Source: a virus
Virus record (IMG/VR): IMGVR_UViG_3300034374_005666
Coordinates: 1 to 64,000 of that record
DNA: 64,000 nucleotides
Direction: 5' to 3' (one strand)
Numbering within the stretch: the first letter of the stretch is position 1; each line of letters begins with the position of its first letter. This document shows, piece after piece, positions 1 to 64,000 of this stretch. The position numbers and the translations under genes are program-made. The notes under the pieces are model-generated. The model was not told where the DNA came from, ran no database searches, and saw only the letters and a program-made list of their open reading frames with translations.

Positions 1-1140
1 GTGACCAATATGAGTGAAATGTTTAACGGCGCCTCCTCTTTTAATCAAGATATTGGTAGCTGGGATGTTTCGAGTGTTACGAGCATGTTTCGAATGTTCA
101 ATAGATTAACTCTATCAACTCCGAACTACGACGCCCTTCTAATCGGCTGGAACAGCCTGCCAAGCCTGCAAAGCAACGTTTCATTCAGCGCAGGCAACAG
201 CAAATACACAGCAGGAGGCGCAGCAGAGGCGGCGAGGACTAGCTTAATTAACACTTACAACTGGACTATCACTGACAATGGTGCTACTGGCATATTAAAT
301 GCCTACAAAGGCAGTGCTTTCGCAATGTCGCCTGACACGCTGTTGTACAGCACTTACTCAGCTACAGATGATATAGCAGGCAGCGTCACAAACGGCGATC
401 CCGGTCAGTTCTCTGTTGCTATTCTTCGGGATAGTGACAACGCAGTGCGCAGCTTCACACCTGCTGAGGTAGCCGATGGCACTGCAAATACTTGGGTTCA
501 GGCAGGAGCAGGTGGGGCTGCGAATGGCTTTGTGCGCAGGGGGTATGATCAATCAGTTACAGCCTTAGACGTGAGCAATCTGAACCATGGCGATCAGACA
601 ACTACGGCTAATATGCCTAAGTTGTTTGATAGCAGCACCGGGCTGATTTTGGAGAATGGTAAGGCGGCGATGGAGTTTGATGGGAGTAATGATTTTCTAC
701 GCAGCACTTTTGCATCATCAATTAGCCCTATAACAGGTTTTGCAGTTGCTAAAGCCCTAGCAGACGGGTGTTTTATCCTTGATGATGATGTTATAGTGAA
801 TTTAAATTCTATAATAAGGATAAGTGGGCAGATACGTCTGTGGACTGGCGCAACTAGCGATGAAGCTATATTTGTAACGCCATCCGATATCAACGCCCAG
901 TTATTAATATCCTACATTAATGATGTGAATAACGACCAGTTAGGTGTTAACAATAACTTTGTCATTAATAACTCAGCAGCCCCAAGAACCAATACAGGAG
1001 TTACCATTGGCGGCGCAGCTAGTAACATTGCCTTTCTAAACGGAAAAATTCAATTTGTGTTGCAATTCGGCTCCGACCAAAGTTCTAATTTCAGCGCGGT
1101 TAATGCGCTAATCAACACTGAATACAATAACATATACTAA
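1..1140 (+). CDS. DUF285/BspA-like repeat + LamG/concanavalin-like domain protein, probable tail receptor-binding protein (5' partial)
   Basis: Starts in DUF285-type repeats ([33 protein letters not shown]). C-terminal FDGSND...IGG...LNGKI pattern is LamG-like. Lies upstream of the tail genes. Confidence 0.65.
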
Positions 1141-1685
1141 TGGACTACACCCAAAGCATCGACATAGAACAAACAGCAGAAGGCTACACCCTAACAGTAG
1201 AAAGCCTAATTGACGAGCAGCCCATCACCACAACGCTGAACTTCGCAACAGCAGAAGAGCTGAAAGCCTACGTCTTCCCTCAGATCGAGGAAGCCCTAGC
1301 ACGCGAGGTAATCGCACAACAGCAGGCGAAGCGGTGGGAAGGTACAGCACGCGCATGGTTCAGGGAGTTGAACGGCGTTAGTCAAAACGACTACTACAGC
1401 CAAAAGCGGCCTCAAATAATCACATGGATGCAGGGCTACCATTGGCGATACCGCGCACCCGGCGAGGATGCTGTAGATTGTGAACTGCTCAGTTCAGGTT
1501 TTTTGCGCAGGTTAGAAAACCCCGGCAACGTCTTCAGGCTTACCCCTGACAACAAACGAAGATGGTCAGGCAGGCAGCCGGGCGGCGACTTGTTTGAGAT
1601 GCTTAGCTCAGATCAGGAGTTTTGGCGGGGCACAGACGCAGCAGGCGAAAAGCATATTATCAGACGAATCAAAAAGCAAGCATAA
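1140..1685 (+). CDS. hypothetical protein (GC-rich tail-associated module)
   Basis: 181-aa ORF coupled to the previous gene by a TAATG overlap. Confidence 0.6.
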   Translation: MDYTQSIDIEQTAEGYTLTVESLIDEQPITTTLNFATAEELKAYVFPQIEEALAREVIAQQQAKRWEGTARAWFRELNGVSQNDYYSQKRPQIITWMQGYHWRYRAPGEDAVDCELLSSGFLRRLENPGNVFRLTPDNKRRWSGRQPGGDLFEMLSSDQEFWRGTDAAGEKHIIRRIKKQA

Positions 1686-2236
1686 TGGGCACAAATTGGC
1701 TATGCCTTACGGCAACGACATACGAAAGCGAAGTACCAAACGAGGTTCTGAGCTATTACGATCAGCAGGCAGGCACCACATGGGCAGAACTCGCAGCCTA
1801 CCTAGTGTCACAGAAGCTCGCACGATTCCCGCGTGGCCCTGTCACTATCGAAGGCGTGCAATGCTACTTCGTTAATATCGAGGTAGACCATATTAGCGTC
1901 ATGGCGCAAGCTATTCAGGCGCTTGAGGCCGTAACGCCTTTTGGCTATCAGCACACGACAAAGCAGATGGAAGTGCTATTCGGGCAGCAATACTACACAG
2001 GCTCGCTCAGCGCTGTGAATGCGTACAACAACGCTGTCAATGCGCACGAAGCAGCGAAGAACCCGACAAATGGGTTCAACTTCGGCGCACTGTCATGGGC
2101 ATCTGCTATCGAGAATGCAAGCGACCCAACACAGTACGCAATCCTGAAGCACCCTGAAGTTGATAAGGGTGGCATCGCATTGACATTAATCGAAGGCGAG
2201 CTGCCCCAAGGGTGGCTGCCGGAACCGGAACTATAA
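1685..2236 (+). CDS. hypothetical protein (GC-rich module)
   Basis: ORF track 1622..2236; ATG at 1685 in a TAATG overlap is the likelier start. Confidence 0.6.
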   Translation: MGTNWLCLTATTYESEVPNEVLSYYDQQAGTTWAELAAYLVSQKLARFPRGPVTIEGVQCYFVNIEVDHISVMAQAIQALEAVTPFGYQHTTKQMEVLFGQQYYTGSLSAVNAYNNAVNAHEAAKNPTNGFNFGALSWASAIENASDPTQYAILKHPEVDKGGIALTLIEGELPQGWLPEPEL

Positions 2237-2248
2237 AATAATAATAAG

Positions 2249-2575
2249 ATGCTGACACAAAATGATAAAAGAAAAAGAGGTAGTTTTAATAGAGGAGTAG
2301 AGAGCCATCAAGCTACAGTAAATAGCTTTGGTTGGAATTCTCATAAATATCTGGCTAACGGAGACTCTGATAATATTTCTAAATTCTGTGCTTTACAGAT
2401 TGTAGGAGACTCAGGTCAAACTGTTACAGTAAGCTATAAGACTATTTCTCAGAATGGAACTACTTCTGCTTTAACTAGTGAAGAACTTTACGTAGGAGAT
2501 ACAGTATATGGCTATGAGTTAACAGAAGTTTCTGTTTCTGCTGGAGATGCCAGAATTAGAGCTTATTATGCATAA
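2249..2575 (+). CDS. hypothetical virion-associated protein
   Basis: 108-aa beta-rich ORF in the structural block. Confidence 0.55.
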   Translation: MLTQNDKRKRGSFNRGVESHQATVNSFGWNSHKYLANGDSDNISKFCALQIVGDSGQTVTVSYKTISQNGTTSALTSEELYVGDTVYGYELTEVSVSAGDARIRAYYA

Positions 2576-3143
2576 TTACAAAATACCAAAGGGTAAACAT
2601 ACCAGTTGGAATTTAAGGAGATTAATAACCAGACTACTGCCAATCAAAGCAAAGTCTGGTTTATCTCTTGAGTTTGAAGCTCAGATAATGACTGAGCCTT
2701 ATGATATACGCCCTGATGCAGATCAGGATGATAGGCATAAGCTAATAGGCTTTAGCATGAAATGGCTTACGCTGCTTAACAACAAGAATGCAGCGCTTGT
2801 AAGTTTTCAGGCAGATGCAGCTAATGGTAGATGGAATATTAATCCATACGTAAATAAGAACTTAGATTGGAATACAGGATTAGATTTTCCAGTATATGCT
2901 GGAGATAAGTTCTATGGAAGGTTTAAGTTTGTATCTTTACGTAAGGTAGAAATAGTTGTTTGGAATGATCTAATTAAATCAGAACCATTAACTTGTGAGT
3001 GGTCTTTCAATGCTATTTTACTAGGTATGTTATTGCCTTGGCATGGTGGTAAAGATAATGATAAGAACGGAATAGGTGGAGTATCACCTGTGGATTTGAA
3101 TATAAAACTAAAATACAAATGGACAAGAAAGAAAAAACAGTAA
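2568..3143 (+). CDS. hypothetical protein, possible lectin/concanavalin-like fold
   Basis: ORF track 2547..3143; ATG at 2568 is the likelier start; aromatic beta-rich with PWHGG motif. Confidence 0.5.
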   Translation: MHNYKIPKGKHTSWNLRRLITRLLPIKAKSGLSLEFEAQIMTEPYDIRPDADQDDRHKLIGFSMKWLTLLNNKNAALVSFQADAANGRWNINPYVNKNLDWNTGLDFPVYAGDKFYGRFKFVSLRKVEIVVWNDLIKSEPLTCEWSFNAILLGMLLPWHGGKDNDKNGIGGVSPVDLNIKLKYKWTRKKKQ

Positions 3144-3322
3144 CGTGGGTATGTACAATTGCTACTAAACTAGCAGGTCTTCCACTACCTAAATTGGAAC
3201 AATTTGAGTTTGAGTATCCTTTGCGTAAAGTACCTACTCACACTAACTTGAAAGAAATTGTAAGAGGTATGAAGAAATGGAATGTAGATGATCTTACTAT
3301 TTTGCCTCCTATGAGAAAGTAA
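3119..3322 (+). CDS. hypothetical protein
   Basis: 67-aa ORF packed into the operon. Confidence 0.5.
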   Translation: MDKKEKTVTWVCTIATKLAGLPLPKLEQFEFEYPLRKVPTHTNLKEIVRGMKKWNVDDLTILPPMRK

Positions 3323-3327
3323 TTACT

Positions 3328-3744
3328 ATGACACCGCTCTTTAAAATACAAACATCTATGCAATTTAATTTGGCAGATATACTAACTATTCTCAGCCTTT
3401 TAGGGGTACTGGTAGGAGTATATGTTACTTTACGTAGAGATCAGGTTAGAGTATCTACTATTATACAACAGCACGAGGAAAAGCTCAAAGAATTAGGACT
3501 TACTGTAAAAGAAGAAACTAACAAAAGAGACATAGACAATAAAGAGCTATGGACTAAGTTAGTCAGTATAGAAAGTAGTCAGAGTAGAACTAATGTATTT
3601 TTAGAAGAGAATTTAAAGTCTATAAACAGGCTACTTGAGATACATGATCTATCTATTAAAAAGATAGAAGATAAATTTACTGAGCAGGAAAAAAACATTA
3701 ACGAGTTCTATAGAACATACGAACTTACAAAGAAAGAAAGATGA
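3328..3744 (+). CDS. N-terminal TM helix + coiled-coil protein (holin/XhlA-like architecture)
   Basis: ILTILSLLGVLVGVYVTL hydrophobic helix followed by a heptad-rich soluble region. Confidence 0.5.
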   Translation: MTPLFKIQTSMQFNLADILTILSLLGVLVGVYVTLRRDQVRVSTIIQQHEEKLKELGLTVKEETNKRDIDNKELWTKLVSIESSQSRTNVFLEENLKSINRLLEIHDLSIKKIEDKFTEQEKNINEFYRTYELTKKER

Positions 3745-3962
3745 CCTGGTTGAGTGAACTTGGAGAAAAAAGTAGTAGAACAGATATATGGGTAGGCCTG
3801 TATACTCTGACTTTTTTGTTATGTCTGTATTTACATGTTGCTTGTGGTACAGGTATTATTGAGCAGTGTAATGATAACTTTCTATCTTACAATCAATACA
3901 TTCTCTCTACTTTAATACTAGGTATTATGGTTGATCTCGGTATTAAACAATGGAAAAAATGA
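3741..3962 (+). CDS. small two-TM membrane protein, putative holin
   Basis: Two hydrophobic segments and a basic C-terminus (KQWKK). Confidence 0.45.
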   Translation: MTWLSELGEKSSRTDIWVGLYTLTFLLCLYLHVACGTGIIEQCNDNFLSYNQYILSTLILGIMVDLGIKQWKK

Positions 3963-4408
3963 AGATAACACATAATGAAGATTATACTACGCTTACGCTT
4001 CAATCTGATTTAATTGCAGACTGGACAGGTATAGACTCAGTTACACTAAAGGCTAGTATTAATTGTGGCTCTACTGTATATACAGACACTATACTTCAAG
4101 CAGATGTAGATAATACAGGACTGTTTACAATAGATTTGAATGCATTATTCAATAATACTGATTTGCTGGATGGAGTATATAGCTTTACTATAGAAGTAAA
4201 CAAGAGTGATGTTATTACTAAAGATTACGCATGTTTATTTGTAGATAAACTCACTAAATGTAAAGTGGCTGAATGTGTAAAAAACAGTCGCAATGTAGAA
4301 CTTCAATTAGATTACTATATACTGAGTAGAGCATCTGGATGTGAATGTCAGTGTGATGATATGTGTATAATTTACAATAGACTAAATAATGAACTTACTT
4401 GCTGTTAA
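3950..4408 (+). CDS. Cys-rich virion structural protein (tail region)
   Basis: 152 aa with Cys-rich C-terminus, positioned before the tail genes. Confidence 0.5.
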   Translation: MEKMKITHNEDYTTLTLQSDLIADWTGIDSVTLKASINCGSTVYTDTILQADVDNTGLFTIDLNALFNNTDLLDGVYSFTIEVNKSDVITKDYACLFVDKLTKCKVAECVKNSRNVELQLDYYILSRASGCECQCDDMCIIYNRLNNELTCC

Positions 4409-4673
4409 AGCAGCTCAGGATAGAGCTAGATGGATCAAGGACAAATACCATTATGGTGTAGAATGTAATCATTGCAAGTATGATTACTTGGAACCAGCTA
4501 TGGATGACTTTACCAGCCAGTGTTTTGATATATGCACAAAGGATATTGTATTGACTCTTCCTGGATTTACTACACCTGGGCAAACTACAGTTATCACTGA
4601 TTGCACTGTACCTTTACCAGAAGATGTTACAGTTAATGTGTGTACTCCATCTATACAAATAACAGAGATATGA
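4389..4673 (+). CDS. Cys-rich hypothetical virion protein
   Basis: 94-aa ORF overlapping both neighbours. Confidence 0.5.
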   Translation: MNLLAVKAAQDRARWIKDKYHYGVECNHCKYDYLEPAMDDFTSQCFDICTKDIVLTLPGFTTPGQTTVITDCTVPLPEDVTVNVCTPSIQITEI

Positions 4674-5632
4674 TTACTATAAACAAAACATATAAATTTA
4701 CAGGTTCTGCTACAGCTACTACAGTAACTTATACATGGGAATCAGGTAATGAATGTGCAGGTGTTACTCCTTCATCAGGTACAGTTGCATCTGGACAAAC
4801 TGTAGACTTTGTATTTACATATGAAGATGAAGCATGTACATCTACAGAATTTACACTAAGCGTGTATGATGATATATGTGAAACTCCTGTAGAGCAGACT
4901 TACTCTTATGCTAATCCATGTACAGGTTTGTCAGCAGCTATCAAACAAACTACTGAAGGCAGTAATCCATTCGTATTTACAGTGCTTCCAACAGGAGGAA
5001 CTTTTCCATACAACATTCAATGGATATACAATACTGCTGTATTTCAACCAGCAAGCCAAAACTCTAATACTCCTGACAATATTCTATATCTGGAAATTAA
5101 GCCTTCAGTGACCATTTTGCCTTCTGCTGCAAAAGTTACTGCAAATATTACAGATGCTAATGGGTGTACAGTATCAGTAGAGAAAAAGCTTGATCTATGT
5201 CAGCCTACAGTAATTAATGTACTTGCTGAAGCTGTATGTATTGTACCATTTACAGTAGGAGGTATTTCAGCTACTACATTTGCAGGCGGTATTGAACTTA
5301 GTGCAAGTGAATGCTCAGGTACTACTATAGATTGGTCTACTATACAGTTAAGCTATGATACAAGCAAACTGTTTGTACAGACAAACCTGAATATTATGAC
5401 TGTCTATGCTATAGCTGGTGTAGTAGCTCAAACCTATAATATTACTTATACAGTTAAGAATAGCATAGGTGTTACTTCCACAGAAGGAGTAGTAACTGTC
5501 AGTGTACCTGTATGTACAACTGATTCTTTATCAGGCCCATCTATGCCTACAGCAGTCAGTAAAAAGTTTGCATCTGGAGCTACATCAGGAGACACATTGG
5601 AACTTAATCTTGAAAATATAATCTCAGCATAA
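4670..5632 (+). CDS. Thr/Ser-rich Ig-like repeat virion protein
   Basis: SprB/Ig-like motifs (PTGGTFPY, ITDANGC, YTVKNSIG); ATG at 4670 in an ATGA overlap. Confidence 0.6.
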   Translation: MITINKTYKFTGSATATTVTYTWESGNECAGVTPSSGTVASGQTVDFVFTYEDEACTSTEFTLSVYDDICETPVEQTYSYANPCTGLSAAIKQTTEGSNPFVFTVLPTGGTFPYNIQWIYNTAVFQPASQNSNTPDNILYLEIKPSVTILPSAAKVTANITDANGCTVSVEKKLDLCQPTVINVLAEAVCIVPFTVGGISATTFAGGIELSASECSGTTIDWSTIQLSYDTSKLFVQTNLNIMTVYAIAGVVAQTYNITYTVKNSIGVTSTEGVVTVSVPVCTTDSLSGPSMPTAVSKKFASGATSGDTLELNLENIISA

Positions 5633-6687
5633 TGGCACTTTGTACAAATATAGATTGGTCTACTTTTACATTTATAGCTGGTTCAGGACAAACTCTTGTA
5701 TCAGCTACAGAGCTTACAGGCTTAAATGGTACTGCTACCTTTAATCAAGCTACTAAGACTATTGAGTATGAACTTGGTACTGCAAGTTGTCTTGTAGACC
5801 CTATTGCATTTCAGGTATCAGATGTAGATGGGAATGTGAGTAATATCAGTACATGGTATGTAGACACTACGCCTGTTACAGCTCCTACATTAACAGGAGA
5901 CAGTCTGACACTAGCTGCTGGAGAAATCAAGCTGCTTAATGCGGTTAGCAATGATACAGGTAACATCAATAAAGCCAGCTATGAAGTAGTTACTCAACCT
6001 ACTAAAGTATCTGTTGCTAATAATAATGATGGTACATTTAATATCATAGCCAGTGATACAGTAGAAGGTTCAGATAGTTTTACATACAGAGCAGCTACAC
6101 CCGAAGGTGTTTATGGTAGCCCAGCTACTGTAAGTTTGACTATTCAGAATGCTGGATTAGATGGAGCAGGTACTATATGTCCTGTAACAGGAATAGACTT
6201 GACTAGCTTCTTAGTTGGAGATGTTACTGCTGGTGGTACTTGGGCTGCTGATCCAGATAATTTAAGTACTCCTTCTTTAGTAGACCCTACTGATGTAGAC
6301 TTTGATGCAGTCAAGGCTGGTACATATATTTTTACTTACACAGTAGGAGATTCAGTAGCTACAATTACTCTTACACTTCCTGCTTATGGAGTTACTATAG
6401 ATTCTGTCAGTACACCTACAAGTAACCCATTAGCTGCTGCTGTTACATCTACAGTACAGTTTACTACTATTGGTGTTATATCTGCTGCTAATATTTCTAT
6501 AGAAGTAGACTTTAATAGTGGTACTGATATAGATACATACGAACCAGACACATGGAATGCAGAGACAGGTGTAGGTACAGTAGTAGTAGCATTAGATAAT
6601 GGAACAGGAGATTACGATATAACAGTTAGTGCTATTGATTCTTGTGGGACTACAGGTACAGCTACAGCTAGTACAATCACGTTATAG
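5632..6687 (+). CDS. Ig/cadherin-like repeat virion protein
   Basis: LNAVSND...GSDSFTY cadherin-like pattern; TAATG coupling. Confidence 0.6.
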   Translation: MALCTNIDWSTFTFIAGSGQTLVSATELTGLNGTATFNQATKTIEYELGTASCLVDPIAFQVSDVDGNVSNISTWYVDTTPVTAPTLTGDSLTLAAGEIKLLNAVSNDTGNINKASYEVVTQPTKVSVANNNDGTFNIIASDTVEGSDSFTYRAATPEGVYGSPATVSLTIQNAGLDGAGTICPVTGIDLTSFLVGDVTAGGTWAADPDNLSTPSLVDPTDVDFDAVKAGTYIFTYTVGDSVATITLTLPAYGVTIDSVSTPTSNPLAAAVTSTVQFTTIGVISAANISIEVDFNSGTDIDTYEPDTWNAETGVGTVVVALDNGTGDYDITVSAIDSCGTTGTATASTITL

Positions 6688-6722
6688 TTGATCTTGTTTA
6701 AATAGTTTAGTTGATTTATCAG

Positions 6723-6753
6723 GAGGTTGGCATTACAGCTAACCTCTTTTTTT
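6723..6753 (+). terminator. Rho-independent terminator
   Basis: GAGGTTGGC-ATTACA-GCTAACCTC followed by T7. Confidence 0.8.
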
Positions 6754-6814
6754 GTAACTTTACAAACATAGAATTGCTTTTATTTATTTAACTAAACAAT
6801 TATATTTAAGATCA

Positions 6815-7576
6815 ATGAATGAATTTAGACATATCGTATTCTATGAGAAAGATCATAGTTACATTAATGTAAACAACCAAAAGAAATATACGTCTGTAAC
6901 TAGCTTTATTAAGACATTATTTCCTGAATTTGATAGTAATTATTGGGCTGTTTACAAACATCTTGAAAGACAAGGATTTCAATGTAGAAAAGCTAAACAT
7001 GGTATTATTCTGGCTAATGGAGAACCTGTAGACCATAATGACTATATAGAGGATGCACAGTATATACTGGATGAATGGGCTGATATAGCTAAAGCAGCTA
7101 CTGATAAAGGAACAGCTATTCATCTATGGTTAGAGAATGCTTTCAACAATAAAATAACAGAATCAGACTATGATATATCTGTAGCTAAAAAGTTCTGGCA
7201 AGATCATAGTCATATGAAACCTGTACATGCAGAATGCATAGTAGCTGATGATGAACTAGAGCTTGCAGGACAAGTAGACAGACCTTTTCATGTAGTTGAT
7301 AACGTACTTGATTTGTATGATTACAAAACTAACAAAGAGATCAAGTTTGAAAACAAGTTTGAAAAAGGTGTAGACAACTTAGATAATTGTAGTTTTAACA
7401 TTTATATGTTACAATTGAATATCTACAGAGAAATTATAGAGCGTAACACAGATTATAAAATAAGATTTATGCGTCTTGTACATTTGACTGATGAAGACTA
7501 TCAAATTATAGACGTGCCAAAATACAATATGAATGACATATTCAGAAGTCTTATCGACAATAAGACAAACAATTAA
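6815..7576 (+). CDS. PD-(D/E)XK nuclease (RecB/Cas4-like superfamily)
   Basis: SVT, GTAIH, E, AGQVD, DYKT and YxLQLNIY motifs. Confidence 0.8.
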   Translation: MNEFRHIVFYEKDHSYINVNNQKKYTSVTSFIKTLFPEFDSNYWAVYKHLERQGFQCRKAKHGIILANGEPVDHNDYIEDAQYILDEWADIAKAATDKGTAIHLWLENAFNNKITESDYDISVAKKFWQDHSHMKPVHAECIVADDELELAGQVDRPFHVVDNVLDLYDYKTNKEIKFENKFEKGVDNLDNCSFNIYMLQLNIYREIIERNTDYKIRFMRLVHLTDEDYQIIDVPKYNMNDIFRSLIDNKTNN

Positions 7577-8198
7577 AGAAGTAGATGACGATAGCAAGTA
7601 CACAGACAGCTATCTGTACTCTCTATGGAAATTAGGTAGAGCTAAGTTTTTAAGCAGACAGCTTGAAGCTAAAAACTATGTAGATAGCCAAAACTGGATT
7701 TCTGTTTGTCTTGAATTAGAGAAAGCAAAGAGTCACGATTGTAGCTGTATAGAAGTAGGGTGTGATGTTCTTAGAACAAAGCACCCTATTGCTACATCTA
7801 TGACTGGTAGAGTCAGTACTAATCTTGAAGTAAGAACACTGGATGGTACGTTGATCCCACACAGATATGCTAATGAGATTAAGACTGATATGCTTGATCC
7901 AATTAAAAAGAGCAGGCTTGGATATGAAATCATAAACAGTAAGATAGTTATATGGAATACACTTGAGCTTAAAGTTATTCAGATCAGACAATTGACTGAT
8001 GACCCACTGTACTACAATGATTTACAGTATTGTGATGAAAAGATTGGTACTCCAGATTGTTTGGATATTTACGGTACACAGACAGGTTTACCTGAAAAAC
8101 TTGAAGAGCTTGTTCTAAGAAATACACTTGAATTATTAAATATACCATTAAGCAGACCAGATGATTACTCCCAAGATTCTAACCCAGAAAATAGATAG
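7533..8198 (+). CDS. crAss-like tail ring/adaptor protein
   Basis: Size, and position directly before the IHF-like, tubular and stabilisation genes as in crAss-like phages. Confidence 0.55.
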   Translation: MTYSEVLSTIRQTIKEVDDDSKYTDSYLYSLWKLGRAKFLSRQLEAKNYVDSQNWISVCLELEKAKSHDCSCIEVGCDVLRTKHPIATSMTGRVSTNLEVRTLDGTLIPHRYANEIKTDMLDPIKKSRLGYEIINSKIVIWNTLELKVIQIRQLTDDPLYYNDLQYCDEKIGTPDCLDIYGTQTGLPEKLEELVLRNTLELLNIPLSRPDDYSQDSNPENR

Positions 8199-8691
8199 AC
8201 CTAATAAAAACTATCCTAATGGATATATTGGGCCTAAGCATTTCTTTAAAAGATACCCATACAAGACTACTGTATCTGGCAGCAGGTCTAATATAGTAGC
8301 TGTAGATGAACTGTCTGACCATCCATACAGGCTTACACAAGGTCAATTTAGTAAGATCATTCAGACCTATTTTAAATATCTGGCTGAATATTTAATTACT
8401 GGAAAGGTATATGAATTTCCTGTAGCTAGACTAGGTAGTATCAAGCTAGTTAAGCTCAAGTGGACACCGAAAATTAACTTTCCTCTGTACAATAAAGAAG
8501 GTATCAAAGCTCCTGTAAAGAATGATTACATGAATGGATATATTTATCAGATACTATGGTACAAGAAACCATTTCAGTTCAAAGACTTATGGACTATGAA
8601 GCTGTCTGCAAAAATAATGCGCAAGCTTTATACTATGACAATGAAGAATCCAAGTCTATTTTATAATATAGATTCAAAATACGGAGTATGA
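8161..8691 (+). CDS. IHF/HU-like protein of crAss-like tail module
   Basis: Basic protein with G-x-x-Y-x-F-P...LGSIKLVK (HU/IHF-like); conserved crAss-like gene order. Confidence 0.6.
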   Translation: MITPKILTQKIDRPNKNYPNGYIGPKHFFKRYPYKTTVSGSRSNIVAVDELSDHPYRLTQGQFSKIIQTYFKYLAEYLITGKVYEFPVARLGSIKLVKLKWTPKINFPLYNKEGIKAPVKNDYMNGYIYQILWYKKPFQFKDLWTMKLSAKIMRKLYTMTMKNPSLFYNIDSKYGV

Positions 8692-9479
8692 TACAGCTTG
8701 ATGCAGTCTTTAACTATATACCAAAGCAAGTCAGACAAGACCTGGCTGATGATGACCAGATTAGATCTTGGGCATTGCAAGTACTTAAGATGCTACGTGT
8801 ACCTAATAGCCGATATGTAAAAGATATACACTTTGACCAGGTTGTTAATCACAAGGTCAAGCTACCTGCTAATCTCAAAAAGATATACAAAGTAAGCTAT
8901 GCTAAAGAACCACCTACTAACGATCAATTCAATGATTTCTGTAGGTGTAAAGGCACTACTGATAGCTTGGATGTACTTGACCAGGATTGTACACAGATTT
9001 ATCATCATTTGTTTTTGTCCTCAGATTACTACTTGAGCCAATATGCACCACTGGCATATAAAGGTATGACTTTGACAGATAATTATATCTGTAATGTTAA
9101 TTGGGGTGGATGTAAAGGCTTTTACAGTATAGATACAAGTAGAAACTATTTGACTGTATCAGAGCAGAATGGGTATATAGCTATAGAGTATTTTGCTGAA
9201 TATACACTGGATGGTAAGTTTATGATACCTGATCTTGAAGAGCTTAAGCTTGCTATGAGCCATTATGTTGTAGCTCAATACTATAGAGGCAGAGTGACTA
9301 ATGCAGAGGCTAACAGCAACACTCTTTATATGCAGAACCTGCAACAAGCTAAAACATTTCTGCTTGATGCAAGAGCACAGCTTATTGGTGCAAATATTAA
9401 TGTACCACTGCATAGAGAATTGATTAATTACGATAGCAGAATTACTAAGATTCATAGAAGATTCGAGACACATGATTAA
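8688..9479 (+). CDS. tail tubular / ring protein
   Basis: VKLPANL and YIAIEY...DGKFMIPD patterns; lies before the stabilisation protein. Confidence 0.65.
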   Translation: MIQLDAVFNYIPKQVRQDLADDDQIRSWALQVLKMLRVPNSRYVKDIHFDQVVNHKVKLPANLKKIYKVSYAKEPPTNDQFNDFCRCKGTTDSLDVLDQDCTQIYHHLFLSSDYYLSQYAPLAYKGMTLTDNYICNVNWGGCKGFYSIDTSRNYLTVSEQNGYIAIEYFAEYTLDGKFMIPDLEELKLAMSHYVVAQYYRGRVTNAEANSNTLYMQNLQQAKTFLLDARAQLIGANINVPLHRELINYDSRITKIHRRFETHD

Positions 9480-12400
9480 GCCTGTAGGATTACATCTTGA
9501 TAACAGCCCTATAGATCAGCCTGAAAATACAGCCAGGTTTGCTCTGAATGCAGTGCTTGACACTTCAGATGGGGATAGTATGAGCTATAGTAAAGAACAA
9601 GCTAACAGTCTTTCACACGCACTTGATACAGACTATACTTTGGTAGGTTCTATTAAGATAGATGGTAATAATGTAATTCTCTTTAGTACTAATGGTACTA
9701 CATCAGAAATAGGTTTATTCAATAAGAGTAACTATACAACTCTGATTAATACGCCATGTCTGTCTTTCAGTACAGATCATATGGTAAAAGGCAAGTATAG
9801 AATAATCAAAGGTTGTGAACGTATTATCTATTTCAATGATAATCTGAATCCAGATAAAGCTATTAACATAGATAATCTTGATGATTACAAAGATGACTCA
9901 GGAGAATGGGACTGTAATTTAATGAAACTCAATCCTGACTTTCTTGTACCCACAGTTGAAGTTACAGCAGTTAATAATTCAGGTGGTAGCTTAGAAGCAG
10001 GCAGTTATGCTTTTGCAGTAGAGCTTCTCGACAATGACTTAAACTCTATTGCAGTAGGTACAGTAACTAACTACATACCTATATATGCAGACAATCTATC
10101 AGATAGCTATACATCTATTCATGGTAGCTTAACAGATATCAATCCAAGCATAGAAGGTGGTACAAGTGCCACTAATAAAAGTATTGATCTTGAACTTAAT
10201 AACTTAGATACACGCTTTGCATTTGCAAGGATTATTGTACTTGCAAGAAATTCAGGTAGAGGTTTAGCTGAAGAAGCATATGAATTACTTGATTATATAC
10301 CTATAAGCAATGGTACTATTAATTATAGGTTTACTGATTTGTCGAATGTTGTTAGAACTGATCCTGAAACAGTCAGAGTAAAAACTGCTAAGTATACTGT
10401 AAGCTCTGCTATAGATATAGTAGATGGCAGGCTGGTAAGAGCTAATGTTAAAGAAGACAATAGAGATTATAGCAACTATCAACGTAAAGCCAATGAGATT
10501 ACAGTCAGCTATGGTGTTACACTAGAGAATGCTTTTGACAATACAGAACAGCATAATACCAAAAACCCACTCAGTTACCAGAATGGTAATACATGGATTG
10601 GCGATGAAGTATACGCTCTTGGTATACAGTATATTTTTCAAGATGGAACAATCAGTCCTGTATTTCATATCCCAGGTAGAGCTTCTACCAGTGCTGATAC
10701 AGTCAGTCTGACAGTAGGTACAGATATACCTGAGGAAGATGCTAAACATCTTAATCTTAATCAAGAACAAAGTATACCCAGATGGAAATATGAAAATACA
10801 GCAGGTATACCAGGACAATTTAATCCTAATCCTGTACTAGGTTACTATGAATCAGATAGTCTGTACCCAGATACACTAGACTGTAGTGAAGAACCTCAAG
10901 CTATATATGGAGACTTAGCAGATACACCTATACGCCATCATAAAATACCATGCAGGTCTATTGTACCTACGTATACTGTAAGTCAGGGACAGATCAAGCT
11001 GCAAAAGATATATTTGAAGTTTGATGGAATAGATTATCCTGATACAGATATAGTAGCTCACAGGTTTGTGAAAGCTATTAGAAGAGATCAGGATAAGACT
11101 GTGCTTGATACTGGTGTAGCTGCAAGACTAAAAGACGAAGAAGAATCTTATATAGCTAGATCCAGCTTTTTTGATTATTTTAATGCAGAAGCTCCAGATA
11201 CAATAAATGTAGTCAGTCCTAAAACTCTCAATGGTCAGAATGTACCTGTAAGCTATTTAAAGTTTATAGAGACAAGACCTACTATAGTAGAGCAGTCTGT
11301 AGATACAAGTGTGTTTACTAACTATCCTGGTAATAACTTTGCACTACCTCAGCAGTTGAGTATATTCAGCTATGCAGGTAATAAAGCTAATGTATCATAT
11401 AGGTACAGAGCTATAGAAATATCTAAGCTACTTTCTCCTAATAGTGTATTCAATGGAGACTTTGATAAAACTGTACTTAATGAAGGCTACAGCAATAACG
11501 CCTTTGTATGCAAACTAAACAGTTCTATTGATATACCTCCAAGCACTAATAACTATAGTAATATACCTGTATGTGTGCTTAAAAGATTAGCTTCTCCATA
11601 TAGTAACTTATTCCAATTACAGTATGAGCCTATAGCAGATTTTAATACAAACATAAGTTATAATGGAGATGGTTTTATTAATCACTTTAACACAATAGAT
11701 GTTACAGAAATAAGAAACTCAGCAAATCCTGTAGAAGTATTTGGACGCTATCATAAAGATATGTTTGTTGAGTCTGATGTAAACTATGAACTTAGAGTAG
11801 AAGGTACAGATACTAATGCTATCTATAATGAAACACAAGACTTAAACCTCTATATCCTAAACCAAGTAGCCACATTTGATGGAGAGTCATGGGTAGCCAG
11901 AGCAGGAGTAGCTAGACAATACTATAGATATAATCTGGATTATACTCCAAAGTCAGGAGAAACATCTCAACTACCTGTTCCTTTCAATTTTGATTTCTGT
12001 AGCAATTGTATTACAGAATATCCTAATAGAGTGGTATGGTCACCAAAAAGTTTTTCTGAACAGATTACAGATAACTTTAGGATTAATCTGGTCAATGACT
12101 TTATGACTGTGGGTGAAGCTAAAGGCGAGATCAATGCCATACACTTTGAAAAGAACAGACTGCTTGTATGGACTAATGATTCTATATTCTTACTTACTCC
12201 TAATCCAAGAGTAATCAATACTGATGTAGATACAGCTTATATAGGTACAGGAGAATTTCTTGGAGTACCTGCTGTAGAGTTTAGTCAGGTAGATCATGGT
12301 TTTGGTGGTATGCAGACAAGAGCTGCTTATGTAAATACAGAGCAAGGTGTCATATGGGCAGATCAGGCAGCAGGTAGAGTATATAGCTTTGATAGTCAAA

Positions 12401-13215
12401 TTAAAGAATTAACTACAGGTATATACACATGGATGAGACAAAACTTACCTCAGTCAGGCTCAGACTTTGATTTGATAATGAGCTATGATCCATACTATAA
12501 AAGAGTTCTTATATCCAAGAAAAGCTTTGTACCTACAGGTCAGCTTGATCCCAGAGATGGCTCAACAGTTATTGCTAATAAATCATGGACATTGAGTTAT
12601 AGTACAAGATATGGTGCATGGTGTTCATGGCATACATGGCATCCAAGACTAATGTTTTCTGATAGAGATACTTTCTATAGTAGTCTTGATAACAATATCT
12701 ATAGACATGATAGCACAGACTATAATATGTTTTATGGTATTAAAGGTAAGTTCCAAATAGAATATGTAGATAGACAAGCACTTACATCTGATTTAGATAC
12801 TATTATTTATTATGCCAGTCCATCTGACTATCCTACATTTAATCAGTTTGTAGTTTACAATGATAATCAATCTACTGGTATACAGGAGCTTGCTGAAGAC
12901 AACTTATATCCAACACAATGGAGTAACATCATTAAGACTGTGACAAGTACACAGGATGATTATAGAATCAGTCAGATACGCAATTTGAATACAACCAATC
13001 CTACAACAACAGACGAATGGTTGGATATACAGTCTGAGTATACTGGTAATCAAGGATATATTGATAAGTTACCAGCTAATATAGATTATGAAATGAATCA
13101 GTGGAAACTTGTACCTATTAGACATAAGTTCTTTCAGATCAGGCTTATATCAAATACTACAGATCAGATTGTATTTCATTTAACACAGACTACAAAAAGA
13201 CATATTGAGTTATGA
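9472..13215 (+). CDS. tail stabilisation (muzzle) protein
   Basis: 1247 aa; GLxxDxSPxDQPENTARFALN N-terminus, DEVYALGI, SWTLSY...WCSWHTW patterns typical of this crAss-like protein. Confidence 0.75.
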   Translation: MIKPVGLHLDNSPIDQPENTARFALNAVLDTSDGDSMSYSKEQANSLSHALDTDYTLVGSIKIDGNNVILFSTNGTTSEIGLFNKSNYTTLINTPCLSFSTDHMVKGKYRIIKGCERIIYFNDNLNPDKAINIDNLDDYKDDSGEWDCNLMKLNPDFLVPTVEVTAVNNSGGSLEAGSYAFAVELLDNDLNSIAVGTVTNYIPIYADNLSDSYTSIHGSLTDINPSIEGGTSATNKSIDLELNNLDTRFAFARIIVLARNSGRGLAEEAYELLDYIPISNGTINYRFTDLSNVVRTDPETVRVKTAKYTVSSAIDIVDGRLVRANVKEDNRDYSNYQRKANEITVSYGVTLENAFDNTEQHNTKNPLSYQNGNTWIGDEVYALGIQYIFQDGTISPVFHIPGRASTSADTVSLTVGTDIPEEDAKHLNLNQEQSIPRWKYENTAGIPGQFNPNPVLGYYESDSLYPDTLDCSEEPQAIYGDLADTPIRHHKIPCRSIVPTYTVSQGQIKLQKIYLKFDGIDYPDTDIVAHRFVKAIRRDQDKTVLDTGVAARLKDEEESYIARSSFFDYFNAEAPDTINVVSPKTLNGQNVPVSYLKFIETRPTIVEQSVDTSVFTNYPGNNFALPQQLSIFSYAGNKANVSYRYRAIEISKLLSPNSVFNGDFDKTVLNEGYSNNAFVCKLNSSIDIPPSTNNYSNIPVCVLKRLASPYSNLFQLQYEPIADFNTNISYNGDGFINHFNTIDVTEIRNSANPVEVFGRYHKDMFVESDVNYELRVEGTDTNAIYNETQDLNLYILNQVATFDGESWVARAGVARQYYRYNLDYTPKSGETSQLPVPFNFDFCSNCITEYPNRVVWSPKSFSEQITDNFRINLVNDFMTVGEAKGEINAIHFEKNRLLVWTNDSIFLLTPNPRVINTDVDTAYIGTGEFLGVPAVEFSQVDHGFGGMQTRAAYVNTEQGVIWADQAAGRVYSFDSQIKELTTGIYTWMRQNLPQSGSDFDLIMSYDPYYKRVLISKKSFVPTGQLDPRDGSTVIANKSWTLSYSTRYGAWCSWHTWHPRLMFSDRDTFYSSLDNNIYRHDSTDYNMFYGIKGKFQIEYVDRQALTSDLDTIIYYASPSDYPTFNQFVVYNDNQSTGIQELAEDNLYPTQWSNIIKTVTSTQDDYRISQIRNLNTTNPTTTDEWLDIQSEYTGNQGYIDKLPANIDYEMNQWKLVPIRHKFFQIRLISNTTDQIVFHLTQTTKRHIEL

Positions 13216-16200
13216 GCAGTATAAAAATTAAACCAAGCCGCAAAGGTACATTCAAGGCACTTGCCAGTAGAAAAGGAATGTCTATGGATAGGCTTGCTAA
13301 ACATATAAAAAGTAATCCTGATAAGTATTCTGCTGGAGCTATGAAGAAAGCTACCTTTTATCAGAATTTTGCTAAGCAGGACGGAGGCCCTATTTATTCT
13401 GGTAAAGGAGATAAAGCTCAAGTTAGCTATGATCCTGATAAGATACCTCAATTTAGTAATCTGACAGACAAGATTAAAAATGCTTACAACAAGTTTATTA
13501 ATCCTACAGGTTTTGATTGGGAAGCATCTGATAAAAGACTGGAGCAACTTAGTAAAGATTATACTAAAGCTAAGCTTGATAGCTTTAATAGCAACATGGA
13601 TTACATAGAGCAATATCCTGAAACTGAGTTGAGTCAGAGTCTTAGAGATCAATATACACCTATTATACAATCACCTGTAGATAGTAATACAGGGTACACT
13701 CCTAATTTACAATTACAAAATGGTGGAAGTATAGGTGATCCTCCCGGTAAAAAAGACAGTCCTAGAAGGGAACAATTACAGACTTACTTCAATAATGAAT
13801 TAGTTCCTTATTATGTAAGTAAAGGTTATAGTCCTATGCAGGCTGTAGATCAGGGCATAGCTTTCCTTAGAACAAAACATCCTGAAGCACACAAAGAACT
13901 AATAAAAGGATTTTCTATAGATTCACCTACTGACGTCTTACCAGGTAACCCTTATAACATTATACCTGGTTATGTAGCAGAAGGTATAAATGCTTTACGA
14001 GGAAAAGATGCGAGTTTATTCAGACCTTTTACTTCTGAGCAACAGGCTATATCTCAAGCTCTTGGTGTAACAAATCCATATGGTGCTTTAGCTATTGATA
14101 TTGGAGCAGGTTTAGTTAATCCCGGAGTATTACCTAAAGGATTAAATAAAATAGGTAAGAAGGCTGTTAAACAAGCGGGTAAGAAATCTAAGTTTAAGTC
14201 AGAGATAGATTGGAAAAAATGGAATAAAGAAATCCCAAAGAATAAACCTTTGATGGATGAATATTTAGCTATAGAAAAACAAGCTAAGTCTGATGGTACA
14301 TGGATGAAAAATCCAGATGGTTCTAAGTTTGAGGGAACTCCTGAGCAATTTGTACAACAAAATAGTGAGAATTTTAAAGAGTTCTATAAAAATAGTAAAG
14401 TAACTAAACCAAACGGAGAACCTATATTTATGTATCATGGAAGTCCCAATAAAGATATAAGAGTTTTTCTAAAACCTGGACAAGAAGGATATGTAAAATC
14501 ACCTACTACTACTACAGGAGAATCTGGTATTTACTTTACAGATTTAAAAAAATATGCTGATAAGTATCAAAACTTTAAAGATCCTAAAAACGCAAAAGGA
14601 AGAACCTATCAAACATATTTAGCTCCTAAAACAGTTATTACAGCTGGTGAAAATGTCTTATCAGGAGTAAGTGAAGGAGTTCCTCCTACTTTTTTATGGC
14701 ACCACGGACCTGTACCAGTAGATGCTGTTAAGGCAGGTAAACATATGAGAAAAGTTTATTATGAACACGGATATGAAGTATCTATGGAAAATCCAAATCT
14801 GATAAAATCAGCAATAGGTAACAATGGAATGTTTGATATCACTAATCCTGATATATACAAAGGATTGATTCCTTTAGGATTAGGATATGGTGCCGCTAAA
14901 AGCAAAGAAGATGAGAAGTTACGTAAAGGCGGAAGTATAGGTGACCCGCCTAAAAAATACAATAGGTTTGCTAAACTGAGTGATATTAAAGCGACAAACG
15001 ACAAAGAAATAGTTGCTTCTGATTATAAAGAGCAGTCTCAATGGTTAAACTCATATATTAATTCTCCAAGGTATAGAGAAATACTTGCAAAAGAAATGCA
15101 AGTAGAATTAGATTCTCCTAAACTACAGAAAGAGATTGACTTACGTAGTAGAAATATTTCTAAATATCCTATAAGAGAAAAACAAGTTCATCCAAAAGGA
15201 TTTGGTTATTTGAGAGGAATATCTGTAGGTAAACCACCTACTTATATGAAATATTTTGATAGGGAGCAAGAAGTGCAACCTGAATATTCTGACTTACCAA
15301 AAGGAACTTATGTTGATCCTGTAGCAAAGAATAGAGATCCTTATGTAGGCATCCATGAATTAACTCATACTTCTACACAAGGACTTGATCGGCTAACTCC
15401 TTTTGCTTTGAATTTAATAGATGAGGTTACTCCCAATAATAGTTTTGAAGAGAGAAGAGGTATTTATGATTTAGATACCAGAACAGGTAATAAATTTGGT
15501 TATAGAAATAATCCTACAGAAGTACATGCTAGACTTACTGAATTGAAAAAGCTAATGAATGACTATGGTATAGTAGATCCTAGAAAAGAGGAAATTACCA
15601 AAGATCATATTATTAAAGCTTTTGAAAATAAAAATATAAGAAAGACTCAAGATATTAACGACCTCGAAGAGATTATTCCTAATATAGGAGCAATGGAGAT
15701 ACTGTTAAATTCTATTGCATCAAACGATGCGCAAACTAATATACCAATGGCTAAGAAAGGAGGGTACTTAAAAGATAAAAATACTTACGTTACTAAAGAT
15801 GGTAAAAAGACTAAACGAGGTCTTTGGGCTAATGTTTATCTTAAGAAGAAAAGAGAAGGTAAGTTGCAAGATGGTGGTTTAGTAGTTGATCCATTTTTAG
15901 AAAAAGGTGGTGAGATAGGTGGTTTCTTGCAAAACATAGCTCCAGTAGTTAGTATGATACCTGGTGCTCAACCAGTTGGTGCTGGACTTGGTGTATTAGG
16001 TAATCTGATGGCTAAGACAGACATACCTGAGCAAGCTGGTAATATGCTACAACAATATAAACTAGGTGGACAGTTCAAACAATATAATGCTCCAAGCCAT
16101 GCAGATGGTGGACAAGTTATTGATATGAATGGTAATCCCAATGCTGTAGCACCAGCAGCAGAAATTGAAAAGAATGAAAACAGCTACAGAGGCTATGTTT

Positions 16201-17087
16201 ATTCAGACCATCTTAAGGATGGAAATAAAACATTTGCTGAGAAAGCTAAAAAGATTAACACTATGACTAGTAAAAATTCAGATATAGATAGAAGAAGTAA
16301 AATACTTCAACTTGCAAGGCTTAAGTCTAAGAATGAATTAGCCAGGCAACAGCAAATGATTAATGAAAATTTTGTAGCTGATATGGGAGTTATGGAAGAT
16401 GGCGGGGATTTATCTAAGTTAACTGGCCTTAATGCTTTAGCTGCTGGGTTTAAAGGTGCAGCTTTAGTTGGTTCTGCTGTAGATGCTTTGAGAAAGCCTG
16501 AACAAGAACAACTTCAACTACCAGACTATAGTAGAGGAGATCAGTATATGCAGGATATGTTTATGGATTTTGCACCACAGCTTGCAGAGATCAATAGAGG
16601 AGCTACAAAGGCTGTTCAGTCAGTCAGTGACCAAGTAGGTGGTATTGGACAAAGATCAAGCAGAGTAGCTAGTATACTTGCCAGAGCAGGACAAAATGCT
16701 GCACAAACCCAGCTTGCACAACAGCAAGCTAATAATCAGCTTAAATCAGCATTGGGGCAGAGAGCAGATAGACAGTCTGAAATTACTGCACAGGAAAGAA
16801 TTAGACAGCAAGATATGCAGTCTCGTAACGAAGCAAATGCAAGACTGGCTGGCCGTAAGTTTATGCAAGACTTGAGTAAGGTTGGTACTACTATCAATCA
16901 GCTTGAATATGCTAAAGAGCAAATGGCTAACATGAATGAAATGCAGCGTAAGAATACCATGTTTGGTCTTGCTATGCTTGCAATGAAGAATCCAAACTTT
17001 AAGCCTTCAGACGCTTTCAGAAAGTATATTGAAACAGGTGAAGGAGATTACAACAAAGTATTATCTGAGATAATAAGCTTTGAATAA
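13212..17087 (+). CDS. putative ejected cargo protein with ART-PolyVal-like and HExxH modules and repeated xxGG linkers
   Basis: NGEPIFMYHGS...GIYFT...NGMFD module; IHELTH...PTEVHARL zincin motif; Gln/Ala-rich coiled C-terminus. Confidence 0.65.
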   Translation: MSSIKIKPSRKGTFKALASRKGMSMDRLAKHIKSNPDKYSAGAMKKATFYQNFAKQDGGPIYSGKGDKAQVSYDPDKIPQFSNLTDKIKNAYNKFINPTGFDWEASDKRLEQLSKDYTKAKLDSFNSNMDYIEQYPETELSQSLRDQYTPIIQSPVDSNTGYTPNLQLQNGGSIGDPPGKKDSPRREQLQTYFNNELVPYYVSKGYSPMQAVDQGIAFLRTKHPEAHKELIKGFSIDSPTDVLPGNPYNIIPGYVAEGINALRGKDASLFRPFTSEQQAISQALGVTNPYGALAIDIGAGLVNPGVLPKGLNKIGKKAVKQAGKKSKFKSEIDWKKWNKEIPKNKPLMDEYLAIEKQAKSDGTWMKNPDGSKFEGTPEQFVQQNSENFKEFYKNSKVTKPNGEPIFMYHGSPNKDIRVFLKPGQEGYVKSPTTTTGESGIYFTDLKKYADKYQNFKDPKNAKGRTYQTYLAPKTVITAGENVLSGVSEGVPPTFLWHHGPVPVDAVKAGKHMRKVYYEHGYEVSMENPNLIKSAIGNNGMFDITNPDIYKGLIPLGLGYGAAKSKEDEKLRKGGSIGDPPKKYNRFAKLSDIKATNDKEIVASDYKEQSQWLNSYINSPRYREILAKEMQVELDSPKLQKEIDLRSRNISKYPIREKQVHPKGFGYLRGISVGKPPTYMKYFDREQEVQPEYSDLPKGTYVDPVAKNRDPYVGIHELTHTSTQGLDRLTPFALNLIDEVTPNNSFEERRGIYDLDTRTGNKFGYRNNPTEVHARLTELKKLMNDYGIVDPRKEEITKDHIIKAFENKNIRKTQDINDLEEIIPNIGAMEILLNSIASNDAQTNIPMAKKGGYLKDKNTYVTKDGKKTKRGLWANVYLKKKREGKLQDGGLVVDPFLEKGGEIGGFLQNIAPVVSMIPGAQPVGAGLGVLGNLMAKTDIPEQAGNMLQQYKLGGQFKQYNAPSHADGGQVIDMNGNPNAVAPAAEIEKNENSYRGYVYSDHLKDGNKTFAEKAKKINTMTSKNSDIDRRSKILQLARLKSKNELARQQQMINENFVADMGVMEDGGDLSKLTGLNALAAGFKGAALVGSAVDALRKPEQEQLQLPDYSRGDQYMQDMFMDFAPQLAEINRGATKAVQSVSDQVGGIGQRSSRVASILARAGQNAAQTQLAQQQANNQLKSALGQRADRQSEITAQERIRQQDMQSRNEANARLAGRKFMQDLSKVGTTINQLEYAKEQMANMNEMQRKNTMFGLAMLAMKNPNFKPSDAFRKYIETGEGDYNKVLSEIISFE

Positions 17088-17104
17088 GCAAAAGCACAAT
17101 AAAG

Positions 17105-20100
17105 ATGGCTATATCTAGATACGATCAATTTCTTGATAATGACTATAGCTTCCAACAATATACCCCTGTTGAATGGCAGCCTAATTTGGAAGTAATGGAT
17201 GAAGTTCTGACTGGGCTTCAGACTGAGTATGATACTGGTATGGGACAGCTTGAACGTATTATGCCTGATTACTGGAGAGATTCAGAATCAGACACTCAAG
17301 CTGCTCAGCAGTTTAGGTCTAAGTATGATAATTTAATAGCTCAGACTACAGATGCTTTTACTAAAGGTAACATTAATGAAGGCAGGCGTTTGATGAATGA
17401 AGGTTTACGTGAAATAGAACGTGATAAGCTACCTGGTGGAGAGTATTTTGAGCTTGAAAGACGTAAGAAAGAGTATGATCTTGAAGATAAAAAGCTTCAA
17501 ACTATATACTTAGACCCTAAAAGCTCACAGTATAACCCTCAAGATTATGAGTACTACAAGAATAAATTAAAAGAAAACGCAAGTCCTTTCAAGGACGAAC
17601 AAGGTAACTATGGTACTATAGAGACTCCTGAGATGGTACGTATGTATTCTGATGAGGAAGTTAATAAGCAAATGATAGAAAGTATTACAAAGCTTCCTGC
17701 TAACGCTTATGCTGTAGGGCCTGAATGGGAAGAAAGATTTCAAGGTATGACTATTGGAGATGTAATGTCTCAGGGAATGATTAAGCATCTTGATCCAGAT
17801 AAAATAGCCAGTGTACTTAAAGGTGTAGTAGGTCAAGATTTAATACAATCCAGTCAGGAACGACAACGTATCAGAGAACAGGAAGTTACTGACTTTCTAT
17901 TAGAGTCTGGTGAGTTTAATCCTAATGATCCTCTTGGTCAAAAAGCTCTTAACTTTATGCAGAGCTTTAGTTATAGCCAAGAGCAAATGAGCCATAGGTT
18001 TATTCCAAGTAACTTAGGTGGAGAAGGCAGGGCAGGAAGACTTAGGAATGGAGAAAGTGTAGAAGCTACCAATACTCCACAAGTACAAATTGTACAAACT
18101 CCTGTTACTACAGAGATTAAAACTGATAATCAATTAGCTGAAGATGGTTCAGTTCTTGAAGAAGATCAGGGTTTAGAGATTTATAAGAATACAGAAAGAC
18201 TGTTTACACAGAAAACTCAAAGCTTACCAGAAACTCTTAGCACTACTTTACAGAATGAACAAGTTGATCCAGAGATAGTACTGAACGGTGTATTTTACAA
18301 ATATATGCCAGATACTACTGAAGAATTTGGTACTATAAATGATGCAGACTATTATAGTCTTCCATCTGAAGTATTTGTGGGTGACAAGTATAATGAGTTG
18401 CAACAAAGCTTCCAGTTAGCTGACCCTACTGTTACACCTGAGCAGGCTAAAATGAAAGCTGACAAACTCATAAAGCAGGCTGATTACTTGTATATGGGTA
18501 TTAATGAAGATGTAGCTTATTACAAGGAAGTTCGAGATCAGTATAAACAACGATATGTAACAAATATACTTTCAGATGAAGAACAACAAATTTATAATTG
18601 GACACCAGATAAAAGTTTAGAAGAACTTGAATTTTATCAGTCTACTATTATAGAGCCTTTAACTGACCCAAATGCTTTAGTTGAGTCTATTAATAACGCA
18701 CCTGTAACAACTCTTATTCAGAAATACAGAAAGAATGGAGTTATTACAGAACAGCAAGAACAACAACTCTATAGTAATATAGAAAGATATAGAGACGTAG
18801 CTGAAGGTAAAATTAAAGGAGTAACTGCAAAAGAGTTACAAGAAGAATTAGCAAAAGAAGAGTATAAAGAATTTGATCCAAGTACACCTGTAGAGTATAA
18901 AGTAGCTGCTGCAAGAGGTGCTATTTTAGCCAGACAAAGAGCAGAAGTTAGTAGAGATGTTCTTGAGATGGTCAAAGAAGATAACTTACTAAATTCTTTA
19001 GTTAAATATGAAATAATACAGCGCAAGAATTATTTAGAAAATCAAATTAATAAATACGATAATCAAGCATTACATTCAGAAATAAGTCAGGAACTACTAC
19101 CTAATCTTAAAAGATCAATGCCTGTACTTAACTACTTGAGCCAGGGATTTGATTGGAACTCTGAGGCTCAGTATTTAGGAGATGACATTCATCCTATTAG
19201 AAGATTACAAATAGATGGTAGAGGTTTATATGCAAAAGTAAATAATAATGGTGAATTACTAGAGTCTAGTAGCTTTGTAGATAGTGCAAATATATACAGA
19301 GTTAGTCCAGGTGAAATGTTTGAGAAGGATGGTTTTGCATTTGAGCTAACAAAAGATAAATCTAAAGTAAGCCCTAAAGACAAACAAACTATTGCTGGTA
19401 TTAAACCTATGGGTTTTGTTAAAGGGCCTGATAATAAAATATACTATTATGGTCAAACACAAGTAGTAGATAGTAAAGAATCAGGAGCTAAAGTTACTCC
19501 AGGAGATTATGTATATTATGAATATAGCGAAGACTCTAATTTAACAAGAGATTTTTATAATGCTTTAGGTAGTCAGGGTAATGTTTATGAAGACTTGCAC
19601 TTTTTTAACAAACAGTTAGATATGGAACGTATTACCAATACTGATGGTAATGCTAAAGTACATACCTATAAAGACGATAAATACTTTGATGGTCATAATA
19701 TAGAGATTAAAAGAAACAAAGATGCTCAGGGAGCTTACAGATATAAACTGTATATAGATAATATTGCCATGAATAATAACATGACAATGAATGATGGACA
19801 GTTAGCAGAAATGTTATCTTTGTTAAAATCAGCTCAAAATAGAACTACTCAGCAAAGAGGTGATAGAAATAATAATCCAGCTGCATTTACAGTTGCTTTA
19901 GCAAAGCAGGCAGGTCTTGTAGAAGGAGTTGATTATGTAGATACAGGAGATACGTTTGTAGGTTCAGATGGAAAAACTTATACTACTACTAGAATATTAG
20001 GTGATCCTATAGATCAAACAATTAGAGTCATAGATAAAGTCGGGTTTAATAAATGGAGCAACCCTAATGAAGGAAGATGGACTTATATTACCAGTGACCC

Positions 20101-20221
20101 TAATGACCCTAACAAGTTATACATGACTAATGAAAAATGGTCTGGTATGACTAAACAACAAAAAGTAGCTTTCCTAAAAGAAATGGAAAGATTTGAAGGC
20201 GGCAGCTTACTAAATCAATAA
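17105..20221 (+). CDS. putative ejected cargo protein
   Basis: 1038 aa, between cargo protein 1 and the vRNAP as in crAss-like genomes. Confidence 0.55.
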   Translation: MAISRYDQFLDNDYSFQQYTPVEWQPNLEVMDEVLTGLQTEYDTGMGQLERIMPDYWRDSESDTQAAQQFRSKYDNLIAQTTDAFTKGNINEGRRLMNEGLREIERDKLPGGEYFELERRKKEYDLEDKKLQTIYLDPKSSQYNPQDYEYYKNKLKENASPFKDEQGNYGTIETPEMVRMYSDEEVNKQMIESITKLPANAYAVGPEWEERFQGMTIGDVMSQGMIKHLDPDKIASVLKGVVGQDLIQSSQERQRIREQEVTDFLLESGEFNPNDPLGQKALNFMQSFSYSQEQMSHRFIPSNLGGEGRAGRLRNGESVEATNTPQVQIVQTPVTTEIKTDNQLAEDGSVLEEDQGLEIYKNTERLFTQKTQSLPETLSTTLQNEQVDPEIVLNGVFYKYMPDTTEEFGTINDADYYSLPSEVFVGDKYNELQQSFQLADPTVTPEQAKMKADKLIKQADYLYMGINEDVAYYKEVRDQYKQRYVTNILSDEEQQIYNWTPDKSLEELEFYQSTIIEPLTDPNALVESINNAPVTTLIQKYRKNGVITEQQEQQLYSNIERYRDVAEGKIKGVTAKELQEELAKEEYKEFDPSTPVEYKVAAARGAILARQRAEVSRDVLEMVKEDNLLNSLVKYEIIQRKNYLENQINKYDNQALHSEISQELLPNLKRSMPVLNYLSQGFDWNSEAQYLGDDIHPIRRLQIDGRGLYAKVNNNGELLESSSFVDSANIYRVSPGEMFEKDGFAFELTKDKSKVSPKDKQTIAGIKPMGFVKGPDNKIYYYGQTQVVDSKESGAKVTPGDYVYYEYSEDSNLTRDFYNALGSQGNVYEDLHFFNKQLDMERITNTDGNAKVHTYKDDKYFDGHNIEIKRNKDAQGAYRYKLYIDNIAMNNNMTMNDGQLAEMLSLLKSAQNRTTQQRGDRNNNPAAFTVALAKQAGLVEGVDYVDTGDTFVGSDGKTYTTTRILGDPIDQTIRVIDKVGFNKWSNPNEGRWTYITSDPNDPNKLYMTNEKWSGMTKQQKVAFLKEMERFEGGSLLNQ

Positions 20222-20224
20222 ACT

Positions 20225-23200
20225 ATGTCTAAGAGAAGAAAAGAAGAAGTTACTCCACCTACATTTAATGAGGTAGTACAGCAATTGTCTAAAGGTAGAA
20301 TAGATGATACTGGTTTAAACCAAATACAAGGTAGACCAGTACCACAACAGACAGAATTTGATTTAGAAGAAACAGGTCAGACTTGGGCAGATCAATCTGC
20401 TACTGAAGTTAGAGATCAAATGGCTGCTAATCAGCCTAACAGTAGAGCTATTGCTAATAGTTTATTTCAGATAGGTACTACTATTGCTGGTGATACAGTA
20501 GCTGGTATTGGTTATCTTGGAGAGCTTAAAGATATACAAGATATTGTAGCAGGTACAGAGACTGAATGGGGTAACTGGCTAACTAACATTGGTGACAATA
20601 TTAAAGAATGGGGTCAAGATGTAGCTCCTGTATATGCCAGTGAGTCAGCTATGCAAGGGTTTAAGCCTTGGGATGGTGAATGGTGGGCTACTAATATTCC
20701 AAGCATAGGCAGTACATTTGCACTTATGCTACCTGCGGCAGGAGCTGCTGGAATAACCAGTAAGCTACTAGGTAGAGCTGGAAATGCAGCTAAGATAGCA
20801 GGTAGGTTATCATCTACTCAGAAAGTACTTCCAGGTATATCTGCGGCAGTTACTTCACGTCATATTGAGAATATGATGGAAGGTAAAGAGGTATTTGATA
20901 CTGTCTACAATAAAGCCATCCAAGCTGGTAAATCTGATCCAGAAGCCAGAAAGATTGCAGGTAATGCAGCCAGTCAGAGCTACAATACCAACTACATTAA
21001 CTTGCTTACAGACATTCCTCAATATCTTGCAGCAGGTGGTTTCTTTGGTAAGCTTGCAGGTGGTACTGGTAAAAAAGCTATAGGTAAAGAGTTGCTGTCT
21101 TCAGTAGGGCAAGAATCTATTGAGGAAGCTATGCAATTTGTTATTAGCAAGGAAGCAGAAAGAACAGGAGTTCTGGATATAGAAGGTAAAGATGAAGATG
21201 GCACTAACTTTGGTCAGAGACTGACTGGATATCTGCAAGACCCACAGTTATGGACAGCTAGTTTCTTTGGTGCTCTTGGTGGTGGTATGTTTACAGCAGG
21301 TAGCAGAGCTATTGAAAAGACTGTAGATTTAATGACTACTGACCCAGCAGAAAGACAAGATAAAGCTATGATGAATCTTGTCGAAGATGCTATTGATAAA
21401 GGTGACTTCGATCAATTAAAGGCTGCTGTAGCTGAAATGCGTAAAGCTAATCCAGAAGATTTAGGCATGAGTCCTGAAGTTTACAATAAGAATCTGGACA
21501 AACTAGATCAGTTAGCTAAACATGCAGAGAGCTTCTACAGTAGTGCTCCAGCTGAGTTTAGAGAAGAAGCTACCAAGCTTGGAGTAAAAGCTAAAAAGCT
21601 TGAACTGGATAAGATTGATACACAAACTCAGATTGAAGCTATTAAAGCTAATGTGTCTGACACAAAAGCTTTTGATGCGTACATGAATGAGCTTCAACTT
21701 GCTGCACTTAGTAACAATACATCCAAGCAGGCTAAGGAGTATAAGGCACAATTGGAGAAGTCTCTTGAAGATGTAGAGTACAATAAATCAGACTTTGCTG
21801 CATACAGTAGCCAGATGAGACAAGCTGCTAAAAAGATGGCTATTTCTAGTGTAGAAGCTATGAAGACCAATGAGGAGTTAATGAAATATGAAACTCTTGA
21901 AGGCCAGCAAGAAATAGCAAAAGCTAAAGCTAAGCAGGCTGAAGCTAAAGCTAAACAAGAGTATCAGGAAGCTCTGGCTAAAGCAGAACAAGCTACTACA
22001 CCAGAAGAGATTGAGAACAGCCCGATTACAGACGAAGATAAAGGCAGACTGTTTTCAGAGAAGCTTGTACAAGACAAGAAAAATATAGCTCAAGCTATTA
22101 GGGCTATACCTAAAAACTCTATAGAAAGTAGAGAACAAGCTGAGTCTCTTGCTGATTCTATCTTGTCTGAAACTCCATTCTTGAACAGTCAACTTGATAG
22201 TTCAAGACGTAATGATCTTGTAAACAAACTACTCCAGGAATATGGTCAGGCTAAGACACAAAAGGAAGTACAGAGTCAACAGGAACAAACGCCACAAAAA
22301 AGCTCTCGTATTGAAGAAATTCCAGAAGGAGCACAGAGTTATTACACCAGACGTAATGGACAGCGTGAAGATGTCAGTAAAAGAACTGACGCTAATAAAG
22401 GAGCTGGATGGTATAGACAAAATGGAACTAGAGTAGGTGATTCAGATTATATTAATGAGGCTACAGAGAATTACTTTAGTGAAAGTAAACAGACAAAAAC
22501 ATCTTCAACAACAGGTGATAATATAAACAAAAGAGTAAGTACTATTTATAATAATGATTTTGTGTCTGAAAGAAATTCTGTTGTTTATGTAGGGAATAAA
22601 TTTAAAATACAAGTTTTTAAAGAGCTGTTTAAAACAAATTATATAGTAAGTGTAGCTGTAAAAGATAGTAGTACTTCTACAGGATTTAGAGTCAGAAAAG
22701 ATATGTCAAAGGAGTTTTCTACTATGGACCAAGCTCTTGAGTATGCAGATAGAGTAGCAAGTAAAGACACCCTTACACAAACTTCGCCTACTCAGAAAGA
22801 TGATATAGAAAAAAGAAGACGAGAAGAATTAGAATATTGGCAAGCGGAAGATAGACAAAAGAAAATTAAAGAAGGTAGAGAAATTACTAAAAAAGTACTT
22901 AAAAATCTCAAAAAGAAATATCCTTCAACTACTCTTCAAGGTATTGTTATAAGATTACTAGAAAAAATAATTGATTTTAACACTTTTGCTATAATCAATT
23001 CTGAAGGGTTAAAACTTCCAGGTGGGAAGGATGCTACTAAATTTGGGGCATTGGCTACAGGAGAAGGAATGGCTATGCGACAAGATAGAATTGATGCTTT
23101 ATTAGAAGGAAATGTCGATGCTGTAAAAACCTTTATACATGAATTAGTACATACTTTTACAAAAGAAAAAGTCGGAGAGTATCAAATGGAAAAATCTGGA

Positions 23201-26200
23201 TTAATTCCAGGTTATAAAGCTAAACTTACAGAAAAAGAAAAAAAGGCATTAACAGAATTAGAAAGAATTTATAATAAAGTTAAACAACAATTTCCTTCTT
23301 CAACAGAGTATGGACTTACTAATTTAGATGAATTTTTAGCAGAGGCTTTTAGTAATTATAGTTTTCAAGCCACATTAAAAGAACTAAAATCAGAAGGTAA
23401 AAAAACTTCTTTATTTAAAGAATGGTTAAATGCAATATCTGATTTATTTTATGAATCTTTAGTTAAATGGAGTAAAAGATTTAATAAACCTATTCCACAA
23501 AAATCTGAGATTATTGGAATATTAGAAGATATAATGGGATGGACTGAAGATTTAATAGGAGAAGAATTATTAAAATTAGAAGTTACTACTGAAGAAATCA
23601 ATGCTAAATATGATGCAGAATTAGCTTTTTTAGAAACTCAAGTACCTACACAGCAAGATATAGCTGAAGGTGTAGTAGATCAGGAAGCAACTGATATACT
23701 TAATGCTGATCCAGTACAAGAAATATTTGATAATAAAGATAAAGCAGAAGCTCAAGAAGAAGTAGAAGAACAAGTAGAGAATACTACAGAGGATGAGCCA
23801 CAGACTATTGGGCCATATGATAATCCAGAGCAAGGTGGTGATTTACTAGGTACATCCAGAGAAGCTGAAGCAGAACCTAATGTTGCTGTATTCCATGATA
23901 TAGCTATGGCTATGCTTTTACCTAATGGTAAATATAAACTGTATGGTTATGGTAAACCTTGGCTTGAATATACAGAAGAGCAACTGTCTGATTATATCCT
24001 ACCTAAAGTAGAAGGCAAATCACAACCTCTAAAGTATAAGGCAAACAATAATCCTGTTCCAACTGAATGGCAGAGTAAATACTTAAATTCAGAATCTAAT
24101 CTTGAAATGGTTAGAGCATTTGCTGAGTCAATGCCTGATTGGAGAGATAGAGAAGTATTTATTGAAATCAATGATGATACATACAAGGATAATGCTAATG
24201 AAATCAAGATGCATCTTATTATGGTCAGAGATGACACTAAGAAGGTCTATCTTGGTCTGTTGCGTAATCCTGCTAATACAGCAGACAGTGTTAAACTTGC
24301 AGCTATTAGAGAGCAGATATATGCTGAATATGTAGCACAAGGTAAGCCAGAAATGTTTAGGTCTGGTTTAACTACACGTCTGTCACAAGTATCTACAGGT
24401 AGAGTATGGAATACTAATCAGCGTAATAAACCTGCTGATGTACTTGGAGATGATCTTATAGCTGGAATAGGTATTACTGCTGGTGAAACTACAGAACTGG
24501 TTACTAATGGTACAGATATACGCAGAGGCAGTGGTAGAGTAGCTCCAGTAAACAATCCAACAGCAGGTGGTGTATATCTGGCAGTTGATTCAGCAGATGG
24601 TGGTCAGATATGGTATAGAGCATTTACCAAACGACTGGATAGTGAAAGCTATATCCAAGAGAATGAACTACCTGTATTTGAAGAAATCTTTGGCTATGAG
24701 CAGGTAACTTATCTGGAAGCTATTAGAAGGTTGCTTGGTGTAGCTCAGAGTAATCCAGACTTATGGAAAAACAGATGGTCTGATATTAGAAATGAAATCA
24801 GGTCTATTGTTAGATTTAACAACAAAGGTAAAATACAGCCAGACTTTCGTGCAAACTTTGCTGAGTTCCTGAATGAAAAGCATGAAGGCAGTATAGACAA
24901 CTATCTTACAAGCCTAAATACAAGATTTAATTTCTATGGTCTGCCACTACAGGTAGACTCAAGAAAGATTAATACAGGCAACTACAATGAGCTTATACTA
25001 AACAACAGAGTAGAGATTGATGTCAATCCAGACCAACATACTCATAGTACACAATTTAGTGTAGACTTAGACAGTGTAGAACTTGGAGTTGTAGAAAAGC
25101 AGGATTTTGAAAATGACTTTGAAGGTGAAAGTTTAGACGGCATTAGTCTTCAGTTAGGTGGAGAGCCTATTGGAACTAAAGAACAAGCTGTAGCTTATCT
25201 TGAATCTATTTTACCTAATGTACCTGTACATATAATAGATAAGACTCTACGTATAGGTAATCAGGAAGTATTTGGATATTTTAGTAATGCAGGTATTACG
25301 CTGCTCCGTAATGCTGGATTGAATACAGCTAAACACGAAGCTGCACATATTGTATTTGAATTTGGACTGTCAGAGCGTGAACAACGCAGATTACTTGAAC
25401 AAGCTAAGAGTAGTTTTAGCTTGACTAAAGATGATTTAGACAGAGCCAGACTTGCGCTATCTAAACTAAATAGTAATAGAACTCCTGAGCAATACGCTTT
25501 GATTGAAAAAATCATGGAGGAGTTTGAGACTTATACTATAAGTGGAGATACAAGTCTTGCAGGTAGAGTTAAGTCTATATTCAAACGTTTGCTTGAATAT
25601 CTTAAAATGGTATTCACTAATAGAATATCTCTTGATGGTTTCTACTATAGAATAGATAGTGGTCTATACAAAAATATAGACTTATCTAGTGTGTCTAGTA
25701 ATTATCAGCCAGCATTTAAACTGCATGGATTTAGATCAGAAGCTGAACGTCAGACAAGAGTAAAGTCTACAGTAAGTATGCTGGACAGAATTATCAAAAG
25801 TATAGCTGATGTAGATAAGATTAGTATTGATGATGCCTATCGTAAAGCACTGGCTGATTTAGATAATGTCTTTACAGGAGACATGCTGAAATACGGTGGT
25901 TCAATTAAACAGCGTATTGAGAAAAGAGCTACTAAGGTTAATAAGCCAGAAAGCTTTAATCTGTATTTGTCTGCTATTGAAAATGCTGATTTCAGACAGA
26001 GTGTGTTAGCCAAAATGTCTACTAGAGGTATCAAGGTTAAATTTGAACCAGAAGATATATCTACAGAAAATGAAGATGCTGTAGAGAATTGGCAAAAATC
26101 TGTATTCCAGTATAGCCAATTGAAATCAATGTCTGCGAGACTGCGTAGAGCATTAAGTGTACTACCTGTACTCAAAACACCTACAGTGGATGTTCTTACT

Positions 26201-29200
26201 AAGATGGCTAAAAAAAGACCTTCAGTCATTGTATCTAATATTAAAGAACTGAACGAATTAGATAATGAAGTTAACCATATAGTAAGTTCAAGTAGTATTG
26301 TAGGTAGACGTCTTACAGACTCTGGATGGCATAGAGTGAATATAGATGGGACTAAGCATTATCTGAGAGATGTGTTTGTACCAGAATATGATGATCTTGG
26401 ATTTATTAAAATGCATGAAGGATCAAAAATCTATGGTGATTTACAGTATAAGCTAGGAGACTCTGCCAGTCCTAAAAACATGATGGATAGGTTGAATAAT
26501 CTTCAAGACTATCATTATAAGTTTTTACTGAGTAAGCTGGATAGTGCTTTAGCTACTGAGCTATGGTATTATGTTGGACAAAAGAATCAACCTGAGTTTA
26601 ATGATATTGTAAATGTAGATGGTACATATGGTATACGTTCTTCTGGTACAGATAATGTACTAAACAAGATTCTCAATGATAGCTTTGATTATTTCTCAAA
26701 CAGTAACTACTATGATAATGGAGAAGTAAAAAATGCTGATAGGATTAAAGCTCTAGTCGATAAGGTCAGAAAGAGTGAAAGCCCAGATGCTATTGTAGAG
26801 CTTAACAATATGTTGTTTGGTCTGGATAATAATGTTCTATTGAACATGAATGTAAATGATTATCTAACTCAAATGACTAATGCAGCTCTTGCTATTGCTG
26901 ATGGAAACTTAGACTTTAACAATAGACAGTTTAAGAATTTCTTTAAAATTGTAGCTGAAAAATATCCTGTAAGCTTTCAATCTTCACATATTAACATAGA
27001 AGGTGAGAAGATATTTGAATGGATTAATAGTAGCTTCTTAGGCAAAATGGTTGCTAAGCTCAAATCTGGTGAGTTCAATTGGGATTTCTATCGCAATGAT
27101 CCTATGTACAGTCGTCTAATGGATAAAGGTGTAATTGACCCAAGAGTATGGGCTAAAGCCAGATGGTCTATCATAGGCGGTGTTAAGCACAATAAGAAAG
27201 GAGCAGGTGTAACATACAATAACTTCTCTGATAAAGATTCTGCCATAGCTTTGTATACAATGGTTAAAGAAGGCTGGTACAATACCAGTATTCTATCTGA
27301 TGCTCCTGTAATGACTGCTATTAATCTTGGCAAAAAGAGTACAACAGAAGCTGTCAATGATCTGTTTGAATTAGCCATAGCTGAAGATATTAGAAATAAG
27401 AATATAGATAAGCATAAGTCCAAGTTTGGTAGATATGCAGCTGAGTTCAGTTTCTTTGAAGGAGATGAAATGCCTACTAAGTCTGATATACAAAGACAGA
27501 TTAAAGAAGAAGCTGATAAACTTGAGCGTAAGTTTATGGAACTTGGATTGATTGAGGATGGCAAGATGGTTATAGATGGTTCTACAATAGATACATCTAT
27601 TATGCAGAATCTTGTAGCTAACTATATTCTCAATGAAGCACAGATTATTCTAATGACTCAAGGTGATCCTGCATTCTATAAAGGTTCTGCTGATTTCTTT
27701 AAAAGAGCTAAAGAGGTATGGTCACCAGGTAACTACATGGATACTACAGCTAGTTACGAAGCACCTGATGGTACAGTAACTACCTATCCCAGCAATGGAA
27801 AGTATAATGTAGGTATACTAAAAGATATTGAAATGCCTAGCCCTCAGCTTGAGGAGATGAGAAAAGCACTTGCAGGCAGAGATCAAGATACTATTGACAG
27901 GATTACAGCAGCTTATGGATATAGCAATGATAAAGATGAAAAAGGCAAGCCTATAGTCAGACTAAGTGATGGGTCTGTTGTACCTACAAAGAATCCAAAC
28001 TTGGCAGATGCACAGGGTATTATAGATATACTGACCTACAAGATGAGGCTGCTTGGTGAAAACAGATGGTCACATGCTAAAGAGTTTGCATATAGGCTTA
28101 TTACTCAAGGTATCAGTCCAAGATCAAAGAACCTACAGACTGAGATAGATGCATTTACTACAGACCAACAGATTAGAGATGAGATTAAGAAAGAACTAGG
28201 CAGTATTGTATTCCAACCTATTAAACCTTTCTATTTTGCACATCATTTGTTGAATAATGTACTTGTATATCCTGTACAAAACAAAGACTCTGAGTACCTG
28301 CTTACACCTATGTTTGCTCAAGGTAACCCTGAACTGGAAAGTGTACTGACCAAGATGGGATATACTAAAACTGATACAGGTTGGGTATTGGATGTAGAAG
28401 GTAGAATGAATGGTAGATATGTAGATAAGTTTGTATTTGAATCAGGTATTAAAATCCCACTTGGAGATCAAATATCTACTCTTGAAGACATAGATGATAC
28501 CAAGTATGTTCAATTCAATTGGTCTGATTACAGAAGGCAGATGGAAACACCTGCAAACTACGTTGATACAGATAAAAATTTTGGTACTCAGATTATGAAG
28601 TTGATATTTGCTGACGTAGAAACTGAAGACCTGCTTGAAGCTAAGAGAGAATATAATAGGTTAATCCAAGAAGACATACGCAGATCATTGTCTGAATTGA
28701 AGAACAGACTGTATAAAGAAGGTGAGTTAGATACACAGGCTGTAGTTAATATACTTAGAGAGGAAGTACTTGAAAGAGGTCTGTCTGACCAATATATAGA
28801 AGCACTTGAAGAAAATACACTGGATGCTATTGAAGGAGTAAATACTAAACTGCCTTTGTACCATCCTCTGCATAGCTATAGAATAGAAGCTATCATTAAT
28901 AGCTTGTACAAGAACAGAGTGACTAAGCAAAAGTTTCTGCAAGGTGTAGCACTCTATAATGTTTCCAGCTATGGTCTGTCCAAGAAGCCAAAGATTGTAT
29001 ATGAGAATGGGCGTATTAAGCATATCCAAGCATATGCTCCTGTCTATACTAAAGCACTGGAGAAATACAGACTGGAAGATGGTACTATAGATATAGATAC
29101 CATACGTGAGCAAGCTCCAGAAATGCTTGAAGGTTTAGTATATAGAATACCTACAGAGGATAAATATTCTATGTTTCATATCGAAATTATTGGTTTCACT

Positions 29201-32200
29201 GATGATGCCTCTGGTGGTGGTATTATACTCCCACCTGAAGTTACTACTATAGCTGGTCTGGACTTTGATATTGATAAAGTCTATGGTTTCTTTAATGCTG
29301 TTGACAACCCATATGATAAAGCTATAGCATCTATAGAGAGAAGAATACAATCTGAATTTGACAAGACAGATATTACAAGCCTAACTGATGAGGATTGGAA
29401 TAATGTATTTGATAAACTGTATGAAGATAGAGCTGAATTTGAAGCAGAAGTTAGACAGGTTATTGCTGATGATATTGCAGGTAAAGGTAAGTATGAGAAA
29501 CTAAAAAGAAGGCAAAAACAGTGGCAAGCTAAAGCTGATTCAGATAATAGAAAGCTTGAGCTAATGAGACAGGTACTCAGCCATAAGAGTATGATTGAAA
29601 ATATATTGACTCCAGGTGGCTTTGAACAAATTAGGTCTGTGTCAGATGTAGTTAAGAAAGCACAAGGTATATCTGATGACTTGTCTATTAATAAGATGAC
29701 AGATATTATATCTGTTATCAGACGTATGAATACTGGTAACGCATTGATTGGTATTGCTGCAAACTATAACGTAGCAAGAGCACTATGGCAAGGGCATGAT
29801 ATTAGTTTGGATTCAGGCTTTATGTTTGATGGTCAAATGTATACTGATCTATCCAGTGTTACTAGAAATGGTATTAGACCTGGCAGATCAATTGCAGAAA
29901 GTTTGGCTGCTGCTGCAGATAATGGAAAAGATCCATTGGCTGAGTTTATAAACCTGAATACTTATACAGCTGACTTAGCACTGACTATGCTTGCTACTGG
30001 TATGTCTATAGAAACTGTAGCTCTGTTTATGAGCCAGCCTATAGTTAAGCAGTATGCTAATTACTACTTCAATAACGATCAGGAAGAAGCAGGTCTGCCT
30101 ACTATGTCTGAAGTGGATGAGGAGTTTCAACCTCATCCTTTAACTACAGAAGAGCTTGAGAAAGGATTAGATGAAATGGATATTAATGCTCCTTATGATC
30201 CAGATGCTATAGTACCTGAGTTGCAGCTTAAAGTTATTGAGAACTTTGTGCATTATATGCAAATAGCTAAGCCAGTAAGTATGCTTGTAGGCAGAACTAA
30301 AATACCTGATTCTGGTACAGGCCCAACTCAGGCTGATAATGTAGATAGCATAGTTAAATATGATGAAGCTAAAATACCTGATCCAGATCTTAACAGTATA
30401 GCTATGATTAATGGAGCTACTGATTATTTGCGGGCTAATACTTTTATGAATACTTTTTACGAGTCTACATTTCCTGAAGTACAGGAAGTATTTAAGAGTC
30501 TTGGATTTCCTAAACTTACAAGAGGTTCAAGCTTCTACAGAGTAATGGATAAGCTCAAAAATATTAGTGGTGATTTCTTGAGTGCAAATGAGATTAACAG
30601 ATTACTTACACACTTTTTGGATTATCTATCTTATGGCTTTGAGACTTACAATCCATCAAATCTTGTAAATCTGAATGAGACTGTAAAAGATCAATTATTT
30701 AAGTATAAGAAGTATCTTAAAGACAATAATCTGAAGAATGACTTTATAGATAGATTGAGTTTTAAAGATGGAGCTATTCAGTTCAATGGTATTATAGGTG
30801 TTGAATCTACTGAAGAAACATACCTGCGTAATCTATGGTATGAGATGCTGTCTAATAATGAGTCTGTAGATGGATTTACTGTAGCTGATTTAGCTAATAA
30901 CCTGATTAAGTACAGCTTCTTTAGAACTGGTTTTAGATTAGCTGGTAAGAAAGGCTTTAGCCACTTGCATCCTGTTGGTTACTATGCTACACTTGTAGAC
31001 AGTAATGGGCAGAGCTTCAATCAGTATATCACTAAACAAATACAGAGCAATAATGGTAATGATCCAGCACATGATGTATTTGTAGAGCAGTATATCAGAA
31101 ACAATTATAGAAACCTGAGCTATGTACCTTTTGTTGAAGTAGAGCAAGGTCAAGAACCTCTGTATGACCCAGGTCATAAACAATACATAAAGACTAATAA
31201 AGGTTTATACAAAGTTAATCATGTAGAAAGAACAGTTAAGTTTATACCTGATCTTGGACAATACTATCAAGCTCCACTTGATCCTATGGATATAGTTATG
31301 GGAGCTAAACCTAAAGAACCAGTTGAATTGTTTAAAGAGTATTATCCAAGAATACCTGCACCTACAAGTGTATTCAATAAGAAAGCTGTACCTATTGAAA
31401 AGGTCAAACCTGAGATTAAACCTATTATTCCAGTAGCACAACAATCTCAACCTGTACAAGAGACTACTACAGTAAAGCCTACTCAACAACCTGTAACACA
31501 ATCTACTCCTGTACAGTCCACAGTTAAAGAAGGAGTTTCTGAAGTATTCAATCAAACTCCTAAACTATCTAGTATAGGCACACAAGAACAATATTCTCAA
31601 TATTTAGATACTATATTTCCTGATAGTAAAGTGAAAGATATTGTTTATCATGGTTACAAGTTAATAAAAGATGATTTGAAAATTGAAAAATTTGATAAAT
31701 CAAAAGCCCCCAAAGGTTTTTATTTTACTACAGACAAAGATTATGCTAAAAGTTTTACTGAAAAATATACTAATGTAAAAGAATCTGGAATAATCAGCGC
31801 CGTTTTAAATTTAACTAATCCTAAAAAACAAAAAGATTTATTTAGAACAAATCCTAAAATAGCTACTATTGAAAATAAAGATGGTTTTATTGGTAATGAT
31901 ATGGGTTTTGAAAAAGAAAATGTTTTTGTAGTATTTGAACCAGAACAAGTTCACATATTAGGTTCTAAAAAAGATATAGAAGGATTTAAAGAATTTGTCA
32001 ATCAAACTCCTGTACAAAGTTCTTCAGAAGGACAACAAACTATTCAGAAACCTGTACAAACAACATCTGTTAGTAAGAAAACAGGTATGTTTAATCCTTC
32101 TGATAAAACATTAAAACCAGGTGCAGTAGTAACTTACAATAACAAGAAGTATATTCTGTGGAATATCAACAATGCTAATAAAGCTCAATTGATACAGACA

Positions 32201-33253
32201 GATGGTACTAAGTTCAGTGGTACACCTAATCTGGATAAGTTAACAGTAGATGGTAACTATCCTATAGCAAACTATAATGGTACAGATTATATAGTAACTA
32301 ACAACGGTAATATTTATTCATTAGCTAATGGTAATCGCAGATGGACATCTGATGCTCAAGCGAGTATAGATGCAAGAAATAGTATCTATAGCCAAGTAGG
32401 ATATACTGAAGTACAAGAGCAGTTTAAAAATTTAACTACTATGACTAATCAAATATACTCTAAATTAAATGATAAAACTCAATCTGAAAATGTAGTTATT
32501 GATAAAGTAAATGGTAGAAAACCTGCTATTGAAAAAACATTTAAAAGAGGGGATATTTTTGAGTTTCAACTTGAACAATATCAAATTGAAAGAGTAACTG
32601 ATGCTGGTTTTGATGTTAGAAACATGCAAACAGGAGATATTGATTTTATAACAAAAGAAGACTTTAATTTAGAGAACCAATCTTCCAAACCAATAATAGC
32701 ATATAGAACAAGAGGTAATAATTTTTTAGAGGCATTAGAAAAAGATAATGCTATAGGTAATCCTTGGAATAGTAGAGGTTATGGTTTATATAAAACTGAT
32801 AGTGTAGAGCAAAGTGTTAAGGAATTTATAGCATGGATGATCGGAGAAAAACATACTGACAAACTTCAAGATTATAGACAAGAAATACTTAACAATCTTG
32901 ATAAGATGAAAGGTATTACTATTATGTACTATCAAGAACTTAATCAACCTAGTCATGCTACAGCTTTAGACTATTTGATTAATAAGTACGACTGGATTAT
33001 TCAGCCTGTACAAGAACAATCTACTCAAGAACAAACATGGGATACTCTTGATGTACAAGATATGGGTACAGAGTCTACAGTAGAAATTATAGAAACTGCA
33101 TGGTTGAATTATTCAAAGCGTATTCAAGATGCAAGAAGAGCTGCTAATTTAGAATTAACTACCTTTGAACAGTTTAAAGCTACTGCTGAAAAAATGATAA
33201 AAAATCAAGGAGTAGAGTTCTTTCAAAACAAACTAAAAGAGTGTTACTCATGA
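20225..33253 (+). CDS. giant virion-associated RNA polymerase polyprotein (crAss-like)
   Basis: Catalytic GLDFDIDK (DFDID at 29261-29275), RIPT, ADAQG and DNGKDP motifs; zincin motifs HELVH (23138) and HEAAH (25334). Confidence 0.9.
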   Translation: MSKRRKEEVTPPTFNEVVQQLSKGRIDDTGLNQIQGRPVPQQTEFDLEETGQTWADQSATEVRDQMAANQPNSRAIANSLFQIGTTIAGDTVAGIGYLGELKDIQDIVAGTETEWGNWLTNIGDNIKEWGQDVAPVYASESAMQGFKPWDGEWWATNIPSIGSTFALMLPAAGAAGITSKLLGRAGNAAKIAGRLSSTQKVLPGISAAVTSRHIENMMEGKEVFDTVYNKAIQAGKSDPEARKIAGNAASQSYNTNYINLLTDIPQYLAAGGFFGKLAGGTGKKAIGKELLSSVGQESIEEAMQFVISKEAERTGVLDIEGKDEDGTNFGQRLTGYLQDPQLWTASFFGALGGGMFTAGSRAIEKTVDLMTTDPAERQDKAMMNLVEDAIDKGDFDQLKAAVAEMRKANPEDLGMSPEVYNKNLDKLDQLAKHAESFYSSAPAEFREEATKLGVKAKKLELDKIDTQTQIEAIKANVSDTKAFDAYMNELQLAALSNNTSKQAKEYKAQLEKSLEDVEYNKSDFAAYSSQMRQAAKKMAISSVEAMKTNEELMKYETLEGQQEIAKAKAKQAEAKAKQEYQEALAKAEQATTPEEIENSPITDEDKGRLFSEKLVQDKKNIAQAIRAIPKNSIESREQAESLADSILSETPFLNSQLDSSRRNDLVNKLLQEYGQAKTQKEVQSQQEQTPQKSSRIEEIPEGAQSYYTRRNGQREDVSKRTDANKGAGWYRQNGTRVGDSDYINEATENYFSESKQTKTSSTTGDNINKRVSTIYNNDFVSERNSVVYVGNKFKIQVFKELFKTNYIVSVAVKDSSTSTGFRVRKDMSKEFSTMDQALEYADRVASKDTLTQTSPTQKDDIEKRRREELEYWQAEDRQKKIKEGREITKKVLKNLKKKYPSTTLQGIVIRLLEKIIDFNTFAIINSEGLKLPGGKDATKFGALATGEGMAMRQDRIDALLEGNVDAVKTFIHELVHTFTKEKVGEYQMEKSGLIPGYKAKLTEKEKKALTELERIYNKVKQQFPSSTEYGLTNLDEFLAEAFSNYSFQATLKELKSEGKKTSLFKEWLNAISDLFYESLVKWSKRFNKPIPQKSEIIGILEDIMGWTEDLIGEELLKLEVTTEEINAKYDAELAFLETQVPTQQDIAEGVVDQEATDILNADPVQEIFDNKDKAEAQEEVEEQVENTTEDEPQTIGPYDNPEQGGDLLGTSREAEAEPNVAVFHDIAMAMLLPNGKYKLYGYGKPWLEYTEEQLSDYILPKVEGKSQPLKYKANNNPVPTEWQSKYLNSESNLEMVRAFAESMPDWRDREVFIEINDDTYKDNANEIKMHLIMVRDDTKKVYLGLLRNPANTADSVKLAAIREQIYAEYVAQGKPEMFRSGLTTRLSQVSTGRVWNTNQRNKPADVLGDDLIAGIGITAGETTELVTNGTDIRRGSGRVAPVNNPTAGGVYLAVDSADGGQIWYRAFTKRLDSESYIQENELPVFEEIFGYEQVTYLEAIRRLLGVAQSNPDLWKNRWSDIRNEIRSIVRFNNKGKIQPDFRANFAEFLNEKHEGSIDNYLTSLNTRFNFYGLPLQVDSRKINTGNYNELILNNRVEIDVNPDQHTHSTQFSVDLDSVELGVVEKQDFENDFEGESLDGISLQLGGEPIGTKEQAVAYLESILPNVPVHIIDKTLRIGNQEVFGYFSNAGITLLRNAGLNTAKHEAAHIVFEFGLSEREQRRLLEQAKSSFSLTKDDLDRARLALSKLNSNRTPEQYALIEKIMEEFETYTISGDTSLAGRVKSIFKRLLEYLKMVFTNRISLDGFYYRIDSGLYKNIDLSSVSSNYQPAFKLHGFRSEAERQTRVKSTVSMLDRIIKSIADVDKISIDDAYRKALADLDNVFTGDMLKYGGSIKQRIEKRATKVNKPESFNLYLSAIENADFRQSVLAKMSTRGIKVKFEPEDISTENEDAVENWQKSVFQYSQLKSMSARLRRALSVLPVLKTPTVDVLTKMAKKRPSVIVSNIKELNELDNEVNHIVSSSSIVGRRLTDSGWHRVNIDGTKHYLRDVFVPEYDDLGFIKMHEGSKIYGDLQYKLGDSASPKNMMDRLNNLQDYHYKFLLSKLDSALATELWYYVGQKNQPEFNDIVNVDGTYGIRSSGTDNVLNKILNDSFDYFSNSNYYDNGEVKNADRIKALVDKVRKSESPDAIVELNNMLFGLDNNVLLNMNVNDYLTQMTNAALAIADGNLDFNNRQFKNFFKIVAEKYPVSFQSSHINIEGEKIFEWINSSFLGKMVAKLKSGEFNWDFYRNDPMYSRLMDKGVIDPRVWAKARWSIIGGVKHNKKGAGVTYNNFSDKDSAIALYTMVKEGWYNTSILSDAPVMTAINLGKKSTTEAVNDLFELAIAEDIRNKNIDKHKSKFGRYAAEFSFFEGDEMPTKSDIQRQIKEEADKLERKFMELGLIEDGKMVIDGSTIDTSIMQNLVANYILNEAQIILMTQGDPAFYKGSADFFKRAKEVWSPGNYMDTTASYEAPDGTVTTYPSNGKYNVGILKDIEMPSPQLEEMRKALAGRDQDTIDRITAAYGYSNDKDEKGKPIVRLSDGSVVPTKNPNLADAQGIIDILTYKMRLLGENRWSHAKEFAYRLITQGISPRSKNLQTEIDAFTTDQQIRDEIKKELGSIVFQPIKPFYFAHHLLNNVLVYPVQNKDSEYLLTPMFAQGNPELESVLTKMGYTKTDTGWVLDVEGRMNGRYVDKFVFESGIKIPLGDQISTLEDIDDTKYVQFNWSDYRRQMETPANYVDTDKNFGTQIMKLIFADVETEDLLEAKREYNRLIQEDIRRSLSELKNRLYKEGELDTQAVVNILREEVLERGLSDQYIEALEENTLDAIEGVNTKLPLYHPLHSYRIEAIINSLYKNRVTKQKFLQGVALYNVSSYGLSKKPKIVYENGRIKHIQAYAPVYTKALEKYRLEDGTIDIDTIREQAPEMLEGLVYRIPTEDKYSMFHIEIIGFTDDASGGGIILPPEVTTIAGLDFDIDKVYGFFNAVDNPYDKAIASIERRIQSEFDKTDITSLTDEDWNNVFDKLYEDRAEFEAEVRQVIADDIAGKGKYEKLKRRQKQWQAKADSDNRKLELMRQVLSHKSMIENILTPGGFEQIRSVSDVVKKAQGISDDLSINKMTDIISVIRRMNTGNALIGIAANYNVARALWQGHDISLDSGFMFDGQMYTDLSSVTRNGIRPGRSIAESLAAAADNGKDPLAEFINLNTYTADLALTMLATGMSIETVALFMSQPIVKQYANYYFNNDQEEAGLPTMSEVDEEFQPHPLTTEELEKGLDEMDINAPYDPDAIVPELQLKVIENFVHYMQIAKPVSMLVGRTKIPDSGTGPTQADNVDSIVKYDEAKIPDPDLNSIAMINGATDYLRANTFMNTFYESTFPEVQEVFKSLGFPKLTRGSSFYRVMDKLKNISGDFLSANEINRLLTHFLDYLSYGFETYNPSNLVNLNETVKDQLFKYKKYLKDNNLKNDFIDRLSFKDGAIQFNGIIGVESTEETYLRNLWYEMLSNNESVDGFTVADLANNLIKYSFFRTGFRLAGKKGFSHLHPVGYYATLVDSNGQSFNQYITKQIQSNNGNDPAHDVFVEQYIRNNYRNLSYVPFVEVEQGQEPLYDPGHKQYIKTNKGLYKVNHVERTVKFIPDLGQYYQAPLDPMDIVMGAKPKEPVELFKEYYPRIPAPTSVFNKKAVPIEKVKPEIKPIIPVAQQSQPVQETTTVKPTQQPVTQSTPVQSTVKEGVSEVFNQTPKLSSIGTQEQYSQYLDTIFPDSKVKDIVYHGYKLIKDDLKIEKFDKSKAPKGFYFTTDKDYAKSFTEKYTNVKESGIISAVLNLTNPKKQKDLFRTNPKIATIENKDGFIGNDMGFEKENVFVVFEPEQVHILGSKKDIEGFKEFVNQTPVQSSSEGQQTIQKPVQTTSVSKKTGMFNPSDKTLKPGAVVTYNNKKYILWNINNANKAQLIQTDGTKFSGTPNLDKLTVDGNYPIANYNGTDYIVTNNGNIYSLANGNRRWTSDAQASIDARNSIYSQVGYTEVQEQFKNLTTMTNQIYSKLNDKTQSENVVIDKVNGRKPAIEKTFKRGDIFEFQLEQYQIERVTDAGFDVRNMQTGDIDFITKEDFNLENQSSKPIIAYRTRGNNFLEALEKDNAIGNPWNSRGYGLYKTDSVEQSVKEFIAWMIGEKHTDKLQDYRQEILNNLDKMKGITIMYYQELNQPSHATALDYLINKYDWIIQPVQEQSTQEQTWDTLDVQDMGTESTVEIIETAWLNYSKRIQDARRAANLELTTFEQFKATAEKMIKNQGVEFFQNKLKECYS

Positions 33254-36200
33254 GTTGCATAAATATATCTAGTCAGGAATTTAAAAGTCTGTTAGCTCAA
33301 ACAGGTAAAGATAGTTTTGAGTTAGAAATGGATATTGCTTTTATTCAAGATGCTAGAGGTGATGATTATATTCCAGACTTGGATAATATGAAAGCACCTA
33401 ATGGTGAACCAAGTAAGTTGTTTACTGATCTTGTAGAACAGAATAATGGTGATAAAACAAAAGCATTTGATACTTATGTTCGAGTACATGGTAAAATGTT
33501 TAGAGACTGGTTCGGTGATTGGATAAACAAACCTGAATCTGCTAGTAAGGTAGTAGACCAGAACGGAGAGCCTCTTATTGTATATCATGGAAGTGAATAC
33601 TACGGATTTGAATCTTTTGAAAAAGAAGAACTTGGTAAAAAAACAGGAGCACAATCTGCTAAAAAAGGATTCTTTTTTGCCTCTAATATAGAAGCAAGTA
33701 GAAAATATATTTCTGCTCAATTTGAAGATTTATATAAGAAGTTTTTTGACCAATTAAATTCTATTGTATATTCAGATGATGATTACGCAATGGAAAAAAT
33801 AGAAAACATTATAGAAATAGAAGAGTATAAAAAACTCAAAAAAAGAAAGTATAATGATGCTTTTAAAGCTGTAATGTTGGACGATTTGCATAAAAGTAAA
33901 AAAATATCAGAGTTAGAATATAGAAAAGAAATTGACAAACTTGAAGCTCCTTACAGAAAAGAAAATAATCTTAAAAAACTAAACAGCTTTACCGTAATAA
34001 ACAAATACAAAGATTTTATTCTTAGCGTGTTTCCAACTGATGAATACGGAATTCATTATGATAGAATATCAGGTACTCGCTTAGTTAATATGACTCCAAA
34101 TGAAATCATTAAAAGTTTTAAAAATAAAATGGAGTCTGACAGTATGTATAAAGAAGTTTTAGAGGAATTAAATAAAGATATAAAGACAGAACAAAAAGCT
34201 GTAGATCAACTGATCTATCCATTATTTTTAAATATTAAAAATCCTTTAACAAAAGATTTTGAATTTAAAAGTAGAAAAAAAATAGGTACTTACGCTGATT
34301 TGTTAAAAAGTGCTAAAGACGAAAATAAAGACGGAGCTGTCTTTAAAAATACATTTGATCCTGAAGCAACAGATGTATTTATTGCTTTTGAACCAGAACA
34401 AATAAAGTCTATAAATAATACAGGAGAATTTGATCAAACAGAGTCAAACATTTACTATGATTTAGACGCAGATGGTACAATGGCAGATACAAAGTTTGAT
34501 GCAAAACTTGAAGGTTTGTTGAATGCGTCAGGTATTACTGTAAGTAAGCAGAAAGTATATGCAGAAGGATATGAGAAACGTAATGGAGAGCCATTGTCTG
34601 TAGCTGCAAAAGCTGACTTGACTAATAGTTTGATTCAGGTAGATTATGAGAAGGCTGGAAATTTGACTTTGGCTGAAGAAGCTATGCACTTTATAGTAGC
34701 TGCTAATGAAGGAGAGTATAACTTCAATAGAGCTATGCGTTTAGTAGATAGAACTGAGGAGTGGAATAAGTATGCAGATAGTTATAGAGAGCTATATGGT
34801 AAAGATGATCGCAAGATCAGGATGGAAATACTTGGGAAAGTAGGAGCACGTATTCTTAAAGAACGTATAAATAGCCCTTTAGTTCGATATATCAAGCGTA
34901 TGTTTGATAAAGTCAAATCTATGCTGGGCAGTAAGAGTGCTGAACTTAGAGTACTACTTGATAAATACGCAAGTACATTTGTAGAGTCAGGTATTGATAC
35001 ATCTGGTCTTGAAGGTGTATTCTATGATGCTGATACAACGTATGTTAATAAAATACGTAAGTTGCAAGAGAAGTTGGTCAAAGGTCTTAAGTCTAAGTTG
35101 ACATTTGCTCAACGCAGAGACTATGACTACACACGTCTTCAAGATGCATACGATGAAATCAGAGAAGCTGAATATACAGAAGGTATGTTGAAATTTATAA
35201 GCTATATGGATGAAGATACCAATGGTATGTATGGTTATATGAAAAGAGTTGAAGCTGGTAAAGAAACACATAATTATAAAAAGAATATAGAGTTACATGA
35301 TGCAATTAAGTTCTATGAAGAATCTGTAACTAATATCAATTACTTCTTAAACAATGAATTTAGTAAGAATGAAAACTATAGTAAAGCAGATAGAAAGAAG
35401 CTCAAATCTGTAACTAAAAAAATTATCAACAGGCTTAATGCACTTGAAGCTTTCTACAGAATACAATCTAAAGAACTTACCAGAGCATTTTCAATAGCTC
35501 AGGTTAAAGACGCAGTAGGTGATACTGATTTGGCTCAGAAAGAGATTGATTTAATTAATAAAACAATCAATGAGACAGATCAGGATTTGAATAGAGCTAT
35601 GTATTGGGCAGGTAGCTTAGTACATGCTTCAGATCCTATTGTACGTTCTATACATTATAGTGTAGTTAAATCTGATACAGAAGTAGAAAACTTTAGTTAC
35701 AAACTAGGTAGAGAAATATTTGATAAGTCTGAAGAGCTTGGTGTCAAAGACATGCGTCCCTTAATGGAGAAGCAAGATGGTAAAGACACAGGCTATGCTA
35801 TAGATAAAGTTAGACATGGTGCATGGGTAAAAGCAAGGACTGAAAAGATTAAGAGTCTGAATAAAGACTATGGCTTGCCTACAGGAGATAGCTTTTCAGA
35901 TAGAGAATTGACCAGACAGATTAAGCATGAGTGGGCTTTAGCTGAAAAAGATGTAGAGAAAGCATTATCAGAGGGTAAAAAGTTAAGTGAGCTGGACTCT
36001 GATATTGTAGACATGTATAAGAAGAGAAAAGCTTACAATAAAGCATTGTATGAATGGTTTACAAGAAATACAAAAACTGTAGATAATGTAGAAGCTATTA
36101 TTGCCGAGAAGAAAAAGGTATTGACGGAAGAGAAATTCAAGCAATGGTATAGAAGCAATACTATAGAGCTTGATAATGGAGGTATAGGATATAGAAATGA

Positions 36201-38154
36201 ATTAGTTGAGCCTAGTACAGGGCAAATGTCTGACAGACGTATAGGTAAGTATTATGTACGTACTACAGATTGGACTAATCCAGACTTTAGTAATCTGTCT
36301 GAAGCTCAGATAGAAATGAGAGATTTCTTATTGAATAAGCTGGAAGAAGCAGATACTAAGCATACTAAATATAGACATAAGTTTAAGCTCCCACAGGTTA
36401 GGGCTACTATGGTAAATACTCTAAAGGATAAGAAGTTTAGAAATATTAAAGAACAACTTGCTGAAGAGTTTAGAATAGCTGAAGATGATACAGAGTATGG
36501 AGAAACTTTGACTTATGCAGATGGTACAAAAGCTCAGTTTGTACCTATATATTATGTACATGATCTTGAAAATAGTGACTTGATTAGTTCAGACTTACTT
36601 ACTACTGTTACTATGTATGGTAGAATGGCAGAGAACTTTAAGCAAAAAGCCAGTCTGGAACCTATGCACAGAACAGTACTTGAGCAACTAGGTAATCGTA
36701 AAGTAAAAGATCAGGCAGGTTTTCAGTCAGAAGCATACAGAGCTGCACAGAAGTTTATTGACATGAACACTTATGGTATGCGTAAGAACCAATTAATTGT
36801 AGGTGGAGTCAATCTGACAAAGACCTTTGATAAGATTAAACAATATGTAACTGCTAACAACCTGGTTGGTAACTTGTTCACTACTGTAGCTGGATATATG
36901 ACATCCAGTGTATACAGTAAGATAGAAGATTTGATTGGTCAGTACAGCAATCAGAAAGCTAAGAATAAAGCAGAAATAACATTTGATAAGAATATCCATC
37001 GTATGATGCTTGAGCTTAATAAGCCTAACAAAACTTCTAAGCTTGGATTATTCTTTGATGAACATGCAATTACCAGAGACAGTCAAGCTATATTCAAAAA
37101 CTTGGATATGTCCAGATTGAGTAGAGCTGCACTAAACTCAGGTATGTATTTTCAATATGAGCTGGTTAAGATCAGAGTCAGAGGTAAGCTTGCTCTTGCA
37201 TTTGCACATGATCTTAAATACGATACTTCCGAACAGAAATTTTTTACAACGAATGAACTCAAGAAAAAAGGTAAGTCAGATGCTGAGATAGACTCTATGA
37301 AAGACTATTGGCAAATGCATGATGTAGTTAATGGCAAACTTGTACCCAGACATAATGACCCAGGTATTCAAAATAGACTAACTAGAATGATAGAATATAT
37401 TGGTAACAATATAGAAGGTGAACTTAGTTCATCAGACTATGCAGCAGCTCACCAAGATGCTATTCTACAGCTTGTAATGACACATAGAGGATGGTTAGTC
37501 AGAAACATTCAGCTTAGGTTTAAGCCAAAAGGAGTTAACTATGTAACTGGACAAGAAGAATATGGTTATTACTCAGCTTTCTTTGATTTTGCAAGAACTG
37601 TATTTGCAGATAAAACTAAGCTTGCACAGCTTCAACATTATATCAATAAATGGAATGAGCTGGATAATACAGAAAGATATGCAGTTAAAAAGACACTATG
37701 GGAACTTGCATTTGTTAATGCTATAGCTACTATTGCTTTTATACTCAATGGTCTTGCTGATGATGATGAAGATAATTGGCTCAAGCAATATCTGGCATAT
37801 CAGAGCAATAGAGTACTTCTTGAAGTATCTGCACTTAATCCATTCCCTGCTGTAGCTGTTGGCCCTGAAGGAGTTAGAGTAAGACCACCTGTAGTAGGTG
37901 CTGTTAATGAGATTGTAGAAATACTCAATAGCCCTATTGCAGCTACAAGACAGCTTCAAGATCTGCAAGATATTATGTACCTGTTTAGTTCTGAAGAGAT
38001 TGAACGTGGGCCTTACGAAGGTATGACTAAAGATGAAAGAGCAATTATTAAACTAGGTATTGGTAGTAAAGGATATTATCAGGCTAGGTCTGCTGAAAGT
38101 ATTAGATCAGTTAATCAGTTTATTAAGAACAAAGCACTTGAATGGCAAGAGTAA
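33250..38154 (+). CDS. large putative ejected polyvalent protein with N-terminal ART-PolyVal-like domain
   Basis: FRDWFGDW...KVVDQNGEPLIVYHGS...FEPEQIKS; degenerate zincin EEAMH; helical C-terminus; ATG at 33250 in an ATGA overlap. Confidence 0.7.
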   Translation: MSCINISSQEFKSLLAQTGKDSFELEMDIAFIQDARGDDYIPDLDNMKAPNGEPSKLFTDLVEQNNGDKTKAFDTYVRVHGKMFRDWFGDWINKPESASKVVDQNGEPLIVYHGSEYYGFESFEKEELGKKTGAQSAKKGFFFASNIEASRKYISAQFEDLYKKFFDQLNSIVYSDDDYAMEKIENIIEIEEYKKLKKRKYNDAFKAVMLDDLHKSKKISELEYRKEIDKLEAPYRKENNLKKLNSFTVINKYKDFILSVFPTDEYGIHYDRISGTRLVNMTPNEIIKSFKNKMESDSMYKEVLEELNKDIKTEQKAVDQLIYPLFLNIKNPLTKDFEFKSRKKIGTYADLLKSAKDENKDGAVFKNTFDPEATDVFIAFEPEQIKSINNTGEFDQTESNIYYDLDADGTMADTKFDAKLEGLLNASGITVSKQKVYAEGYEKRNGEPLSVAAKADLTNSLIQVDYEKAGNLTLAEEAMHFIVAANEGEYNFNRAMRLVDRTEEWNKYADSYRELYGKDDRKIRMEILGKVGARILKERINSPLVRYIKRMFDKVKSMLGSKSAELRVLLDKYASTFVESGIDTSGLEGVFYDADTTYVNKIRKLQEKLVKGLKSKLTFAQRRDYDYTRLQDAYDEIREAEYTEGMLKFISYMDEDTNGMYGYMKRVEAGKETHNYKKNIELHDAIKFYEESVTNINYFLNNEFSKNENYSKADRKKLKSVTKKIINRLNALEAFYRIQSKELTRAFSIAQVKDAVGDTDLAQKEIDLINKTINETDQDLNRAMYWAGSLVHASDPIVRSIHYSVVKSDTEVENFSYKLGREIFDKSEELGVKDMRPLMEKQDGKDTGYAIDKVRHGAWVKARTEKIKSLNKDYGLPTGDSFSDRELTRQIKHEWALAEKDVEKALSEGKKLSELDSDIVDMYKKRKAYNKALYEWFTRNTKTVDNVEAIIAEKKKVLTEEKFKQWYRSNTIELDNGGIGYRNELVEPSTGQMSDRRIGKYYVRTTDWTNPDFSNLSEAQIEMRDFLLNKLEEADTKHTKYRHKFKLPQVRATMVNTLKDKKFRNIKEQLAEEFRIAEDDTEYGETLTYADGTKAQFVPIYYVHDLENSDLISSDLLTTVTMYGRMAENFKQKASLEPMHRTVLEQLGNRKVKDQAGFQSEAYRAAQKFIDMNTYGMRKNQLIVGGVNLTKTFDKIKQYVTANNLVGNLFTTVAGYMTSSVYSKIEDLIGQYSNQKAKNKAEITFDKNIHRMMLELNKPNKTSKLGLFFDEHAITRDSQAIFKNLDMSRLSRAALNSGMYFQYELVKIRVRGKLALAFAHDLKYDTSEQKFFTTNELKKKGKSDAEIDSMKDYWQMHDVVNGKLVPRHNDPGIQNRLTRMIEYIGNNIEGELSSSDYAAAHQDAILQLVMTHRGWLVRNIQLRFKPKGVNYVTGQEEYGYYSAFFDFARTVFADKTKLAQLQHYINKWNELDNTERYAVKKTLWELAFVNAIATIAFILNGLADDDEDNWLKQYLAYQSNRVLLEVSALNPFPAVAVGPEGVRVRPPVVGAVNEIVEILNSPIAATRQLQDLQDIMYLFSSEEIERGPYEGMTKDERAIIKLGIGSKGYYQARSAESIRSVNQFIKNKALEWQE

Positions 38155-38177
38155 AGGAGAGAACCAATGTCTCTCCT
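38155..38177. terminator. hairpin between convergent transcription units
   Basis: AGGAGAGA-ACCAATG-TCTCTCCT at the strand switch. Confidence 0.6.
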
Positions 38178-38183
38178 CTATTA

Positions 38184-38375
38184 TTAAAGTACATTATTAA
38201 TAGCTGAATCTATTAGTCTGGCTGCAATGTAGATTATCTTTTTAAACAATCTGTACATAGGTTGTCCTATAATTATGCAGCCAACTAATAGATAAGGGCT
38301 AAATTCAAATGCAGTAAATAGCAGGAATAATCCAAATAAGATACTAATAGCTGCTATTACTCTGACTATGTTCAT
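38184..38375 (-). CDS. small membrane protein
   Basis: 63 aa with two hydrophobic segments. Confidence 0.5.
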   Translation of the reverse strand: MNIVRVIAAISILFGLFLLFTAFEFSPYLLVGCIIIGQPMYRLFKKIIYIAARLIDSAINNVL

Positions 38376-38712
38376 AAAATATCTCTCTGATTTTAATTGT
38401 TGTACTGTCTAGAATAAAATCTACTGTCTCTATACCAATAGGGTTATACTCTACAATAAACTGATTACCATAGTCTGTCACATATCTAACTTTAGTATAA
38501 AACTCTGACATATCCAGTGTATCTACACTAGCTATAGGCTGAATGTACAATACATTTTTATCTACAACTACAATTTTGGATTGTGTAATATGCACATCCA
38601 TAGATTTATACTGTATATCTCCACCCCAATCTACATAGTTACCGTGTAGACTTTGTACTTGAGCACTAGCTACTGTAGACAGTAGCGTAAAAACAAATAG
38701 TAAATATTTCAT
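38344..38712 (-). CDS. secreted protein with Bacteroidetes-type signal peptide
   Basis: MKYLLFVFTLLSTVASA|Q; Gln at +1 is typical of Bacteroidetes SPase I substrates. Confidence 0.6.
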   Translation of the reverse strand: MKYLLFVFTLLSTVASAQVQSLHGNYVDWGGDIQYKSMDVHITQSKIVVVDKNVLYIQPIASVDTLDMSEFYTKVRYVTDYGNQFIVEYNPIGIETVDFILDSTTIKIREIFYEHSQSNSSY

Positions 38713-38772
38713 ATTTAATAGTTTACATTTTTATCATAGAGAACGTATAGTATTCCTATAATTAAAATTATT

Positions 38773-38940
38773 TTAATTATCATTCATTTTCTTGTTTACT
38801 CTTTCGAGAAAATCTTTCTTGTACTCTTCAGGGTCAATACCTTTAGCTCTCATATCGTAATTAAAAGTATCTTTTACCCATTTATTTGGTACATGAAAAG
38901 GCCAGCGTCTGCTTAGCCAACGTTTAATCCATTTAATCAT
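38773..38940 (-). CDS. small hypothetical protein (55 aa, not in ORF track)
   Basis: Manual translation MIKWIKRWLSRRWPFHVPNKW...KKMNDN*. Confidence 0.5.
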   Translation of the reverse strand: MIKWIKRWLSRRWPFHVPNKWVKDTFNYDMRAKGIDPEEYKKDFLERVNKKMNDN

Positions 38941-39078
38941 TGTTGTTTCAACTTTAACTCAAATTCACAATCTTCATAGCTACCTATAAAATGGTTAGTA
39001 CCATACTGTAATCTATTTATAGCATTGTATGGCACTATCTTCCACCCACTCAAGGTAGTAAGTACAAGCATATAATCT

Positions 39079-39279
39079 CTAGCCATCATTGTTTAATGCT
39101 TTACCAATAGCAATTAACATAATACCTGTAGGAATAAAAGCCGTACAAATTATAAAATCCATAGTTGTATAACAATAATTCCAACCTACTACAGCTAGTG
39201 CAAACATACCTATTCCAGATACTATTGTTAAGTTATTTAGCAATCTTTCTTTTCTGTTTAATTGTCCCATAGGAATCAT
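39079..39279 (-). CDS. small two-TM membrane protein
   Basis: 66 aa with two hydrophobic helices. Confidence 0.5.
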   Translation of the reverse strand: MIPMGQLNRKERLLNNLTIVSGIGMFALAVVGWNYCYTTMDFIICTAFIPTGIMLIAIGKALNNDG

Positions 39280-39391
39280 TTGTTGGTCTGATAGGACGCT
39301 CTTGACGCTGTCCTTGAATGTGTTTAATACAATAGACTTTATCAGGTAAAGCTACTTTAGTGCAGTTTTTAACCCTGCAGATTTCTTTCAT
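39233..39391 (-). CDS. small putative zinc-finger protein (52 aa, not in ORF track)
   Basis: MKEICRVKNCTKVALPDKVYCIKH..., pattern C-x4-C-x10-C-x2-H. Confidence 0.45.
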   Translation of the reverse strand: MKEICRVKNCTKVALPDKVYCIKHIQGQRQERPIRPTNDSYGTIKQKRKIAK

Positions 39392-39591
39392 AGTAAATTT
39401 TGAAATGTTATTGTGGATTTTTTTACCCCATGATAAAGTAAAATGATAGCTACAAAATAAGCAAATAATTCTCTACATTCATCTAAAATACAGATGACAG
39501 CTAGTAAAAAATATACTAGCATAGACATAAATTCCCACCAATCTATCTTTTTCATATTCCTAATTGTTTAATAATTAATTAAAAAAGCTGT

Positions 39592-39768
39592 TCATTGTAG
39601 TTTTGAAATATATAGTTTTTTCTTATACCATATTTTACTTGATGCTGCTAATAAGGTTCTTAATGTTAAGTAGCTTATATCCTCTCCTTCAGCAGCCTCT
39701 CTAATACTTTCATATATAGTAAAGCTGCCATCAGGATATTGTACTTTAATCTTAATCTTAGCTGGCAT
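39592..39768 (-). CDS. small NUMOD1-like DNA-binding protein (58 aa, not in ORF track)
   Basis: ...DGSFTIYESIREAA... matches the NUMOD1/IENR1 pattern. Confidence 0.45.
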   Translation of the reverse strand: MPAKIKIKVQYPDGSFTIYESIREAAEGEDISYLTLRTLLAASSKIWYKKKLYISKLQ

Positions 39769-40534
39769 ATAAGATTGTTTTTACTTCTTCAACTAAATCT
39801 TCCATGCTCCCATTATTATCAATAACTATATCTATATATTCATCTGATATACCTTTCTCTGAAGCATGAGTATCTGTAATACCTACATCTCTTTCCACTT
39901 TGATAATTATTCCACCTCTGTCTTTAATAGCTTTAGCCTCGTTATTATACCTAACATCTGGTATAATCCAGCGTTGTTTCTTAAAGTCAAAATCTTTTAT
40001 TTCGACACACCTTTCACAACCACCGTAAGGACCATGTTTACAATTCTTATAATGACTCTCATCTTCAATTACTTTCTCATTATAATTAGCAAACAAAGCA
40101 TTAACCCAGATATTTTTATGTATTTGTCTACCTACCTCTGTACCTATTAATTGCATAAGTAAACGCGGTGTTATAGATTCCTTTTCTACATGAAAATCTC
40201 TCTCATCAGTACGACCCATAAAAGGCAGCTTATTAATAATAAAGTCATTAGCTTCCTTTTTAGAAGTAAATACTTTAGCAGTACCAGCAAGAACGAAGTA
40301 TCTTTGTCCTTTTTTAATAAACCACCTATCCCACTCTTTACTTAAAACAGTCTCTTTATAAGCTCTATCTTCTAGTAGTTCTACAGGTACACCTAGTATA
40401 TCTGCTACAAATCTTTTAAGTGGATTAGCAAATCTTTTAGTCTTATACTGTTTTTGATGAAGAGTATTTATAATCTTAGCTACTGTATCTTTGCCCGAAC
40501 CTTTAAGACCTGTGACACCAATTAAGTTATTCAT
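39758..40534 (-). CDS. deoxynucleoside monophosphate kinase
   Basis: GLKGSGKDT P-loop, FANPLK, PRLLMQLIGTEVGR, DVRYNNE, HASE. Confidence 0.85.
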   Translation of the reverse strand: MNNLIGVTGLKGSGKDTVAKIINTLHQKQYKTKRFANPLKRFVADILGVPVELLEDRAYKETVLSKEWDRWFIKKGQRYFVLAGTAKVFTSKKEANDFIINKLPFMGRTDERDFHVEKESITPRLLMQLIGTEVGRQIHKNIWVNALFANYNEKVIEDESHYKNCKHGPYGGCERCVEIKDFDFKKQRWIIPDVRYNNEAKAIKDRGGIIIKVERDVGITDTHASEKGISDEYIDIVIDNNGSMEDLVEEVKTILYAS

Positions 40535-40535
40535 A

Positions 40536-40814
40536 TTAAAACCTTTTACTTTTCATAGATAAGTAACTACCTATTAATCCACCAGATAGTGAACATAAAA
40601 CAATAGGTATGTATTGCAATTCAAAATTAGATATAATCTCATGCATACTTACTGCTCCAATAGAAATTGATACAAGCCATGACAAGTGCACAAATGTACC
40701 TGAAATAAGAACTTGTGGAATATCTTGTTTTGCTATAGCTTTAACATTCCATGTCCTACAACCTATAAATACAAGCTGTGTAATAAAAATAATAATTGAA
40801 TACTGTAGTATCAT
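40536..40814 (-). CDS. small multi-TM membrane protein
   Basis: Three hydrophobic segments, GGLIGSY end. Confidence 0.55.
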   Translation of the reverse strand: MILQYSIIIFITQLVFIGCRTWNVKAIAKQDIPQVLISGTFVHLSWLVSISIGAVSMHEIISNFELQYIPIVLCSLSGGLIGSYLSMKSKRF

Positions 40815-40817
40815 AGT

Positions 40818-41669
40818 TTAGAATATGTATCTAATGTTTACTTCAGGTATATACTCATTATACATTTGAGTAAACTGATTAATTAATTGAGCTTTCATAC
40901 GATGCTCATACCTTAGTGTGCATTGTCTATGCTGACTGTTCTTAATCTCTTGTATATCTGGTTGCCACAGTAGTTCTTCAGCTTCAGGGTAGTTTACTAG
41001 ATTGTATTCGTGTAGACCTTTGTCATGTGTTAAGAAAATAACTTCTGACTGTATTCTATCTAAGTACTTAGACTTAGCTATTTGTTCAAACAAATCTCTG
41101 TATAAATGTGACTCACTGGCTCTATATATAACAGGGCTTAGATTAATATTTACGTCCCAACCATGCTCAATAAATCTATCTATAGCTTTTATTCTAATAT
41201 GTATGGGAGTAGTCCCAGGCTCTAATATAGAACTATACTCTTGTGGCATTAAACTAAATCTAATCCTACCTGTATGCTTGAGTAGTTTGTTATTGACAAA
41301 CTTTGTTGCAAAAGTAGGAAATATCTTAGGTCTATCCTTGAACCAATCAAATACATAAGACCAATTGTAGTCAGCATAGTGTCTACTAATATCTGTAGCA
41401 TTAGCTATATCTACACCATACATAGTCTCATGTACTTGATTGGGTATTTTAGGATATGGTTGCTCATTAGCCCACTTGTCTATTACAGCCAGAATATCCA
41501 GCATGTTTTCATTAATGTAACCATGTGTCCTAAATCTTGGATTACGCTTACAATAACAATATCTGCACGATGCACCACAAAAATACAGAAAGTTAGGACT
41601 AGTAATATCTGCACTACGTTTATTAGCCTTCATAGCTAATGTTTTAGTCCTCTGTTTCTTGATTATCAT
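40818..41669 (-). CDS. spore photoproduct lyase-like radical SAM protein
   Basis: CxxxCxYC (CGASCRYC), FATK, RIRFSLMP, NLSPVI and LRY motifs of the SPL-like family. Confidence 0.8.
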   Translation of the reverse strand: MIIKKQRTKTLAMKANKRSADITSPNFLYFCGASCRYCYCKRNPRFRTHGYINENMLDILAVIDKWANEQPYPKIPNQVHETMYGVDIANATDISRHYADYNWSYVFDWFKDRPKIFPTFATKFVNNKLLKHTGRIRFSLMPQEYSSILEPGTTPIHIRIKAIDRFIEHGWDVNINLSPVIYRASESHLYRDLFEQIAKSKYLDRIQSEVIFLTHDKGLHEYNLVNYPEAEELLWQPDIQEIKNSQHRQCTLRYEHRMKAQLINQFTQMYNEYIPEVNIRYIF

Positions 41670-42156
41670 TGATGCTCTTTAAGATAGAAGTATATGTATC
41701 AAACTTCTCTTTGTGGTAAGAGTATTCTTCAACTGTTTCTTTGTACTTTGTATACTGTCTTTCGTGGTACTCAGTTTGACCTTTAATATAATCTCTATAT
41801 TGATCTTTAACTATGTCAAAGTTCATAGGAACTTTCTTAGTATCTTCAAGTTCTTTCTGTAATCTTTCTATTTGACGTTCAATTCTTTCAATCTTTTTAG
41901 TCTGAAGAGTTTCAGATATTCTATTTCTATTCTTGATAAAATACTGTGCAAACTCTGCACTCATACTGCTTACATGGTCATATAGAATATCATCTAAGCT
42001 TTCTTCAATATCATCGTAATTGACTATTTCAGGATCAACATACACTCTAAAAGTATACAAGTCCTCTCCATCTTCTATACGTACATAGAGTTGACGTTGC
42101 AAGTCACTATTAAATAGATTATATCTACCTATAAGATCTGTTGTTTTAATTTTCAT
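41644..42156 (-). CDS. hypothetical coiled-coil protein
   Basis: 170-aa ORF. Confidence 0.55.
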   Translation of the reverse strand: MKIKTTDLIGRYNLFNSDLQRQLYVRIEDGEDLYTFRVYVDPEIVNYDDIEESLDDILYDHVSSMSAEFAQYFIKNRNRISETLQTKKIERIERQIERLQKELEDTKKVPMNFDIVKDQYRDYIKGQTEYHERQYTKYKETVEEYSYHKEKFDTYTSILKSINDNQETED

Positions 42157-42580
42157 CTTTGATTAATTTTAAAGCTCTGTAAAGACCTTTCTCAAGTGCT
42201 TCCTCATAAGTACTAAAGACTTCTACAGAAGCTATTGTAGAGCCTGTATATGTAGCTTGTGGATGTAATGATTGAATGGTGTAAACCCAACTAAGTGTAA
42301 TATCTGTACTAATATGTACTGCTATACCATGCTTATCTCTGAGCCATTTTTGTAACATAGACTGAGTAGGTACAGAACAATAGTTTCCTATTAAGTTTTT
42401 GTCATTGTAGTCTTCTAACAAATCTTCTACATCAGCTTCAAATTCTACATCAGTACTACTACCATTTTCTGTCCAATTTGGATATAGTTTTTCTTTATGA
42501 TAGTGATAAAGACATAGCCAATTAAACCCTATCTTTTTAGCTAACTTAGCTACATCAAAAGATATCAATTGTTCATTCAT
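42146..42580 (-). CDS. Bacteroidetes-phage-type hypothetical protein
   Basis: SFDVAKLAKKIGF...PTQSMLQKWLR...TYEEALEKGL, a recurrent phage pattern. Confidence 0.65.
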   Translation of the reverse strand: MNEQLISFDVAKLAKKIGFNWLCLYHYHKEKLYPNWTENGSSTDVEFEADVEDLLEDYNDKNLIGNYCSVPTQSMLQKWLRDKHGIAVHISTDITLSWVYTIQSLHPQATYTGSTIASVEVFSTYEEALEKGLYRALKLIKDEN

Positions 42581-42591
42581 TATATTACATT

Positions 42592-42864
42592 TTAAAGTCC
42601 AATGTTTCTAAATACTTTATAACCTGGAGTCTTTTTTAACTTATTAAACAAAAAGTCTATAGCATCTTTTATCATATCAGTGTGAGTCCAATCTTCTCCA
42701 TAAAAAAACCCTTTAACTTCTATACGACCTTTTATTTTATACCATAATTGTCTATCTGCATCTATTCTCCAACTTACAAAATGACTGACTACATCCATTT
42801 TATCACCTACTGCAAAGTCATTGTCTTTAACTACACAGTAGCTATGAGTTGTTATTGTTGGCAT
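42592..42864 (-). CDS. hypothetical protein
   Basis: 90-aa ORF. Confidence 0.5.
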   Translation of the reverse strand: MPTITTHSYCVVKDNDFAVGDKMDVVSHFVSWRIDADRQLWYKIKGRIEVKGFFYGEDWTHTDMIKDAIDFLFNKLKKTPGYKVFRNIGL

Positions 42865-43067
42865 TGTGTTTTTTTAATAGGATTACCCCAATCATCTTCT
42901 GTTTTATCTCCTGTATAAGGAGTAACTTTAAGCGTAAGAACAGGTTTGACTATAAAAGCTGTACCACAACAATTAGAAACAGCTAAGTTTGTATTGTGAT
43001 ATCTTTCTGCATTCCTGTACACTACAAAGTCTATATCTATTTCTTTATTACAATTAGGACATTTCAT
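42852..43067 (-). CDS. small zinc-ribbon protein
   Basis: CPNC...NCCG. Confidence 0.55.
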   Translation of the reverse strand: MKCPNCNKEIDIDFVVYRNAERYHNTNLAVSNCCGTAFIVKPVLTLKVTPYTGDKTEDDWGNPIKKTQCQQ

Positions 43068-43371
43068 CTTCTTTCTTTGTTAATTTAAAATCACCATAGT
43101 ATAAAGAACCTGATAATACAAATACTTGATTGTTCTTTTTATAAGTATTCCAAAAGTCTACTTGGAAACCATTAATATCTGATTCTATAAGTTCAAAACC
43201 TGCATCTTTAATAATTTCATCTATTAAGCCTACAGGAATAAATGGTAACTTGCCAGTTTTATCATAAGCCTGGTCTTTCAGAATACTCTCAATCCAACCT
43301 ATTCTGTTAGAAAGTTCTACGTCATTTAGCTTATAAAACTTTTTGAGTCTATCTCTCTTTTCTTCATTCAT
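43054..43371 (-). CDS. hypothetical protein
   Basis: 105-aa ORF. Confidence 0.55.
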   Translation of the reverse strand: MNEEKRDRLKKFYKLNDVELSNRIGWIESILKDQAYDKTGKLPFIPVGLIDEIIKDAGFELIESDINGFQVDFWNTYKKNNQVFVLSGSLYYGDFKLTKKEDEMS

Positions 43372-43385
43372 AAGTTTATTAAATT

Positions 43386-43420
43386 AAAAAACCAGCTTAC
43401 CCATTACAGATAAACTGGTT
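43386..43420 (-). terminator. Rho-independent terminator
   Basis: AACCAG...CTGGTT stem followed by a T-run on the - strand. Confidence 0.6.
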
Positions 43421-43441
43421 CAAATAAGTTTGGAGTTAATT

Positions 43442-43684
43442 TTAACCAAAGACTACCTCCAGTGTAATACCATCTGAGTCTACTGATTCAACAGTAAAAC
43501 CTGCTTCTTTCATAGGAGCAGTGACATCTTCAGTGAAAGACAGATCATCTGTACGTAGTTCCACTTTAGTGATTTGCTTTTCTGCATACGGAAGATCACT
43601 GTCTTCTACTTGAAGACGAATGGTTCCCTCTGCAAATAAACCAAGCAGTGCGGGGTCTTGAGCCAAAAATTCTGTAACAGTCAT
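43442..43684 (-). CDS. small acidic protein
   Basis: 80 aa, between two terminator-like hairpins. Confidence 0.6.
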   Translation of the reverse strand: MTVTEFLAQDPALLGLFAEGTIRLQVEDSDLPYAEKQITKVELRTDDLSFTEDVTAPMKEAGFTVESVDSDGITLEVVFG

Positions 43685-43761
43685 AATATTTTTATTTGAT
43701 GAGTTGCCAATATAGGTATAATAAAGCTATTATGCTATACCTTTTATATTAAGCAATCATT

Positions 43762-43797
43762 AAAAAAGGCTGATCCAGATTGTAATCCAGACCAGCC
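43762..43797 (-). terminator. Rho-independent terminator
   Basis: GGCTG...CAGCC stem with T6 on the - strand. Confidence 0.65.
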
Positions 43798-43823
43798 ACT
43801 AAACCAATCAATTATGAAAAACA

Positions 43824-43976
43824 TCAGTTAAGACCTTTCTCCCATTCATCTTGCTTCTTCTTACGAATGAGCTTACGTTTTTCTTTTGCTTGTTTACGAT
43901 TATCTCTATTAGTCTTTCTCTTAGAACTGCCTGGTTTTAGTAGTTCTTTGATTTCGTTCTTTTTTCCATTTGCCAT
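43824..43976 (-). CDS. small highly basic protein (50 aa, not in ORF track)
   Basis: MANGKKNEIKELLKPGSSKRKTNRDNRKQAKEKRKLIRKKK... Confidence 0.45.
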   Translation of the reverse strand: MANGKKNEIKELLKPGSSKRKTNRDNRKQAKEKRKLIRKKKQDEWEKGLN

Positions 43977-44419
43977 TTGAATCCAATATTAAAGTTAAAA
44001 AATCCAGTGTTATCAATCATACCTAGTTTCCAACCCATGTTGAAATCCAGCTTCTTTACAATAGTAATTAAATCTGCCTGAAGCTCAAGACCGTACATCA
44101 AATGCTTTCTTTGCCATGCATAATCCATAAAGAATCCAGCATAGTAATCTACCTCATCTGATACACCTGCCTTTACACCTATAGTATTAGCTCTGTTGAG
44201 AACCTGTTCATTATACTCTTCCAGGTAGCCTATTCTTGCACCTACGTATGTAGCTATTTCATTAGGTATTTTATTAAATTGATAAACAACTTCTTTGTTA
44301 GACCATGATCCAACATTAACAGTATTGTCTCCATTATTGTAGATCATCACGCCACCATTAATACTACTACTCAATTGTCCAAACAGGCTAAATGGTAAAA
44401 ATAATAGTATATATTTCAT
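43937..44419 (-). CDS. signal-peptide protein with outer-membrane beta-barrel-like strands
   Basis: MKYILLFLPFSLFG|Q; alternating amphipathic strands (YVGARIGY, YGLELQAD, FNFNIGFKW). Confidence 0.5.
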   Translation of the reverse strand: MKYILLFLPFSLFGQLSSSINGGVMIYNNGDNTVNVGSWSNKEVVYQFNKIPNEIATYVGARIGYLEEYNEQVLNRANTIGVKAGVSDEVDYYAGFFMDYAWQRKHLMYGLELQADLITIVKKLDFNMGWKLGMIDNTGFFNFNIGFKWQMEKRTKSKNY

Positions 44420-45159
44420 AGTTCATTAATTTGTCTCAAGCTATCAATAACTGCTCCAGCCTGCATTTCATCACCAGAATTAGCTAAGTACTTAGCTTTC
44501 TCTATGTTTGTATAGAACTCAGGCTCAAGTATAAAACTCAGATAAGGTGTATCATAGAGCATAGGAAAACGTCTGTTGTTATTCATCTTAATACCTCTGT
44601 CTCTGGATTGATGACGTTTGACCATGTTATCCTGAAATATCTGAGCATACAGCAATCTTTTTGCTCTATTGGCTAGTACATCAGCAATCCATGTTTCAGA
44701 GCCTGTGACGTTGTTCCAAGAGTCTGTATGAGCATTTGCGTGTTGATCTATAATAATAGGTTCAAGACCTGCTGGTACAGAAATTAAGTACTTAATAATT
44801 TGCACCCTTTCAGGTATGCAGTTACCATAGCATTCCACTAAGTAATCATTACCAATAGCATATTTCCATCCAAGATTATCAAGTTTATTTTTAATAATTT
44901 CTACAGTACGTTTGTTGTACTCATACTCTATAAACTGAAACCCATTATACTTAGGTGATCTTTTACCCTTAGTCATTGGCCCATGCCCATAGAATAGAAT
45001 AGGAAATATCTTTTGTACAGTTTTCGGCTTAACTTCTATAACTGGTTTATTAACTTTTACTGTAATAGTATCAGTTGCAAGTATTATCTCTGACGCATCT
45101 ACTATATCTCTGGTAGGAGTAAACAGATTTATCAACCACCTAAGTATACGAGTTATCAT
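44416..45159 (-). CDS. N-acetylmuramoyl-L-alanine amidase (Amidase_3), putative endolysin
   Basis: GHG...E...HANA...GSE...ILE Zn-amidase motifs. Confidence 0.85.
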   Translation of the reverse strand: MITRILRWLINLFTPTRDIVDASEIILATDTITVKVNKPVIEVKPKTVQKIFPILFYGHGPMTKGKRSPKYNGFQFIEYEYNKRTVEIIKNKLDNLGWKYAIGNDYLVECYGNCIPERVQIIKYLISVPAGLEPIIIDQHANAHTDSWNNVTGSETWIADVLANRAKRLLYAQIFQDNMVKRHQSRDRGIKMNNNRRFPMLYDTPYLSFILEPEFYTNIEKAKYLANSGDEMQAGAVIDSLRQINEL

Positions 45160-45371
45160 GTCTGGTCTATTTCATCGTCTAAAGGAAGTATTCTCTCAAT
45201 AAGCTCTTGGCTCCAACTGGCACTTAATAACAGAGACTTAAATATTTCAGCCATTTCCCAGATAGTTAAATCATCATGGTCTTTTTCTATTGTTATCTTT
45301 TTGCCGTGTACTTCCAGGCTTATTTTGAATTTGCTTTTTGATTCTGTCATTTTCTGCATTGATTTTGTCAA
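45156..45371 (-). CDS. hypothetical protein
   Basis: 71-aa ORF with 4-nt overlaps. Confidence 0.55.
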   Translation of the reverse strand: MTKSMQKMTESKSKFKISLEVHGKKITIEKDHDDLTIWEMAEIFKSLLLSASWSQELIERILPLDDEIDQT

Positions 45372-45616
45372 TTACTTTCTTGAGCTTTTCTTTTATAGGA
45401 GTCGTATCCATGCTGCTTTATAATTTGTTCTACATCACCAATAATTTTATCAGCTACTTCATCGTCAGGAAAAGACAAATATAATTCTCTACTTGCTCTA
45501 TCGTGCCCTTCGTAAGTAACAGTTTTGCTAGTCTTGAGTTTCTTAGCTATATTTTTTACAAATCTTCTAAACTGTTGTCTGTTAACAGATATGAGCTTTA
45601 AAGTTCTATAAACCAT
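45368..45616 (-). CDS. hypothetical protein
   Basis: 82-aa ORF. Confidence 0.55.
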   Translation of the reverse strand: MVYRTLKLISVNRQQFRRFVKNIAKKLKTSKTVTYEGHDRASRELYLSFPDDEVADKIIGDVEQIIKQHGYDSYKRKAQESN

Positions 45617-45655
45617 AATCTTTTCTTTTACTTACTGCAAGTATAAAAAGTACCA

Positions 45656-46081
45656 TTAATCCAATAACCATGACATATCTGCTTTAGTATAGTTAATGCC
45701 TTTCTTGTACTTACCAGATTTAGAGTCATAGATAACATAGTACTCTCCATCTTCATCAGTATGTTTTTCGTACATACAGTCTACATTCTTTTCTTTATAC
45801 TTCTCAATAGAGTCTTCAGCTTGTTTCTGAGTCAGACAAACTTTAGACATATTGGATAGATATACTTCTCTGTAAGCTTTTAGAGTATTGTTATATCCTA
45901 TACTGGCTATCAACCATCCAATAACTACCCACAATATATCTACTGCTTCTTTAACTTGTTCAGGTAAAGTTTTAGCTTCAAAGAACTCATCTACTTCTTC
46001 TTGTATCAAGTTTCTGTATAGCTCAGCATCTGGTTCTTGCTTAAACTTCTTGAATGTAAGTTTAACAAATTCGTGTATCAT
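45656..46081 (-). CDS. MazG-like nucleoside triphosphate pyrophosphohydrolase
   Basis: LIQEEVDEF...EAVDILWV...VYLSNMSK...GKYKKG. Confidence 0.8.
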   Translation of the reverse strand: MIHEFVKLTFKKFKQEPDAELYRNLIQEEVDEFFEAKTLPEQVKEAVDILWVVIGWLIASIGYNNTLKAYREVYLSNMSKVCLTQKQAEDSIEKYKEKNVDCMYEKHTDEDGEYYVIYDSKSGKYKKGINYTKADMSWLLD

Positions 46082-46114
46082 TTAGTATTAGTTTTTCAAA
46101 ATCTTTTTAAAAAT

Positions 46115-46140
46115 GTAGAGGAGATCAATGTCTCCCCTAC
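46115..46140 (-). terminator. hairpin/terminator
   Basis: GTAGAGGAGA-TCAATG-TCTCCCCTAC with adjacent A-run on the + strand. Confidence 0.55.
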
Positions 46141-46147
46141 AAATATA
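46140..46147 (-). promoter_or_regulatory. Bacteroidetes housekeeping -7 promoter element (TAnnTTTG)
   Basis: TATATTTG on the - strand upstream of 46081. Confidence 0.45.
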
Positions 46148-46148
46148 G

Positions 46149-46784
46149 TTATTTATAATTAAATATTTCTTCTACCTCTCTAATCATGTAGTCTAATTCA
46201 CTGTCTTCAAACAGTGTAATCCATGTAGTGTCATTGACCTTTCTCTCTATAGCATCTTCTGTATTATAATACTTTCTATAGTGATTTAGCTCTTCCTCAA
46301 ATGCAATACGTCTTTCTTCAGTTTGCAGCATAGTTGCAGTAGCTTGTGTATTACCTATATGCTTAATAATATATTCATACACTTGCTCTTTACTGAACAT
46401 CTTACTATACTTAGACTGCATGAACATATCATAGGCTTGTCTAAATTCAGATGGCACATTGATAACAATCATGTGCAGTCTTCCACCTAAAAGTTCTCCA
46501 AATGGATAGTCTGATACATAACTGTTGCTCTGTAATAGCGGAAGTACTCTTGCAAAGTCATTGCTCTTAGCTACATCTACAAGCAAGAATAAACTGTAAT
46601 CATGTGGATTATCATAGTCATTAATACCTACTGCATATACATACATATGCTTAAGGCGTTCTACAAACAATTCACCATAGTACAGAATGACAGGAGCTAG
46701 AAGATACTTTCTGGTCTTATTATTGTACTCACGTACACCAAGTTCTATATCTTTACTGATACTCTCTAATGTCATAATGCCCAT
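46149..46784 (-). CDS. hypothetical protein of the replication module
   Basis: 211 aa; KTRKYLLAP, HMIVI and SKYSKM patterns. Confidence 0.6.
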   Translation of the reverse strand: MGIMTLESISKDIELGVREYNNKTRKYLLAPVILYYGELFVERLKHMYVYAVGINDYDNPHDYSLFLLVDVAKSNDFARVLPLLQSNSYVSDYPFGELLGGRLHMIVINVPSEFRQAYDMFMQSKYSKMFSKEQVYEYIIKHIGNTQATATMLQTEERRIAFEEELNHYRKYYNTEDAIERKVNDTTWITLFEDSELDYMIREVEEIFNYK

Positions 46785-47863
46785 GCGTTTGTGTGGAATA
46801 TACCACCATTCTCAATAACCTCTTTATCATATTGCATTTCTGCATGATACTCCTGATACCATCTGTACAGATACAAAGCTTGTCTCCAACCAAGTACATC
46901 CAAATCAAGCCTGGAAGACAGAGTATTCAAATCTACATTGAATGTAGTTGCAGGCATAACTTCATAACCTTTATCAGTAGGAATACGCCTACCTCCCCAT
47001 TCACCAACTTGTTCGTCGTAGTTACTCAGTACATGTACATATGGAGTTTGTCCTATACCTCCTACTATAAAGTGGAAGTTGCATAGTTCATACTCATGTA
47101 ATGCGTTATTGAGCATCCATTGTTTCAAGCCATATCTGTAAAAGCTTCCCTGAATATCATATCTGAACTTAAGCAAATTAAAATACCTGGTACTTGTAGT
47201 AATTACTTTATAGTCAATGGGTACAATAGACTTAGCAGGTATAATATAGCCATCATTGACCATTATAGGACTGTCATTATGATTGATAATAACATAGTCC
47301 AGCATACCTTTCAAATCAAATCCATCTGCTGTAAAATAAATCTCTAATTGAAATTTAGTTTCACATCCATCTGGTAGATCATGGAATGCAGATGTAAATG
47401 TACCATGCAGTATACTATCTCTGACTTTGATAGCATTATCAAATGTCTCTTGGTCTATAATAGTCTTGTCAATATGTTCAAGACGATTGTTGTAATAAGT
47501 TACACATTCTCTATACAGGTAATCAAAACGTCTGTCATCAGCTGGGTCTTTGTATGTAGACCTGTATTCATTTTTATCCATCAAATGCTGTAGATAATCT
47601 TTATCCAGTTCTTTAAAACCAACCTTGTCTACTCCTGAGCTATAGTAGTTGTCAATAATGTCATCCACAATAGTTCTTGGTTTGTCTCCAATTTTATCAT
47701 CTATAATAGCATATTGCTCATCTACTAAATCAGGCGTAGTAAGTAAACAATCTACCAAGCTTCCAAACTGCATGGCTGAACTTTCCTTTGGCTCAGCAAA
47801 TCTGCCAGAAATCAATCTTTTCAACTCTGATTGACTAATCTCTGGTCTTTCTCTGTAATTCAT
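46772..47863 (-). CDS. PD-(D/E)XK exonuclease (RecE/ExoVIII-like)
   Basis: ISQSELK, GSLVDCLL, KGMLD, IDYK and YDIQGSFY. Confidence 0.8.
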   Translation of the reverse strand: MNYRERPEISQSELKRLISGRFAEPKESSAMQFGSLVDCLLTTPDLVDEQYAIIDDKIGDKPRTIVDDIIDNYYSSGVDKVGFKELDKDYLQHLMDKNEYRSTYKDPADDRRFDYLYRECVTYYNNRLEHIDKTIIDQETFDNAIKVRDSILHGTFTSAFHDLPDGCETKFQLEIYFTADGFDLKGMLDYVIINHNDSPIMVNDGYIIPAKSIVPIDYKVITTSTRYFNLLKFRYDIQGSFYRYGLKQWMLNNALHEYELCNFHFIVGGIGQTPYVHVLSNYDEQVGEWGGRRIPTDKGYEVMPATTFNVDLNTLSSRLDLDVLGWRQALYLYRWYQEYHAEMQYDKEVIENGGIFHTNAWAL

Positions 47864-48266
47864 ATTTATGTTTTATCAAGTTCTCAAATGCGTCAAGACG
47901 CATAGTCACTACATCTCCATAGTACATCTTATTGCGTTTCTTCTTGACTCTTATCTCTGTAAGTAGATAGTCTATATCCAGATCAAATAGTGGCTGTACA
48001 TCTATTGGCTTAGTCTTTGTGCTTGAAGTAGTTGTACCTTTACACTGATACTTATCTGTAATACCAGTTCGTGGATTGAAATAAATATCAACACCCAGAT
48101 TATCCAGGTGTTGATTAATTAATTCTGATCTGGCTATGTCAAAGTCATGTACATTACTAGTACCATCACGGTTCTTTCTGTATATTACAAGACCAAATAT
48201 ATCAGCTAACCATTTAATGAATTTAGACTCTACTCTCCTCCCATATGCTTTATTGCGGCTCGCCAT
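47835..48266 (-). CDS. PD-(D/E)XK endonuclease, Holliday-junction-resolvase-like
   Basis: GRRVE...GVDI...QCK motif set. Confidence 0.6.
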   Translation of the reverse strand: MASRNKAYGRRVESKFIKWLADIFGLVIYRKNRDGTSNVHDFDIARSELINQHLDNLGVDIYFNPRTGITDKYQCKGTTTSSTKTKPIDVQPLFDLDIDYLLTEIRVKKKRNKMYYGDVVTMRLDAFENLIKHKYELQRKTRD

Positions 48267-48825
48267 TGTAAATTAATTTACCAAGACTACTATAATAGTT
48301 CTGCATCTCTGCAAAGTCTTTAAACTCAGGAGATGGTATTTTGTCTATAAATATATCCTCTATACTTTTTACAACAAGAAACTGTGCTCCCTGAGCTACA
48401 TGTGGCAGGATAAACTCATCATTAACTCTCTTGTATAAGTTCTTATACATTGAGTCTTTACTAACAAACTCATAACTGACATAGATACGTATAGATTTAT
48501 TTATAGCATTCCTGCATACAAGCAAACCTGTACCATTGTTATTAGCTATATATCCACGACCTATATAAAACCTGTTATCTAATCTGTCTATAGTTCTGTA
48601 CAACTTATTATATTTACTAATAAAGACTCCTTGAATATTATTATAACTATATCCAATTCTGTCTGAAATCATGTCTCTATTAGGAAACTTATAAACACTA
48701 GCGTCAGCAAGTGCCTCAAACCATACAGGATGCCATAATCTGGATGTAACATTACAATAATCTGCTACTGCTTTTTCGTAATCATAGCTTCTTCTACGAT
48801 AATATACTTCATTCAAACTCCACAT
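48250..48825 (-). CDS. hypothetical protein coupled downstream of E1
   Basis: 191-aa ORF overlapping the ThiF gene. Confidence 0.55.
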   Translation of the reverse strand: MWSLNEVYYRRRSYDYEKAVADYCNVTSRLWHPVWFEALADASVYKFPNRDMISDRIGYSYNNIQGVFISKYNKLYRTIDRLDNRFYIGRGYIANNNGTGLLVCRNAINKSIRIYVSYEFVSKDSMYKNLYKRVNDEFILPHVAQGAQFLVVKSIEDIFIDKIPSPEFKDFAEMQNYYSSLGKLIYNGEPQ

Positions 48826-49447
48826 AACTCATCGATGTTACATTAGTAGTTCTAAATTTATACGGTCTGCCAGCTACATAGTTAATTAATCCTTCTACAG
48901 CATGCGCTACATGGAATGCAATATGAGTAGTCTGCTTCATAGTACAGACTGGATCAGTTACTTCTGAATCATCAAACAGTGTACTCTCATACTTTTCTAT
49001 ACTCGATTCATCTACAATAAATATATCTGACTGTTCAAAGTCTAGTCTGACATCTATAAACAAACTCTTATTCTCATATCTCTTCCATTTATCAAATGCA
49101 ATCTTTCGTGTAGCCATATTGTCTACCATACTACACATAATAGGTGCTACCATAGAATTAGCTGTATACTTCTCTTGCAATGTGATTATCTCTACATCTG
49201 TAAACTCTTTCACGTTGGTTTTCAAAGCTTCAACTTTGGGTTGTCCAACCTGATTAAGTTTAAAAAATTGCCCACTATTATTTCTGGACTCTATCAAATC
49301 ATCGTCATATACAGCCAGGTTTGTAACTCCAGCTCTGGCTAATAATAGAGTTAGCCATGAGCCTGTTCCACCTGCACCTATTACAAGTACTTGTTGTTTA
49401 CGAATATCATCGTACCAGCTTGCTCCTTTAAAACTATCGTGGTTCAT
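48809..49447 (-). CDS. ThiF/MoeB/E1-like adenylating enzyme
   Basis: GAGGTGS, DDDLIESRNNSGQ, KV, VDN..R and candidate catalytic Cys in DPVCT. Confidence 0.9.
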   Translation of the reverse strand: MNHDSFKGASWYDDIRKQQVLVIGAGGTGSWLTLLLARAGVTNLAVYDDDLIESRNNSGQFFKLNQVGQPKVEALKTNVKEFTDVEIITLQEKYTANSMVAPIMCSMVDNMATRKIAFDKWKRYENKSLFIDVRLDFEQSDIFIVDESSIEKYESTLFDDSEVTDPVCTMKQTTHIAFHVAHAVEGLINYVAGRPYKFRTTNVTSMSYVEFE

Positions 49448-50489
49448 ATCCTGTTGTTAATTCTGTAATTACTGAATACATAATGTCATGTGCTTTTCTG
49501 AATTTCTGTTGCCATTGATCCAGATAGTAGCTTAGTTTAGATAGTACATCCAGTTGATGCCCATCAGTCTCAAAAAACTCATCATAGAAATAATCAAAGC
49601 CTTCTACCATAGCCTGAATGAACTTATCTTTTTCTTGAGTAGACTTATTAATTTCTTCAAGTGCTTTATAAATAGTACCATCATAATCTAAATCACCCTT
49701 AAGATATTTGGCAATAAAGATAGCTTCATTAGAAGTATTGTAAGGGCGTAAGTCAGATGCTACGTTATCCCAAGTCCATGCTGAACTAACAAACTCTTTT
49801 GGACTATTAAAACCAACGACCTTCTTAGGCTTAGCATCTTCTATAATCTTATCTGTTCTATCTTTAAACCATTTCTCTACTTCAGGTTCATAAGTATAAA
49901 TATCACAATCATAATGTTCCAGTACAGTCTCTTTGATAGTTTGTGTAAAAGGCAATCTTAATTTACCTTTCATACCCATTAAATTTCTACTACCATGAAT
50001 TTTATACTCTTGCTCTACATGTATACCTACTTTAGCTACTATATCAGTAGCATTGTTAACTACCATGCTTAAATAAAATTGATGATTTTCGCAATTATCT
50101 GCAAGCTCTGACATATCAGTCTGACTGAAATAGGAATTCATACTGTGATGGCTGTGTATCATACCCTGTCGCATGTTCATACACTCTGGATGTTGCATCA
50201 TAAATTGCATAACATCTTCGTTGTATTCAAAACCTGTAGCAGCTGTAGTATCTTTAGACATAGGATAAACAAACTCAGCTGTCATTTCCAGATTCTCTGA
50301 TTCTATGTCTCCTTTATCTACTGTATAGAATAAAATACCAGACCATTCTACTTTAGAAATTCTTGAGCATAAATACTTGATCTGGTTCAGACATTTGTCT
50401 GATACTGTCAATGAAAAGCGTTGCTTCTTGCTGACTTGCTTTAATGCTTTCTTCTGAGATTTGCTCTCGAAGCTTTTTACTGAGTTCAT
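49434..50489 (-). CDS. JAB/MPN+ metallopeptidase (prokaryotic deubiquitinase-like)
   Basis: EWSG...IHSHHSMNSYFSQTD (E...HxH-x7-S-x2-D). Confidence 0.85.
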   Translation of the reverse strand: MNSVKSFESKSQKKALKQVSKKQRFSLTVSDKCLNQIKYLCSRISKVEWSGILFYTVDKGDIESENLEMTAEFVYPMSKDTTAATGFEYNEDVMQFMMQHPECMNMRQGMIHSHHSMNSYFSQTDMSELADNCENHQFYLSMVVNNATDIVAKVGIHVEQEYKIHGSRNLMGMKGKLRLPFTQTIKETVLEHYDCDIYTYEPEVEKWFKDRTDKIIEDAKPKKVVGFNSPKEFVSSAWTWDNVASDLRPYNTSNEAIFIAKYLKGDLDYDGTIYKALEEINKSTQEKDKFIQAMVEGFDYFYDEFFETDGHQLDVLSKLSYYLDQWQQKFRKAHDIMYSVITELTTGYEPR

Positions 50490-51267
50490 TACTGATTATT
50501 TTAAATATAGATGGATTAATACGTAGGCTGCCTTCCTCTGGCTTAACACTTGTTTCCTGCTGATATATTTGTCCTTGTACAGGTTTTCCTTTAAACCATA
50601 ATACTACAAATGGGTCAAGTACTACTTTAGAAGTAGCATAATTAAATGCTACATACTCTCCATTAATATAATGGCATGTAGGGGCTGAACCTTCATAGAT
50701 TTCAAGTAGTAAATCATGGTTATGTTTATTATCTACCAGTTGATAATCCTTGTCAAATATAAGTTTTTGTATTTGAGGATAGTCGTATAGAGTGTCTCTA
50801 AGCTGTGGAAAATAAGAATACTCAGGAGGAGTAGTAATAGGAAAAACATTCTCTATTCTGGTATATGGGTTACTGTCATCCTGATAAGTCAGAAAGTAAC
50901 GCAAGTGCATTAGAAAAGCATACATTTCATCTTCTGTAACTCCTGAATTTACCTGAGCGTACTGCATACTAAATGCCCCATCGCCTTTACAAAAATCTTC
51001 AAACTCTATAGCATTAATTCTACGAGTAGGTAAATGTGGATGAGTAAAACTTGTATACCATTCTATATTAGACTGAATAGTCCTAATGCCTTGAAGATTT
51101 CTCAAATAATGCTTATCCTCTTGAGTATAATAATTAAGCCGTAAGTACATACCTTTAATAAGATGTTTATCTCCTCTTTTATTATGTACATAAAAATCAT
51201 CCAGTTCTATTGTATACTCACTACCATTTTCATCTACATTATCTTCTCCAAAAAATTCTTCAATCAT
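50353..51267 (-). CDS. putative prokaryotic E2-like protein
   Basis: FTHPHL...FCKG (HPH followed by Cys), located between Ubl and JAB. Confidence 0.55.
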   Translation of the reverse strand: MIEEFFGEDNVDENGSEYTIELDDFYVHNKRGDKHLIKGMYLRLNYYTQEDKHYLRNLQGIRTIQSNIEWYTSFTHPHLPTRRINAIEFEDFCKGDGAFSMQYAQVNSGVTEDEMYAFLMHLRYFLTYQDDSNPYTRIENVFPITTPPEYSYFPQLRDTLYDYPQIQKLIFDKDYQLVDNKHNHDLLLEIYEGSAPTCHYINGEYVAFNYATSKVVLDPFVVLWFKGKPVQGQIYQQETSVKPEEGSLRINPSIFKIISNELSKKLREQISEESIKASQQEATLFIDSIRQMSEPDQVFMLKNF

Positions 51268-51281
51268 GTTTTCACTTATTT

Positions 51282-51310
51282 AAAATAAGCAGAGGCTGTT
51301 ACACCTCTGC
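51282..51310 (-). terminator. hairpin between Ubl and E2 genes
   Basis: GCAGAGG-x8-CCTCTGC followed by TTATTTT on the - strand. Confidence 0.55.
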
Positions 51311-51331
51311 CTAATATTTTATAAGAAATTC

Positions 51332-51874
51332 TTAGCAAGAAAGCTCATCATGTGCTGAACAAATCTCTTCTGCCCAAGCTTCTTCCTCTGTACGCTCATC
51401 TGTAGACATGCCAATAACTTTCTCAATAATAGTAGGATCTACTCCACATGCACGAAGTTTCTCTTCAAGAGTAGCTGGAGTTGTTTGCTCAGTATCATAC
51501 TGGTCAACATAGCTTTCCAAATCTTCAGTACTAATGTTAGTGTAGTGACGCCCTGCCTGCTCATTAAAGAAGTTATTGACAGCCTCTTTTCCATCACGCT
51601 GAATAAACTCTTTAATACGAGTATACAAATCTGTACGCAAGCTGCCTGCTTTAGTTTTCTTTGGAAACAAGCCCAAGATAAAATCTCCTTCAGGTAGAGC
51701 TGAGTTGTTAAGCTCAAGGCTTGTATTGTTGACAGACTCAATAGCTTTCAGAGAGCTGTTGAACTCAATGTCATTAGCATCCAGAACTTCTTTCAACTCT
51801 CCAAATGTGGTTACATCTGTCTGGATAGGAGTAGTTGATCCATTGCGAGTGGAAAATACTTTAATAGTACGCAT
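51332..51874 (-). CDS. ubiquitin-like (beta-grasp) protein with C-terminal extension
   Basis: N-terminal 77 aa (RTIKVF...TTFGELK...LPEGDFILGLFPKKTKAG) end in Gly, followed by an acidic extension. Confidence 0.65.
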   Translation of the reverse strand: MRTIKVFSTRNGSTTPIQTDVTTFGELKEVLDANDIEFNSSLKAIESVNNTSLELNNSALPEGDFILGLFPKKTKAGSLRTDLYTRIKEFIQRDGKEAVNNFFNEQAGRHYTNISTEDLESYVDQYDTEQTTPATLEEKLRACGVDPTIIEKVIGMSTDERTEEEAWAEEICSAHDELSC

Positions 51875-51901
51875 TGTGTAAATAATTTAATTAATTAAAT
51901 A

Positions 51902-52582
51902 TTAAAACCACTTGATAGTGGTCTGATCTATGTTATAGGTAATCTCATCTATGCTCTTAAACATCTCACTCTTAGTGAAATCTAAATGAGCAGGTACATT
52001 ACCTCTTTGTTTAGCATATACAGTAGCTGCTGGATGGCAGTAATTCAGTATGTAATTTCTAGCTGATACATGCTTGTTTAATTCTTGGGCATCTTTACCT
52101 AAGAATACAAACACTATACTGTTAAACAACCTATCTAATTCAACTATAACTGACTCTGTAAATGTATTCCATATATGCATGTGTGACCTGGCTTCTCCAA
52201 ATGGAGTACAAGTCAATGACTTGTTTAATAAGAATACACCTTGGTCTAACCAATCAGATATTCTGGTACACTCTGATCTAATATCATTGTAGTCATTCCA
52301 TAAACATTCTCTGATTATCTCTAAACTAGGTCTATCGTAGCCTTTAGGTACATCAAATGGTATACCTGTAGCTAATGCTCTACCATCTGCAAGCACTGTA
52401 TTGTATGGAGCCAGACCTACTATAACTACACGTATAGACTTTGGACTAATAGAAAAGCCCCTAAATATATCAGAGGCTTCTGGAACAAAAGAAACTGTAC
52501 TTAGCTTCTCTCGTATATTATCTATATCAGACCATATATTTAACTCATGCCAATCCTTGTTAACTATCTTTGGTAGACTCAT
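51902..52582 (-). CDS. ung: uracil-DNA glycosylase family 1-like (atypical motif A)
   Basis: VVIVGLAPY, ATGIPF, PSL, QGVFLLN, FLGKDA, HPA. Confidence 0.8.
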   Translation of the reverse strand: MSLPKIVNKDWHELNIWSDIDNIREKLSTVSFVPEASDIFRGFSISPKSIRVVIVGLAPYNTVLADGRALATGIPFDVPKGYDRPSLEIIRECLWNDYNDIRSECTRISDWLDQGVFLLNKSLTCTPFGEARSHMHIWNTFTESVIVELDRLFNSIVFVFLGKDAQELNKHVSARNYILNYCHPAATVYAKQRGNVPAHLDFTKSEMFKSIDEITYNIDQTTIKWF

Positions 52583-52727
52583 CTGGTTTCTTTATACGTT
52601 TGAGCTTAAGCCTTTTGAATTTAGACTCTGTATCTCGAATAATCTTGTTAGCTCCATTATCTGGATTGCAGGTAGGACAGTTAAGAAGCTTATGTGCTCT
52701 GCACTTACCACTAATTTTGAATTTCAT
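52560..52727 (-). CDS. small putative zinc-finger protein (55 aa, not in ORF track)
   Basis: MKFKISGKCRAHKLLNCPTC..., pattern CxxH-x4-CxxC. Confidence 0.45.
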   Translation of the reverse strand: MKFKISGKCRAHKLLNCPTCNPDNGANKIIRDTESKFKRLKLKRIKKPDESTKDS

Positions 52728-53148
52728 ACCCTTTGATTAGTTTTTTGTCTAAAGTATATTCTACCTTAATGTACTCTTTTACCTTACTGTCAAACATTAC
52801 GTAGCAAGAACAGTCTTTAGTATAAAAAATATTTCTTTCTCCAGGCTCTGTTATAATACGTCCTACAAACCAAAAAAGCTTATCTTTTAAATAACTTCTT
52901 CTTACTTCTTCTACAGTAGTAGCTATATGACAAAAAGATCCACTACCAAAATCAAGTTTATACAGTCTGTCTTTACGTAAGTCTCCTTTAAAATATTCAG
53001 GCTTTACTCTGTAAATATAGTGATCCAGCCATAGTTTATTGTTGTCTTTTATAGTATACCATCTGTCATTTTCAAAGTATTGAACTTCAGCTCCATTAGC
53101 CCAAGCTTCAATTACATCTTTGTATTTATTATAAGTTTCTCTTGTCAT
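52711..53148 (-). CDS. hypothetical phage protein
   Basis: IEAWANGAEVQY...YRVKP, a recurrent phage pattern. Confidence 0.6.
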   Translation of the reverse strand: MTRETYNKYKDVIEAWANGAEVQYFENDRWYTIKDNNKLWLDHYIYRVKPEYFKGDLRKDRLYKLDFGSGSFCHIATTVEEVRRSYLKDKLFWFVGRIITEPGERNIFYTKDCSCYVMFDSKVKEYIKVEYTLDKKLIKGYEIQN

Positions 53149-54149
53149 TTTACTCCCATGTTTTGTAATTCATTAACCATATGACTGTAGCTATAATTTT
53201 TAACTACATCTGCTGAATCTTTGATGCTTTTATCATCATACCATATAGGTATGTATCCATTGTCAAAACCATTAGCATATTCAGCCAGATTGTTACTGGC
53301 TTTAATACCTGCTTCATCATTGTCAAATAAGATGAACTTTGTTCTGTATTGTTGGAGTTGTATCAGTCTGTCAAAAGGTATTCTGCAACCTTCATTCTGT
53401 AACCATATAGTATTATATCCAGCATTCTTGAGTACTCTCCAATCTTTGTAGCTTTTAGTAATAAGCAATTGGTCATCCGAACCAAGGTCATCTATACCAC
53501 CAATATCTTCTTCTGTACAGGTAGACAGCCATTTTAGTTTATGGTAAGGGTTATAAACTTTGACATGATTGTTTACATGTATAGCATAGCTTGGGCTAGT
53601 CTGTAAACTGCTAAGGACATCTGGATTGTTCTTTGTATTATAGAGTATGCTTTTACAACTGGCTACTCTGTCTTCACGTAGATTTTGCTCAGATATACCA
53701 TATGGTGACCAAAAGAGTTTGTCTTCTTTAATATATGCTATTCTATTCCCTACAGTCCAAGGTATATAATCCAGATAGAAGTTAAACTTTGGCTTTTTAC
53801 TTTGTTCAATACGAACATTAGGTAACTCGCCTTTATGAAAGTTATCTAGTATATATAAACAAGCATCATAGAACTCTATAGACTCTCTGTACATGATTGC
53901 ATCAAATATAGACATACCATGAAAGAATCTATCTCCAAAGTCATAAAGAACAACTAAGTTGTCATTCGACCACTTGAAATCACACCATACATTAGGATGA
54001 GAATCAGTCCGAAGTGGATTACAAAAGCGTTGTCCACTACTAACCCTAAAACCAAGAAACCAACTCCATAAATCAAACTGGTCTGTATACTGAATAATCT
54101 GCTTATAATCAACATGCCTGCGTTTCTTATCAAATATTTTACCATACAT
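53145..54149 (-). CDS. DNA primase (DnaG-like TOPRIM)
   Basis: NPLRTDSHP, DFG, ITKSYKD, FDNDEAG, KDSAD. Confidence 0.85.
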   Translation of the reverse strand: MYGKIFDKKRRHVDYKQIIQYTDQFDLWSWFLGFRVSSGQRFCNPLRTDSHPNVWCDFKWSNDNLVVLYDFGDRFFHGMSIFDAIMYRESIEFYDACLYILDNFHKGELPNVRIEQSKKPKFNFYLDYIPWTVGNRIAYIKEDKLFWSPYGISEQNLREDRVASCKSILYNTKNNPDVLSSLQTSPSYAIHVNNHVKVYNPYHKLKWLSTCTEEDIGGIDDLGSDDQLLITKSYKDWRVLKNAGYNTIWLQNEGCRIPFDRLIQLQQYRTKFILFDNDEAGIKASNNLAEYANGFDNGYIPIWYDDKSIKDSADVVKNYSYSHMVNELQNMGVK

Positions 54150-54168
54150 AGATTTAGAGTCTGAATAT

Positions 54169-54201
54169 AAAAAAAAGGGAGCTACTAATATAGTAACTCC
54201 C
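54169..54201 (-). terminator. Rho-independent terminator
   Basis: GGGAGTTACTA...TAGTAGCTCCC + T8 on the - strand. Confidence 0.75.
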
Positions 54202-54224
54202 TTTAAATAAACAATAGCTCTAAT

Positions 54225-54815
54225 CTACCATTCTACAGGCTTAGTAGGTTTTTCTGTTGCTTCTGAATTAACCTTGTGTACTTTAACTTTATCAGAAACT
54301 GTCAAGTCTTTCTGTCCATTAATGGAGAAGAAGTGTCCTGTAATCCACATATAGCGTGGCATTTCAAGATAACCTCCATTATTGTAGCCAAGAATAACTT
54401 GTCCAGGCTTGCTGTCAAAGTCTTCAGGAAGCTTGTCTGTCAAAGCATTAATGTATGCCTCAAAGCTATCTGCTGTAACAGACTCAAACTCTTCCTCTGA
54501 CATAAAGTTAGTAAAGATGTGCTTTACTCTGCTGTTAAATTCACCATAGGTACGCTCTGTAGCTTCCTGTATAGACTCTTCACGAGTTTCTCCTGTATTA
54601 CGATCACGCAAGCTACGTGGACGAATACTGTTAGGATTGACAGGAAACATACGATCTCTATACTCTTGACCATTCTTTACAATAACCAAGTCAAGAACTT
54701 GACCTGTGTAGTTTGGAGAGTCTACATTTACCAAGCCAAGTGTTTTGACATTATCAAAATCATTGATACCTGGTTTCCATACTGGTGTGTTGTCTGTGAA
54801 TACTTTTCCGTACAT
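54225..54815 (-). CDS. putative ssDNA-binding protein
   Basis: Position between ATPase and primase; short flexible tail ending in an aromatic residue (PVEW). Confidence 0.45.
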   Translation of the reverse strand: MYGKVFTDNTPVWKPGINDFDNVKTLGLVNVDSPNYTGQVLDLVIVKNGQEYRDRMFPVNPNSIRPRSLRDRNTGETREESIQEATERTYGEFNSRVKHIFTNFMSEEEFESVTADSFEAYINALTDKLPEDFDSKPGQVILGYNNGGYLEMPRYMWITGHFFSINGQKDLTVSDKVKVHKVNSEATEKPTKPVEW

Positions 54816-55294
54816 TATGCAAATACATTTTGTTCGTTAATAATTTCTTCTGCTGCGTCATATGCCTGAGCTTCATAGCGTTCTGCTTCAAGAGCATTGA
54901 CAAGCTCATAGACATTTTCTTGATACTCAGTAAAGAATAAATCCTGCTCTCCATTGAGCCATGACAGACTATTGTGAATCCATGTAGCTACTGGCTTGGA
55001 AGCAGCCTTACGTACTCTACCTAGTTCTGTAGTCTGATCTGTTTTACCAATAGACAGTGCGCGTGGCTTAGTGCCTTCTGGTAGTTCAGGTACTACTGTA
55101 GCAAACAGCCTGTCATCCTCAATAGCAAATACCAGATAGTTCTCTGGAGTAAGCTGTAGAATGTCAATAAGTGCTTGATTAAATTCAAAGGTTGCTCTTG
55201 AACCTTGTACTTCAGGTACACGTAGTGCAGGCTGAGTGTACTTTTCCCGAACTGAGCTAGTTCGTCCTTTCTCTGGAAAGAAATTCAAATCCAT
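54815..55294 (-). CDS. hypothetical protein
   Basis: 159-aa ORF coupled to the next gene. Confidence 0.6.
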   Translation of the reverse strand: MDLNFFPEKGRTSSVREKYTQPALRVPEVQGSRATFEFNQALIDILQLTPENYLVFAIEDDRLFATVVPELPEGTKPRALSIGKTDQTTELGRVRKAASKPVATWIHNSLSWLNGEQDLFFTEYQENVYELVNALEAERYEAQAYDAAEEIINEQNVFA

Positions 55295-55334
55295 AGTTTA
55301 AATATATATTTAGTTGATTAAAAACCGTGGGTTA

Positions 55335-55342
55335 CAAAGATA
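55335..55342 (-). promoter_or_regulatory. Bacteroidetes -7 promoter element
   Basis: TATCTTTG on the - strand upstream of 55294. Confidence 0.5.
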
Positions 55343-55343
55343 G

Positions 55344-56042
55344 TTAATACTCGTCTAACTTCTTCAAAATAAAGCTGAAATCATTAGGAATAAGCTCGTC
55401 TTCAAATAAGCCTTCCATAGTACGACAAGTATCAGAACCTGAGTTCTTTGTTCTAAAATAATACTTGGTTTCTGTTTTATCTTTTACCACATGAGTATAA
55501 AGAGTATTCTCGAATAAGCCTTCTACTGATAGATTACGTGCTAAGTTACCGAGTATCTTCAGACGATATCTTACTTCACCATTAGGAGCTTTATACTCTT
55601 CTGTATGACCGATAACAAAAGCTACTGGATTTTCACTAAAAGCTGCTCTACCTTTAGACTGAATGTCGTTTAGTATTTGCTGATAACTTGAAGGGATCAT
55701 TTGGTGTGCAGTTGGCTTAGTCTTAGTACCAAATATTTGTTTACCTCCACGCCAAGTAGGATTTTTTGCATCTGAGTTATACCACATACATTCTCCTTCT
55801 TTTAGAGTAGAAATACCAAAACTTTTACCAGAACCAAAATCACCAAGAACTGCTATCTCAGTAAATCCAAGTTTCTGTAAGCTTTTAATAAAATTATACA
55901 ACTCTACCCCGTAGTTACGCCATTTGTCGAAATTAGGTTTAGAGCTTTCTGCACTGTATTGTGCGTCTTGAATACCGTTTAGAGTATCCACTACAATTGC
56001 TTTGTAAGGCATGTTAAAGTTCAATTTCTTTAAATTCATCAA
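55344..56042 (-). CDS. AAA_24/Sak4-like P-loop ATPase with rearranged motif order
   Basis: IVVDT and FDKW precede GDFGSGKS; then IGH, EGLF and RTMEGLF...IPND. Confidence 0.75.
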   Translation of the reverse strand: MMNLKKLNFNMPYKAIVVDTLNGIQDAQYSAESSKPNFDKWRNYGVELYNFIKSLQKLGFTEIAVLGDFGSGKSFGISTLKEGECMWYNSDAKNPTWRGGKQIFGTKTKPTAHQMIPSSYQQILNDIQSKGRAAFSENPVAFVIGHTEEYKAPNGEVRYRLKILGNLARNLSVEGLFENTLYTHVVKDKTETKYYFRTKNSGSDTCRTMEGLFEDELIPNDFSFILKKLDEY

Positions 56043-57066
56043 TTACGAAGTTGCAAGCTAAAGGTATCTCTCTATCCTCTACTGCACCTTCGCGTGTTTT
56101 AAGTACGCTCAGTGATCTGAAACTAAAGCCTAATTCATCAAGAATTAAACCTCCATATTCTTTCTCACCTACACGTTTTGGATCAAATAAGCCAAATGCT
56201 AAAGTAGCATCTTCTTGCGTTAGTTTACACTTAGCAAGAGTGGCTAAACTAGGCTTCATCTTTTCAAGTATCGTACTGCCTTTATAAGTAGTCTCTACTT
56301 TTTCTTTGTCTGAAACTTGTTGCTGCACAAGTACATTAATAGTACCACACTTAAGACCAAGGCGTGATCTCATATATACATTGCTAAACATTTTAAGTGT
56401 CTCATATTGAGACATACTTTGTCCCTGTATATGTTCACCTGGATATTTGTCTATAGTGTCACTAATACATATAACCAGTCGTGTAGGATCATCAGGTATA
56501 TATGTAGACCACATTTCTCCTCTATCTACTTCTTTACCTTCGTGCACAAACTTGCCTACTGTAGCTAGATAATCTCTGCAATGTTTATAGAAACCTGTAG
56601 CTGATGGTATTTGTACTACTTCTAAATCACTGTATTTAGACTCAGCTATTTCTACACATTCTGACACTCTCTTCATTGTTAAGTCATCAAGAGACTTTTC
56701 TCTGTAATTATTGAGAGTGTAATAGTCCAAACTTGTATTGTACTTTCTATAGTATATCTCTGCAATAAGTGTACTTGCTACTTTCTCTGCTGGTTCTTCT
56801 AAACTATTTAGTATAATCTTTACAGGCATATTATGCTCATTAGCGTATTTAAGTACATCTTTTACAAATACTTTTCTTGTAAATCTGGACTTACCTACAC
56901 CTGAACTGGCAGTAACTAATACTTGTTCACCTCTAACTATACCTGGTATGTACTGAGATAGTTTATTACTAAATGTCCAAGGTATAATAACTGGTTTACC
57001 TGAGTCTATAGACTGCTTATTAGCCAGTGACTGCTGATAAAAAGATTTGTATATACTCATAACCAT
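56014..57066 (-). CDS. DnaB-like replicative helicase
   Basis: ASSGVGKS Walker A, SLE, ISD, VQQQ and LKTREG motifs. Confidence 0.8.
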   Translation of the reverse strand: MVMSIYKSFYQQSLANKQSIDSGKPVIIPWTFSNKLSQYIPGIVRGEQVLVTASSGVGKSRFTRKVFVKDVLKYANEHNMPVKIILNSLEEPAEKVASTLIAEIYYRKYNTSLDYYTLNNYREKSLDDLTMKRVSECVEIAESKYSDLEVVQIPSATGFYKHCRDYLATVGKFVHEGKEVDRGEMWSTYIPDDPTRLVICISDTIDKYPGEHIQGQSMSQYETLKMFSNVYMRSRLGLKCGTINVLVQQQVSDKEKVETTYKGSTILEKMKPSLATLAKCKLTQEDATLAFGLFDPKRVGEKEYGGLILDELGFSFRSLSVLKTREGAVEDREIPLACNFVIDEFKEIEL

Positions 57067-57521
57067 TTTACACTAGAACGTTCACTACTGTCCTCTACAA
57101 TAGCTGCTAAATGTGATTTATCATTCTTATCCAGAATGAAATTATCACACTTTAAAAGGTATTGTTTGTCTGTTGAATCTACGTATTCTTTTGCTGCTAG
57201 ACAACACTGCTCAAATGTAATGTTATACCTTTTCATAACAGCTCTAAGTAACTTTTCTACTACATCTTTAGTTGAAGCATACCCAGTTCTACCTGAATAA
57301 GCTTTCATCCAATACTTTCTAAACTTATCTATATCTATAATATCTCCTTCAGGCACATATCTCAATCTGCACTGTTTATCATAGTCAAGAACTAATAATC
57401 CTTCTCCATACAATTCAGAACTTACTCTTTGAATAAGTTCATGTTTATCTGGATGTGCCCATGTCTTGTAATCCAAATCGTATTCAACCAATGCAATAAC
57501 AAATTTCTGTTCATCATTCAT
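57057..57521 (-). CDS. hypothetical protein (possible helicase loader/initiator)
   Basis: 154 aa directly upstream of DnaB. Confidence 0.5.
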   Translation of the reverse strand: MNDEQKFVIALVEYDLDYKTWAHPDKHELIQRVSSELYGEGLLVLDYDKQCRLRYVPEGDIIDIDKFRKYWMKAYSGRTGYASTKDVVEKLLRAVMKRYNITFEQCCLAAKEYVDSTDKQYLLKCDNFILDKNDKSHLAAIVEDSSERSSVKWL

Positions 57522-57559
57522 AGTTTATTCAATTTCAATGATTGCTGCACCAATGTACA

Positions 57560-57775
57560 TTATTCTTTGTTTTTGTAATAGTGATTAAGCACCCTTCTGG
57601 ATGATTTGATTTTCTTTTGTTTCTTTTCTTCTCTGAGCTGTTCTATCCATTGTTTTGCTCTTTTCAGTGCAAACTCTGGAAAATAGAATGGAGTAGCTGT
57701 TTTATGGATAATTTCTCCATCATTCTCAACTACTCCATAGTACATGTCATTCTTCTTTTCTGTCTTTGCTTCCAT
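57560..57775 (-). CDS. hypothetical protein
   Basis: 71-aa ORF. Confidence 0.5.
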   Translation of the reverse strand: MEAKTEKKNDMYYGVVENDGEIIHKTATPFYFPEFALKRAKQWIEQLREEKKQKKIKSSRRVLNHYYKNKE

Positions 57776-57870
57776 ATGTAAACAATGCTTGTATAAATGA
57801 TATAATGAAAAATATTGGTATTAGTGCAGGTAAGATAAACAATAGACACCCTCTTTCAGATTTCATAATT

Positions 57871-59160
57871 CTAATTTTGAGACAGCAATACTCTGCTATC
57901 GTAATGTCCAACAATATTCAAGTCATGCTCTTGGATTAATTCTCCACGCATGCCTTTTTCTTTCTTTAACTTATCAAACCATTTTTCTTCAAGAGTACCT
58001 TGGGTGACTATAAAGTACAGATTAGCTACACCTTCAACCCATCTGATTCTAGCTCTACGTTGTTCCATATTATGCCACTTAGAGCTATAGCTGAAGAAGA
58101 TAATATTCTGCACTCCTTCCAATGTAATACCTTGTTTAAGCATTTTACTGGAAGCAATAACAGGTTCTTCTCCACTATTGAATTTTTCAATCAACTCTAG
58201 CGCATTATCTGATCTGACTACAGGGCATATATTCTCTAGTATATCAAGACGTTCACCAAATATGAGTGTCTTACCAGATAGTGTACTCAGTAAAGCTTTT
58301 GTTGTAGCTACTTTGGACTTCAGATTGTACAGAAAGGTAGTTAATTCTCTACCAATAGCCATCTTAAGATACTTTGGTTTACGAAAATCCTTTCTGAAGT
58401 TATCTTTCTTTAGATAATACTCTTGCTCTGTACCTAATGTATCATAGCTCTTCCATATCTTGATTGATCTGTCTTGAGTATCCAGATGGTGATTGATTAT
58501 CCAAGTTTGATACTTAGCAATCATACCTTCTTCAATAGCCTGTTTAGTCTCTACTTTGTATACTACAGGAATATACATAGATAGCAATTGCCCCTTACTA
58601 ATAAACTCTGTAATCTCTCCTCTTTTAGTTTCTGCATCTGTCTGATAAATTGTAAGAAGGTCAGCATTATCCTGTATGTCTTGAGGATATACGTGCTGGT
58701 CTAAAGACATAGCTCCAGTCAATGCAACAACATGCTTACACTTGTTGTTTATTATATTCTCACTATACTTAGCTGACAAGCCATCTTGAATTTCATCTGC
58801 TACCAGTAAACCTATGTTTTCAAAGTTATTAAACTCTTCCACAGGCATAGCTTGATAGCATCTGAACTGAATGTTAAAATCAGCTACAGGGTCTTTATCA
58901 AACAGGCTTTTAAACTTAGGTATTTCATCTTCAAACAATGTCTTTTCACGTACTATAGTCTCTGCCAGAAATACAATAGTATCTCCTTTATTGATCTTTC
59001 CATCTTCCAGCAATCTATATGCAGCCTTCAGGGAAGCTATAGTTTTACCAGCACCAGGAAACAGCATCCATGTACCTACATAGTTATTTTGTACCCAAGC
59101 TTCTACAGCTTGGTCTTGATGGTAATTCAGTCTTTCTATATTTCTTTTCATAGTCTGCAT
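57871..59160 (-). CDS. superfamily 2 helicase
   Basis: Q motif, PGAGKT, DEIQ, LTG, QGI and QRRAR. Confidence 0.85.
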   Translation of the reverse strand: MQTMKRNIERLNYHQDQAVEAWVQNNYVGTWMLFPGAGKTIASLKAAYRLLEDGKINKGDTIVFLAETIVREKTLFEDEIPKFKSLFDKDPVADFNIQFRCYQAMPVEEFNNFENIGLLVADEIQDGLSAKYSENIINNKCKHVVALTGAMSLDQHVYPQDIQDNADLLTIYQTDAETKRGEITEFISKGQLLSMYIPVVYKVETKQAIEEGMIAKYQTWIINHHLDTQDRSIKIWKSYDTLGTEQEYYLKKDNFRKDFRKPKYLKMAIGRELTTFLYNLKSKVATTKALLSTLSGKTLIFGERLDILENICPVVRSDNALELIEKFNSGEEPVIASSKMLKQGITLEGVQNIIFFSYSSKWHNMEQRRARIRWVEGVANLYFIVTQGTLEEKWFDKLKKEKGMRGELIQEHDLNIVGHYDSRVLLSQN

Positions 59161-59285
59161 ATTATTCTGTTGCTTAAAGTTAAATCAATTGCTCTATCTG
59201 GAATAGAGTATGCTGTTCTATTGTAATACTTGTATTCATATCTAAATAAAGGATAAAAGAAACAGTAATATTTTAGATATAACAT
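59148..59285 (-). CDS. array micro-ORF A (45 aa)
   Basis: MLYLKYYCFFYPLFRYEYKYYNRTAYSIPDRAIDLTLSNRIICRL*. Confidence 0.75.
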   Translation of the reverse strand: MLYLKYYCFFYPLFRYEYKYYNRTAYSIPDRAIDLTLSNRIICRL

Positions 59286-59404
59286 AGTATTCTGTTTGAA
59301 ATTCTTCTGGCTCGAAAGCCAGCTCTTGTCCACCCAGCAGCATTAAAATGAAATAAATCTATATAGCTTGCTTTTTTGTAAAGTTTAGTCTTTATAAGTA
59401 GCAT
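59273..59404 (-). CDS. array micro-ORF B (43 aa)
   Basis: MLLIKTKLYKKASYIDLFHFNAAGWTRAGFRARRISNRILCYI*. Confidence 0.75.
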   Translation of the reverse strand: MLLIKTKLYKKASYIDLFHFNAAGWTRAGFRARRISNRILCYI

Positions 59405-59535
59405 AGTATTCTATTTGATAAAGCATCAAGACCTGATATATCCCACTCATAAACTTTAACCCAATCTTCTGGTTCTTCCCTATAACGGTTAGCCCATACT
59501 AACCTAGTACCATAAATCATATTTATACAAAACAT
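59392..59535 (-). CDS. array micro-ORF C (47 aa)
   Basis: MFCINMIYGTRLVWANRYREEPEDWVKVYEWDISGLDALSNRILCYL*. Confidence 0.75.
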   Translation of the reverse strand: MFCINMIYGTRLVWANRYREEPEDWVKVYEWDISGLDALSNRILCYL

Positions 59536-59663
59536 ACTATTCTATTTGATGCAAACTGATAGTTTACTTGGCTCCAATGTTTGACACAAGTAATTGTGTG
59601 GTCTAGATAAACTGATGACCATCTAAAATTATAACTATCATAAAGTTTATTTAACAGTAACAT
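59523..59663 (-). CDS. array micro-ORF D (46 aa)
   Basis: MLLLNKLYDSYNFRWSSVYLDHTITCVKHWSQVNYQFASNRIVCFV*. Confidence 0.75.
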   Translation of the reverse strand: MLLLNKLYDSYNFRWSSVYLDHTITCVKHWSQVNYQFASNRIVCFV

Positions 59664-59800
59664 ACTATTCTTATTGTGTTGTCTGAAGGTGGTATGAATC
59701 TACTGTAGTAAGGGTCTTCCCGTTCTTCATGGTAAAACACAGATCTGTAGTTACTATGACAGTAAAAAGTTATTGCTGTAACTATTTCTATATTACACAT
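59651..59800 (-). CDS. array micro-ORF E (49 aa)
   Basis: MCNIEIVTAITFYCHSNYRSVFYHEEREDPYYSRFIPPSDNTIRIVCYC*. Confidence 0.75.
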   Translation of the reverse strand: MCNIEIVTAITFYCHSNYRSVFYHEEREDPYYSRFIPPSDNTIRIVCYC

Positions 59801-59925
59801 AATATTCTATTTGTAATAAACCAAGCTCCTGCATGGCTATAAAAATCATGGAAATCCCATCCTGGTTCAAATGACCAGTCATATACGTGCTCACCATATA
59901 AAGCAGAGTGATTTAAAATATACAT
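59788..59925 (-). CDS. array micro-ORF F (45 aa)
   Basis: MYILNHSALYGEHVYDWSFEPGWDFHDFYSHAGAWFITNRILCVI*. Confidence 0.75.
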   Translation of the reverse strand: MYILNHSALYGEHVYDWSFEPGWDFHDFYSHAGAWFITNRILCVI

Positions 59926-60053
59926 ATTATTCTATTTGTAAATCCGTTATCGTGATATTCCATTATACTTAATATTGCTACATACCTATACGTAGTCCAG
60001 TAATAATGATCTAATACTATAAATCCATATGTTGTGTAACTTATATGTAGCAT
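59913..60053 (-). CDS. array micro-ORF G (46 aa)
   Basis: MLHISYTTYGFIVLDHYYWTTYRYVAILSIMEYHDNGFTNRIICIF*. Confidence 0.75.
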   Translation of the reverse strand: MLHISYTTYGFIVLDHYYWTTYRYVAILSIMEYHDNGFTNRIICIF

Positions 60054-60181
60054 ACTGTTTTGAATGTTTGTACTCTGTTTAATCTTCTAATAAACCAAAG
60101 AATCAGCCTATATTTAAAAGAAAACCTTGTTTTATGTATATAGTTAACTCCTTTAGGACTAACTATCATTATACGTAGCAT
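60041..60181 (-). CDS. array micro-ORF H (46 aa)
   Basis: MLRIMIVSPKGVNYIHKTRFSFKYRLILWFIRRLNRVQTFKTVCYI*. Confidence 0.7.
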   Translation of the reverse strand: MLRIMIVSPKGVNYIHKTRFSFKYRLILWFIRRLNRVQTFKTVCYI

Positions 60182-60291
60182 ACTGGCCTAATTGTGTCTA
60201 TTCTTATAAATAAAGTAATTGGAAACCATCTATTAGAAAAAGAACACTCAAAGTTATAGTTCAAGCATTGTTTAAATCCTAGTTTTCGCAT
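60169..60291 (-). CDS. array micro-ORF I (40 aa)
   Basis: MRKLGFKQCLNYNFECSFSNRWFPITLFIRIDTIRPVCYV*. Confidence 0.65.
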   Translation of the reverse strand: MRKLGFKQCLNYNFECSFSNRWFPITLFIRIDTIRPVCYV

Positions 60292-60323
60292 GTGCGTATA
60301 TTGTTTATATTATTCTGAATACC

Positions 60324-60331
60324 TATGTTTG
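60324..60331 (+). promoter_or_regulatory. Bacteroidetes -7 promoter element for the inverted phosphoesterase
   Basis: TATGTTTG ending 18 nt before the ATG at 60350. Confidence 0.5.
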
Positions 60332-60349
60332 TTGTAAACAGAATAACTT

Positions 60350-61165
60350 ATGCAGATCAATAAGATTAATGATCTATACATGGAAATACGTATTCCATAC
60401 AGATCAATGAGGACTTCTTCCTATTTTCATTTATGCTCAGATGTTCACTTCGATAATCCAGACTCAGACCAAAAGCTCTTCTTTAGCCATCTGGACAAGA
60501 TTAAAAGCCTTAATGGTAAAAGCTTAATCTTTGGTGATTTCCTCTGTTTAATGCAGGGAAAATACGACCTGCGTAGTGATAAATCTAAGATCAGACCAGA
60601 GCATAACAAGAGCAATTATCTTGATGCTGTACTTGACGATACGGCGGATAAACTCAAACCTTACAAAAAGACTTTGGGTATGATTAGCTTAGGTAATCAC
60701 GAAAGCCGCGTTATTGAAAGAAATGAAATTGATCCATTGCATAACTTAGCATTACGTCTCAAAGGACTAAATACTATGGGTTATCATGGATTTATAAAGT
60801 TTATCTTTCACAACAATGGTTCTAAAGTAAGGTCATGTCTTCTCTATTTCCATCATGGTAAATGGGGCAGTATAACCAGTTCAGTTAATAAACATGGACT
60901 TTCTGTACCACAAGCAGATATTATTGTCTCAGGTCACACACATTCTGAATTTTATGTACCTGTACCTAGATTAAATCTGCGACAAAATGGTGAAGTAAGT
61001 ATTACTAAACAGCATCACATTAAGTGTGGTACTTATAAAGATGAGTTTTTGACTACTAAAGGTTTTGGAGTAGAAAGAATAGCTGTACCTAAGAATATAG
61101 GTTCATGGCTACTCAAGCTTACACCTACAGAAAAAGATGTAGATATTAAGTTTGAGTCTATGTAA
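60350..61165 (+). CDS. calcineurin-like metallophosphoesterase
   Basis: SDVH, GD, GNHE, HHG and GHTH motifs. Confidence 0.9.
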   Translation: MQINKINDLYMEIRIPYRSMRTSSYFHLCSDVHFDNPDSDQKLFFSHLDKIKSLNGKSLIFGDFLCLMQGKYDLRSDKSKIRPEHNKSNYLDAVLDDTADKLKPYKKTLGMISLGNHESRVIERNEIDPLHNLALRLKGLNTMGYHGFIKFIFHNNGSKVRSCLLYFHHGKWGSITSSVNKHGLSVPQADIIVSGHTHSEFYVPVPRLNLRQNGEVSITKQHHIKCGTYKDEFLTTKGFGVERIAVPKNIGSWLLKLTPTEKDVDIKFESM

Positions 61166-61304
61166 TGCAGATTATTCTATTTGTTAACCAATAAGACCTT
61201 TCTAAGAAATTATCATGGTAAGGCCATTTGTTCCAATCAGCTAATTCAGCTTCAAAATCTTCATGGTTGTAGTAAAGAAATAAACATTCATTTACATGTA
61301 ACAT
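61158..61304 (-). CDS. array micro-ORF J (48 aa)
   Basis: MLHVNECLFLYYNHEDFEAELADWNKWPYHDNFLERSYWLTNRIICIT*. Confidence 0.75.
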   Translation of the reverse strand: MLHVNECLFLYYNHEDFEAELADWNKWPYHDNFLERSYWLTNRIICIT

Positions 61305-61438
61305 ATCATTCTCATTGTAGTATTGCTGTTAAGCACAGCATGTATAATCTTACGACTTTCTAGTATTGCATCTATTCCCTCAAACAAATTATCAAAAGTT
61401 TCAAACAGAATAAATCTAAAACAATTTATAGTATGCAT
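61292..61438 (-). CDS. array micro-ORF K (48 aa)
   Basis: MHTINCFRFILFETFDNLFEGIDAILESRKIIHAVLNSNTTMRMICYM*. Confidence 0.7.
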   Translation of the reverse strand: MHTINCFRFILFETFDNLFEGIDAILESRKIIHAVLNSNTTMRMICYM

Positions 61439-61560
61439 ATAGTACGTATTGTAGTGTCTGTATATCCAAAGTTTCCACCATAAACAAAAGAGTATTTAAA
61501 TAAATTACCCATTGACAAATAGCATGTGTATGCTTTAATACAATTGAGTAGTTTTATCAT
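61426..61560 (-). CDS. array micro-ORF L (44 aa)
   Basis: MIKLLNCIKAYTCYLSMGNLFKYSFVYGGNFGYTDTTIRTICIL*. Confidence 0.7.
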   Translation of the reverse strand: MIKLLNCIKAYTCYLSMGNLFKYSFVYGGNFGYTDTTIRTICIL

Positions 61561-61724
61561 ACTTCAAACGTTTTATTCCACACATACACTAGTATGTGAT
61601 AGAATCCATCATTCTTAGCTACTATATAGTAACCTTTCATATCTGTAACTAATCTTTCTAATTCAATCTCAAGCATATATGCAGGTATAACTGCAATATA
61701 TGCACCATTCAAGTCTTCCAGCAT
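61557..61724 (-). CDS. 55-aa non-family ORF inside the array
   Basis: MLEDLNGAYIAVIPAYMLEIELERLVTDMKGYYIVAKNDGFYHILVYVWNKTFEV*; ATGA overlap with L; no CxX* end. Confidence 0.55.
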   Translation of the reverse strand: MLEDLNGAYIAVIPAYMLEIELERLVTDMKGYYIVAKNDGFYHILVYVWNKTFEV

Positions 61725-61734
61725 TTGTTTACTA

Positions 61735-61863
61735 TTATAAGTGACATAATATTCTTATTGATTGGTCATCTATTCTCATTGCCATTACCCAATGATTATT
61801 GCTGTATTCAAAATTATAAGATGGAAATTTTGGATAGCTTATAAGCCGTTTTATACATAGCAT
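61735..61863 (-). CDS. array micro-ORF N (42 aa)
   Basis: MLCIKRLISYPKFPSYNFEYSNNHWVMAMRIDDQSIRILCHL*. Confidence 0.75.
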   Translation of the reverse strand: MLCIKRLISYPKFPSYNFEYSNNHWVMAMRIDDQSIRILCHL

Positions 61864-61982
61864 AATATTCTGTTTGATTTGTCTCGTATTTCTAAAGAAG
61901 TATTTATAAAAACATTATCTTCATACCATTTATAACTGTATGAGTCATATACTTTTGTTATACATTTTATTATAGTTGACAT
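61851..61982 (-). CDS. array micro-ORF O (43 aa)
   Basis: MSTIIKCITKVYDSYSYKWYEDNVFINTSLEIRDKSNRILCYV*. Confidence 0.75.
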   Translation of the reverse strand: MSTIIKCITKVYDSYSYKWYEDNVFINTSLEIRDKSNRILCYV

Positions 61983-62089
61983 ATTATTCTATAGTTTGTG
62001 TATCTTTGTCTCAAGTATTTAAGTGCAAAAGACTGGAATTTAAAATTGAGTAAGTAATGACGAGTACCTTTTGCTATAAATGACAGCAT
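61970..62089 (-). CDS. array micro-ORF P (39 aa)
   Basis: MLSFIAKGTRHYLLNFKFQSFALKYLRQRYTNYRIICQL*. Confidence 0.75.
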   Translation of the reverse strand: MLSFIAKGTRHYLLNFKFQSFALKYLRQRYTNYRIICQL

Positions 62090-62214
62090 ATTCTTAATGA
62101 TTCATCTAAACTAAAGTGAAGAAATACACCAAACTTTTGATCTAATAAAATCTCTTTATGAGAGTATGTTATCCAAAGTCTTGTATAGGTTAAAAAAGTC
62201 TTTATATGTAGCAT
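62074..62214 (-). CDS. array micro-ORF Q (46 aa)
   Basis: MLHIKTFLTYTRLWITYSHKEILLDQKFGVFLHFSLDESLRICCHL*. Confidence 0.75.
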   Translation of the reverse strand: MLHIKTFLTYTRLWITYSHKEILLDQKFGVFLHFSLDESLRICCHL

Positions 62215-62339
62215 ATAACTCTATTTGTGCTGCTAAGAAAGCTTACATACTTGTTCTTATCTATATTGGTAAAGAAACGTGCATTAAAGCTAATCAACTG
62301 TTTGTTTATAAATGACTCATAAAAAATAATTCTTAACAT
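62202..62339 (-). CDS. array micro-ORF R (45 aa; first in transcription order)
   Basis: MLRIIFYESFINKQLISFNARFFTNIDKNKYVSFLSSTNRVICYI*. Confidence 0.75.
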   Translation of the reverse strand: MLRIIFYESFINKQLISFNARFFTNIDKNKYVSFLSSTNRVICYI

Positions 62340-62349
62340 AGTTCAGCAT

Positions 62350-62390
62350 AAATTAAAGAACCCTGACATCCAATTAAGGACATCAGGGTC
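62350..62390 (-). terminator. hairpin/terminator immediately upstream of the array
   Basis: - strand CCCTGATGTCC-TTAATT-GGATGTCAGGG (two G-U pairs) followed by TTCTTTAATTT. Confidence 0.6.
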
Positions 62391-62425
62391 TTGTTTACCA
62401 ATAACCAGCTTGGTTAAAAAAATAA

Positions 62426-62710
62426 TTAGTCGTACATCTCCATGTTACGCTCAGTAAATGGGTTGTATTCCCGTGCAATGATATTCTCATGTACACCTGC
62501 TGGAACTTGTACAGCTCCATGAGGTTCACGTACTTGAGAGTGACCTTTTACAGGTACTTCATGGTTGATTACGCTGTCTACAGTAGTCTGATACAAGAAA
62601 TTGCTCAATGGAGCATCGCCTTTGATAGTGATTTTCTTCTTCACTACTGGCTGTGCTGATTTCAGTACGTGCGCATGTGTACCTTCAGCAAGAACTAATT
62701 TGTGATTCAT
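62426..62710 (-). CDS. His-rich small protein of the type that accompanies DUF6745 genes
   Basis: LAEGTHAH...INHE...H..VPAG...REYNP. Confidence 0.65.
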   Translation of the reverse strand: MNHKLVLAEGTHAHVLKSAQPVVKKKITIKGDAPLSNFLYQTTVDSVINHEVPVKGHSQVREPHGAVQVPAGVHENIIAREYNPFTERNMEMYD

Positions 62711-62734
62711 TGTTAAACTAGTTTTAATGATTTA

Positions 62735-62742
62735 CAAATATA
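62735..62742 (-). promoter_or_regulatory. Bacteroidetes -7 promoter element
   Basis: TATATTTG on the - strand upstream of 62710. Confidence 0.45.
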
Positions 62743-62753
62743 ATAAAATAATC

Positions 62754-63494
62754 TTAAGTCTGCTGATTAATGAGCTTAAAGAACTCATCTCCAGACAAAT
62801 AGTAAGGTGTGACAGGTTTTAGCTCAGAACTATCTTTAACATCGTAAGTAACTGTATAGACCTCACCTTGACGATTGATCTCTTTAATCTGCTTTTTGTC
62901 GTGTGTGATTTCACACAGCCAAGCTACTGCGTCTTTGACAGAATAGCTACCCTGCTGGCAAAAGTTTTCTCTGTCATCTACAGTTGCCCAATACTCTCTG
63001 TGAGTAGAAGGACACCAGAACTGAATAGCAAACACATCTCTACGCCTGTCTTCAAAGCCTAGTTCTTTTGGGCTGATAGACCATAAATGATATGTATCAC
63101 CTATGTTAGACTCCCTGTTATCAGGCTCAAAGTTGAAAGTATCTACTTTCTTTTTGTTCTCTATATTATTGAACATTTGAGCAGGCCCAATATAGAAGAA
63201 AGCAATACGGCGCAGGTCTATATTCTCAATATGACTGGCTGCCTTAAAGTCAATAGCTTCTACTGAAGCCCAAATATCATCTAAGAAGCTCTTTAGCTCC
63301 TCCAGTGCCTTATTGTAAGCATTAATATGCTCCATGTTAAGATTCGTACCTTTGATCTTCTTAGGCTCAAAGATGTCTGTTTCTTCTCTGTACATTTCAG
63401 CTGTAGTATCATATCTGGCTTTCATAATGCTACAGAACATATCAAACTTGATAGGCACATTGTCGATTGTAAAACTCAGTTTGCTAGGATTCAT
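62754..63494 (-). CDS. DUF6745-like protein
   Basis: ENIDLRR...CPSTHREY...DAVAW. Confidence 0.6.
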   Translation of the reverse strand: MNPSKLSFTIDNVPIKFDMFCSIMKARYDTTAEMYREETDIFEPKKIKGTNLNMEHINAYNKALEELKSFLDDIWASVEAIDFKAASHIENIDLRRIAFFYIGPAQMFNNIENKKKVDTFNFEPDNRESNIGDTYHLWSISPKELGFEDRRRDVFAIQFWCPSTHREYWATVDDRENFCQQGSYSVKDAVAWLCEITHDKKQIKEINRQGEVYTVTYDVKDSSELKPVTPYYLSGDEFFKLINQQT

Positions 63495-63498
63495 AGAC

Positions 63499-63999
63499 TT
63501 AATCTTTTTTAGTTACATACTCTACACATACTTCAAGAAAGTTACCAATCATGTCATACAGACCATATTTATTTGGCATCTTGGTTCCAGGCAGTGCAGG
63601 TTTTTGCCCACTATTACCAGGATGGACAGCTACTGCATCAAGACCATGCTCTTTAATCTGGTCTTCTGCATCTGCTTTAAGGAACTCCCACTCATCTACT
63701 GAGGGAAGTCTAAAGCCTTTCACATTAATATCTGATAGAAATACCCCATCATCATTAATGACATATGGTAATTCAGGTAATCCAAGAAAAACATTATATT
63801 CAGCAAATGTTTTGTCTGCATGTTCGTGATTAGCATCCATCTCACCTACTTTAGTAACTTCAGTAAGCCAGTTTAGATAGTGACACACGTCAATATCTCT
63901 GATATTAGCTACTGGTAGATTTCCCCTACCAAAGCCTGAATCTGACGGGAGTGTACGTCCTGTAGCAATACAGAACTTAGCCCATTGATTATGGCTAGT
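63499..63999 (-). CDS. FGE-sulfatase (SUMF1/EgtB/PvdO-like) domain protein, 5' partial
   Basis: Frame is open to the window edge: PSDSGFGRGNLPVAN...YLNWL...GFRLPSVDEWE...PNKYGLYDMIGNFLEVC. Confidence 0.8.
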   Translation of the reverse strand, partial: TSHNQWAKFCIATGRTLPSDSGFGRGNLPVANIRDIDVCHYLNWLTEVTKVGEMDANHEHADKTFAEYNVFLGLPELPYVINDDGVFLSDINVKGFRLPSVDEWEFLKADAEDQIKEHGLDAVAVHPGNSGQKPALPGTKMPNKYGLYDMIGNFLEVCVEYVTKKD

Positions 64000-64000
64000 A

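Follow-up and report, generated by a model that had tools for sequence, protein, structure and literature searches.

The locus described here raises the question of whether a row of very short open reading frames (ORFs) in a crAss-like phage genome of 103,255 bp consists of real genes and, if so, what their products are for. In the window, the whole stretch of 64,000 nucleotides that was analysed, the original prediction placed 17 micro-ORFs on the minus strand, and all of them are found where it put them, as chained ORFs of 39–49 codons that each end in [ST]-x-[RK]-x-x-C-x-x-stop. The predicted list of tails is likewise exact, with Cys at −3 and Arg or Lys at −6 in 17/17 and Ser or Thr at −8 in 16/17. 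Nine more units lie just beyond the window, giving 26 paralogous mini-genes of 38–52 aa in the genome (the unit at 59148 has 45 aa if its start is taken at the junction ATG 59285). Neighbouring ORFs overlap by 13 nt, or by 16 nt in one case, and their stop codons are 104–137 nt apart. No tandem repeat was detected in the arrays by TRF, which is blind to them because the mini-protein bodies are unalignable, and only one of the 26 units is present as a protein in a collection of 5.8 billion. The arrays and the genes around them are arranged as follows, in window positions unless stated otherwise.

57871..59160, minus strand: SF2 helicase gene (Helicase_C, ResIII), which starts at the ATG (59160) in the final junction of array C
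59148..60291, minus strand: array C, nine chained mini-genes (ORF list, junction matrix matches, frames kept in L227, L270 and L178, dN/dS)
60291-60169, 60181-60041, 60053-59913, 59925-59788, 59800-59651, minus strand: array C units 1-5
59663-59523, 59535-59392, 59404-59273, 59285-59148, minus strand: array C units 6-9
60350..61165, plus strand: Metallophos phosphoesterase gene, on the opposite strand and separating arrays B and C
61158..62339, minus strand: array B, eight tagged mini-genes (ORF list, junction matrix matches, frames kept in relatives)
62339-62202, 62214-62074, 62089-61970, 61982-61851, 61863-61735, minus strand: array B units 1-5
61724-61557, minus strand: untagged 55-aa ORF within array B
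61560-61426, 61438-61292, 61304-61158, minus strand: array B units 6-8
62359..62390, minus strand: 13-pair terminator-like hairpin followed by a T-rich tail, immediately upstream of array B unit 1
Genome 66008-67205, a little beyond the window: third array, nine units

Comparison with related phages provides the clearest evidence on coding status. When the units were compared with those of L270, L229 and L227, dN/dS of the mini-gene bodies was 0.30 in the ORF frame vs 0.75 and 0.72 in the other two frames (Fisher p 1.2e-8). Every mini-gene frame is preserved in strain relatives at 85–99% identity, with the array frames checked and open in L227, L270 and L178, and whole units are gained or lost between strains exactly at a 27-nt junction. 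The comparison of unit content and frames among relatives that had been proposed along with the original prediction thus shows conserved frames and turnover of entire units. Judged by these sequence comparisons, the mini-genes are real genes under purifying selection. In their bodies, Tyr at about residue 14 and Trp at about residue 27 are nearly invariant, and the conserved handle has two ends, an N-terminal M-L-x-I and the C-terminal tail, which are only 4 and 8 residues long, respectively. The constant handle with a variable payload that had been proposed thus appears to be a real, expressed-looking repertoire of micro-proteins, with the handle formed by both ends. The third array, the ATG inside the tail and the conserved Tyr and Trp of the bodies had been overlooked at first.

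The DNA encoding the tail is itself a dual-coding element of 27 nt, which specifies the last strand of one protein and at the same time supplies the next gene with its A-rich start region, its ATG and its first codons. A representative copy is:

59392..59418, minus strand: junction with the consensus aCAAwnAGAATAnTATGynannTATAA (per-position information content, synonymous-site test), encoding the tail S-N-R-I-L-C-Y-L-stop of one unit and, for the following unit, the start region, ATG and M-L-L-I

A position weight matrix of the junction finds the 26 sites at 18.6–35.8 bits in the 103,255-bp genome and, on both strands, only one further site (12.9 bits); the 26 repeats are all on one strand and are direct, not inverted. 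A 17-mer core of the junction has 17 matches vs 7.4 ± 2.4 in shuffled sequence, with the good ones all within the array. Degenerate remnants of the junction are also seen on the minus strand at about 60299-60325, just beyond the start of the phosphoesterase gene. As the downstream ATG occupies codons −4/−3 of each tail and is followed by a pyrimidine, the Cys codon TGy is partly forced. The synonymous sites of the tail are strongly constrained (Thr ACA in 16/16, Ser TCA in 7/7, Ile ATA in 20/20 and Arg AGA in 23/25), the constrained third codon positions being those at −12, −6 and −3 from the next ATG. An A at −3, −6 and −12 upstream of the ATG raises initiation in Bacteroidetes (PMC6847099). 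Part of the tail conservation is thus at the nucleotide level, since the tail DNA doubles as the start region of the next gene. Additional selection at the protein level is supported by the variety of Arg codons (AGA, AGG, CGT), by the occasional presence of Lys instead, and by the last unit of array B (61158), where no downstream gene follows and the junction ATG is changed to CTG, synonymous in the tail frame and with I-I-C kept.

Conservation of the junction at the DNA level, third codon positions included, might also be expected of a non-coding regulatory array of promoters or iterons in which the open frames are incidental. This explanation has next to no chance of being correct, as purifying selection is frame-specific in two phage clades (the second is described below) and already contradicts it, all 26 frames are open and are kept in diverged relatives, and a promoter scan gave no enrichment, with 23 sites vs 29.3 expected.

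The possible function of the mini-proteins is approached best through a larger gene that lies between the arrays:

63499..64000, minus strand, continuing to genome position 64140: scaffold gene, 213 aa, with an FGE-sulfatase/C-type-lectin fold (Pfam PF03781, PDB, AF2, complex model)

The protein matches PF03781 with 37.5 bits (Pfam gathering cut-off 23.3; E 2.7e-9) over profile positions 61–191 of 255, and in a six-frame search of the genome it scores 38.4 bits and is the sole FGE-type gene. It stops 8 residues past G-N-F-L-E-V-C, so that the last ~64 profile positions are missing and the domain is incomplete, with the C-terminal RVxRGGSW...GFR strands absent. The relatives P0126, P0127, P0131, P0157, P0194, P0236 and P0239 end at the same point, and the scaffold gene of L227 likewise encodes 213 aa. 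The best PDB sequence match is to TvpA (2Y3C; E 2.1e-8) and ends at chain residue 232 of 294. The AF2 model (pLDDT 82.8) has fold matches (VIA) to CarF (5aoh_B; Z 12.0, rmsd 2.6, 157 aligned), TvpA (2y3c; Z 11.9, rmsd 3.0, 162 aligned) and FGE (1y1g; Z 8.0), and Foldseek places 2y3c first with a probability of 1.00. The cut falls just before the segment that holds the variable region in proteins of diversity-generating retroelements (DGRs) such as TvpA. The catalytic Cys pair of FGE is located in the C-terminal part of the domain. A role of the scaffold as a catalytic FGE was considered and rejected, as the entire C-terminal third is missing.

Structure prediction suggests that the mini-proteins could fill this gap. 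Modelled alone in AF2, a mini-protein has no secondary structure (pLDDT 47.7); modelled with the scaffold, one mini-protein gives ipSAE of 0.93, 0.93 and 0.92 vs 0.00 for the best control, the runs having at least 73% of contacts in common and a mini-protein partner pLDDT of 46–48. The modelled interface consists of mini-protein residues 1–8 and 37–47, i.e. of the conserved ends. The N-terminal residues 1–8, with the M-L-x-I strand, are placed against the last strand of the scaffold (residues 201–209). The tail T-x-R-I-I-C-Y-x is inserted between scaffold strands 40–44 and 141–146, with its residues 42–46 lying against them. The tail Cys is packed among Phe41, Phe42 and Phe143 of the scaffold. 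In the model, the mini-protein would thus occupy the position of the missing strands of the fold. The CLec fold is characterized by pairing of strands β1 and β5 (PMC5006420), and in our reading, which follows that fold description and not a superposition, scaffold strand 40–44 would be β1 and the tail would replace β5. Among solved complexes, 58 of 80 reached the mark used for the complex models, and among mismatched pairs 2 of 110; these counts hold only roughly because our own alignments were used, and for halves of a fold a passing mark may reflect likeness to solved FGE folds. The predicted binding comes from one model of one unit, with an overall partner pLDDT under 50 and no confident placement of the variable middle. 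At the sequence level, no significant similarity of the mini-proteins to canonical FGE C-terminal segments was found by hhalign (42 mini-proteins vs 256 segments; E 0.19, the sequences being so short and diverged that this negative is not firm) or by an HMM of the RVxRGG...GFR segments, which gave a marginal shift over shuffles (p 0.015).

Two distant phage clades each have a truncated scaffold accompanied by a mini-gene array. In L296, L297 and L298 the scaffold, 27% identical to that of the studied phage, is cut at profile position 188 of 255 and is followed by 17–28+ chained mini-genes; an exonuclease-type gene homologous to the phosphoesterase gene lies near the scaffold in L297. The units show dN/dS of 0.25 in frame vs 1.04 and 1.45 out of frame. 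Their tail differs (h-h-T-L-K-[HYQ]-I, with no Cys at a fixed place), and its Thr codon varies among ACA, ACC, ACT and ACG, which points to protein-level conservation. These genomes have an additional, separate full-length FGE domain. Neither scaffold nor array was found at any of 80 loci around related DNA polymerases (0/80). The two clades share synteny, so that the co-occurrence is not fully independent.

These observations bear on the possibility that the mini-proteins are independent small early proteins, lineage-specific takeover or anti-defence effectors with no need of the FGE-like protein, their ends being due to descent and the coupled junction and the truncated lectin gene being unrelated. 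Such effectors would fit the location of the arrays in the replication/early module, leading into the helicase and DNA polymerase genes, as well as the constraint on the initiation-enhancing tail positions (PMC6847099) and the lack of significant sequence similarity to FGE C-termini. Opposed to them are the recurrence of the scaffold–array pairing in a clade with so distant a scaffold and its absence from the 80 related loci, the specificity of the complex model with contacts exactly at the conserved ends, and the predicted lack of structure in a lone mini-protein; overall we regard them as unlikely, though deserving serious attention.

The invariant Cys, the hypervariable bodies, the many paralogues and the adjoining FGE-family gene could also suggest a RiPP-like precursor library of the prochlorosin style, with the Cys tail recognised and modified by a phage enzyme such as the FGE-like protein or the E1/E2/JAB cluster. 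This is very unlikely: the FGE-like protein lacks the part where the catalytic Cys pair belongs, the bodies are under purifying selection with conserved Tyr and Trp as for a structural element, the tail of the second clade has no fixed Cys, and in the model the Cys is packed among scaffold Phe residues. No modifying-enzyme family was found among the neighbouring genes, and a search of the genome that covered the radical-SAM family gave no match. Of the earlier suggestions for the tail, the one that agrees best with the evidence is docking on a shared partner, which in the model is the truncated FGE/C-type-lectin-fold protein. A tail that tags the proteins for modification or conjugation by an enzyme is not supported, given the missing third of the FGE domain, the absent radical-SAM enzyme and the lack of a Gly-Gly end.

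A single constant scaffold with many alternative C-terminal pieces, gained and lost exactly at 27-nt repeats, would likewise be expected if the units were silent DNA cassettes that recombination joins to the 3′ terminus of the scaffold gene to give a contiguous full-length lectin, as in shufflons, the Mu G segment or pilE/pilS. However, the matrix scan found no junction motif at the scaffold gene's 3′ end, the repeats are direct, no tyrosine or serine recombinase is encoded in the genome (no PF00589 or PF00239 match), each unit begins at an ATG of its own with a favourable context, and the relatives examined (L227) retain the 213-aa scaffold gene, which together make this mechanism extremely unlikely.

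The translationally chained mini-genes are real, and we consider it probable that each encodes an alternative C-terminal tip for the one truncated C-type-lectin/FGE-fold scaffold. Points against this reading are the lack of significant similarity to FGE C-terminal segments, the single low-pLDDT model, the synteny of the two clades, the separate full-length FGE domain in the second clade and the nucleotide-level share of the tail conservation. The tips would be translated separately from the scaffold and assembled with it as protein, the conserved ends completing the fold and the hypervariable Tyr/Phe-rich middle being left exposed as a binding surface, so that one scaffold and 26 tips could yield 26 binders. 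The junction would serve both as the start region of the next gene, with A at −3, −6 and −12, and as 27 nt of homology at which unequal recombination adds or deletes units. The position in the replication/early module suggests that the targets are intracellular, e.g. host defence or takeover factors. The broader proposal stands at about even chances: a germline repertoire that needs no reverse transcriptase, in which a truncated lectin is completed in trans by any of 26 tip peptides (~30 or more in some other genomes) and unequal recombination at the junction re-assorts the set between strains, as a protein-complementation analogue of DGR or antibody variable regions that crAss-like phages would direct against variable host targets. 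No published description of such a split lectin with a tip library was found in the literature.

The closest parallel appears to be with the DGRs, of which the proposed tips would be a germline-encoded counterpart without reverse transcriptase. The fold of the scaffold is common to FGE-type CLec-fold DGR proteins (Treponema denticola TvpA, PDB 2Y3C; Bordetella phage Mtd), in which variability is confined to the last ~45–55 residues, ending in an invariant β5 paired with β1, and an invariant aromatic residue lies at the base of the site (PMC5006420). The mini-proteins match these variable segments in size and resemble them in that the last strand is invariant and a Tyr and a Trp are nearly so. 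Unlike in DGRs, the variable segment is a separate polypeptide encoded by 26 germline genes and not one mutagenised region, and no sequence similarity of the tips to canonical RGGSW...GFR segments could be detected. The studied genome also differs from DGR-bearing ones in having no reverse transcriptase (no match to PF00078 at E <= 1 in a 103-kb genome that is 95% complete; none in G001-G003). No template repeat of the DGR kind was seen, nor was the mutation spectrum adenine-biased: strain differences are 70% transitions and involve A and T equally (53% and 57%).

Other systems share single features. Shufflons and invertible tail-fibre segments (R64 PilV, phage Mu G, P1 C) also combine a constant N-terminal part with side-by-side alternative C-terminal parts, but they join them by site-specific DNA inversion, whereas here there is no recombinase, the repeats are direct, the units have their own start codons and assembly at the protein level would be required. 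The internal-protein locus of T-even phages is polymorphic and combines a constant capsid-targeting sequence with a variable body. It is similar in being a hyperplastic locus whose small phage proteins, otherwise unrelated, carry a short constant handle; its handle, however, is N-terminal, cleaved and prohead-targeting, whereas here both ends are conserved and are modelled as strands that complete the fold of another protein. Prochlorosin-type RiPP libraries likewise consist of many short paralogues in which a conserved recognition part is joined to a hypervariable rest. Here, in contrast, neither the neighbouring genes nor the radical-SAM search yielded a modifying enzyme, the conserved ends comprise only 4 + 8 residues and the aromatic-rich bodies are under purifying selection. 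Early-region expansions in lytic phages are also tandem, translationally coupled small paralogues, while the present array is linked to a gene for a truncated partner fold, has a dual-coding junction and recurs with its partner in a distant clade.

The locus illustrates that "empty" annotated stretches can contain dozens of selected genes. Known routes by which one protein acquires many specificities, namely DGR mutagenesis, invertible segments, gene conversion and V(D)J recombination, act on DNA or RNA. If the proposed arrangement is true, diversity would instead arise when proteins assemble, with a single scaffold and a series of very small genes as its source. It would then be a compact split scaffold of natural origin that binder engineering could draw on, and it would represent a new principle by which the most abundant gut phages recognise their hosts or counter host defences.

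The region at 59148-62339 contains 17 minus-strand ORFs of 39-49 codons whose frames and conserved tails agree exactly with the micro-ORFs of the original prediction. Neighbouring ORFs overlap by 13 nt, or in a single case by 16 nt, with the ATG of the following gene located inside tail codons -4/-3 (nTA TGy). The window makes up the initial 64 kb of its source record, a 103,255-bp IMG/VR virus that is 95% complete; nine more units form a third array further on, which brings the count for the genome to 26. When both strands of the whole genome are scored with a weight matrix of the junction, the 27-nt block that joins the units, these 26 sites stand out and no other site is comparable. The features concerned are the following.

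59148-60291, minus strand: array C
60299-60325, minus strand: degenerate remains of the junction, AGAATAATATA, in which ATA replaces the ATG, within the divergent gap beside the Metallophos gene
60350-61165, plus strand: phosphoesterase (Metallophos) gene, interrupting the array
61158-62339, minus strand: array B
61557-61724, minus strand: untagged 55-aa ORF, interrupting the array inside array B
62426-63494, minus strand: two genes between array B and the scaffold gene, one of 246 aa, the other of 94 aa and rich in His
genome 63499-64140, minus strand: scaffold gene, 213 aa, Pfam FGE-sulfatase, between the arrays
genome 66008-67205, outside the window: third array, nine units, directly upstream of the 619-aa DNA polymerase gene
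genome 67255-67764, minus strand, outside the window: 169-aa cell-wall-hydrolase-like gene, directly upstream of the third array

The remnant AGAATAATATA is followed by a short frame ending in N-I-R-T-C-E-N-stop, and the phosphoesterase gene looks to have been inserted into a formerly continuous array. The junction ATG preceding the 55-aa ORF opens a frame of only 12 codons; the ORF itself, which shares an ATGA overlap at its end with the next unit, matches no family (best Pfam E 0.19), and neither the 246-aa nor the 94-aa gene has a significant Pfam match. The 169-aa product scores 24.1 bits with Hydrolase_2, under the cut-off of 27, and a similar endolysin-type gene adjoins the array of a distant phage contig, L297. 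The phage belongs among the crAss-like viruses as a divergent member; its DNA polymerase has approximately 30% identity to those of GenBank crAss-like phages and 45-50% to those of many IMG/VR contigs.

Among the 119 stretches listed by a search of metagenomes for three spaced junction cores, five are relatives, the others being unrelated repeats. The five are L227 (97-99% identical), L270 (91%), L229 (85%, spanning the third array), L283 (99.9% identity with the third array of this genome) and L178 (97.7%, spanning the helicase side). All frames are kept in these five. Over orthologous unit bodies, less 5 N-terminal and 9 C-terminal codons, dN/dS is 0.30 in the ORF frame (45 synonymous versus 62 non-synonymous differences, Fisher p 1.2e-8) as against 0.75 and 0.72 in the two other frames, and because this constraint is frame-specific the units are coding, which bears out their prediction as genes. 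The bodies of paralogues cannot be aligned, yet they have in common a near-invariant Tyr near residue 14 and Trp near residue 27, and are high in Tyr, Phe, Ser and Asn. Unit content does differ between close relatives, by whole units always cut at the junction: one L227 unit is missing from this genome and two of its units from L227, while L270 carries three that are absent here. Nucleotide changes between strains are point mutations of the ordinary kind; transitions make up 70%, and there is no adenine bias.

The units match no known annotated small-protein family in PHROGs or Pfam and have no usable match in the ESM Atlas. Megablast against GenBank phages found no related loci, nor did a search of IMG/VR with the helicase and three short FGE-like proteins, and a two-motif DNA pattern in IMG/VR gave 85 chance matches and no arrays. 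Two rumen-type metagenome contigs of GC 0.21, L183 and L221, match the junction matrix, having in-frame 48-nt repeats that encode many copies of I-I-R-I-I-C-K/Q-x-L, and were rejected as relatives, being unrelated low-GC repeat proteins. A further contig, L201, has 34/68-nt repeats with the end K-I-R-I-I-C-R-L-stop. Near a related polymerase, five chained small ORFs lie on the plus strand of L130 (4993-5861), several with similar K-Q-D or K-Q-I-I tails, a likeness that may be another start-region-driven case.

The conserved 27 nt are read in two frames, the first giving the tail [ST]-[NI]-R-I-[ILV]-C-x-x-stop and the second the start region of the next gene, with its ATG and M-L-x-I, and selection is visible at both the nucleotide and the protein level. 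At the former, synonymous third positions of the tail are nearly fixed: Thr is ACA in 16/16 (genome-wide share 41.5%), Ser TCA in 7/7 (34%), Ile ATA in 20/20 (41%) and Arg AGA in 23/25 (64%). The fixed positions are -12, -6 and -3 relative to the next ATG; in a Bacteroidetes species, which makes no use of Shine-Dalgarno pairing, A at -3, -6, -12 and -13 was found to raise initiation (PMC6847099). At the protein level, the tail has either Arg, encoded in some units by AGG or CGT, or Lys in its place, and Thr and Ser interchange at position -8. The unit at 61158, which has no downstream gene, has lost the ATG by a change synonymous in the tail frame, and the first units of arrays, under no overlapping tail, still start M-x-x-[ILV]. 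The junction was also considered as a phage promoter and rejected, given a sigma-70 scan without enrichment, a motif found nowhere else in the genome and the frame-specific dN/dS; early virion-polymerase promoters in the phi14:2 study had no common motif. A hairpin (TATG-loop-CATA) was likewise discarded, as the two outer pairs alone are conserved, the inner ones form in 15-18 of the 26 units and covariation is impossible.

The scaffold, the sole FGE-type gene of the genome, matches Pfam FGE-sulfatase at profile positions 61-191 of 255 only. Its best PDB sequence match is TvpA, a DGR variable protein (2Y3C; E 2.1e-8), with an alignment that stops at chain residue 232 of 294, and its AF2 model (pLDDT 82.8) has CarF (Z 12.0) and TvpA (Z 11.9) as best fold matches. 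The last approximately 60 residues of the FGE/CLec fold comprise the ligand-facing variable region and an invariant last strand, β5, which pairs with β1 (PMC5006420); since both alignments end there, the scaffold stops just short of these residues. Several stand-alone proteins of 181-212 aa with the same cut point occur among 1.84 billion representative proteins searched, namely P0127 (51% identical), P0131, P0157, P0194, P0236 and P0239. A 302-aa full-length FGE-like protein from the same search, P0247, has the C-terminus G-F-R-I-V-C-N-L, the last six residues being those of an L229 unit tail, T-I-R-I-V-C-N-L; a likeness seen only once, it may have arisen by chance.

Taken by itself, a mini-protein is predicted to lack structure (pLDDT 47.7). 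Modelled together with the scaffold, one mini-protein gave ipSAE values of 0.93, 0.93 and 0.92 versus 0.00 for all three controls, with at least 73% of contacts in common between runs and a partner pLDDT of 46-48; the ipSAE mark, reached by 58 of 80 solved complexes and 2 of 110 mismatched pairs, is a rough guide here, own alignments having been used. The confident interface of the model consists of mini-protein residues 1-8 and 37-47, that is, both conserved ends, set against scaffold strands 40-44, 141-146 and 201-209, with the tail Cys packed among Phe41, Phe42 and Phe143. Comparing these contacts with the CLec-fold description in PMC5006420, without superposition, we read the predicted tail as replacing β5 against β1. 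The modelling result may well reflect complete FGE folds known to the model from its training, in which case it would indicate likeness to the missing piece and not binding. Against 256 canonical FGE C-terminal segments the mini-proteins reach an hhalign E of 0.19, which offers no proof, and an HMM test is marginal (p 0.015), so that a sequence bridge to canonical FGE C-termini was set aside as not significant. The earlier proposal of docking on a common partner is partly supported, with a predicted complex through the conserved ends. In the main rival reading, the mini-proteins work independently of the adjacent scaffold, whose presence is coincidental; this appears possible but rather unlikely.

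The pairing of scaffold and mini-genes recurs in three distant phage contigs, L296, L297 and L298, found in IMG/VR with P0194. In all three a truncated scaffold, with 27% identity to that of this phage and a Pfam match that stops at profile position 188 of 255, is followed 0.5-1.5 kb downstream on the same strand by a chain of 17, at least 28 and at least 17 mini-genes, respectively, of 31-61 aa. Their tail differs, h-h-[TILV]-L-K-[HYQFL]-[IVM], in which hydrophobic residues once more flank a basic one; all four codons are used for its Thr, and dN/dS is 0.25 in frame versus 1.04 and 1.45 out of frame. As gene order is common to both groups, this comparative support is not fully independent. 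Approximately 9 kb from the truncated scaffold, these phages encode a separate full-length FGE-sulfatase protein, labelled 'kinase' in PHROGs:

G002:C1:72048-72704 and G003:C1:90150-90809 (L297 436-1137): full-length FGE-sulfatase protein, profile positions 3-254, E 1e-37

Among 80 loci around related polymerases, none has the scaffold and none such an array.

Genes for a reverse transcriptase, a radical-SAM enzyme and a recombinase of either the tyrosine or the serine type are absent from the genome, which in these respects differs from a DGR, a shufflon and a modified-peptide system, and this counts against all three readings. The idea that the tail is a tag for a modifying or conjugating enzyme also finds no support, as no radical-SAM enzyme is encoded and the tails have no Gly-Gly end. 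We found no paper linking crAss-like phages to FGE-type domains, and none on a split lectin with tip cassettes. The reading we favour, and consider reasonably probable, is a split lectin with a germline library of tips, in which the scaffold and the tips supplied by the mini-genes would assemble at the protein level into a lectin, and the junction would have a triple role as its last strand, as the start region of the next gene and as recombination homology.

Follow-up and report, generated by a model that had tools for sequence, protein, structure and literature searches.

Same-strand genes in phage operons can be chained by -1-frame overlaps of the kind known as ATGA/TAATG coupling. Arrays of small, fast-evolving early ORFs, split by a repeated element and with units that are gained and lost, are reportedly found in the hyperplastic small-ORF regions of T4-type phages, and Arbiol et al. 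are said to have described them in 2010 as PeSL (promoter-early stem-loop) cassettes. In F. johnsoniae, adenines at positions 0, -3, -6, -12 and -13 are positive determinants of initiation, and position -9 is not among them (PMC6847099).

The 103-kb genome of the crAss-like phage analysed here (the window is the whole 64,000-nucleotide stretch of it that was analysed) carries three minus-strand arrays of nine mini-ORFs each, 27 tiny genes altogether. The last 27 nt of 26 units conform to the pattern wCA AwN AGA ATA nTA TGY nnn nTA TAA. This stretch holds the end of one mini-protein, the beginning of its successor and, between the two, a start signal. As in ATGA/TAATG coupling, same-strand genes are chained by -1-frame overlaps, and one unit (M) as well as most junctions of distant crAss-like arrays have the plain ATGA form. 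The usual overlap here is, however, longer, at 13 nt, since a Cys codon and not a stop covers the TG of the ATG, and all 27 nt recur 26 times, coding for a conserved protein tail as well. The arrays share with the PeSL cassettes the small early ORFs divided by a repeated element and the gain or loss of units at it, but lack intergenic space, a sigma-70-type promoter and a conserved stem-loop, and the repeat is coding in two frames. It likewise differs from an integron attC site in being 27 nt long and coding. We think it reasonably likely that the repeat is a dual-coding translational-coupling cassette within arrays of real mini-protein genes.

Organisation of the arrays

The arrays and the genes around them are as follows.

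57871..59160, minus strand: SF2/SNF2-type helicase, 32% identical to g056 of Cellulophaga phage phi14:2, starting at the ATG of the last array 1 junction
59148..60291, minus strand: array 1, nine chained mini-ORFs A-I of 40-49 aa
60292..60349, no strand: divergent intergenic region with two half-motifs in non-coding DNA
60350..61165, plus strand: calcineurin-like phosphoesterase or repair-exonuclease-like gene, inverted between arrays 1 and 2
61158..62339, minus strand: array 2, nine chained mini-ORFs J-R of 39-55 aa, spanning the interval 61158-62214 of the first-pass annotation
62359..62390, minus strand: intrinsic-terminator-like hairpin directly upstream of array 2
62426..62710, minus strand: 94-aa gene with no assigned function, between p246 and array 2
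62754..63494, minus strand: 246-aa protein (p246) with no assigned function
63499..64000 (full gene at genome 63499-64140), minus strand: truncated FGE/C-type-lectin scaffold of 213 aa
genome 66008-67205, beyond the window, minus strand: array 3, nine mini-ORFs

A possible host-type promoter box, TATATTTG, lies at about 62742 on the minus strand.

Among the 24 unit-to-unit junctions of the three arrays, 21 are 13-nt overlaps; the others are a 16-nt overlap, a 4-nt overlap and a 10-nt gap. In array 2, 13-nt overlaps join K (61292-61438) to J, L (61426-61560) to K, O (61851-61982) to N, P (61970-62089) to O and R (62202-62339) to Q. The last junction of array 1 provides the start codon of the helicase (59160). 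The following places in array 2 deviate from the common form.

61158..61184, minus strand: junction of unit J, ACA AAT AGA ATA ATC TGC ATT ACA TAG (TNRIICIT, stop), with ATC replacing ATG
61426..61452, minus strand: junction of unit L, ACA ATA CGT ACT ATA TGC ATA CTA TAA, with the AGAATA core replaced and Arg kept as CGT
61557..61724, minus strand: unit M, 55 aa, tag absent, ending in FEV and a stop, overlapping the start of L by ATGA
61735..61761, minus strand: junction of unit N, motif complete, but only a 12-codon ORF follows from its ATG
62074..62100, minus strand: junction of unit Q, with the ATG one codon earlier and two Cys

Unit J (61158-61304) has no downstream unit because it converges on the plus-strand gene at 60350-61165. 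The 16-nt overlap joins Q (62074-62214), which ends AGA ATA TGC TGT CAT TTA TAG (SLRICCHL, stop), to P. In unit M the stop codon TGA is the codon over the TG of the next ATG, and 10 nt separate the stop of unit N (61735-61863) from the start of M. Tagless M, the gap after N and the third array beyond the window are features that the first-pass annotation did not contain. What it did describe is in the sequence: the prevalence of the 13-nt overlap, the persistence of TNRIICIT in J where ATC TGC leaves no downstream ATG, the second Cys that keeps Cys at residue -3 of Q (RICCHL) and the variants of Arg(-6), which is CGT in L, AGG in I (60169-60291) and replaced by Lys (AAA) in H (60041-60181). 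The alternation that it saw between Ser and Thr at residue -8 is found in most units (16 Thr, 8 Ser), with one Asn and one Glu in addition.

The junction motif

The junction motif is far above chance expectation. Weight-matrix scores of the 26 sites range from 18.5 to 35.6 bits and no other place in the 103-kb genome scores above 12.9 bits; outside the arrays there are 4 matches above 8 bits, against 3.6 in shuffled sequence. The same scan found the motif at no other gene of the genome. Conservation is sharply limited to positions -27 to -1 and is not codon-periodic: positions -23, -22, -15 and -10 to -6 vary freely, and the wobble positions -25, -19 and -16 are fixed. The unit bodies have no residual nucleotide conservation among units.

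Inspection of the divergent intergenic region revealed the half-motif AGAATAATAT on the minus strand (60316-60307), 15 nt before the ATG of unit I, and the half-motif CAGAATAA on the plus strand (60339-60346), 3 nt before the ATG at 60350. Because of a TAnnTTTG box (Bacteroidota -7-like; 60324-60331, plus strand), the second of these would fall inside the predicted mRNA leader.

A TATG..CATA palindrome in the junctions is weak, inconsistent and not kept across copies. RNA ahead of the ATG is predicted to be only a little more accessible (0.54-0.64 vs about 0.50), a point against the coupling cassette. An N4-like hairpin promoter was rejected on the grounds of this palindrome and of pairing that is only marginally raised. 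Programmed -1 frameshifting into a polyprotein was also rejected: no slippery heptamer was seen by eye in the aligned junctions, and the ATG is conserved.

Probable selection on protein and nucleic acid

The mini-ORFs are coding and under purifying selection. Their frames contain no stop in 1242 codons, against 131 and 143 stops in the other two frames, and pN/pS of the unit bodies is 0.27 in comparison with the sister strain L141. Together with the retained charge at Arg(-6), these data bear out the earlier claim that something beyond the ATG overlap is needed to explain the motif and that the units are real proteins under selection.

The further claim, that synonymous and conservative changes favour a protein motif over a DNA repeat, fares less well, because synonymous change is almost absent from the tag. 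Thr is encoded by ACA in 16/16 cases, Ser by TCA in 7/8, Arg by AGA in 23/25 and Ile by ATA in 20/20, whereas in the unit bodies these codons account for 52%, 30%, 63% and 67% of their amino acids (P = 3e-5, 1e-3, 1e-3 and 4e-4, respectively). Tyr, present in 22/26 units, has ordinary synonymous codon use (TAT 18, TAC 4); Trp is present in 19/26. An internal control is offered by Ile(-7), whose wobble base lies at -9 from the next ATG: here ATA accounts for 6/11, against 20/20 for the Ile at residue -5 (one-sided hypergeometric P = 0.003). Counted from the next ATG, the frozen wobble bases are those at -12, -6 and -3 and the free one is at -9, which coincides with the known positions of initiation determinants. 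A codon-aware comparison of orthologous units, as the first-pass annotation had proposed, went against a peptide-only view in the one sister strain compared (L141, 18 junction substitutions): pS of the junction-encoded ends is 0.13 vs 0.23 in the bodies, about half, and pN is not lower. Junction hypermutation was rejected, the divergence of 8.3% being similar to that of the bodies (6-9.5%).

Selection on the peptide is nevertheless indicated by the second codon positions. The conserved C, G and T that specify Thr/Ser, Arg and Ile are uncommon at these places in the other start regions of the phage, where C reaches 4% at -13 and T 17% at -4; since the junctions conserve these rare bases at second codon positions, that part of the protein-level claim stands. 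All three deviants from AGA (CGT, AGG and AAA) retain the positive charge. The changes among I, L and V, by contrast, are automatic because the codons are nTA, and the residues at -5 (I, T, P, M, V, S and A) are not conservative at the protein level. The Cys probably follows from the overlap: because the TG of the ATG fills codon positions 1 and 2, TGN gives only Cys, Trp or a stop, and the corresponding codon is TGA, TGG or TGY in the arrays of L055, L057 and L058. It is probable, on balance, that the protein and the DNA or RNA are both under selection, and not the peptide alone.

The peptide tail may be needed for mini-protein function, probably for docking to a partner protein. With its Cys near the C terminus between aliphatic residues it resembles a CaaX box, but the Cys occupies -3 where a CaaX box has it at -4, the two terminal residues vary and it is the overlapping ATG that imposes the Cys codon. 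Prenylation machinery is not known in such hosts. The FGE substrate motif CxPxR is absent from the tag, which reads R-x-x-C-x-x and has no Pro.

Comparison with Bacteroidia start sites

The start regions of the 78 long ORFs of the phage follow an SD-less pattern, with A at 52-62% from -14 to -11 and at 55% at -3, and with low G. The junctions have no Shine-Dalgarno element either and are enriched in adenine from -14 to -11; A is found at -3 in 22/26, at -6 in 24/26, at -11 and -12 in 23-24/26 and at -14 in 18/26. In the adenines at -3, -6, -11 and -12 and in having no G-rich Shine-Dalgarno sequence, they resemble the SD-less regions of F. johnsoniae, as do the other genes of the phage. They differ in that the region sits within the preceding ORF and in that position -13 is C, not A, in 23/26, this C being the second base of the Thr/Ser codon, which contradicts the A preference reported for F. 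johnsoniae. Conservation is also far tighter than a generic A-rich leader needs. The arrays of L058, although unrelated in sequence, have A peaks at -12 (0.82) and -6 (0.69) and not at -9 (0.36). The host is presumably a member of the Bacteroidota, judging only from the crAss-like relationship and the start-site composition.

A pure initiation role does not explain the frozen wobble bases where the motif is kept and its ATG is no unit start, namely at J (ATC), at N (12-codon ORF) and at the polymerase-proximal unit at 66008 (ATG TAA). In the mechanism that we propose, unit n would receive its conserved C-terminal strand from frame A, as Thr/Ser, x, Arg, Ile, an aliphatic residue, Cys, x, x and stop. 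Read one base back, the same DNA would open unit n+1 with its start codon and initial four codons (M-L-x-I), and the ATG would be preceded by 14 nt acting as an SD-less adenine-rich initiation region of the Bacteroidia type. The second codon positions (C, G, T, T) would fix the residues, the wobble positions would remain A on account of their distance from the next start (-12, -6 and -3), and the codon over the TG of the ATG would have been fixed as TGY in this lineage. Judging from the sequence, ribosomes may reinitiate at the junction ATGs.

Related arrays and searches

A profile search with the unit family found strain variants of the same phage only, and in all of these Arg(-6) and Cys(-3) are invariant. 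Exact-motif scans of IMG/VR gave single chance matches or unrelated repeats only, a helicase-based locus search found none, and blastn of the region against GenBank phages gave no match. Pfam and PHROGs assigned no family to ten units, a search of the ESM Atlas gave no match, and an AlphaFold2 model of one unit with the alignment of its 26 paralogues was uninformative (pLDDT 55). Rfam on 15 kb gave only a sub-threshold tRNA-like match outside the arrays, which ARAGORN did not confirm. The 'long non-coding' early regions of phi14:2 contain no mini-ORF arrays.

Hhalign comparison of the units with those of L058 and L055 was not significant, and the arrays of these phages are therefore called analogous and not homologous. 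Leu and Ile codons vary in the arrays of G003, L055 and G002, whose junction DNA is much more degenerate. In strain L141 a single whole unit is missing, the breakpoints falling inside the junction repeat, and a hypervariable patch in another unit has been replaced; the one-unit indel indicates that the repeats recombine.

Alternative explanations

It could be speculated that only the C-terminal octapeptide is selected and that the 27-nt repeats are alike in DNA through common descent or gene conversion. This would agree with the tail of J, which keeps TNRIIC despite a synonymous change from ATA to ATC that destroys the ATG, with the Cys(-3) of Q, kept though its ATG has moved, with the conserved charge and the invariant Arg and Cys, and with the recombination seen in L141. 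Conversion would, however, homogenise the whole tract, yet free and fixed positions alternate; the dissimilarity of the bodies means that the units are old, half-motifs occur in non-coding DNA and residue -5 is not conservative, and we regard this explanation as quite unlikely. Recombination might instead be what the repeat is mainly kept for, so that units could be gained, lost or shuffled by homologous or annealing-type exchange without an integrase. The missing unit and the replaced patch of L141 fit this, as do the motif copies on both flanks of the inverted phosphoesterase gene. Any repeat recombines without selection for it, though, a single indel was observed, and A at wobble positions -3, -6 and -12 but not -9 is left unexplained; we consider this very improbable.

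A pure nucleic-acid signal, with an incidental peptide, would be an early promoter of the virion RNA polymerase or a site of binding or cleavage by a phage regulator (cf. T4 RegA and RegB). The size and sharp bounds of the motif resemble phage RNA-polymerase promoters, all 26 copies are found in the early (replication) module, junctions with an unused ATG still carry the motif, and the early promoters of crAss-like virion polymerases are still undefined (bioRxiv 10.1101/2020.03.07.982082). Furthermore, a hairpin with a T run after it immediately precedes both array 2 (terminator-like by scan) and array 3 (seen by eye in the alignment), and the stretch from each hairpin to the first ATG contains no host-type -7 box (TAnnTTTG). 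Conservation over the 20-30 nt that such a promoter would need is present, but the analogous arrays have no comparably conserved DNA element, and their degenerate junctions imply that a sequence-specific site is not general. Sigma-70-like promoters are not enriched (75 found vs 72.5 expected from shuffled sequence), the motif accompanies no other gene, and the charge-preserving changes of the Arg codon would go unexplained. A signal of this kind is therefore an unlikely account of the repeat.

The truncated lectin scaffold

The scaffold upstream of array 2 ends 9 residues past its GNFLEV motif and is without the RGGSW...GFR segment. It lacks the C-terminal segment that holds the catalytic cysteines in human FGE. 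Its best match is the DGR variable protein TvpA of Treponema denticola (PDB 2Y3C; sequence E 2e-8, fold E 9e-4), and the part that is missing is the part bearing the variable region in TvpA. The FGE-type C-type-lectin fold of DGR proteins is found here in this neighbouring scaffold only. Unlike in a DGR, there is no template-like DNA similarity among unit bodies, and diversity is hard-wired as separate mini-genes. Reverse transcriptase (PF00078) is absent from G000, G002, G003, G004 and G005, and none was found in the array-bearing phages examined.

The truncated scaffold adjoins the arrays in 5/5 array-bearing phages (this genome and four records where sequence sufficed, two of them close kin) and is found in 0/5 complete relatives, four of which were examined over the whole genome and carry no arrays and the fifth within 10 kb of its polymerase. 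In all five array-bearing phages the scaffold is truncated at the same profile position (about 188-191 of 255), and homologues of p246 adjoin it in other array-bearing phages. The missing segment of about 50-65 aa has the size of a mini-protein. Units of L058 and L055 begin MxLxxxxxGGSY and can be aligned, weakly but in the register predicted, with RGGSW...GFR tails from full-length domains (hhalign P 0.007); the units of this genome gave no significant alignment to these tails. We tentatively suggest that the mini-proteins might be free-standing C-terminal, ligand-facing modules of the FGE-type lectin fold, whose junction-encoded ends would dock variable tips into the one truncated scaffold (63499-64140).

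Significance

The junctions are probably a case of dual coding, in which two reading frames and a translation signal share one short sequence and the load is split by codon position, and a conserved 'peptide tag' at an overlap should accordingly not be taken at face value. The 26 replicate start sites form a natural test bed for SD-less initiation in Bacteroidota. A truncated lectin-fold gene accompanies the arrays, which comprise 27 to >50 mini-genes (as much as about 7% of a genome) and occur in several distant crAss-like lineages; we found no description of such mini-gene arrays in the literature searched. If the mini-proteins are indeed parts of a split lectin, the crAss-like phage would carry a hard-wired library of binders without a reverse transcriptase, and this would be a new viral way to encode binding diversity.

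Genome and mini-ORF arrays

The window forms part of a phage genome of 103,255 bp in which virion proteins are encoded by giant ORFs of up to 4342 aa. The largest (window 20225–33253) and its neighbours of 1038–1634 aa are probably crAss-type giant virion proteins, including a virion RNA polymerase, and the helicase shares 32% identity with g056 of phi14:2, a crAss-like Cellulophaga phage. The gene starts of the phage lack a Shine-Dalgarno element. Three minus-strand arrays of nine chained mini-ORFs each (units A–I in array 1, J–R in array 2) lie among the following features:

59148–60291, minus strand: array 1, continuing into the helicase
60292–60349: divergent non-coding spacer of 58 bp with one half-motif per strand, adjoining an inverted phosphoesterase gene
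61158–62339, minus strand: array 2, containing the interval described in the first-pass annotation
62754–63494: 246-aa protein of unassigned family with a conserved FC(K/Q)(K/Q)GSY...AVAW...RQGE pattern
63499–64140 (window end 64000): 213-aa FGE-like protein with a truncated FGE/C-type-lectin fold, here called the scaffold
66008–67205, minus strand, outside the window: array 3, continuing into the DNA polymerase

The 27 units are coding, since none of their 1242 codons is an in-frame stop, against 131 and 143 stops in the other two frames and 81–103 on the opposite strand. Tyr is conserved in 22 and Trp in 19 of 26 unit bodies.

Intrinsic-terminator-like hairpins are about threefold enriched in the surrounding locus L006 1–15000 (genome 57001–72000; 16 versus 5.2 in shuffles), and one of them immediately precedes array 2. 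A minus-strand match to the Rfam tRNA-Sec model at L006 12030–12116 (genome 69030–69116) scores 32 bits, below the gathering score of 47, and ARAGORN makes no call there.

A junction conserved at the nucleotide level

The ends of 26 units, aligned on the stop codon, share the consensus wCA AwN AGA ATA nTA TGY nnn nTA TAA, with conservation confined sharply to these 27 nt. Scored with a weight matrix derived from their own alignment, the sites reach 18.5–35.6 bits, whereas the rest of the genome does not exceed 12.9 bits, as expected from shuffled sequence. The 13-nt overlaps between units reported in the first-pass annotation are correct. Three cases had gone unmentioned: unit M is tagless and overlaps its neighbour by a plain ATGA, an ORF of only 12 codons starts at the motif ATG in unit N, and in the polymerase-proximal unit that ATG is followed directly by TAA.

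Synonymous changes within the tag had been taken as a sign of a protein-level motif, but the tag codons proved nearly invariant, and codon periodicity is absent: in the Thr/Ser, Arg and Ile codons, conservation at the wobble base matches that at the two bases before it.

Codon use in the tag and in unit bodies
Residue; codon in tag; same codon in unit bodies; P
Thr; ACA 16/16; 52%; 3e-5
Ser; TCA 7/8; 30%; 1e-3
Arg; AGA 23/25; 63%; 1e-3
Ile; ATA 20/20; 67%; 4e-4

Ile provides an internal control, being ATA in 6 of 11 cases at residue −7 (counted from the unit C-terminus) but in all 20 at residue −5. Tyr codons in the unit bodies (TAT 18, TAC 4) follow the usual ratio of the genome, so conserved residues outside the tag vary synonymously, whereas those of the tag do not. 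Recent duplication does not account for this identity, because the unit bodies share no nucleotide similarity.

The downstream ATG lies one base back from the frame of the upstream unit, which places the wobble bases of that frame at −3, −6, −9 and −12 from the start. Adenine occupies 22/26 junctions at −3, 24/26 at −6 and 24/26 at −12, but only 7/26 at −9. In Flavobacterium johnsoniae, whose ribosomes ignore Shine-Dalgarno sequences, A at 0, −3, −6, −12 and −13 promotes initiation, and −9 is not listed (PMC6847099). The 78 long ORFs of the phage carry the same signature (A 52–62% at −14 to −11 and 55% at −3, with low G). Furthermore, arrays of the distant locus L058, although unrelated in junction sequence, likewise show A peaks at −12 (0.82) and −6 (0.69) and not at −9 (0.36). 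From these base patterns we read the near-invariant wobble bases as a putative signal for initiation of the following unit. A site for a promoter or a regulator is an unlikely alternative identity for the junction.

CAGAATAA occurs only 11 times in the genome outside the arrays, two of them in the spacer at 60292–60349. One of the two half-motifs there, preceding the plus-strand phosphoesterase gene, closely follows a TAnnTTTG box, which places it in a predicted leader and fits the initiation-signal reading. The position of this spacer beside the inverted gene suggests insertion or inversion of the gene at a former junction between arrays 1 and 2.

Probable selection on the encoded peptide

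Besides A, the junction conserves C at −13, G at −7 and T at both −4 and −1, each of them the second base of a codon. Other start regions of the phage rarely have C at −13 (4%) and do not often have T at −4 or G at −7 (17–18%), while T at −1 is not uncommon there (40%). These bases are best explained by the encoded Thr/Ser, Arg, Ile and aliphatic residue. The alternation of Thr and Ser at residue −8 and the replacement of AGA by CGT in unit L, AGG in I and a Lys codon in H were borne out. Residue −5 varies freely (I, T, S, A, P, M, V), and the I/L/V series at residue −4 is automatic, as every nTA codon is aliphatic.

Whether Cys is conserved beyond the overlap has a divided answer. Because its codon takes in the TG of the overlapping ATG, it must be TGN, leaving Cys, Trp or stop; the analogous L055, L057 and L058 arrays have TGA (protein end), TGG (LWN*) or TGY (LCx*) at this codon, and unit M is the TGA case inside the window. 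Cys is retained, as claimed, in unit Q (16-nt overlap, RICCHL), where the ATG has moved, and in J (ATC for ATG, terminal TNRIICIT), where it is lost. TGG is never seen in this lineage, and 26 of 26 by chance has a roughly estimated probability of ~3e-4 on base composition. Cys is largely a consequence of the overlap, though selection may also act to some extent on Cys itself or on a pyrimidine at +4.

Comparison with a sister strain

Metagenome contig L141 carries the third array of a sister strain, about 5–15% diverged. Unit bodies differ from it with pS 0.232 and pN 0.062 (ratio 0.27), and the junction-encoded ends (first five plus last eight codons) with pS 0.128 and pN 0.087. The ends thus show roughly half the synonymous change of the bodies and no drop in amino-acid change, whereas a tag selected only as peptide should show the reverse. 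Such a tag is improbable, even though the charge survives in each of the three substitutes for AGA, and neither Arg(−6) nor Cys(−3) changes in the sister-strain locus or among database variants. Of 18 junction substitutions, 13 fall on the ten variable motif positions (hand tally).

A recombination boundary is the least probable identity of the junction, despite support from unit loss: L141 1–2231 lacks exactly one unit relative to genome 65780–68110, with breakpoints inside the junction repeat. In the unit at genome 66761–66919 a hypervariable patch is replaced and the remainder is near-identical. Hence the repeats also serve in the gain and loss of cassettes.

The junction is probably selected at both the protein and the nucleic-acid level. 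Selection would act on Thr/Ser, Arg and the aliphatic strand in the protein, and on the start codon, the stop codon and the adenines at −3, −6 and −12 in the nucleic acid. The preference for a peptide over a pure DNA repeat in the first-pass annotation would hold for these residues and fail for these adenines; its observation is confirmed and its interpretation partly supported.

Arrays and a truncated lectin-fold protein in related phages

Among 148 related loci from DNA-polymerase-based searches, chained mini-ORF arrays lie upstream of the polymerase in the distant L055, L057, L058, L060 and L062/L082 (polymerases 32–34% identical); closer relatives are array-less at this position. Chains of four or more comprise 54 units in relative G003, 44 in G002, 27 in this genome and none in four complete relatives (G006–G009). 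We call the L058/L055 arrays analogous because profile comparison does not show homology to the units of this phage. Literature searches found no published description of these arrays. Phage phi14:2 (L167) has highly transcribed 'long non-coding' early regions (1279–1983 and 2905–4601) upstream of its DNA polymerase, where this phage has its arrays; chained mini-ORFs are absent from those regions. A 169-aa protein encoded just before array 3 on its upstream side (L006 10255–10764, genome 67255–67764) weakly matches Hydrolase_2, a cell-wall hydrolase family, and a homologue lies between array and DNA polymerase in L057, L058, L062 and L082.

A neighbour search found homologues of the scaffold and the adjacent 246-aa protein in array-bearing loci only, the latter directly adjoining the truncated scaffold in L060, L082, G002, G003 and G005. 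Pfam model searches place a truncated FGE-sulfatase domain beside the arrays in G002, G003, G004 and G005, each ending at profile position 188–191 of 255. The truncated domain co-occurs with arrays in all five array-bearing phages with sufficient sequence and is absent from five complete relatives, four of which, fetched whole, are array-free genome-wide. Elsewhere in their genomes, G004 and G002 additionally encode a 233-aa protein with a complete FGE-sulfatase domain (profile positions 3–254; L168 and L169, both 1489–2190).

The best solved relative of the scaffold by sequence is TvpA (residues 154–232 of 294), the DGR variable protein of Treponema denticola, which is also best in fold comparison (E 9e-4; predicted model, pLDDT 76). 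The scaffold lacks the RGGSW...GFR segment, in which the variable region lies, and other short stand-alone database homologues end at the same point. No reverse transcriptase was found in the array-bearing phages examined. Units of L058/L055 start with MxLxxxxxGGSY, finish in a hydrophobic strand and align weakly, in the predicted register, with full-length FGE tails (P 0.007–0.08); the units of this phage give no such alignment. The evidence supports, although it does not establish, a reading of the mini-proteins as detached variable tips with the 'tag' as their docking strand.
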